Shown: in pieces, positions 1 to 20,000 of the stretch | Layout: each line of letters begins with the position of its first letter | Numbering within the stretch: the stretch's first letter is position 1 | Origin: an uncultured virus (IMG/VR IMGVR_UViG_3300030708_001148) | Taxonomy: Duplodnaviria > Heunggongvirae > Uroviricota > Caudoviricetes | Virus record (IMG/VR): IMGVR_UViG_3300030708_001148 | Strand: one strand, 5' to 3' | DNA length: 20,000 nucleotides | Made by a program: the position numbers and the translations under genes | Notes under the pieces: generated by a model | Told to the model about the DNA's origin: nothing | Databases searched by the model: none | Seen by the model: only the letters and a program-made list of their open reading frames with translations

Positions 1-759
1 ATCAGTCTTGAAATTGGCTTGACCTGCTATGGTTATTGTAGAAGTTGCTTGAACAGGAGAAACGTAGTGAGTTGGTGTTCCACTAACCACTATTTGTCCA
101 GTAGCCTTAACATCTACAGGAAGATTATTGTAGTTACTTATCGTTATAGTTCCTTGTGGATTGCTACCTGTAGCACTAGTAGATACCCTTTGGTAAGAAG
201 TGCTTGCTATGTCATAATACGCAGAGGAATCATAGTAGTTTCGTAGTGTGTTTACTGGTTTAATGACAGTATCAGATTGTATTGTCTTTGTGACACCACC
301 AGAAGTAACCTCTGCTACTATCTTGTATTCTGCGGGTTGATTGTAAGAACTGCTAGTTGTGTTTTGCAAGTATAACTTTAGGTTGGTGTTGTAAAACAGC
401 ATTAGTTTGTGAGTCAAATATGCCGCAGATGCACCTTCACCTAGATAGCCCACACTTTCGTAAGTAGTATTCCTATTGGATAGGGTATCGTTAGGGTATG
501 GTGGAGTCTTGGTTGAATCTAGAATGCCGTGCCTACCCGCAGTACGGCTTCCTATGCCATTTACGTCATAAGGAGTAATTAGGGCTTCTAAGGTAAATGT
601 GTCTTTATGTGCCCATAGTGGCCTTAACCTCGCACTAGCGGCACTAGTGCTACCATCACTACCCACAGTAACAGGTTCATCATAGTTGATATTCAAGTAG
701 CCCTTACACAATAGAGGAAAAACCAATTTGTATGGTTTACCGACATATGCACTAACCAT
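1..759 (-). CDS. Putative tail-tip/tail fibre protein (partial, runs off the left edge; missing from ORF track)
   Basis: ATG at 759-757 preceded by GGGTGA RBS; open for 253 codons to position 1: MVSAYVGKPYKLVFPLLCKGYLNINYDEP...HKDTFTLEALITPYDVNG...; Thr/Ser/Gly-rich; FTLEALI resembles LamG/concanavalin-like 'FTxEAWI'; lies downstream of the tape measure gene. Confidence 0.7.
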   Translation of the reverse strand, partial: MVSAYVGKPYKLVFPLLCKGYLNINYDEPVTVGSDGSTSAASARLRPLWAHKDTFTLEALITPYDVNGIGSRTAGRHGILDSTKTPPYPNDTLSNRNTTYESVGYLGEGASAAYLTHKLMLFYNTNLKLYLQNTTSSSYNQPAEYKIVAEVTSGGVTKTIQSDTVIKPVNTLRNYYDSSAYYDIASTSYQRVSTSATGSNPQGTITISNYNNLPVDVKATGQIVVSGTPTHYVSPVQATSTITIAGQANFKTD

Positions 760-761
760 GT

Positions 762-1472
762 TCACCCATCCAAGAAATTGTCCGACAACACTACGGCCTC
801 TTCAAATTCTAGACTGAAACTAACGTTAGGAAATTCAGCACCAGAAATATTAGTGCTAAATGAACGTATGAAACCAGTTAATCCTACGGTTCCGTCTATC
901 GTTTCATCAGATTCATTTACCGTAAATGGTGTGAAGTATTTTGAGTTTGCACCAAGAGATGCAAAGTCGTTGTCATATCCCCTATTCTTGAAAGTAAATG
1001 GAATTAATGGTAATAACTCTATGTCGTCATTCTCAGCAGTACCATTATGATAGGCAAAGTTCTCATCTACCCTACTAGGAATCAGAACAATCAATCTGTT
1101 TAGGTTCTGGTCATCTTGAAAAGTACTTGAATCTACGTAGGAATGTATGAGTTGTGCCATTTCATATGCAGTCAACCTTACGTTATCTTTCAGGCTATTA
1201 GCATCCTTCTGCTTGGATATTCTCTGGTCCATCAACATCCCACTTAGACTCAGGTTCTTTCCTGCTTGACCTACATCGAAAGCAAGGTTGAGAGACTCAC
1301 CTCTAACTGCACCAGAGAATGGAACACCTGCGTTTATCACAAGTTTAGATGTGGAGATACTAATGTTATCCACAAATAGGGGAATACGGTTAACGTGACC
1401 GCTTCCTATGTCATTTCTTCTACCTAGTTCTAAGAAGCACTTGAAGTTCTGACCCTTGAAACCCTGTGACAT
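762..1472 (-). CDS. Putative distal tail/hub protein (236 aa)
   Basis: Directly follows the tape measure gene with TAATG stop/start overlap; beta-rich with C-terminal 'GFIRSFSTNISGAEFPNVSFSLEFEEA' typical of tube-fold/Dit-like proteins. Function inferred mainly from position. Confidence 0.55.
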   Translation of the reverse strand: MSQGFKGQNFKCFLELGRRNDIGSGHVNRIPLFVDNISISTSKLVINAGVPFSGAVRGESLNLAFDVGQAGKNLSLSGMLMDQRISKQKDANSLKDNVRLTAYEMAQLIHSYVDSSTFQDDQNLNRLIVLIPSRVDENFAYHNGTAENDDIELLPLIPFTFKNRGYDNDFASLGANSKYFTPFTVNESDETIDGTVGLTGFIRSFSTNISGAEFPNVSFSLEFEEAVVLSDNFLDG

Positions 1473-2887
1473 TATGCAAACCTCACAGTTGAACTACTTG
1501 TTCTGTTGACCTGAGTGTTGATTTCTCTTGCGACCTTGTTTGCTATGTCTCGTATTTCCATGTCTGATGCTCCAACTCTTCCCGTTACATTCACATTGAT
1601 GACAGTTCCACCCATTCCCCTACTAGCGAAGTTAGAATGAACTCTAGCCCCTCTTGGTAATGATACTAGTTCTGGTCCACCTTCACCGACTATTGCCATA
1701 CCAGAATTTGCCATCACTCCGCCACTAGCAAATGTGTTCGTATTCTGTCCTGCGGCCATCCTTTGCAAAAAGTGGCTTCCTTGATAGGCTCTTATTCCTC
1801 CATAAACAAGACTCCCTTGTGCTAATTTATCCAATTGGTTCAGCCTCTTCTTGACACCGGATGATTTTTCTCCTAGATATTTGTCTATGGCTAGTCCAAT
1901 GTCTTCGGCTAATCCACCACTTACAATGTAATCCTTCAACTCTACAAATTTCTTAAGAGTAAATTCTCCAACTACCTTTAGTAATGCCATTATTCCTTTT
2001 CCTATAGGTACGAGAATTTTATTGAAATAAATTGAAAGTGAATCTATAACTCTTCCCTCAAAGATAGCAACCATCAACTCTTTTACTCCTATTAAAATTT
2101 CAACTATCCTATCTCTAGCATTAGCAAACTTCTGTCTTTGTTCTGGTGTTAAATTACGTACATATCCTACACCCCAACGTAAGATTTTGAACAGCAATGG
2201 AGCCAACAGAATAAGCAAGCCGAAACCGAATAATAACTTACCAAACACAATTAATCCTTTGAACAAGAAACTTGGTAATGCTCTAAATGCTTTCTTAATA
2301 TTATCATATTGTCTAGCAATCTTACCCATAAATCCCTGTTCTTTGTATTTCTCTTCTTTAACGTATGCTTCTATTTGAGAATCTAATTGGTCTTGTTGTA
2401 TCTTAATCATGTCATCAAATTGTTTCTTGGTTGCCTCCATTGCAGATAAACCACCTAGAGATGCACCTGCACCTTTCAAACGTTGATTGAGGGCTAATCT
2501 ATCCTGAAATTCCTTTCCTTCCATTATTTCTAATGCGGCTTTCTTTTCTTCTAATCCCGTTAAAGCAGAACCATCTCTTTTGAACAGGCCCGTTTCTGGT
2601 ATTTTCTCTGATATTTTAACAAAGTCTTCTGAGACTTTCGTTAATTCTTTTTGTCTTTCTATTGCTTTTTTTTGAGCATTATACATCAAGACAAAACCAT
2701 CATTTATTCCCTTTATTTTGTTTGATATTTTCCAAAAAGGACTACCTACGAACAATCTGTTCATCATAATCCAAGCACGGTTGCCTTTTATCTGATTGGC
2801 AAACGCAAATCTTAGTTTATCAGTAGAACCTGCTAAGGCTTCGTTAGCCGCCGCCATGTTGTAGATTTCTTTTGTTTCATCCGCCAC
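1472..2887 (-). CDS. Tail tape measure protein (471 aa)
   Basis: GTG start with GGAGG RBS; helical/coiled-coil composition, hydrophobic segment (LPSFLFKGLIVFGKLLFGFGLLILLAPLLF), C-terminal 'FASGG...AIVGEGGPELVSLPRGARV' motif common at TMP ends; follows the tail chaperone. Confidence 0.8.
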   Translation of the reverse strand: MADETKEIYNMAAANEALAGSTDKLRFAFANQIKGNRAWIMMNRLFVGSPFWKISNKIKGINDGFVLMYNAQKKAIERQKELTKVSEDFVKISEKIPETGLFKRDGSALTGLEEKKAALEIMEGKEFQDRLALNQRLKGAGASLGGLSAMEATKKQFDDMIKIQQDQLDSQIEAYVKEEKYKEQGFMGKIARQYDNIKKAFRALPSFLFKGLIVFGKLLFGFGLLILLAPLLFKILRWGVGYVRNLTPEQRQKFANARDRIVEILIGVKELMVAIFEGRVIDSLSIYFNKILVPIGKGIMALLKVVGEFTLKKFVELKDYIVSGGLAEDIGLAIDKYLGEKSSGVKKRLNQLDKLAQGSLVYGGIRAYQGSHFLQRMAAGQNTNTFASGGVMANSGMAIVGEGGPELVSLPRGARVHSNFASRGMGGTVINVNVTGRVGASDMEIRDIANKVAREINTQVNRTSSSTVRFA

Positions 2888-3107
2888 TCTTTACCCTCCG
2901 TTTGATATTGTCTAACTCATCTGCTTGTATTTTCTCCGCTTCCCCATGTATGAGTAACATGTCTAACAACAAAGGCAACGGTGTATGTCGCGCTTCATTG
3001 GGACTGATGTTAAATGTTCTACAGTAGGTATACAATAGAATCTGCATACCTACTTTCAAATCAGTCTGTCTGCCTTGTAATCCCTTACGGATTAGTTGGC
3101 TTTTTTT
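2877..3107 (-). CDS. C-terminal extension (T-like part) of the tail assembly chaperone, reached by -1 frameshift
   Basis: The -1 frame reads KK-SQLIRKGLQGRQTDLKVGMQILLYTYCRTFNISPNEARHTP... to TGA at 2879-2877; no convincing own RBS; it opens one codon before the A7 slippery run. Confidence 0.75.
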   Translation of the reverse strand, partial: KKSQLIRKGLQGRQTDLKVGMQILLYTYCRTFNISPNEARHTPLPLLLDMLLIHGEAEKIQADELDNIKRRVKSGG

Positions 3108-3119
3108 GTATCAGCCTCC
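3078..3119 (-). promoter_or_regulatory. Programmed -1 ribosomal frameshift signal
   Basis: mRNA GGAGG (3119-3115), 7 nt spacer, A AAA AAA heptamer (3107-3101), 6 nt spacer, hairpin UAAUCC-GUAAG-GGAUUA (3094-3078). Confidence 0.8.
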
Positions 3120-3448
3120 ATCATCTCACCAAAGGGATTCGGAAGAACTTCCTTCAATTGTGACCCAATATAGGGACTCAATCTCAGCATTTCTATGGGA
3201 GACAACGAAGGTTCTGTTTTCTCAACAAACTCTTCTATCATATAACGATACATTTTATCCATATTGATGTCAAGTTGTTGATTACCATCAACTTTCATCA
3301 AGGTTCCAAGTGCTTGTTCCACTTGAAGCCATGTGGGTTCCTTTACCCACACTTTCAATATATCGTCTGAATCAGGGCTAACCCTCAATTCATGGCATTC
3401 GGTATCACTTTTGGCAAATAGCCTACTCTTATCTTCTACTACTTTCAT
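3092..3448 (-). CDS. Tail assembly chaperone (G-like, ~118 aa)
   Basis: Probable ATG at 3448 (MKVVEDKSRLF) with AGGTGG RBS rather than the ORF-track start 3487; sits between tail tube and tape measure; ends ...DTKKAN on a slippery run. Confidence 0.75.
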   Translation of the reverse strand: MKVVEDKSRLFAKSDTECHELRVSPDSDDILKVWVKEPTWLQVEQALGTLMKVDGNQQLDINMDKMYRYMIEEFVEKTEPSLSPIEMLRLSPYIGSQLKEVLPNPFGEMMEADTKKAN

Positions 3449-3453
3449 GTTTC

Positions 3454-3531
3454 TTTCCACCTTCATAAAAAACCAACAAACAAACAATGTTGGTGGAAAC
3501 TAATGGGTATTCTTGTGCTTTTTGAATACCC
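3454..3531 (-). terminator. Structured intergenic region after the tail tube gene (hairpins plus U-tract)
   Basis: Inverted repeats GGGTATTC(3505-3512)/GAATACCC(3524-3531); CCAACA(3473-3478)/TGTTGG(3488-3493) followed on the mRNA by U6 (3472-3467); TTTCCACC(3454-3461)/GGTGGAAA(3492-3499). Confidence 0.5.
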
Positions 3532-3534
3532 TCC

Positions 3535-5178
3535 CTAATAATCTTGATTTATGATTGCCCACATTCCCTTATACTTGCAAGAATGCAATGTTCTTGCTGA
3601 TAGTGTTAGATTCAGTTCTACTGGTCCCTTGTCTTCTGGGAAGGGGAAATCTACTGATTGAGTTATGAAGTCCCTGAGTTCTATCTCGATGAAATCACCA
3701 TCAGCAATACCTACATTCTCATCTGCTTGTAAGGTGTCGTCAGCATCCGAGTCAAACTCCAAATCCTTGCTGAATTTTAGTATTATCTTGTTGTCTGCAC
3801 CTAGATGCTCTCCTTCCTGCCGAAGATAGTTGTAGATTTTCATATCTGTTACAAGCATCGTGAAACTCAAATCATAGGTTCTTTGCCCACCAATGTGTGC
3901 AGAAACCATATCTTTACTGTAGTTTCCAATGTATCTGTGAGCAGTTAGGTTGTTATTGATAGTAAGACTTCCATTCTTTATCTTAGCCCAAGTTTGTCCG
4001 TAAAGAGTGATTGTGCCGTCTGAGTAGAAATAAGGCTCTACGTTTCTATCTGGATACATGGTGGCATTATCCCTGAAATTAGATAGTTTCTCTAGTTCAT
4101 TCGTCTTACCGTTTCTAGGTGCATACCCAGAGGGAACATCAAACAACCTTCTGGACATCAAATCCAGAGAACACTTGAGTTCCTGTCCTTCCTCAAAGTT
4201 CATGGTAAAAGTATTGACTTGACAACCTGTCACGATTCTTGTGAAGATATCTGCATATGGGCTACTACCGTCTAGACCTCCTGTGTATCTGTTTTCGGTG
4301 GCTATATCTTCTTTCTCATAACTAACCTCAATTGCAAATGATGGAAGAGTTCCATCGTTTCTTTCCGTAAAGGTGTATAGCATGGCACTTGAACCTTCAT
4401 CCGTGTCTAACTTCTCTAAGTCATTGTATGCCTCTAACTCACCAGTCATTACTCCTTGACTCCAAGTGGTAGGGGCTGGAGGGAATATCTTGTTGCCTTC
4501 GACTCTGTATATTCTAGTACTATCGTGCGCGGGTACGGCAAATCCAGTGTATCCATCAGTAACTGCGGGTAAAACATCATCAGTTGTGTCAATGGAATCA
4601 ATCCTACCTAATGCATAATACAACCAAGCACCATGATTCATCGAGATATCCATTGATACTCCTGTAACAGTAGAGCCTTTCTTGTATTGGTATGTGAGGT
4701 TTCTAGTTCCACCCAGAGCCAAGTTCATCTGTGCTATCTCAACTTCAAGTGAAGGAGGGGTGAAACTGTTAACCAATCCTAGCCAATTATCAGAAAGAAG
4801 CGTATAACTACCGTTTGTCGGGTCTACTGATACACAGGGACTACCGTAGGCTTCCAATGTAGCAGTTACAGTAGTAGCCCCAGATGTATCTTCTTCTAAT
4901 GCAACCTCTGCATTCTCATCAAAAGTAAAGGCAGTAGCCGTGTTTGACTTGACCATGAAAGACATAGTTTTGCTTGAGCCTGTGATTCTAATCATACAAC
5001 CCTGATACAAATCTGGTACTAATACGTAGTTGTTAGTGAAATCTGTGTGAGGAGTCAATGTCGCTCCGTCTAAATCTGCATTATCACCCAAATATATGCT
5101 AGTCTCTGGAATAAATGTGGCAGAAGCACCTGCACCCGACCACACCTCATTTTGAATTATACTGTTAGTCGTTGCCAT
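3535..5178 (-). CDS. Major tail tube protein (547 aa)
   Basis: Tube-type segments 'LPSFAIEVSY', 'TRIVTGCQVNTFTMNFEEGQELKCSLDLMS', 'KIKNGSLTINNNL', 'GQRTYDLSFTM', 'GPVELNLTLSAR'; located between terminator and chaperone; no sheath gene in the block. Confidence 0.75.
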   Translation of the reverse strand: MATTNSIIQNEVWSGAGASATFIPETSIYLGDNADLDGATLTPHTDFTNNYVLVPDLYQGCMIRITGSSKTMSFMVKSNTATAFTFDENAEVALEEDTSGATTVTATLEAYGSPCVSVDPTNGSYTLLSDNWLGLVNSFTPPSLEVEIAQMNLALGGTRNLTYQYKKGSTVTGVSMDISMNHGAWLYYALGRIDSIDTTDDVLPAVTDGYTGFAVPAHDSTRIYRVEGNKIFPPAPTTWSQGVMTGELEAYNDLEKLDTDEGSSAMLYTFTERNDGTLPSFAIEVSYEKEDIATENRYTGGLDGSSPYADIFTRIVTGCQVNTFTMNFEEGQELKCSLDLMSRRLFDVPSGYAPRNGKTNELEKLSNFRDNATMYPDRNVEPYFYSDGTITLYGQTWAKIKNGSLTINNNLTAHRYIGNYSKDMVSAHIGGQRTYDLSFTMLVTDMKIYNYLRQEGEHLGADNKIILKFSKDLEFDSDADDTLQADENVGIADGDFIEIELRDFITQSVDFPFPEDKGPVELNLTLSARTLHSCKYKGMWAIINQDY

Positions 5179-5726
5179 TACGTCACACTCCTACCCATTC
5201 GCTTCATCTCCACCGATAACCTATAACCTAATAGTTTCTTTCCTCTGTCATTTGCATCACTTCGACTAGTTATTTTAATCGTATCGGCACTTTCTCTATA
5301 TGTCGTTCCACCTTCTGTAGTAGTTACCTGTGGTCGTAATGAATTGTTTTCTATGATATACCTTACGATTCTATACAAATCTTGAAGCCTAGTTCTACCA
5401 GTAATCTTGTTTCCATCCGTATTTACGAAATCCCTACGATATAGAACCCTTATGTGTACTGTGAAGGTAAATGTATCATTTCTGACTGCATAGTCAATAG
5501 TAGGGTAACTGGTTGAATTGCTATCTTCGTAAATTACGATTATAGCACCGCTATCGGCATCTGCTCTCCTTCCTTCATTTGCCTCGACTGAGCGTACATC
5601 AACGATTTGAGGAACTGATACTGCACCATGTATCTGATTAGCACTTGCTAACGCTACAGAGGCGGAAGACCAATTATCCTTGAGTAGCCTCACTAAGAAG
5701 GTAACTTCATCCAATATTACTACCAT
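5178..5726 (-). CDS. Putative tail terminator/tail completion protein (182 aa)
   Basis: Immediately upstream of the tube gene with TAATG overlap; 'LVRLLKDNW...FTFTVHIR...RLQDLYRIVRYII...YRLSVEM' alpha/beta pattern typical of gpU/gp17-like proteins. Confidence 0.6.
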   Translation of the reverse strand: MVVILDEVTFLVRLLKDNWSSASVALASANQIHGAVSVPQIVDVRSVEANEGRRADADSGAIIVIYEDSNSTSYPTIDYAVRNDTFTFTVHIRVLYRRDFVNTDGNKITGRTRLQDLYRIVRYIIENNSLRPQVTTTEGGTTYRESADTIKITSRSDANDRGKKLLGYRLSVEMKRMGRSVT

Positions 5727-5992
5727 TATTTTATCTCCTTTACTTTTGGAGCCTTTGACATCTTAAATGACTGTATCATTTTCTTATTGGCTTCTAGCAT
5801 CAATTCTTTAGATTTGATTAGGGATTGCCTTATTGCACTTTCTATTACCTCACTATCTGTACGGTAGTAATTTTCTAACCCATGTTCTTTCAGATATTCT
5901 TCCATATCCATTTCTTTTCTAATGATGTCTTTTCGTAGAGTATCAATATCTGCGGCTTTGGTCATTAGTGCGTTTGCTTCCTCTATTGACAT
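5726..5992 (-). CDS. Hypothetical neck-region protein (~88 aa)
   Basis: Likely ATG at 5992 (MSIEEANALM), 4 nt after the adaptor stop; helical and charged; stop overlaps the next start. Confidence 0.6.
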   Translation of the reverse strand: MSIEEANALMTKAADIDTLRKDIIRKEMDMEEYLKEHGLENYYRTDSEVIESAIRQSLIKSKELMLEANKKMIQSFKMSKAPKVKEIK

Positions 5993-5996
5993 AATA

Positions 5997-7124
5997 TCAG
6001 TCCACGAATACGATAGTCTCCTTCTTACCATCAATTATCTTATTCGCTTCCTCAATCAATATGTCATGTTTTGCTCGTAAGTCAATGTTAGAGCCTGTCT
6101 CAGCAATTAGTATGGAGTTATCGTCATGACGAATGACTTCTGCCGCTACAAACTTGGTTGCGGCATCATGAATAGAAGCGGGTACTCTAGCATCTCCCGC
6201 AACATAGGATACCTTCAAGGAATGACTCCTACGGTATGGGTATTCTTGTCTGAATAGAACTATACCCTCATCAGATAGTTTCCAGAAGTCTTCGTTTCTA
6301 CCTTGATTCTCTATTGTGGCAAAGTCAGTTACCGTACCAAATGTAGAAGTCAAGACGTTATTCTTTCCGTCATCTCCCGGCAAGAGAGAAGTAATGCAAA
6401 CAGTATCAGAATACTCTGTATCTACAGATGCATAGAAGAAATCAGAGACATGATAATTCTTGCCATTGACTACAATTGTACTTCCGCTTGATGGGTCTAC
6501 TGCTATGATAGATTTAGCACTATTTTCCATTGTAAATTTAGCAGTCTTTGCCGGAAACACTTCATTGATGCAGTCAGCAATCTGACTTGCCGTTGTCTTA
6601 GGCCCGTAATCATCATAGAAATCTTGAACCAAAGATGTGTTCTTCAAATCAAACCTTAACTTGGCAGGTAGCCCTACTGTCAATGATATCGTCCAATCGC
6701 TTGTTGTTGCTGTTGAAGGAACCTTTAGTTTAGCCGTCACACCTGCTAAATCTACGTATTCGTTTCCTTGCCAAGCCTCCAATCTCAATATCTTCTGTAT
6801 CTTTCGATGTTGTAATTTGATGAATCCTACGTAATCCTTCCACTCTCTAACAGGATAGTGAGCCAATCTGCCATAGTTGAAATCATGTACTTCATTATGA
6901 TAAATCAGAGGTCTGTAAGACATCTTGGTCTTCTCATCTATCTTATCCTCCACCCTTTTGATTATCTTTCCTACTTCTGCCTTAGTAGGAGTTGTATTAG
7001 TGCCAAATTGGGCTATTTGCAAGAGATTTGAGACATCTGTATGGGTAGTATAGTACCCATTACCCTCATCGTATTCTCCTGCGTTAATGTTTGTAAAATC
7101 ACTAGGGGAACTAACCTTGCCCAC
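5997..7124 (-). CDS. Head-tail adaptor/connector protein with a large insertion (~375 aa)
   Basis: Probable GTG at 7124 after GAGGTGA RBS; N-terminal 'YYTTHTDVSNLLQ...PTKAEVGKIIKRVEDKIDEKT' and C-terminal 'LKVSYVAGDARVPASIHDAATKFVAAEV' match HK97 gp6/SPP1 gp15-type adaptors. Confidence 0.7.
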   Translation of the reverse strand: MGKVSSPSDFTNINAGEYDEGNGYYTTHTDVSNLLQIAQFGTNTTPTKAEVGKIIKRVEDKIDEKTKMSYRPLIYHNEVHDFNYGRLAHYPVREWKDYVGFIKLQHRKIQKILRLEAWQGNEYVDLAGVTAKLKVPSTATTSDWTISLTVGLPAKLRFDLKNTSLVQDFYDDYGPKTTASQIADCINEVFPAKTAKFTMENSAKSIIAVDPSSGSTIVVNGKNYHVSDFFYASVDTEYSDTVCITSLLPGDDGKNNVLTSTFGTVTDFATIENQGRNEDFWKLSDEGIVLFRQEYPYRRSHSLKVSYVAGDARVPASIHDAATKFVAAEVIRHDDNSILIAETGSNIDLRAKHDILIEEANKIIDGKKETIVFVD

Positions 7125-7125
7125 C

Positions 7126-9516
7126 TTAATCACCTCTTCTGTTTCCTATCTTATCTATTAGTGATTTTAAGGTTTTGAGAGATTTATTCAATGTTAATAA
7201 CAAAGTCTGATTCTTCTGTTGTAATGTTACTCTCCCTCTAGTTTTTGTTCTCTGTTGGGTAAATCTAGAAGTAGAACCTATGTCCCTTTGTAGTTCACCA
7301 GAAGGTATTGCCTTTACTACGGCAATGTCCTGTTTGATTTGCTTGTCTATTTTTATTGCTACTACTCTTCCAGTCTGTTCAAAGTCTGCTTCGTATGGTG
7401 CAGTTTCCAAGAGATGCTTGAATCTGTTCCAGAATCGTTGTTTGATTATCTTTATCTTTCTAACATATTGTTCTGGTGCTTCATCTGGATAATCTTGTAT
7501 GTAATTTTGGAATACTTCATCCGTAATGTAGGCTGTATCAGACATGTCAACAAGTCTAGGAGTAGTCTCATCCTCCGCATTATCAGATTCTTGACCCTCT
7601 TCCATTATGTTGTCTAATTCTCTAGAATTAGACCTATAGTCACCTTCTAATTCACTAGGATTGATATCAGTAACTTGACGTTGTTCTTCCTCTAATTCCT
7701 CATCTATATCTGAGTCAAATACTTGTGAATACTGATAATCAGAAGCCTCTTCCAATCTTTCCTCTATTTCTCCCGGCTCTGTCTCATCTACAAAATTTTC
7801 ATCTATCATGTATTCGTAGAATTTTATTGATGGTTTATCGAAATTAACCGATTCGTTATCACTAGTTATATCCTCAAGAAGTTCTCTATTCTTATTGGCT
7901 TCTACCTTTTCTTGGTCTTTTATTTGTTTACTCCTAACCTTAGTTTTTGAAGTAGTTCCTTGTGTGAAAAGATTCTTGAAAGTTAATGGGTCAGTCAAAT
8001 TCTTAGTTACGTTTCCAAGACTCATTTCATAATTCAAAGAGTACTCAAATATCAGCACTCCTAAGTCTAATGTCATGTCTTTGGGTACTAGATATTCTTG
8101 TATCTCATAGTGATGTTCTGGTTTACTCAAAATATAACCGGACTCATCCCTTTCTCCAAAATTACCAGTTGTCTTTCTAATTGTATTTGAGATGAAAGCC
8201 TCCTTGAAATTTTCAGATTGTTTCAATGAGTTTAGATAATTAATAATTTTTTTCAAGTCATCGTAACTAGAATCTGGTTCATCAGTTGGCAAATCATATG
8301 TTTCCCTTTCCGCAAATAGTCCAGTTGTTCTTATTTCACTTGATGCCTTATCTCCCATAATAGTTAATGAGTGTGTTCTAGGGTCACTAACAGTAAAATC
8401 TGTTGCCTTTGCACCACGATAACTTTCTTTTCCATCCTGTCCCTTCTTTGGGTTTTGCACATAGTAAACATCAAAGAAACCAGATTCAGGGTCTTCCATT
8501 CTCTGAGTTTCATAAGCCATTAATTCCTCTCTTTTGGTTTCTATTTTTCTTTTAGGAGTTCCATCTTCATTTTTTTCATTTGACGCTACATACTGTACTC
8601 TGGGTTTTCCTTCTATTTTGGTTCTTCTAATTCTTCTTGTCTTTTCATTTGTCTCTTTATCTGTAACTGTAGTTGACTTTAAATCCTTGAGTTTACCAAA
8701 ACCATATTTCTCAAACATCTTGTTCCAATACTCGTATGAATTAACAGTAACAACCATAGTAGGAGCATTACTGTTACCTTTTCTAGTCACACTAATGGAT
8801 TGTCTGAGAATATCCTCATCTATGAGAGGACTTTCAGTCATAAAGAAGTTCATCATTTCTACTTGTCTTGACTCTTCGTCTTCCCTGCTCAATGCTGGTT
8901 TCTCTACTTGAGGTCCATAGGGTAGTCTCATTGTTCCTCTATCATAACTATAGCCAACTAATTCGCTTCTGTTTTCAATCAGTTCCTTTATGGACATATT
9001 GTCTAATGAGGGCACACCAGAATCAGATGATGTTATATTCATTTTTGACCTTAGATAGAACTTATCTCCATCTTCTACGTTAATCTGAAACTGTTGTTTT
9101 CTTTGCTCAAACTCTTCTCCATCTCGCACGACTTTAAATTTCTTGAGTAAGACATTCTCTCCACCATCATCAGAATAAAGTGTCATATTTTCTATCTTAT
9201 TTACAAAATTCAATAAAGCCCTACGCCAAGCATCATTGGAAAACTTGTATTTTTCCGTATTCATTTCTGTAAACCTATGGTTAAAGGTAATTCCTCGCAT
9301 TGATTTCTTGGCCTTTTTCATGGTGTTTGTTGGGTTTTGAGCCAAATCATGTAGAATGTATCCTACCATTAACTCAAAAATTCTGTTTCTTGTGTTTCCC
9401 TCTAGTAGTTCTAAGGCACTACGGTCCAATGCTCTTTCTGGAAGTGCTATTACTTCTTTGAGGGCATTAGGTATGGTGTTACCTTCCTCATCTACTAGTG
9501 GTATTCTGATGTCCAT
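7126..9516 (-). CDS. Large acidic hypothetical protein (796 aa)
   Basis: Long ORF coupled to both neighbours; very Glu/Asp-rich region in the C-terminal third, basic C-terminus; no recognised motif. Confidence 0.8.
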   Translation of the reverse strand: MDIRIPLVDEEGNTIPNALKEVIALPERALDRSALELLEGNTRNRIFELMVGYILHDLAQNPTNTMKKAKKSMRGITFNHRFTEMNTEKYKFSNDAWRRALLNFVNKIENMTLYSDDGGENVLLKKFKVVRDGEEFEQRKQQFQINVEDGDKFYLRSKMNITSSDSGVPSLDNMSIKELIENRSELVGYSYDRGTMRLPYGPQVEKPALSREDEESRQVEMMNFFMTESPLIDEDILRQSISVTRKGNSNAPTMVVTVNSYEYWNKMFEKYGFGKLKDLKSTTVTDKETNEKTRRIRRTKIEGKPRVQYVASNEKNEDGTPKRKIETKREELMAYETQRMEDPESGFFDVYYVQNPKKGQDGKESYRGAKATDFTVSDPRTHSLTIMGDKASSEIRTTGLFAERETYDLPTDEPDSSYDDLKKIINYLNSLKQSENFKEAFISNTIRKTTGNFGERDESGYILSKPEHHYEIQEYLVPKDMTLDLGVLIFEYSLNYEMSLGNVTKNLTDPLTFKNLFTQGTTSKTKVRSKQIKDQEKVEANKNRELLEDITSDNESVNFDKPSIKFYEYMIDENFVDETEPGEIEERLEEASDYQYSQVFDSDIDEELEEEQRQVTDINPSELEGDYRSNSRELDNIMEEGQESDNAEDETTPRLVDMSDTAYITDEVFQNYIQDYPDEAPEQYVRKIKIIKQRFWNRFKHLLETAPYEADFEQTGRVVAIKIDKQIKQDIAVVKAIPSGELQRDIGSTSRFTQQRTKTRGRVTLQQKNQTLLLTLNKSLKTLKSLIDKIGNRRGD

Positions 9517-9517
9517 A

Positions 9518-10210
9518 TTATGCCAACCACTTTGCCCATGCGATACCCTTGCTCATTGCAGATGCTAGACCAAGACCGCTAGACGGTGGTGTGTAGGACA
9601 TTTGACCTGTTTGTGGGTCTATCCAGTATGGATTATTCATGTTGTCATAACCCGCAGGTGGTATAGGATATCCAGATTGATTGTTGAAGGCCATATGTTG
9701 TTGTTGCATCATTGCATTTGCTTGAACAGAAGCGTTACCCCCAGTTATCATTGATGGGTCTACTCCACTAGGATTAGCAACAGGAGGCTGACTACTTCCT
9801 TGTCCTTGTGAAGCAAAACCCTGAGATTCTAGATATTGTGCTTTAGCCATTCTTCTTTGCATTATTACTTCTGAGTTAATTGCAGAAGCAAGAAGTGTCT
9901 GTAGGTCTAGATTGATGTTAGCCTCAGTTATTGAACCCATAGCGGCAACTGCATCTGGAGACATCGTTATGTCACCATTGTTATTTGTTACAAAGGCCAT
10001 TTGCGGTAGCATTTGACCCAATACTTTCTCTACTGTATCAGTCATTAACTGTGCTAATGCGGCTAGAAACGCTTCTCCATGATACTGGAAGAAGTCCTCT
10101 ACGTGGTTCTCTTGCAAGGTCAACAGATTGTTCATTGTTTTGAACTGAGCCTGTTGGTTAGACTGCATTGTATTCATTAAAGTGCTATTACTAGTGCCAA
10201 ATAATCCCAT
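9518..10210 (-). CDS. Gln/Asn/Met-rich protein with WW-like motif and amphipathic termini (~230 aa)
   Basis: Probable ATG at 10210 (MGLFGTSNS); helical N-half, low-complexity Q/N/S/P region, 'YPIPPAGYDNMNNPYWIDPQTGQMSYTPP', C-terminal 'GLGLASAMSKGIAWAKWLA'. Confidence 0.75.
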   Translation of the reverse strand: MGLFGTSNSTLMNTMQSNQQAQFKTMNNLLTLQENHVEDFFQYHGEAFLAALAQLMTDTVEKVLGQMLPQMAFVTNNNGDITMSPDAVAAMGSITEANINLDLQTLLASAINSEVIMQRRMAKAQYLESQGFASQGQGSSQPPVANPSGVDPSMITGGNASVQANAMMQQQHMAFNNQSGYPIPPAGYDNMNNPYWIDPQTGQMSYTPPSSGLGLASAMSKGIAWAKWLA

Positions 10211-10211
10211 T

Positions 10212-10889
10212 TTACTCACTTCCCTCTTCTTGTTCCTCTTCTATTTTTGCGCCCTCAGTCAATAAAACTTTCATTCTATCTCCTACCGCATTATGTTCTA
10301 TGATTAATCTGAACAACTCAGCCTCTTTAGTTTCTTCTGTTCCAGATGGAGGTTTAATTGTCCAACCCAATGCCGAAAGAGATTGTATGTCTGATTCTTT
10401 CAGACTCTTTAGTGGCCCTGCTGACAATGGGTTTAGAGTCTGCATACTAGGAGCCTTTGGAATGTATGCGCTGAAAGACAGACCATGTTCCTCTGCTAGT
10501 ATCTGTTGTTCCAGCATTTCGTACTGCCTGTGTATGGCCGCATGTTTATCACAATAAGTACCTCTCATGGGATACCCCTTGCGTACCTTGTGTAGTGGCA
10601 AAGGGGGTCTTAGATTATCACTAGCATCCCATACTTTGTGAGTACCGCACACTACACATCTATCTTTGATGTTGTATGCAAACTTGTATGGTATTTTCAG
10701 AAATGTCTTGTTTTCTGGTTTCAGTACCTTTACTATTTCTTTCAACTGTTTCTTTGGCTTTACGCTCTTGTACTCATATGTGGTAATCGGTCCAGAAGAC
10801 CTTGCGGCATCTAGTTTATTTAGAAACACGGATGAAGCCGTTGGTGTTTCTGCCCCTATTAATGAGGGCATCTGGTATTGCATTGACAT
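10212..10889 (-). CDS. Putative zinc-finger protein (225 aa)
   Basis: 'RCVVCGTH' and 'TYCDKH' give a CxxC...CxxH ligand set, followed by helical/coiled-coil segments and an acidic tail. Confidence 0.7.
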   Translation of the reverse strand: MSMQYQMPSLIGAETPTASSVFLNKLDAARSSGPITTYEYKSVKPKKQLKEIVKVLKPENKTFLKIPYKFAYNIKDRCVVCGTHKVWDASDNLRPPLPLHKVRKGYPMRGTYCDKHAAIHRQYEMLEQQILAEEHGLSFSAYIPKAPSMQTLNPLSAGPLKSLKESDIQSLSALGWTIKPPSGTEETKEAELFRLIIEHNAVGDRMKVLLTEGAKIEEEQEEGSE

Positions 10890-10901
10890 GTGCTTCCCGT
10901 A

Positions 10902-11576
10902 TCAGTAGTCCTTTATCATTGTTAGGACACCTCTGTAAACCATCTCTGAGTCTGATTTAGCACTAACTATGTATTTGAAACAAGGTATTCCCTTGTCGTT
11001 TAACCTTTGCATTCCATCTCTAAATGCAGAAAAAATTGGGTGTTTCTCTATTGGCCCATTGTGGTCATACCTGTCTTTCCATAAATCGTATTTGTTAGCC
11101 CATATTCCTACTGCTAATGGATAATCAGATTCTCTTTTCTTCTTTCTCTTACCATTGGGTAGACTCCATTCAGAAGCACATATGGTATCAACGAGAAACG
11201 TCCAACACAACTGCTGTTCTATGTCATAGTGTTTGTTCATGTGCCTATCGTCTATCATGAAAATGATGTATTTGACTCTACGACTTCTCATATCGTGTAT
11301 CCAATCGTTCCAATATGTCACTTGCCCACCGATATCAGCACTTTTTACAGTATGAGCATCACCATCTAGTTTGACATATTTCCTAGTTGCTCTACCCTTG
11401 CCGACTGTCCTTTCTCTAATATCAGGAACCTCACCTCTTGTTCTGAGTTGGTGATTCATTGTGGTTTTACCTGCTTGGGTAGCACCGTATATTCCAAAGT
11501 TAATCGCATGTACCCTTTGATATATTTTGTTTAGTCCCTCGACTATCAGAATAGCAAACCCTGCCATCACTGACAA
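10902..11576 (-). CDS. Arf/Sar1-like small GTPase (Ras superfamily, TRAFAC; 224 aa)
   Basis: All five G motifs in order: G1 GATQAGKTT, G2 RTVG, G3 DIGGQ, beta4 YIIFMIDD, G4 WANKYD, G5 VSAK; TTG start after GTGGTGA RBS (alternative ATG at 11567); hydrophobic N-terminal helix. Confidence 0.9.
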   Translation of the reverse strand: MSVMAGFAILIVEGLNKIYQRVHAINFGIYGATQAGKTTMNHQLRTRGEVPDIRERTVGKGRATRKYVKLDGDAHTVKSADIGGQVTYWNDWIHDMRSRRVKYIIFMIDDRHMNKHYDIEQQLCWTFLVDTICASEWSLPNGKRKKKRESDYPLAVGIWANKYDLWKDRYDHNGPIEKHPIFSAFRDGMQRLNDKGIPCFKYIVSAKSDSEMVYRGVLTMIKDY

Positions 11577-11580
11577 GGTA

Positions 11581-11805
11581 TCACCACAGATGATTCCAGA
11601 AATCTACTACTCCATTCCAAGCAATTGATAGAGTGTTTATTCCTGCTATAGCAAATGCTTGTCCCAATATAAAACTAGTAAGCGATGCTACTCCACCCCA
11701 AAACCAGAATCTAGCCCTTAGAAACCAGATATCAGCAGAGTGCGCTCTTTGTAAGTCATATGCGAGCGTAGACTCATCCATTCCGAATAGTATTTCGCTG
11801 ACCAT
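11581..11805 (-). CDS. Small membrane protein (74 aa)
   Basis: GTGAGG RBS; hydrophobic 'FWFWGGVASLTSFILGQAFAIAGI' and Trp-rich amphipathic C-terminus 'SIAWNGVVDFWNHLW'. Confidence 0.75.
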   Translation of the reverse strand: MVSEILFGMDESTLAYDLQRAHSADIWFLRARFWFWGGVASLTSFILGQAFAIAGINTLSIAWNGVVDFWNHLW

Positions 11806-11819
11806 ACATATTCCTCACA

Positions 11820-12230
11820 CTACTGTTCTACTGTCAAGAATGTCGGGTTAACACCTTGTGGTTCAGGTTCTAGGTTTGGTAGATTGCTGTCACCGTATAT
11901 GTTTGACATAGGATTTGCTTGTTGGAATGACCTGATTGAATCCCTGACTCTCTTTCGGTTATCCTCTTCCCTAGCCATTCTCTGCCAATATGCGTCAATT
12001 CTTCTTTGAAGTAGCCATTCCTCTATGAAATCGTTGAGGAACAAATCAAAGAAGGCTTTGATACACATTATTCCTCCTACCGTCACTACTCCAAAGAGAA
12101 GTGCATGTTCTAGGTGTCCATAAGGAAATGAAATTCCGTATTGGGCATAGAAGAAGATATTCATTCCACTAATCGCACCAACAAATAGTATCGTCATTAC
12201 TAGTCTTGTGTCTGTATCTATACTTGGCAT
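11820..12230 (-). CDS. Two-pass membrane protein with charged helical tail (~136 aa)
   Basis: Probable ATG at 12230 (MPSIDTDT); TM1 'LVMTILFVGAISGMNIFFYA', TM2 'ALLFGVVTVGGIMCIKAFF', then charged helix 'EEWLLQRRIDAYWQRMAREEDNRKRVRDSIR'. Confidence 0.75.
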   Translation of the reverse strand: MPSIDTDTRLVMTILFVGAISGMNIFFYAQYGISFPYGHLEHALLFGVVTVGGIMCIKAFFDLFLNDFIEEWLLQRRIDAYWQRMAREEDNRKRVRDSIRSFQQANPMSNIYGDSNLPNLEPEPQGVNPTFLTVEQ

Positions 12231-12235
12231 ATTAC

Positions 12236-12538
12236 TCACTCAAAGGTTATGGAGACTTGGCCTGTTCCTGCAATCTGAACGTATAGACCACTTCCCGCTA
12301 TTGCCCCATGTGTGTCAATCTCAAAGTTAAATCCTTCTCCAGTAGAATGATTTCCTTTCGTTTGTATTCTGAACATTTCCACTTTACCAGTAGTTGTCGA
12401 ATTGCTAGAATCCCATACTTTAACACTAAATGTACTAGTACTACAATCTGCTATTGTAGTAGCACTTATGCTCATTAGTTTGTGCTTAGATGTACATACC
12501 ACTGTGCTACCAGTAAGGATTCCACTTGTTGCTACCAT
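12236..12538 (-). CDS. Small beta-rich virion-associated protein (100 aa)
   Basis: GGAGG RBS; Thr/Ser/Gly-rich strands ending 'GLYVQIAGTGQVSITFE', typical of small jelly-roll-like proteins near capsid genes. Function inferred. Confidence 0.6.
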   Translation of the reverse strand: MVATSGILTGSTVVCTSKHKLMSISATTIADCSTSTFSVKVWDSSNSTTTGKVEMFRIQTKGNHSTGEGFNFEIDTHGAIAGSGLYVQIAGTGQVSITFE

Positions 12539-12540
12539 GC

Positions 12541-13011
12541 CTATGCCTCCACTAGTCTCTCAATTAATTCTGCTTTTTTACCTTCCGTAGAAAGTCCTCT
12601 TTCCTCAAGTAGAGGTTTTAGTTGTTTTATGGTTAGTTTATCCAGTTTTGGAGGAAGAGGTTCTAACTTTTCTTCCACCTCTGGTTCTGGTTCTGGTATT
12701 GCTTCCTCCTTTGGTTTGAGTTTCAATGTTGGTAGTTTCCTCTTAGCAGGATTTCCACCTAGAAGTTTGTCTACAACTTCATGATAGTTCTTCAAACCAA
12801 ACCACTTTACTAGTGATTTCTGTGTGGACTTTGGTGCATTTACAATGTATTCCTTGTCGGATGCATCAAAAGTGGCTACCAAATCCTTGTGTCCGAAGAC
12901 CATATCTATTACCAACTTTGCTGGCATTTCTATTGTCTCGTCACGCCTCCACTTGTATTTTCCTCGTCCTAACTCCTTCGTTCCTATTCCTATATACTTC
13001 ACTTTCGCCAT
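12541..13011 (-). CDS. SAP-domain protein (~156 aa)
   Basis: Probable ATG at 13011 (MAKVKYIG) after GGTGA RBS; Pro/Glu linker then 'LDKLTIKQLKPLLEERGLSTEGKKAELIERL', a canonical SAP motif. Confidence 0.8.
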   Translation of the reverse strand: MAKVKYIGIGTKELGRGKYKWRRDETIEMPAKLVIDMVFGHKDLVATFDASDKEYIVNAPKSTQKSLVKWFGLKNYHEVVDKLLGGNPAKRKLPTLKLKPKEEAIPEPEPEVEEKLEPLPPKLDKLTIKQLKPLLEERGLSTEGKKAELIERLVEA

Positions 13012-13032
13012 AGTTTCACCTGTCGTTAGGGG

Positions 13033-13074
13033 GTAGTAACCCCCTTCCTGTTGCTCTAGGAAGAGGGTCACTAC
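13033..13074 (-). other. 17-bp RNA stem-loop in the intergenic region after the capsid genes
   Basis: 13033-13049 pairs with 13058-13074; the two + strand A/C mismatches are G-U wobbles on the - strand; 8-nt loop AGAGCAAC. Confidence 0.7.
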
Positions 13075-13086
13075 TTTATGTTTTAC

Positions 13087-13464
13087 TCAGATTAAACCGT
13101 AAACACGGATTCTCAGTGTTGGCTCAAACTCATCACCAGAGACTACTTCTGTATTAGCACCAGAAGCACCCTTGATTGCCCTTATCACGAATGATGAGGT
13201 AGAGGTAGAAGAATCATCAGCCAACTCATATGCACCGCTTTGTACGGCTAGTTGCACATGATATGTGTGTGGCAAATCTGCCTGTCCGGTAATCATGACG
13301 GCATTGATTCTGCTCAGTCCCAATTCTGCACCTGTAACTAGAATACCGTCATCATAGTCGGTGTTTCCAGTATCCATGTCTACTACTGCGTCTACGTAGT
13401 ATTCGTCACCCGATACTTTGGGTGTGGTCATACCTTTGTGGTCTGCTAGAATGGTAATCGCCAT
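13087..13464 (-). CDS. Putative capsid decoration/minor capsid protein (125 aa)
   Basis: Directly downstream of MCP with strong GAGGTG RBS; acidic beta-rich; 'DYDDGI...AELGLSRINAV...LRIRVYG'. Confidence 0.6.
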   Translation of the reverse strand: MAITILADHKGMTTPKVSGDEYYVDAVVDMDTGNTDYDDGILVTGAELGLSRINAVMITGQADLPHTYHVQLAVQSGAYELADDSSTSTSSFVIRAIKGASGANTEVVSGDEFEPTLRIRVYGLI

Positions 13465-13473
13465 CTAAACACC

Positions 13474-14925
13474 TCACGCACTCGTAATGTTGGTTATCTT
13501 TCCTTGTCCCTTGAAGAAGGAGCAACCAGTCTCACCGATGGTTCGGTACATGGCTTGGTTTCCTAGTTTCTTGACACCGAATGGGTTTCCACTATCAATA
13601 CCATCCTCAAAGTACTGAGTAGGCTTAACCATTGCAAGCCATAGATGGTCTGTATCTAGCATCAGTATGTCGCTCAGTTTGTTAGCGGCAGACTGTCCGG
13701 TCTGTGGCATGTCCTTGCATGGGATTAGGGGTATTCCGTAGTACGAAGCAACCCTGAAACCAACCTCAGAACCCTTGACACCCTTCACACCACCGTGTGT
13801 TGGTACTATTTCTGCGGTATCCATGAACCTCTCCTGAGACTGTAGTAGGTCCGAGATGTGCTGAATGGTATCGTATCCAGTTAGCATAACCTTCGGGTTT
13901 CCACCGTTTAGTCTTAGGTCACGGATTACTGTGTTCAGAAGGGAAAGAGTTAGTGTCCTTCCCTGTGTTGAACCATATCCATCACCGAAGTTCACAACTG
14001 CATCCATGAAAGATGGAGTTGCGGCGTATCCTTGATTGTTACCAGAGACAAGGAATCGGTTGCCCGTTTCCGTTCCAGACGCATTTCCAGTTCTCGCATT
14101 AGAACCATAAAGTTTGGATAGTTTCAGGTTTATCATATCATCGGCGGTATCTCCTGAGTTACTATCTTTGTCGTTCTCTATCATTCCACCTGCGTTAGCC
14201 ATAGCCGCCAACTCAGCAGACGAAGAAACAACCTTCATGAGAGAAGTGTAGTTCAACTCCATCTTGTCAATACCGTTTATGTCGTAGTCCTCAAGAGGCA
14301 TTAGTAGCATCTTGTTCTGCATCTCAGCATGGTGCTTTGCCATATCCTCACGGACAATAGCCCTAACATCACCTACACCGTCATCCATCTGTGCCATTTC
14401 TAGACCTAGTTCTGTGAACTCAAACATGTGAGCAATAGTCTTCGGACTCATGAACAGTTTGGTGTACTCTGGAGCAAGTGGCCTGAATCCATCGGATTCT
14501 AGAGCCGCATTCTCACCAACACCACCAATGTGGTCTGGTCTGATAGCGGCGGCATTAGCAGAAGTAAAAGTCCCATCTAGGTCTGCGGTTCCTGTGGTAA
14601 TCTTTGCACCTGAACCACCTGCTGGCCTTGACTTTAGTATCCTCCAACCAGAAGAAGTGTAAGGTCGCTTAGAGAGCATTGCAAAAGCATTGACCTCTCT
14701 GTTTAGCATAGACCAAACCTTCTGTCCATACAGAACACCGTAAAGGTCGTTCAGACCTTCTGCGCCCGAAAACGCCGCAGACGTTACATCGTGTCCTATG
14801 CCATCGTAGTTTCCACCGAAACCTCCAACGACACCTCCAGCCTTAAGAAGCGTATTACCGCTTCCCCCGCCAACTCCATAGGTTGCGGCTTCCAAATCTC
14901 TCATTGTCTTAATGTATCCACTCAT
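13474..14925 (-). CDS. Major capsid protein (HK97 fold, 483 aa)
   Basis: Follows protease-scaffold; GGTGA RBS; 'LYGQKVWSMLNREVNAFAMLSKRPYTSSGWR', 'PKTIAHMFE', 'LTLSLLNTVI...GGNPKVMLTGYDT', 'GFRVASYYGIPLIP', 'ILMLDTDHL' as recalled from archaeal tailed-virus MCPs. Confidence 0.9.
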   Translation of the reverse strand: MSGYIKTMRDLEAATYGVGGGSGNTLLKAGGVVGGFGGNYDGIGHDVTSAAFSGAEGLNDLYGVLYGQKVWSMLNREVNAFAMLSKRPYTSSGWRILKSRPAGGSGAKITTGTADLDGTFTSANAAAIRPDHIGGVGENAALESDGFRPLAPEYTKLFMSPKTIAHMFEFTELGLEMAQMDDGVGDVRAIVREDMAKHHAEMQNKMLLMPLEDYDINGIDKMELNYTSLMKVVSSSAELAAMANAGGMIENDKDSNSGDTADDMINLKLSKLYGSNARTGNASGTETGNRFLVSGNNQGYAATPSFMDAVVNFGDGYGSTQGRTLTLSLLNTVIRDLRLNGGNPKVMLTGYDTIQHISDLLQSQERFMDTAEIVPTHGGVKGVKGSEVGFRVASYYGIPLIPCKDMPQTGQSAANKLSDILMLDTDHLWLAMVKPTQYFEDGIDSGNPFGVKKLGNQAMYRTIGETGCSFFKGQGKITNITSA

Positions 14926-14930
14926 TTACT

Positions 14931-16169
14931 TCACCTTCCCTCCGTAATTCTGTGTATGTCATCCCATGACATATCAGCCGCTTCATCTAGCGTAGTTGGG
15001 AATCCTTCTGGAAGTTCAAAAGAAACTTCCTGTGCCTTGCGTATCTCACCATCGTTCTCTGATAGTGACTTTCGGAGTTCTGCAAACTCTTCCTTTAGTA
15101 GAGAAACTTCGGTCCTTGCATCGTATTCTGCTCTCTCAGCAGATTCCTTTCTTACTTCTCTCTCAGCCTCAAACCTTTCAGCAAACTGCTTTTGCAGGTC
15201 ATCGTATGCAATCTTCTCCAATTGCTCTGCTTTGTAAGCCTCGTAAGCCTTCTCCACATTCTCTACAGATAAGTTCAGAGTTGAGAAGTCTCCATCCTCA
15301 AATCCCTTTAGGGCAATTGTGGATGCCGCAGGAGTTCCGCCACTTACGACTTCTGTACCTGCTTCATTCCTTGCACCTTCTTCATCAAGAGCCGCATTCT
15401 TTTTTGGTGCGCCTCCTTCTTCCTCTTCCTCATCAGACTTTTCTGCTTTGGCTTCGTTACCATACTGCATACTCATCTGCTCATCCTCGGTTTCAGGCAA
15501 GTCAAGGACTTCTTCTTCATCCATCTTTTCCTTTGCCATCTCATCATTTCCTTCCTTACGAATCTCATTGACTTGACCAATCAAATCGTTGAGTTCAGTA
15601 AGGGCTTTTTCCAGTTTTTCACTCATTTGTTTTTCACCTCCAACATCTTGTTTCAAAATGTCGAATTTTGCTTCCGGGTTAATTCCTTTTTCACAGATTG
15701 TTACTTCATGTAATTCTAACTTGTCTATTTCGTTGTATGTTCCTAGACTGTCAGATGTTCTGCTTTTCTTAGAAATTGCTTGCCCTCCTATACTAAATGA
15801 CCTAAGTGTCCCTTTTCGGATACCTCTAGAAATCTCCTTTGCCTTCTCTATATCATCTCTCATCTTAATGACGACATAGAAACCAACGTCATCTACACCA
15901 GTCTTGTGTAGTATACCGTTGTTATCTCGGTAGTTTTCTATTACCTCCCCGACTTGAACATTTGAATGGTTAGACATTACATTCCTGTATTTCTTTTCTC
16001 CCATGTATTTGTTAACTGCATCATCTAGTGCTTCTAATGTAATTAGGTCGTTCTGCTTGTCAACAACCTCTATTGATGCATACCCTCCGATTACTAGTCC
16101 ACTTGCTGATTTTAGTATGTCAAAAAATCCTTCACCACTCTTCAATAGTATTCCCTCGGAGGCTAACAC
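14931..16169 (-). CDS. Prohead protease fused to acidic scaffold (412 aa)
   Basis: HK97-type protease motifs 'VIGGYASIEVVDKQNDLI', 'VMSNHSNVQVG' (His), 'LRSFSIGG' (Ser), 'LHEVTICEKGINPEA'; acidic coiled-coil C-terminal half. Confidence 0.9.
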   Translation of the reverse strand: MLASEGILLKSGEGFFDILKSASGLVIGGYASIEVVDKQNDLITLEALDDAVNKYMGEKKYRNVMSNHSNVQVGEVIENYRDNNGILHKTGVDDVGFYVVIKMRDDIEKAKEISRGIRKGTLRSFSIGGQAISKKSRTSDSLGTYNEIDKLELHEVTICEKGINPEAKFDILKQDVGGEKQMSEKLEKALTELNDLIGQVNEIRKEGNDEMAKEKMDEEEVLDLPETEDEQMSMQYGNEAKAEKSDEEEEEGGAPKKNAALDEEGARNEAGTEVVSGGTPAASTIALKGFEDGDFSTLNLSVENVEKAYEAYKAEQLEKIAYDDLQKQFAERFEAEREVRKESAERAEYDARTEVSLLKEEFAELRKSLSENDGEIRKAQEVSFELPEGFPTTLDEAADMSWDDIHRITEGR

Positions 16170-16185
16170 TCCCCGAAAATCTAAA

Positions 16186-16208
16186 GTTTTACTATATCAA
16201 CGATTTGG
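16186..16208 (-). promoter_or_regulatory. Possible archaeal TATA-like promoter upstream of the protease/capsid genes
   Basis: In the 39-nt gap, the - strand reads CCAAATCG-TTGATATA-GTAAAA, with TTGATATA (16200-16193) about 24-31 nt upstream of the GTG. Imperfect match to a TATA box. Confidence 0.3.
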
Positions 16209-18776
16209 TTATTCTGGAAATGGTAAACTAGCGAATCTATCTTTAGTAATGTCTCTCAATTCCTCATCTCCCTTGTTTGTAAGCATATCCTGCTTCTTTC
16301 CTGTCCATGCCAACCAAGTTCTTTTTTCATTTACAGGTATTACTCTAAAATGCATACGAGTCTTGAATTTATCACCATCTAAACGATACTCATGATACCC
16401 TTCTTTCTGCATTCCAAACTTCAAGTCTCCCTCATCAATTGTAATTCCATCTCCTGTAGTCTTAGCAACTATTGCAGGATACTTACCAGACTTACCAAAC
16501 AGGTCGTAGATATCTGCTGATTTCTCTAATCTAATAGTCCATGCATTTGTGGAGTCGCCCAACTTGATAATGAAATCTAAATTACCATCCTTTCTTTTCT
16601 TTAGAATGAAAGTTCCCTCATCGGTTTCTTCTTTAATTATTATACCCTCATCGGTTTTGAAAGTCATATTCTTACCATTGAAAACTAATCCGTGTTTATC
16701 CTGTTCCTTTAGGAATTCTAACAGTTTACTGTCATTGCTCTCAAATATATCTTCAAATGGCTCCACTAAATGTATCTTAACCCATTCAAGTATTTCATTG
16801 AAATGCATAGGTTTGTTTCCCTTTCTTCTAATGTAATCTATTACTCCAACTCTAAAATCCTCAGTAGCCTTCTCCAGCATTTCATCTAGTTGATTCTTCC
16901 AGAGTTCAAGGTTGTATAGTGCGTTTTTCTCCATCAACTTATCACCTTCAAACCCATATATCGTGTATCCTTCGTAATTAGACTTGAGAATTATTTCTGC
17001 TTCTCCATGTATGTTGTCTGTGATATAGAACGACTTCTTCTCTTCCTTCCTATTTTTGAGTCCACTTCTAACCTTGAATGCCCTCCCTACATCTCTAGAC
17101 AGTTCTGGTAGTTCAGTAACCAATGCTAGTGATTTCTTTGTCTTCTTGGACAATTGCTCTAGTGTCTCTATCTTGTCCGGTAGTTCTACTTCCGGTATCT
17201 CAATAAGTTTCGCTGAATAAAGACTGTAGCCGTCTTTTTTCTTCTTTACCTCATCTACTTTGACCCTGATGATTGAACCTACCTGTACCGACTTCTTTGT
17301 ATTCAGAGCCTTACCTACCACCAGATATTCTTCTCCATCTAAAATAACTGTATTCATTCCCTCTGCATCTTCTTCCATCAATGGCCCTATTCCCATAGTG
17401 TACGAATGCAGATTGTTTCCTGTCTTACTCTTATCTAGAACTATTACATCCAAATCAACGAACTTCTTCCACTTAATCCATTTTGGATTCTTCTTTACTC
17501 CACGATAGTATGTGGATTCTATATCCTTTATCACCACTCCCTCAGAAGCAGGTAGTTCCATTATTGCTCTTGAGTACTCTTCCACTTCATCAATAGAGTC
17601 AGCAATCCTAGTATCCTTCTTGGATGGGAAAGCCAAATCTTCCGAGGAATGTTCTGCATATTGGTAGAAAAGTATGTTGATTCTTTCTCTGAGAGTGTCC
17701 TCTATGATAGATTTGTCATCATGTTTCATTATGTCAAAAACATGCGCTCTCAAATCACCATCGGTTCCTTTCTTGAATACGTGTTTGACTGTATCTGCTC
17801 TATGAAGAGGCTCACCATCCTTGAACAATAATAGTTCTGCATCCAATATGCAATTTTGGAACGCCTTGTTCTTCATTGCCTCGACTTGCTTGGGACATTT
17901 ATCAGTGATATCTTTCTCATTGAAGGAATATATCTTTATCTTGTCCTTTATCTTGTGAATCTGTATTCTCATACCATCATACTTCTCTTGTACGATGAAC
18001 TCTCCACTTAGTCCCTTCAATGATTTCATATCATCAATCTCAAAGATTCTGTACATCGGCTTATTGGGTATTAGGAAACCTAGTTTCTCATCTTCTGATT
18101 TTTCTGCCTTAGCAATGTCCAACTGCACTAGATTCTTCCAGTCCTCTCCACCGTATTTCTCATTGAATAGTTCCTTCAAGTCCCTATACAGAGTCTTGAA
18201 CTTGGATTTTAATCTCTTAGTGTCTTTGTCATCACCATAGTGTTCTGAGATGTACAGTGGAATATCCTTTGGCTCTAAGTCCAAACCCGGAACTCCCATC
18301 GTTATTTCATCGGGTTTGAAACCATGCTTATCCAACAATTTGTCAGGTAGTGTGTTTGAGTGAGAGCGTAATGCATAGTGAATGAAGGAAATGAACAAGG
18401 AATCGTTTTCAAGTAAAGCATCAACTACCTTGTCGTTTCCTATCTGCTTACCAAATGGGTCACTAACCTCATCTGATTTGAAGCGCATTTCTTTAATTGC
18501 CTTGTATAGTTTCTCAGCCTGTACGCTTTCTGGATTCATGGCTTCCTTTTCAAAAGGCAGTTCTTCGTCTATGTACTTCTTTAGTTCCCTTGCGAAATCA
18601 TTCAGAGAATCAAATTGCTTCTGTATTGACTTTACCGTTTCTCTCCACTTACTGCCATACTCAGCAGGGTCTTCCTTTGCGGAAAGATACGAGAATCTAA
18701 CTTTCTCAAAAAAAGTTAGTATACGCTTGGTTAGATGCTTGTCTTTCTTGTCAAACATTAAACCGGAACGTGGCAT
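16209..18776 (-). CDS. lig: Multidomain ATP-dependent DNA ligase (855 aa)
   Basis: Motif I QEKYDGMR, III ILDAEL, IIIa HVFDIM, IV SEGVVIK, V WIKWKK, then OB domain (DLDVIVL...); about 230-aa N-terminal helical extension and about 300-aa C-terminal extension. Confidence 0.9.
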   Translation of the reverse strand: MPRSGLMFDKKDKHLTKRILTFFEKVRFSYLSAKEDPAEYGSKWRETVKSIQKQFDSLNDFARELKKYIDEELPFEKEAMNPESVQAEKLYKAIKEMRFKSDEVSDPFGKQIGNDKVVDALLENDSLFISFIHYALRSHSNTLPDKLLDKHGFKPDEITMGVPGLDLEPKDIPLYISEHYGDDKDTKRLKSKFKTLYRDLKELFNEKYGGEDWKNLVQLDIAKAEKSEDEKLGFLIPNKPMYRIFEIDDMKSLKGLSGEFIVQEKYDGMRIQIHKIKDKIKIYSFNEKDITDKCPKQVEAMKNKAFQNCILDAELLLFKDGEPLHRADTVKHVFKKGTDGDLRAHVFDIMKHDDKSIIEDTLRERINILFYQYAEHSSEDLAFPSKKDTRIADSIDEVEEYSRAIMELPASEGVVIKDIESTYYRGVKKNPKWIKWKKFVDLDVIVLDKSKTGNNLHSYTMGIGPLMEEDAEGMNTVILDGEEYLVVGKALNTKKSVQVGSIIRVKVDEVKKKKDGYSLYSAKLIEIPEVELPDKIETLEQLSKKTKKSLALVTELPELSRDVGRAFKVRSGLKNRKEEKKSFYITDNIHGEAEIILKSNYEGYTIYGFEGDKLMEKNALYNLELWKNQLDEMLEKATEDFRVGVIDYIRRKGNKPMHFNEILEWVKIHLVEPFEDIFESNDSKLLEFLKEQDKHGLVFNGKNMTFKTDEGIIIKEETDEGTFILKKRKDGNLDFIIKLGDSTNAWTIRLEKSADIYDLFGKSGKYPAIVAKTTGDGITIDEGDLKFGMQKEGYHEYRLDGDKFKTRMHFRVIPVNEKRTWLAWTGKKQDMLTNKGDEELRDITKDRFASLPFPE

Positions 18777-18785
18777 TCATTTCAC

Positions 18786-19001
18786 TCAGCCTTCGTTAAT
18801 GTCTCCGGCTTGGGCTTTATTTGCATCTTTGGGAATCTTAGTCTTCTCTTCTTTCGCCTTTGGCCTCTTGACCTTTACAATCTCAGATTCATCTTTCACC
18901 ATCATGCCATTATTCTCTCCTAGTTCAACTAGAAGTTCCTTTGCCTTAGCGATAGCCGCTTCTGCTAATTCCAACTTTCTTGTGTTCTTTCCATAATCCA
19001 T
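18786..19001 (-). CDS. Small Lys/Glu-rich hypothetical protein (71 aa)
   Basis: AGTGA RBS; tightly packed between neighbours; contains IAKA motif. Confidence 0.7.
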   Translation of the reverse strand: MDYGKNTRKLELAEAAIAKAKELLVELGENNGMMVKDESEIVKVKRPKAKEEKTKIPKDANKAQAGDINEG

Positions 19002-19005
19002 CTTA

Positions 19006-19236
19006 TCACTTCAAATTTCCAGCCATCTTGTGTATTTCATCCCAAGACATTTCTCCTACGGTATCAGTAGTAATGCCACTCGTAGGAGTGTTCTCTATAT
19101 GTGGCTTTGGGCTTTCATGTACCACAAACCCTGACTTCATCAACAAGTTATCCTTGTTGTATACCGCTTGTTCTAGATTCTTCACTTTGTCTACTAGTTC
19201 CTTTAGTAGAATTAACATTTCATTTTCTTCACTCAT
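19006..19236 (-). CDS. Small coiled-coil protein with scaffold-like C-terminal motif (~76 aa)
   Basis: Probable ATG at 19236 after GAGGT RBS; 'LILLKELVDKVKNLEQAVY' coiled coil, 'LLMKSGF', C-terminal 'MSWDEIHKM'. Confidence 0.75.
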   Translation of the reverse strand: MSEENEMLILLKELVDKVKNLEQAVYNKDNLLMKSGFVVHESPKPHIENTPTSGITTDTVGEMSWDEIHKMAGNLK

Positions 19237-19405
19237 ATTCAAACCTCTTGTTTAACGCATCTTTTCTTCTGTCACAGCCACAGTCTTTACCTGTCTTTTC
19301 TGAGATATAATCAACTGCCTTCTTTATCCCTGTAGCAGTAGTGATTCTCTCGATGGTATCTCCTAAGCCTTTGTCGTCTTTTAGAAGTGCATCTTTCCAA
19401 CTCAT
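19229..19405 (-). CDS. Small CGC-motif phage protein (58 aa; missing from ORF track)
   Basis: ATG 19405 to TGA 19231-19229: MSWKDALLKDDKGLGDTIERITTATGIKKAVDYISEKTGKDCGCDRRKDALNKRFEYE; fills the gap exactly and overlaps the next start. Confidence 0.8.
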   Translation of the reverse strand: MSWKDALLKDDKGLGDTIERITTATGIKKAVDYISEKTGKDCGCDRRKDALNKRFEYE

Positions 19406-19411
19406 TTAATA

Positions 19412-19999
19412 TCAACTATCCCTATATCCTAATGACCTTGCGCCACTTGCAAACCTATTCCCTGCGGCTGTTGCTCTATCTTGCCGAATTTCTTCCTCAG
19501 TCATATCACCGTAATCTTCCTCATATTCAGCATATTTCTCAAAGACATCAAGAATTGCCTTCGTAAACGTTCTTACTCCACCACTTGAATTAGGCCAATT
19601 TTTTATACCTAACTTGGCATCAATTTTCTTCTTACCCCCTTTAGTAGTCATTTCTAACTCATGTATTTTATAGAAGTCTATTGCCATGCGAGGAATATCA
19701 GGGTTATTATTATCATAATACATATCAGGGTTGTCTGGTAAATATTTGATGGTTAGACTATCTGTGCCATATCCACCGTAGTCGCCAACAAAGGGAGATT
19801 CCATATCAGTTATGACTAACTCATGCCCGAATGAATCCTGACCACCCGAACCATCATACTGTTCATATTCTTCGGGTGTAAGAGTAGTAAACTGACGATA
19901 TCTACTTCGTCTAATGATTGCCTTATCCTGTGGTCTTGTTGAATACTTGTAGTTATGCACAGCATTTTCGTAATACCTATCATATTTTATTTCAAATCC
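19412..19999 (-). CDS. Hypothetical protein (partial, start beyond the right edge)
   Basis: The frame stays open upstream of the track's GTG at 19960 (…GFEIKYDRYYENAVHNY…) to the window end. Confidence 0.7.
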   Translation of the reverse strand, partial: GFEIKYDRYYENAVHNYKYSTRPQDKAIIRRSRYRQFTTLTPEEYEQYDGSGGQDSFGHELVITDMESPFVGDYGGYGTDSLTIKYLPDNPDMYYDNNNPDIPRMAIDFYKIHELEMTTKGGKKKIDAKLGIKNWPNSSGGVRTFTKAILDVFEKYAEYEEDYGDMTEEEIRQDRATAAGNRFASGARSLGYRDS

Positions 20000-20000
20000 T

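Follow-up and report, generated by a model that had tools for sequence, protein, structure and literature searches.

In archaea, the small GTPase ArvA is encoded together with a Zn-ribbon partner and drives membrane vesiculation (PMC10927574). The ArvA-ArvB-ArvC system (OapABC) of Haloferax volcanii and other archaea is a conserved small operon of a GTPase, a zinc-type protein and a further small protein; its Ras-superfamily GTPase has an N-terminal hydrophobic or amphipathic helix, its target is the archaeal membrane, and its Zn protein has been proposed to be a negative regulator (PMC10927574). The egress machinery of archaeal tailed viruses has been described as completely uncharacterised (PMC10791045). 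SR-beta is a membrane-anchored Arf-like GTPase that tethers SR-alpha, and GTPases of the Arf, Arl and Sar1 type have a helix ahead of the G domain and an NKxD motif. Arf and Sar1 also have a DxGG[Q/H] pattern, with a Trp seven residues later. Phage holins are small proteins that can have two transmembrane (TM) segments and a highly charged C-terminal tail; their cassettes are expressed with the late genes, and in holin-antiholin cassettes a second small membrane protein adjoins the first.

We analysed a window of 20,000 nucleotides from a magrovirus-like tailed archaeal virus, in which five minus-strand genes span positions 12239-9518. Translation recovered all five ORFs, tightly packed and co-oriented as the preliminary description had it, with intergenic gaps of 1-14 nt that depend on the start codon chosen. 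In order, they encode a 139-aa hairpin membrane protein (TM139, 11820..12239), a 74-aa single-pass Trp-rich membrane protein (TM74, 11581..11805), a 224-aa small GTPase (10902..11576), a 225-aa Cys/His protein (Zn225, 10212..10889) and a 233-aa Q/N/M-rich protein (QN233, 9518..10219), as assigned from hydropathy for the two membrane proteins and from motifs, the Cys/His pattern and composition, respectively, for the other three. In this window, capsid-proximal genes lie on one side of the cassette and the head-tail adaptor gene on the other, and the gene for a hypervariable 796-aa acidic protein comes after it. The proposed location between capsid and neck genes holds for this lineage but not for other lineages. 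The carriers of the cassette are abundant ocean viruses of marine archaea.

The five genes are under strong purifying selection (dN/dS 0.02-0.08). Measured against the closest relative (L001), dN/dS was 0.025 for TM139, 0.062 for TM74, 0.033 for the GTPase, 0.022 for Zn225 and 0.077 for QN233; the capsid gene gave 0.29 and the protease 0.42. Median identities across related loci were 63-78% for the five proteins and 63% for the capsid protein. A search with the GTPase found 325 loci, and of the best 80, 69 had all five genes in unchanged order; in the other 11, the DNA stops 1-861 nt from the GTPase on whichever side a gene is absent. The capsid gene, an independent probe, gave all five genes in 40/40 loci with at least 4.3 kb downstream, and in 40 shorter capsid-probed loci the cassette genes were in order as far as the DNA extends. 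A single cassette copy was present in each of four long genomes. Because dN/dS is low and synteny was kept in every locus with enough DNA, the five ORFs are more than a product of chance.

The same architecture was found in two other lineages. All five genes were in order in 79 of the best 80 of at least 472 lineage 2 loci, a count made with HMMs built from those same loci, and the remaining locus was cut by its end; in lineage 3 the five-gene architecture was present in 4/4 loci. The co-occurrence on which the preliminary description depended is clear from these counts. Between lineages 1 and 2, nothing within ±10 kb was detectable except the GTPase (tblastn, E ≤ 1e-3). Profile comparison (hhalign) of the same two lineages gave 96.5% for Zn225 and 93% for QN233 (E 3.4e-7, 86 columns). 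For QN233 the value was 96% between lineages 3 and 1; for TM139 it was 96.5% between lineages 3 and 2 (E 7e-10) and 24% between lineages 3 and 1 (E 8e-4); and for TM74 it was 86% between lineages 3 and 2 (E 5e-6), with only E 0.02-0.03 against lineage 1. Twenty off-diagonal control comparisons gave at most 1.8%, bar one motif match at 38%. In locus L092 the cassette lies upstream of the genes for an HTH protein and the large terminase, about 7 kb from the latter, and genes sharing an N-terminal DAAWxxLK-like motif run ahead of it; in locus L173 it adjoins a thermosome gene. Thus, the same architecture occurs in different neighbourhoods of divergent lineages, which argues that the cassette moves as a unit. 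In magrovirus-type archaeal tailed viruses, the five genes almost certainly work as one functional unit.

The GTPase has a complete set of motifs: G1 GATQAGKT (11463-11486), the switch-I T57 (11406-11408), G3 DIGGQ (11322-11336), G4 NKYD (11085-11096) and G5 SAK (10956-10964), with key residues that were invariant in a 21-sequence alignment. G1 and NKxD were kept in all 56 distinct lineage 1 GTPases and in nearly all of 71 lineage 2 GTPases, and DxxG was kept in all those inspected. Judged from these motifs, the protein is intact for guanine-nucleotide binding. The residue after DxxG, presumed catalytic and in the Arf family a Gln or, as in Sar1, a His, was Q in 39 and E in 17 of the 56 distinct lineage 1 GTPases (Q in the window) and Q, E, D or H in lineage 2, with A in one relative; given this variability, the conserved step may be one other than hydrolysis. 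A hydrophobic N-terminal helix (aa 3-22, nt 11511-11570) is predicted in the structure model. Homologues mostly begin at an ATG that lies three codons further on (MAGF...). In the region ahead of the P-loop, the highest hydropathy over 12 residues had medians of 2.52 (lineage 1) and 1.67 (lineage 2). A polybasic loop is located at K143-R148 (11133-11150), and a K/R-rich loop is conserved in all lineages.

The preliminary description had called this protein an intact Arf-like GTPase, and the motifs and modelled fold agree with that, whereas profile matches were weak and below the Pfam cut-offs. The best Pfam match of the window GTPase was SRPRB (16.8 bits against a cut-off of 25, E 0.0044), and Arf (PF00025) reached 16.3 bits (cut-off 22.3, E 0.0068); of 11 relatives, seven matched Arf (best E 3.1e-6) and four SRPRB. 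The first-listed relative scored 24.3 bits with TIGR00231 (small_GTP; cut-off 42.5). A phmmer search of 1.84 billion representatives returned 60 relatives at E ≤ 1e-3, and tblastn found no such GTPase in cultured haloarchaeal relatives in the phage collection. The structure model, of only moderate confidence (pLDDT 70, falling below 50 in the switch regions), has an Arf-type fold with an N-terminal helix preceding the G domain, and Arf/Arl structures were its top structural neighbours, although Arf and G-alpha structures score within 1 Z of each other.

The viral GTPase thus has the helix ahead of the G domain and the NKxD motif of Arf, Arl and Sar1, and it shares the DxGG[Q/H] pattern with the downstream Trp. 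It differs from them in having SAK as G5, an extra polybasic loop and an unfixed residue after DxxG, in lacking the Gly-2 lipidation site, and in having no coat, GEF or GAP homologue nearby. With SR-beta it shares, besides the sub-threshold SRPRB match, a strongly hydrophobic N-terminus right before the P-loop, which suggests a common logic in which GTP controls the tethering of a soluble partner to the membrane. Unlike SR-beta, it has no recognised SRX/longin-like partner and no visible link to protein targeting.

Both membrane proteins had been correctly described. TM139 starts at GTG 12239 or at ATG 12230, the latter being the start chosen in the preliminary description; hydropathy predicts TM segments at aa 13-31 (nt 12147-12203) and aa 46-64 (nt 12048-12104), separated by a short loop and followed by a charged tail of 70 residues with 9 K/R and 12 D/E. 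It occupied its place in the gene order in every related locus long enough to hold it, and its position, size and topology are retained in the two other lineages. TM74 has 6 Trp in 74 residues (8.1%) and one hydrophobic segment (aa 38-56, nt 11638-11694), preceded by a 32-aa N-terminal stretch that includes an ESTLA motif (nt 11761-11775); its C-terminal end is Trp-rich and has no K/R. Its counterparts in lineages 2 and 3 are 73-85 aa long, with 3-7 Trp, and lie immediately upstream of the GTPase. Among the window proteins, TM-like segments were found only in TM139, TM74 and the tape-measure protein.

By hydropathy, TM139 resembles a phage holin of the class II type, the adjoining TM74 recalls the second membrane protein of a holin-antiholin pair, and the placement of the cassette suggests expression with late genes. 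No holin Pfam family matched eight TM139 and eight TM74 relatives at E ≤ 1, and no endolysin or lytic enzyme family was found among the 23 window proteins, so the earlier statement that the window has no recognisable holin-endolysin pair stands. Unlike known holins, TM139 is very strongly conserved (dN/dS 0.025); known phage lysis genes evolve fast. The three soluble partners, including the GTPase, also have no counterpart in lysis cassettes.

The CxxC/CxxH pattern described for Zn225 was recovered as C78xxC81 (nt 10647-10658) and C113xxH116 within MRGTYC113xxH116 (Cys-His at 10542-10553). Zn225 also has an invariant PPLP at aa 95-98 (10596-10607) and a helical C-terminal half. An ArfGAP-type zinc finger, a Cys4 finger with an Arg finger, was considered and rejected: the Cys/His pattern of Zn225 is CxxC...CxxH, and the Arg five residues past His116 is not kept in lineage 2. 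The ArfGap profile had no match in 19 Zn225 relatives at E ≤ 5. QN233, which starts at GTG 10219 or ATG 10210, is rich in Q, N and M (9.9, 8.6 and 8.2%) and consists of a conserved core at aa ~40-130 followed by a low-complexity C-terminal half; its N-terminus has a conserved MG-aromatic-F, here MGLFG (nt 10196-10210), and it ends in GIAWAKWLA (9521-9547). It had no Pfam or PDB sequence match. The composition previously noted for QN233 is correct, and its "WW-like" element is the short motif YWIDPQTG at 198-205 (nt 9605-9628); a WW domain, with its two Trp about 20 residues apart, was rejected, as no Pfam WW match was found at E ≤ 1 in eight relatives. We take the MGLFG start to be reminiscent of ESCRT-III N-termini, but QN233 had no Snf7 match at E ≤ 1, and profile searching of the PDB (E ≤ 10) turned up no ESCRT-III chain.

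The YWxDPxTG motif changes places between the two soluble proteins. In lineage 1 it was present in 58/58 distinct QN233 and 0/55 Zn225 sequences, and in lineage 2 in 56/60 Zn proteins and 0/60 QN proteins; PP[LI]P, found in 55/55 lineage 1 Zn225 sequences, occupies the site of YWxDPxTG in the lineage 2 Zn protein. The two genes adjoin or overlap in the lineages read.

Like ArvABC, the viral cassette combines a helix-bearing GTPase with a zinc-type protein in a small conserved gene cluster. It differs in being virus-encoded, in its gene order, and in its two additional integral membrane proteins and Q/N/M-rich low-complexity protein. OapB (ArvB, PF09846) was found in 0/4 virus genomes at E ≤ 0.01, and OapC (ArvC, PF09845) in 0/3 over the cut-off, with control genomes positive in both searches (Haloferax volcanii and Methanosarcina acetivorans for OapB); a single 14.9-bit OapC match lay elsewhere and contained an internal stop. 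OapC also had no match in 19 Zn225 relatives at E ≤ 5. No known family or fold was matched by the four partners of the GTPase, and the roles first suggested for them (anchor or GEF, adaptor, coat) were not upheld, as no similarity to coat, GEF/GAP, longin/roadblock, ESCRT or holin proteins was found for them. Nor did any of the five proteins match a virion structural family in PHROGs or, at E ≤ 0.01, any PADLOC family, so a known virion protein or conflict system was not found among them.

From these comparisons we infer the protein contacts, topology, GTP dependence and output of the cassette. TM139 and TM74 would together make up a platform within the membrane of the host cell, TM139 as a hairpin with both ends inside and its long charged tail in the cytoplasm, and TM74 with its N-terminus inside and its Trp-rich end outside. 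The Arf-like GTPase would be held on the membrane through its hydrophobic N-terminal helix and polybasic loop and, in its GTP state, would recruit the soluble pair Zn225 and QN233. The hydrophobic termini and low-complexity region of QN233 could then accumulate at this membrane, deforming or breaching it. The cassette would thereby supply a membrane-anchored small-GTPase switch co-produced with the virion genes, and its likeliest output would be the release of finished virions from a peptidoglycan-free cell. The cassette probably acts at the host membrane, and a membrane-associated GTPase complex is a likely description of it. To the full explanation, a membrane-anchored GTPase switch that serves egress, we assign a probability of roughly 0.35; egress as the output is by itself about as probable or slightly less so. 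A more doubtful reading is that the cassette is the long-sought means by which archaeal tailed viruses leave the cell: a self-contained, virus-encoded device, driven by the Arf-like GTPase, that supplies its own membrane platform and low-complexity scaffold and opens or remodels a peptidoglycan-free archaeal envelope in a manner unrelated to holin-endolysin lysis, pyramids and ESCRT budding.

Several observations speak against egress. Conservation above that of the capsid gene suits a machine with conserved partners better than a simple holin, and in this lineage the cassette's neighbours are head and neck genes, a setting in which one would expect assembly or virion proteins. The complete relative G002 also has, outside the cassette, other small TM ORFs that are equally possible lysis genes, among them ORFs of 86 aa and 53 aa at 76.0-76.5 kb and one of 83 aa at 62.5 kb.

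The position among morphogenesis genes could instead reflect a membrane-tethered platform for assembly or packaging, in which TM139, TM74 and the GTPase mark a membrane site, Zn225-QN233 brings portal, scaffold, capsid or terminase to that site, perhaps by forming a condensate, and the GTP state is a checkpoint. Such a platform would resemble the membrane-bound prohead initiation of phage T4. The cassette is co-oriented with, and inside or beside, morphogenesis genes in two lineages; a folding helper, thermosome, neighbours it in L173; and both its above-capsid conservation, which suits a multi-partner assembly factor, and the large low-complexity region of QN233 fit this reading. Its proteins nevertheless have no similarity to scaffold, portal-accessory or chaperone families, and its position relative to capsid, portal and terminase shifts between lineages, unlike that of ordinary head-assembly genes. 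Cultured haloarchaeal relatives in the phage collection had no tblastn match to the GTPase, so tailed-virus assembly as such is independent of it, and we regard a platform of this kind as rather unlikely. A place inside the particle is still less probable: the head or tail would carry the proteins to the next host, the membrane proteins there forming a DNA channel and the GTPase aiding genome delivery. In tailed phages, genes for ejection and internal proteins lie within structural operons, and these proteins can have TM segments; the hypervariable 796-aa protein after the cassette is of the kind expected for an injected arms-race protein, and the DAAWxxLK-like N-termini upstream of the cassette in L092 might be a packaging tag. 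However, a nucleotide switch requires GTP, which the virion does not have, the five proteins share no N-terminal tag and match no PHROGs structural family, and particle components do not usually shift in position with respect to head and tail genes, as the cassette does.

A takeover of the host membrane without lysis, in which a virus-owned, ArvA-like vesiculation would build membrane structures inside or outside the cell, change the envelope or block superinfection, has a precedent in the archaeal helix-bearing small GTPase that, encoded with a Zn-ribbon and a SepF-like protein, controls vesicle formation (PMC10927574). The viral set likewise comprises a helix-bearing Arf-like GTPase, alongside a Cys/His protein and one whose N-terminus is hydrophobic. 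We nonetheless consider takeover improbable, if slightly less so than a virion-borne complex, since the OapB and OapC profiles were absent from the virus genomes with controls positive, and late-gene placement speaks against an early role. By family size, the 60 relatives of the viral GTPase appear too few to contain the ArvA family, which is reported to have 1,666 members (PMC10927574). Finally, the five adjacent genes might have separate, unrelated jobs and be held together by operon inertia: four of the proteins have no recognisable function, and the contacts among all five are deduced. This is highly improbable, as the cassette stays intact and ordered across three lineages while its surroundings have been replaced and no longer align, and YWxDPxTG swaps between the adjacent Zn225 and QN233.

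We found no description of the cassette in a literature search, and the magrovirus genome papers checked do not mention "GTP" or "GTPase" in their full text or in the supplements examined. With a nucleotide switch and conservation above that of the capsid gene, the cassette is a concrete candidate for the egress of archaeal tailed viruses, common to lineages that share almost nothing else nearby, and work on it by expression, mutation and imaging needs no cultured host. A virus-owned, Arf-like and sequence-isolated GTPase family with dedicated membrane partners joins the short list of prokaryotic small-GTPase membrane systems and bears on the origin of such switches before eukaryotes. If the cassette is indeed an egress machine, it would be the first case of a prokaryotic virus with a small-GTPase membrane system of its own.

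The five closely spaced minus-strand ORFs are genuine genes. Re-reading them returned the sizes and the 1-14 nt spacing given in the preliminary description, together with the hydrophobic segments, Trp content, GTPase motifs, Cys/His pairs and Q/N/M-rich composition it had reported. Compared with the closest relative, dN/dS was 0.025 for the two-TM protein with a charged tail (TM139), 0.062 for the Trp-rich single-pass protein (TM74), 0.033 for the GTPase, 0.022 for the Cys/His protein (Zn225) and 0.077 for the Q/N/M-rich protein (QN233); the capsid protein and protease gave 0.29 and 0.42 in the same comparison. The GTPase used as a probe matched 325 viral contigs, and all five genes stood in the same order in 69/80 loci (best 80 of 325); the other 11/80 were truncated 1-861 nt from the GTPase, at the end where the absent gene would lie. 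As a guard against circularity the capsid protein served as a second probe, from which the best 80 of at least 600 matches were taken. All five genes were present in the 40/40 of these loci in which 4.3 kb or more of DNA lies downstream of the capsid gene, and the 40 shorter loci carried the genes in order up to the end of the DNA. The co-occurrence in related genomes by which the preliminary description proposed to check its cassette is thus upheld with the GTPase probe and with an independent one. Median identities in the GTPase-probed loci were 78% for the GTPase (a value somewhat favoured by choosing loci with it as the probe), 70% for TM74, 69% for Zn225, 65% for QN233 and 63% for TM139. 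The capsid protein had a median of 63% in the same loci, so that the five proteins are equally or more conserved.

Every long ORF of the window lies on the minus strand, and family scans identified an HK97-type prohead protease, the major capsid protein, a head-tail adaptor, a tail tube protein, a SAP-domain protein, a tail assembly chaperone and a tape-measure protein. The scans also found an 855-aa ATP-dependent DNA ligase (16209-18776, minus strand) inside the structural module, with its ligase domain at aa 253-437 and long N- and C-terminal extensions; a ligase in this position has been described as characteristic of magroviruses of groups A and B (PMC5434244). In G002, a complete relative of 101.5 kb, a late block occupies one strand and a replication block the opposite strand, and the five genes lie mid-way along the single long late block. 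Two giant late proteins of this genome, 2461 and 3473 aa (locus L165 5903-13288 and G002 33617-44038), follow the tail genes and are presumably fibres or host-recognition proteins; the former had no Pfam match. The head module of the window encodes a 176-aa protein (12541-13071, minus strand) with a C-terminal SAP motif (Pfam E 1.2e-10), a DNA-binding motif best known from eukaryotes, and a fast-diverging N-terminal part (30-43% identity in most relatives). The gene that immediately follows the block encodes a hypervariable acidic protein of 796 aa (7126-9516, minus strand), without a family match in our searches, which tblastn detected in just 10/80 related loci while both flanking genes were conserved. 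Depending on the locus, ~1.3 to 4 kb separate QN233 from the adaptor, a space that holds a 962-aa protein in G002. Three short contigs from one marine metatranscriptome fell on window positions 11610-11765 (94% alike), 12225-12376 (96%) and 13145-13428 (100%), matches that may reflect DNA carry-over and so are no proof of transcription.

The same architecture recurs in far more divergent viruses. Among 1.84 billion representative proteins just 60 GTPase relatives were found at E<=1e-3, several of them full-length at 29-40% identity. Through these relatives a second viral lineage came to light, numbering at least 472 contigs, in which the GTPase was the sole tblastn match to any of the 23 window proteins. 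Its ORFs nevertheless comprise a charged-tail membrane protein of 145-222 aa, a Trp-rich membrane protein of 73-89 aa, the GTPase, a Cys protein (293-357 aa) that likewise bears the MRGTYCxxH-type motif, and a last protein of 190-228 aa with 37-49% Q+N+M+G. All five were in order in 79/80 loci (best 80 of at least 472, counted with HMMs built from those same loci), the one other locus being cut by its end. Another divergent relative led to a third lineage, with the block complete in 4/4 loci. Profile-profile comparison of the window's lineage with the second gave 99.9% for the GTPase, 96.5% for Zn225 (E 1e-9) and 93% for QN233 (E 3.4e-7). The membrane proteins were linked between the second and third lineages (TM139 96.5%, TM74 86%) and weakly to the first (E 8e-4 and 0.02-0.03, respectively), against control values of <=1.8% for mismatched profile pairs, one motif match excepted. 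Loci of the more distant GTPase relatives P0156, P0148 and P0132 were sought in the viral collection and none was found.

The neighbourhood of the block changes between lineages. In the window it has capsid-proximal genes on one side and the adaptor on the other; in the second-lineage locus L092 it is found upstream of genes for an HTH protein and the large terminase, and in the third-lineage locus L173 directly downstream of a thermosome gene (Cpn60_TCP1, E 1.7e-140; 2820-4481). The block occurs once in each of four long genomes. Intact order in three lineages, changing surroundings and single copy together indicate that the five genes travel as a unit, and by these comparisons the block is older than its surroundings. 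In several second-lineage loci (L092 12298-12597; L086 12369-12623; L091 9385-9669; L102 7594-7836; L109 4625-4876) the Q/N-rich gene is followed by one for a protein of 80-99 aa that has two hydrophobic stretches and may be a sixth block member peculiar to that lineage. Downstream of the block in L173 are several small ORFs whose products look like membrane or secreted proteins (8677-9129, 9433-9753, 9741-10856). At least seven L092 genes around the block (3307-9121, 13615-14667) share a DAAWxxLK-like peptide, e.g. MNPIDAAWSILKA and MSPMDAAWAILKA, at the gene start but internal in one gene; these may be a paralogous family or carry a common targeting or processing tag.

The GTPase is Arf-like by predicted fold, though it falls short of family cut-offs by sequence. 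Its alignment conserves G1, the switch-I Thr, DxxG, NKxD and SAK; the position that follows DxxG varies, holding Q or E in the window's lineage, and D, H or A too elsewhere. All its profile matches were under curated cut-offs, and among 11 relatives searched against Pfam, Arf was matched by 7, the top count tied with MMR_HSR1, with fewer for Roc, Ras and SRPRB. The AF2 model (pLDDT 70, pTM 0.73) has a 20-residue N-terminal helix ahead of beta-1, and Foldseek placed it with G-alpha, Rab and Ras at TM about 0.5; the best PDB sequence match was 8oun_A (E 0.015), followed by Arl8/10 and KRas (~0.1). A strongly hydrophobic segment precedes the P-loop and a K/R-rich loop ahead of beta-5 is kept in all lineages, both of which we infer to be membrane-binding features. 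Matches to the GTPase were absent from the phage collection (tblastn), and across genomes of 185,579 prokaryote species only two contigs, L161 and L162, were hit (63-67% identity), with no archaeal provirus. Both contigs belong to one MAG labelled Maricaulis sp. and are probably magrovirus DNA binned in error, so that the match would not be to a bacterial gene.

None of the other four proteins had a family, fold or defence-system match in the searches made. Charge distribution places both ends of TM139 inside and the Trp-rich end of TM74 outside, and we take these as their likely orientations. The N-terminal MG-aromatic-F of QN233 is kept in all three lineages; its GIAWAKWLA end was seen in the first. 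The motif YWxDPxTG occurs in 58/58 distinct QN233 proteins and 0/55 Zn225 proteins of the first lineage, and in 0/60 QN and 56/60 Zn proteins of the second, where its site corresponds to a PP[LI]P invariant in first-lineage Zn225 (55/55). Because this motif changes genes and the two reading frames abut or overlap, the sequences suggest that Zn225 and QN233 work together as partners. Complex prediction for the GTPase with Zn225 scored 0.00 in runs made without controls, an outcome that bears on binding in neither direction. ESM Atlas look-alikes of Zn225 (best score 0.82) offered nothing usable, QN233 matched its own cluster alone (Atlas model pLDDT 0.51), and PDB profile searches with both gave noise only. 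We considered Zn225 as an ArfGAP, prompted by C-x2-H-x3-H-R after its second Cys in the window, and rejected it, as the Arg is not conserved in the second lineage and no ArfGap profile matched. QN233 as an ESCRT-III protein was likewise dropped, sequence searches giving no support.

In the proposed working, TM139 and TM74 would form a membrane platform to which a membrane-anchored GTP switch would recruit the Zn225-QN233 pair late in infection. Of the outputs considered, egress is the most probable, at roughly 0.3-0.35. Against it, the five genes are strongly conserved, unlike holins, the catalytic residue of the GTPase varies, and G002 has other small membrane ORFs elsewhere. A platform tethering assembly to the membrane is a less probable alternative to egress. 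Takeover of the host membrane in the manner of ArvA is a little less probable again, and a virion-borne entry complex slightly less so still. That the five are unrelated neighbours, despite travelling together through three lineages, is very improbable.

The nearest system in working is the ArvA-ArvB-ArvC vesiculation operon of haloarchaea (PMC10927574). Profiles of OapB and OapC (ArvB and ArvC) were absent from the virus genomes searched and present in control genomes, so that, by these two components, the block falls outside that system. Neither 'GTP' nor 'GTPase' appears in the magrovirus genome papers examined, including the supplementary text searched, and literature searches for a GTPase in these viruses found nothing; some homologues carry the JGI label 'GTPase SAR1 family protein'. 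The five genes form a genuine module, deeply conserved and hitherto undescribed, that is built around a new Arf-like GTPase family.

Follow-up and report, generated by a model that had tools for sequence, protein, structure and literature searches.

A divergent Ras-like small GTPase beside predicted membrane proteins in a magrovirus-like archaeal tailed virus

On the evidence of its motifs and modelled fold, the protein studied here is a genuine Ras-superfamily small GTPase that forms its own very divergent family and is predicted to act as a guanine-nucleotide switch. Its gene lies in the window, by which we mean the whole 20,000-nt stretch of viral DNA that was analysed (IMG/VR record IMGVR_UViG_3300030708_001148). 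Judging from gene content, the virus is a magrovirus-like tailed virus of marine archaea. We give a probability of roughly 55% to the reading that the protein is a membrane-associated GTP switch of a distinct family that acts late in infection on the host membrane.

The GTPase gene and its virus

The open reading frame starts with TTG, with GTG (codon 3) and ATG (codon 4) as alternative starts, and is open through 224 codons; residue i corresponds to the window bases from 11576-3(i-1) downwards. A sequence-only reading of this DNA had listed a leader of about 23 residues and the motifs G1, RTVG, DIGGQ, YIIFMID, WANKYD and SAK, and the minus-strand translation contains all of them where that reading had put them:

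10902..11576 (stop codon included), minus strand: small GTPase, 224 aa; ORF and translation
11508..11576, minus strand: N-terminal leader MSVMAGFAILIVEGLNKIYQRVH, residues 1-23; predicted helix at 2-22
11460..11486, minus strand: G1/P-loop GATQAGKTT, residues 31-39; G31, G36 and K37 invariant, T38 and T39 at least 90% conserved (alignment A1, 22 sequences)
11400..11411, minus strand: candidate G2/switch I RTVG, residues 56-59; R56 and T57 invariant in the core clade
11301..11336, minus strand: G3/switch II DIGGQVTYWNDW, residues 81-92; D81 and G84 invariant, W92 at least 90% conserved (A1)
11322..11336, minus strand: DIGGQ, residues 81-85, part of G3/switch II
11250..11270, minus strand: YIIFMID strand, residues 103-109; from sequence
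11133..11150, minus strand: polybasic stretch KRKKKR, residues 143-148, within a roughly 20-residue insert that separates the IFMID strand from G4
11085..11102, minus strand: G4 WANKYD, residues 159-164, guanine-specificity motif; N161 and K162 invariant, D164 at least 90% conserved (A1)
10956..10964, minus strand: G5 SAK, residues 205-207; S205, A206 and K207 invariant in the core clade

Of 249 unique family sequences, 234 show a G3 motif, and 233 of the 234 G4 motifs found read NKxD. The only part of RTVG conserved family-wide is RT (in clade 2, R60 is invariant and T61 at least 90% conserved), and its threonine is probably the G2 threonine. The insert before G4 adds strands at 136-138 and 144-146 in the AlphaFold2 model, and the 26 residues preceding G4 carry a median net charge of +2 in the protein's own clade and +8 in clade 2.

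The same model shows a Ras-like G-domain preceded by a helix at residues 2-22 (pLDDT 81.3, pTM 0.80). Foldseek returned at least 500 small-GTPase matches at E<=0.001, with TM scores (target) of about 0.7 to Rab1, Arl1 and Rab5. The VIA fold matches are headed by Arf6 (Z 17.5 and 17.4; rmsd 3.2 and 173 residues aligned for the 17.5 match), SRbeta (17.3) and Sar1 (16.8), and the range from Z 17.5 to 15 spans Arf6, SRbeta, Sar1, Rag, G-alpha and Rab, the best Rab standing at 15.4. With G1 GxxxxGK(S/T), G3 DxxG, G4 NKxD and a modelled G-domain fold, the protein falls within the Ras-like small GTPase superfamily (TRAFAC class). The earlier reading of the gene as a small GTPase is upheld by the intact motifs, the guanine-specific NKxD among them, by the invariant columns and by the predicted fold.

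The motif agreement goes well beyond chance. Among 390 candidates from a collection of 5.8 billion proteins, 339 are relatives at E<=0.01, and in IMG/VR a relative is encoded at 325 of 329 pattern matches. The GTPase gene is under strong purifying selection. Pairwise comparison of 14 sequences, with 39 pairs usable, gives a median dN/dS of about 0.055, a value that is only approximate because dS, at about 1.9, is near saturation; the four neighbouring genes give 0.095-0.17. PHROGs gave no match for the GTPase, and NCBIfam nothing beyond a sub-threshold 'small_GTP' (19.2 < 42.5). No match was obtained by tblastn of the GTPase against the phage collection, or at E<=0.01 by a core-clade-only profile against PDB sequences. 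Used as queries, the family member P0162 alone recovered only itself from the large protein collection, and P0157 found nothing among viral contigs.

The residue that follows DxxG varies. Over 234 family sequences it is Gln in 111, Glu in 111, Asp in 7, His in 4 and Ala in 1. The window protein has Gln85, which the sequence-only reading took as a sign of an active enzyme, but Glu is the majority residue in its own clade (99 Glu vs 74 Gln among 173 sequences), which leaves that argument unsupported. With both Gln and Glu common at this 'catalytic' G3 position, GTP is probably hydrolysed slowly or with the help of a partner.

Within the phage collection, every match to the capsid protein is an archaeal tailed virus (9 records). 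The gene set of a complete 101.5-kb relative includes a split PolB, RFC, XPF, a TFIIB ribbon, two ATP-dependent ligases and a terminase, and fits the magrovirus description in the main text of PMC5434244. The capsid matches and this gene content agree with the earlier view that a tailed prokaryotic virus encodes the GTPase, and identify it as archaeal and magrovirus-like. Our literature search found no paper that joins magroviruses with a GTPase. GTP, Arf and Ras terms are absent from the main text of PMC5434244, whose supplementary PDFs may include gene tables naming the protein. They are likewise absent from the main texts of PMC10160649, PMC11706807 and PMC8651126, apart from false matches to SAR11 and SAR116, and from the readable supplements of PMC10160649 and PMC11706807.

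The mimivirus Rab (PDB 5XC5; fold match Z 15.4) is also a virus-borne Ras-superfamily switch. Giant-virus GTPases are, however, recognisable Rab members in viruses of eukaryotes, whereas the present proteins make up a family of their own in an archaeal tailed virus. Our impression is that this is the first such GTPase in an archaeal virus.

Relationship to Arf, Ras-like and bacterial GTPases

The sequence-only reading had called the protein Arf/Sar1-like, and part of that description stands. The protein resembles Asgard ArfR (GerdArfR1, PDB 8OUN/8OUM), Arf, Arl, Sar1 and SRbeta in its N-terminal helix, GKTT, DxGGQ with a Trp seven residues on, and IFVVD-like strand. The switch II signature, DxGG(Q/H) plus this Trp, has the spacing seen in the Arf6 and GerdArfR1 alignments, and the Trp is present in 233 of 234 family sequences. 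Trp at +7 is not known from Ras, Rab and Rho, and the RasL rows in our alignments agree. Among solved sequences, the whole-family profile matches GerdArfR1 best (42.4 bits, E 5.3e-10). This alignment takes in the N-terminal helix, the GTPase N-terminus pairing with the amphipathic helix of GerdArfR1 (query 13-129 to chain 3-109). GerdArfR1 is also the best match among GTPases for the clade-2 profile (23.7 bits). Pfam Arf (PF00025) matches 13 of 22 family members at E<=0.1. When 12 members were scanned singly, the less-diverged P0162 (57.2 bits, vs 35.0 for Ras), P0179 (32.1) and P0157 (27.2) exceeded its cut-off, and P0076 did so marginally.

Together with the top VIA folds, Arf6, SRbeta and Sar1, these matches speak for a true Arf-family protein (Arf/Arl/Sar1/SRbeta/ArfR clade) captured by the virus, in which the Arf interswitch toggle would free the helix upon GTP binding. 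We hold this to be doubtful. The window protein itself scores 16.3 bits against Pfam Arf, below the cut-off of 22.3. The Arf family is defined by an aromatic residue (Trp/Phe) before the G3 Asp and by a P-loop GxDxxGKT; in the window protein Ala80 precedes Asp81 and Thr33 occupies the P-loop Asp site, where the reference Arf/ArfR-type rows read W-D and G-L-D. Compared with ArfR and Arf, the viral family has no conserved G3 Gln, is longer in switch I and in the region preceding beta-2, and has a polybasic insert, some 20 residues long, ahead of G4. In hhalign, the viral profile scores higher with Asgard RasL (102.6) than with the Arf groups (76-80), and in five Asgard genomes Rag-like, RasL and Arf-type proteins all appear as best matches.

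The phylogenetic comparison that had been proposed was carried out here with Arf, Asgard groups and ArvA as reference sequences. In both trees the family is a separate long branch outside Arf, and no free tree nests it within Arf. SH-aLRT support, from quick searches, is 97 for the viral clade and 100 for the viral, Chloroflexota and bridge sequences together. A sister relationship to Arf is not rejected by the AU constraint test (p 0.54), but RasL (p 0.63) and ArvA (p 0.50) fit equally well. Row L129, a wrongly called ORF whose terminal branch reached 4.43, was left out of the later tree analyses.

Pfam Roc reaches a maximum of 30.4 bits, for P0162, and always stays under Arf for that protein. 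Membership in the MglA family was rejected: D81 is invariant, and no neighbouring gene gives a roadblock/MglB Pfam match. MglA has a G3 without the conserved Asp and is coupled to MglB, according to PMC4316618.

Small GTPases of Chloroflexota/Anaerolineae (about 232-243 aa, with a Pfam Arf match) are the nearest relatives of the viral family. They give the best hhalign score of all groups (110.2 over 177 columns), align over nearly their full length and form a joint clade with the viral proteins (SH-aLRT 100%). The two share a long hydrophobic N-terminal leader, GKTT, DxGG(E/Q), the switch II Trp and NKxD. Some of these bacterial proteins are named 'GTPase SAR1 family protein' or 'signal recognition particle receptor subunit beta' by their sources. 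Within our hhalign comparisons, this sister family leans towards Arf (86.9, vs 72.2 for RasL), a further point for Arf membership. The Chloroflexota proteins are without the viral insert, and their genes are chromosomal, on contigs of up to 1.86 Mb. Profiles of the four viral neighbour genes had no match in the bacterial neighbourhoods, where all four are missing. At 12 of 19 loci the Chloroflexota gene has a conserved downstream partner of its own, which has no Pfam match and gives at most 0.5% in hhalign against viral gene +1, viral gene +2, ArvB and ArvC. Because the bacterial relatives have different neighbours, the gene cassette lends the proposed function no cross-domain support.

Such proteins had been described as typical of eukaryotes and Asgard archaea, a description that finds no support here, the nearest relatives being bacterial. 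In its main text the ArfR preprint places ArfR in Asgard archaea and Korarchaeia alone, and the words 'virus' and 'viral' appear nowhere in it. With bacterial proteins as its nearest relatives, the family has a weaker link to the origin of eukaryotic Arf. The expected relevance to the origin and spread of Arf proteins survives in reduced form: there is an Arf-looking lineage in archaeal viruses and Chloroflexota, but it says less than hoped about how Arf proper arose, because the data fit Arf, Ras-like and ArvA placements equally well.

The leader and the five-gene block

The leader has a hydrophobic first half (MAGFAILIV), more hydrophobic than the classical Arf helix, and an amphipathic second half with L15, I18, Y19 and V22 on one face; Glu13 is invariant in the 26-sequence core alignment. 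Its best 11-residue hydrophobic moment is 0.69 (residues 11-21), and its Kyte-Doolittle 19-residue maximum, 1.46, lies under the transmembrane threshold of 1.6. The N-terminal amphipathic helix of the sequence-only reading is helical in the model and partly amphipathic. From this hydrophobicity and predicted helicity we infer a membrane role for the leader. The 1.6 threshold is reached by 5 of 78 family members in the protein's own clade and by 10 of 80 in clade 2; because these 15 of 158 pass it and the first half is so hydrophobic, the leader may instead be a permanent, SRbeta-like anchor.

The GTPase is the central gene of a co-directional, tightly packed block, in the order two-TM protein, one-TM protein, GTPase, Cys/His protein and Q/N-rich protein. 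Its neighbours are:

11820..12239, minus strand: gene -2, 139 aa, two membrane-helix-like segments; ORF, homologue at 78/80 close loci
11581..11805, minus strand: gene -1, 74 aa, one membrane-helix-like segment; ORF, homologue at 79/80 close loci
10212..10889, minus strand: gene +1, 225-aa Cys/His protein; homologue at 78/80 close loci
9518..10219, minus strand: gene +2, 233-aa Gln/Asn-rich protein; homologue at 71/80 close loci

The order and sizes of the block are the same in 78, 80 and 4 loci of three clades. The GTPase, gene +1 and gene +2 keep their order even between viral clades that are only about 30% identical, with cross-clade hhalign probabilities of 99.9% for the GTPase, 96.7% (E 4.6e-10) for gene +1 and 94.4% (E 9.1e-8) for gene +2, vs at most 34% for mismatched-position controls. 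This repeated co-occurrence is not independent evidence, because all 164 related viral loci represent one broad virus group.

Gene +1 has invariant residues C78, G82, G105, T111 and C113, and H116 is at least 90% conserved (alignment A2). Its model has a pLDDT of 59.7 and is confident in a core spanning roughly residues 40-140; a fold search gave no match (best VIA Z 4.3). Searches of Pfam, PHROG, NCBIfam and PDB sequences returned no match for gene +1, apart from one chance-level PDB row (E 0.62), and none for gene +2. Transmembrane-like segments occur neither in gene +1 of any clade nor in gene +2 of the protein's own clade; in clade 2, gene +2 has one in 26 of 80. A predicted complex of the GTPase with the gene +1 core (36-145), GTP and Mg scored 0.00, with a mark of 0.32, which speaks neither for nor against binding.

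The stop of gene -1 lies 4 bases ahead of the GTPase start. In the protein's own clade, gene -1 has one transmembrane-like segment in 59 of 77 cases; clade 2 has at this position an ORF of the same size (about 81 aa), with one such segment in 55 of 77, and homology between the two was not detected (hhalign 0.9%). Two transmembrane-like segments are found in 64 of 76 cases of gene -2, whose clade-2 counterpart is a positional analogue with weak homology (hhalign 8.5%). Given these cross-clade values, the tie of genes -1 and -2 to the GTPase is positional only. PHROG and NCBIfam returned no match for either gene.

The block is flanked by capsid/protease genes and tail tube/tape-measure genes, on the same strand and with overlapping or near-abutting ORFs. 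Because it sits inside the virion-gene region, it might serve particle assembly: as a chaperone or a checkpoint, the GTPase would serve the completion of heads, their joining to tails or the building of tails, or it would itself be packaged, and the leader would bind virion proteins rather than lipid. This position is kept in the close clade, where a capsid homologue is found at 75 of 80 loci. We nonetheless regard such a role as rather unlikely. None of the five genes matches a PHROG or Pfam virion family, and two of them encode small membrane-type proteins, which would be unusual for a non-enveloped tailed particle. Upstream of the block, clade 2 has genes of other sizes, a hint that the block may move on its own, apart from the capsid gene.

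The layout also recalls arvABC of Haloferax volcanii. In PMC10927574, ArvA is described as a small GTPase whose N-terminus forms an amphipathic helix and whose gene is directly followed by those of two partners; vesicle formation needs ArvA, and knock-out of any of the three genes of ArvA-ArvB-ArvC (OapABC) alters vesicle output at the cell membrane. The presumed hosts, Thermoplasmatota or Poseidoniales, go unmentioned in that paper's text. Both systems pair a GTPase bearing an N-terminal helix with two partners that follow it, one of them Cys-rich; the two membrane proteins are found only in the viral block. If the virus carried a copy or mimic of ArvABC, it could drive or hijack vesicles, for instance for release, as decoys or for spread, and the similar P-loop regions would agree with this. 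In the AU test, a tree joining the viral-plus-bacterial clade with ArvA was not rejected, so distant kinship with ArvA is possible, although both groups sit on long branches and the result may therefore reflect long-branch attraction. Specific homology to the ArvA family was rejected at the sensitivity of hhalign, which gave a score of only 54.0 over 59 columns (the P-loop region), below RasL, Arf and Rag. Homology to ArvB or ArvC was rejected for viral genes +1, +2, -1 and -2, all at no more than 2% probability in hhalign, and genes +1 and +2 have no Pfam match (ArvB is PF09846). We judge an ArvABC mimic to be highly improbable.

A candidate function at the host membrane

In our favoured reading, that of a distinct membrane-associated switch, the N-terminal helix, probably aided by the polybasic insert, would put the GTPase on the cytoplasmic face of the host membrane. 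This placement may be nucleotide-dependent, as in Arf, Sar1 and ArvA. The proteins of genes +1 and +2 would be regulators or effectors of the GTPase. The GTPase and the two small membrane proteins, made along with the late gene products, would act on the host membrane late in infection.

The same membrane-association basis, the helix at 2-22 and its hydrophobic moment, could underlie a membrane-located device for host takeover or exclusion that has nothing to do with release, such as superinfection exclusion or interference with membrane-bound defence or transport. The block lies inside structural, presumably late, genes rather than among early genes, and we consider a device of this kind improbable.

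For the late-acting membrane switch that we favour, the most attractive role would be in the timing or execution of virion release. The egress machinery of archaeal head-tailed viruses is described as completely uncharacterised in a review (PMC10791045). A specific and speculative extension, to which we give only a small chance, is that the five-gene block is this missing release machinery: a GTP-timed switch, brought to the inside of the host membrane by its helix and polybasic loop and controlled by its Cys/His and Q/N-rich partners, would trigger the two membrane proteins to breach or remodel the membrane as infection ends. If that were true, it would represent a lysis or egress system unrelated to the bacterial holin-endolysin, archaeal pyramid or ESCRT routes, at work in viruses that are very abundant in surface ocean water.

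These proteins widen the range of Arf-looking GTPases beyond Asgard archaea and eukaryotes, to a lineage with a putative membrane helix in archaeal viruses and Chloroflexota, and they urge caution in using Arf-type motifs as markers of eukaryotic lineage. The main text of PMC5434244 reports that magroviruses rank with the most abundant surface-ocean viruses. A conserved and strongly selected predicted GTP switch beside putative membrane proteins offers a testable candidate for egress, or for viral action on the host membrane.

The GTPase gene and its putative membrane-facing extensions

The minus strand of the window carries an unbroken series of co-directional genes, and the GTPase gene among them is real. 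When the ORF was translated, the motifs listed by the sequence-only reading and its 23-residue leader were all found in place.

Features of the GTPase gene (motifs and leader read in translation)
10902-11576, minus strand: GTPase ORF, open for 224 codons
11460-11486, minus strand: G1, GATQAGKTT
11400-11411, minus strand: RTVG
11322-11336, minus strand: G3, DIGGQ
11250-11270, minus strand: YIIFMID
11085-11102, minus strand: G4, WANKYD
10956-10964, minus strand: SAK
N-terminal 23 residues, minus strand: GTPase leader

We retrieved 339 relatives at E<=0.01 among 390 candidates from a 5.8-billion-protein collection, many of them encoded on ocean-metagenome contigs as long as about 100 kb. A relative is also encoded by 325 of the 329 IMG/VR pattern matches. 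An alignment of 22 sequences, spanning identities as low as 23%, has G31, G36, K37, D81, G84, N161 and K162, all of them nucleotide-binding, among its invariant columns. Median pairwise dN/dS of the gene is about 0.055, with dS near saturation. As judged from sequence, guanine-nucleotide binding is clearly conserved in the family.

The retained G3 glutamine, previously taken as a sign of activity, was not borne out as such. In the 234 of 249 unique family sequences in which the G3 motif could be located, this position holds Gln and Glu equally often (111 each), with Asp in 7, His in 4 and Ala in 1; within the window's own clade Glu is the more frequent (99 vs 74 for Gln). Canonical Gln-assisted hydrolysis is thus, on these sequences, no constant of the family, and from the variable residue we infer that hydrolysis would be slow or helped by a partner.

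An AlphaFold2 model built from the 22-sequence alignment (pLDDT 81.3, pTM 0.80) places a helix at residues 2-22 ahead of a Ras-like G domain, in which an insert contains two extra short strands. The proposed N-terminal amphipathic helix therefore held up, with a qualification: within the predicted helical leader (residues 1-23) the first half is hydrophobic and only the second is amphipathic (moment 0.69). Glu13 is invariant within the core clade, to which the window belongs. Because leader hydrophobicity stays under the transmembrane threshold in most members (73/78 in the window's own clade and 70/80 in clade 2, a deeply separate viral clade), an in-plane membrane helix fits better than a membrane-spanning anchor, which is also possible. 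Ahead of G4 lies a basic insert, KRKKKR in the window and with a median net charge of +8 in clade 2. Helix and basic loop would together carry the GTPase switch to the host membrane.

A conserved five-gene cassette in the structural block of an archaeal virus

Within the late structural genes of this abundant marine archaeal virus, the GTPase, a conserved guanine-nucleotide-binding switch, lies next to a pair of conserved soluble partners and a pair of small membrane proteins. Across the 80 nearest loci, some of which stop at contig edges, homologues were found for the genes immediately upstream (-1, 79 loci; -2, 78) and downstream (+1, 78; +2, 71). Gene order is identical across three clades, compared at the 78, 80 and 4 loci with a callable GTPase ORF out of 164.

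Genes of the cassette, in order
Gene 1 (-2): 140-240 aa, 1-2 membrane-type segments
Gene 2 (-1): about 74-82 aa, usually one membrane-type segment
Gene 3: GTPase
Gene 4 (+1): about 225-300 aa
Gene 5 (+2): about 210-270 aa

Between-clade profile-profile comparison, with mismatched-position controls at <=34%, gave 99.9% for the GTPase, 96.7% for +1 (E 4.6e-10) and 94.4% for +2 (E 9.1e-8); for the two membrane proteins it reached just 0.9% and 8.5%. In the +1 protein C78, G82, G105, T111 and C113 are invariant and H116 nearly so; it matched no family in Pfam or PDB sequences, and its model matched no fold. The +2 protein is Gln/Asn-rich and likewise had no family match in Pfam or PDB sequences. 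Purifying selection acts on all five genes (dN/dS 0.055-0.17). Of the large genes in the region, the one least conserved lies directly downstream of the cassette: it encodes a very acidic 796-aa protein (7126-9516, minus strand) and has a homologue in 10/80 close loci at a median 29.5% identity; the genes flanking it on either side are conserved.

Among the neighbors in the window are a prohead protease, a capsid protein of HK97 type, one tail-tube protein and one tape-measure-like protein. Rather than acting as a membrane switch, the GTPase could, less probably, in such surroundings be a morphogenesis factor. Capsid matches in the phage collection were to archaeal tailed viruses only (8 Haloarcula virus records and 1 Methanofastidiosa virus). 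A relative in IMG/VR (101,546 bp, CheckV 100% complete, 42.4% GC), whose GTPase is 86% identical to that of the window, encodes a split family-B polymerase, RFC, an XPF/ERCC4 nuclease, a TFIIB-type zinc ribbon, two ATP-dependent ligases, a class II ribonucleotide reductase and a terminase. Its polymerase (L083:14489-17543) consists of two ORFs of 559 and 304 aa with two small ORFs between them. Passages of the magrovirus description (PMC5434244) report genomes of about 100 kb, a near-complete archaeal replisome, one or two ligases, a capsid protein with similarity to halovirus capsids alone and, in group B1, split DNAP genes. The complete relative agrees with these passages, including the split polymerase. 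Because the comparison was made with a published description and not with a named magrovirus genome, we only infer that the virus is magrovirus-like and its host Marine Group II.

Two further genes of the structural block encode DNA-related domains. An 855-aa protein directly upstream of the prohead protease (16209-18776, minus strand) has an ATP-dependent DNA ligase domain mid-protein only (residues about 253-437), and Pfam assigned no domain to its large N- and C-terminal parts; the complete relative carries the same gene plus a second, 519-aa ligase with the conventional three domains. Two genes downstream of the capsid gene, here and in the complete relative, a 176-aa protein (12541-13071, minus strand) ends in a SAP DNA-binding domain (E 1.2e-10), which is unusual amid head genes.

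Relationship to Arf and to a Chloroflexota family

Another rival reading is that the protein is a true Arf. Several traits favor it. The top solved-sequence match of the family profile was 8OUN (42.4 bits, E 5.3e-10), full-length GDP-bound GerdArfR1 from an Asgard archaeon according to passages of the ArfR preprint, and the alignment begins within the N-terminal helix. With a clade 2-only profile, 8OUN came narrowly first among GTPases (23.7 bits; Arl8A 20.1, Rab33B 19.8), below three RecA rows covering only about 20 residues round the P-loop. Across about 48,000 PDB representatives the fold ranking was led by Arf6 (Z 17.5 and 17.4), SRbeta (17.3) and Sar1 (16.8), with the best Rab at 15.4; Foldseek intermixed Rab, Arl and G-alpha chains at similar E-values. 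A Trp seven residues after the G3 Gln position occurs in 233/234 family sequences and in the Arf6 and GerdArfR1 alignments.

The best Pfam matches of the window GTPase also lie on the Arf side (SRPRB 16.8 bits, Arf 16.3 bits) but are sub-threshold. Against membership, the protein stays below the Pfam Arf cut-off, and one core-clade member matched Ras (24.6), Roc (23.7), MMR_HSR1 (23.1) and Arf (22.4) about equally. When the viral profile was run against five Asgard genomes rich in small-GTPase paralogues (dozens apiece), its 21 best matches mixed Rag/Gtr1-like, RasL and Arf-type proteins at 20-33 bits. We assembled references from Asgard and Thermoproteota genomes and added eukaryote-type Arf from bacterial assemblies (a 6.9-kb Rickettsiales MAG contig supplied one, very short contigs two), naming groups by best Pfam family and not by published classification. 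Among these groups the pooled viral profile scored highest in hhalign with RasL (102.6 over 161 columns), a value biased upward since RasL references were chosen as good viral-profile matches; Thermoproteota Arf gave 79.8, eukaryote-type plus Thermoproteota Arf 76.3 and Rag 72.5, and the reference groups scored 93-213 among themselves.

All our trees carry SH-aLRT support from quick searches, and MglA, Rup, Roc, Sar1, SRbeta and labelled ArfR lie outside their sampling. A 78-row tree (LG+C20 PMSF) united all viral clades with three bridge sequences (SH-aLRT 99, stem 1.18) and placed this group in a polytomy shared by Arf, Arf-C, Rag and RasL. Under AU tests, union of this long-branch lineage with Arf (p 0.54) was not rejected, nor was union with RasL (p 0.63). 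Of the proposed Arf/Sar1-like identity, the Arf-like traits (Trp +7, folds, 8OUN) thus stood, while the protein falls below the Pfam Arf cut-off and took no place inside Arf in these trees; Arf membership cannot be shown from the trees, the AU tests or the ArvABC comparison.

An Arf signature pattern also matched contigs of only 320-1666 bp catalogued as bacterial (L187, L216, L205, L235, L238). Two, once translated, encode eukaryote-type Arf (Pfam Arf 230-250 bits), and these matches are probably eukaryotic contamination. On the Rickettsiales MAG contig (L200, 6.9 kb) two Arf genes stand in tandem (262 and 132 bits).

The bridge sequences, retrieved by exhaustive representative search, exceed the Pfam Arf cut-off (P0162, 57.2 bits, with Ras at 35.0; P0179, 32.1; P0157, 27.2). 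Their profile recovered 472 proteins at E<=1; the best 120 of these are mostly 232-243 aa, mostly with a precomputed Pfam Arf match, and those named are Chloroflexota, Anaerolineae or Phototrophicales; some lie on contigs as long as 1.86 Mb. No group scored higher in hhalign with the pooled viral profile than this bacterial family (110.2 over 177 columns), which also led for the core clade alone (100.1 vs 68.5 for RasL). Its own scores (Arf 86.9, RasL 72.2, Rag 62.5, ArvA 26.3) suggest that it inclines modestly to Arf. A 101-row tree joined the bacterial family to P0157, P0162 and the viral family (97) in a single clade (SH-aLRT 100%), which a long branch sets apart from all other groups. ESM Atlas neighbors, ordered as own viral clusters, bacterial G-domain clusters with partial Arf annotation and then Asgard Arf clusters, offer a lead in line with the tree. 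The joint clade on its long branch and the best hhalign partner mark the family as a distinct lineage of the Ras-like superfamily, with Arf-like traits, common to archaeal viruses and Chloroflexota.

None of the viral neighbor genes lies beside the bacterial relatives in 19 loci. Unlike the viral cassette, 12/19 Chloroflexota loci have their own conserved downstream protein, on the same strand as the GTPase and about 203-247 aa long (L403:5846-6493, L411:5706-6344 and 10 other metagenome loci). The 4 of 12 scanned had no Pfam match, and similarity to the viral partners or ArvB/C was not found; it is a possible dedicated partner of the bacterial GTPase.

ArvABC and a proposed membrane role

In Haloferax volcanii, as described in parts of PMC10927574, ArvA, a small GTPase that begins with an amphipathic helix, is needed for extracellular-vesicle formation, and the downstream ArvB (DUF2073) and zinc-ribbon ArvC (DUF2072) also influence vesicle output. 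Since the layout of a GTPase with two downstream genes parallels the viral trio, we tested for homology, using 30 ArvA, 28 ArvB and 13 ArvC from PF09846 (OapB/ArvB) loci. The viral GTPase aligned with ArvA only around the P-loop (54.0 over 59 columns), and the four viral neighbors did not match ArvB or ArvC (hhalign, <=2%), so the cassette was rejected as an ArvABC homologue. The AU test did not reject a union of the viral-plus-bacterial clade with ArvA (p 0.50), both being long branches. ArvABC is the best functional analogue, with no specific homology recognized in these comparisons; an ArvA mimic is a further, unlikely rival to the membrane switch. We found PF09846 in 93/400 Asgard-phylum genomes searched, mostly directly downstream of an ArvA-like GTPase (loci L362-L393). 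Passages of PMC10927574 give ArvA homologues in only 8/183 Asgard genomes, a gap that may reflect a stricter criterion there or newer genomes here.

The magrovirus literature yielded no description of the GTPase: "magrovirus" with "GTPase" returned nothing, and GTPase terms are missing from the main texts of PMC5434244, PMC10160649, PMC11706807 and PMC8651126 and from the searchable supplements of PMC10160649 and PMC11706807. Neither "virus" nor "viral" occurs in the available main text of the ArfR preprint, and phage or virus is unmentioned in available parts of a 2014 survey of prokaryotic small GTPases (PMC4316618).

We favor a membrane switch, at a probability of about 55% for the model as a whole, over the rivals, which also include a role in exclusion or takeover. 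In the membrane-switch model, the +1 and +2 partners would be regulators of the switch or its downstream actors, and the assembly would work on the membrane late during infection. Progeny release, in itself an unlikely specific assignment, would be the most attractive role for the cassette, because the egress machinery of archaeal head-tailed viruses is unknown according to passages of a review (PMC10791045).
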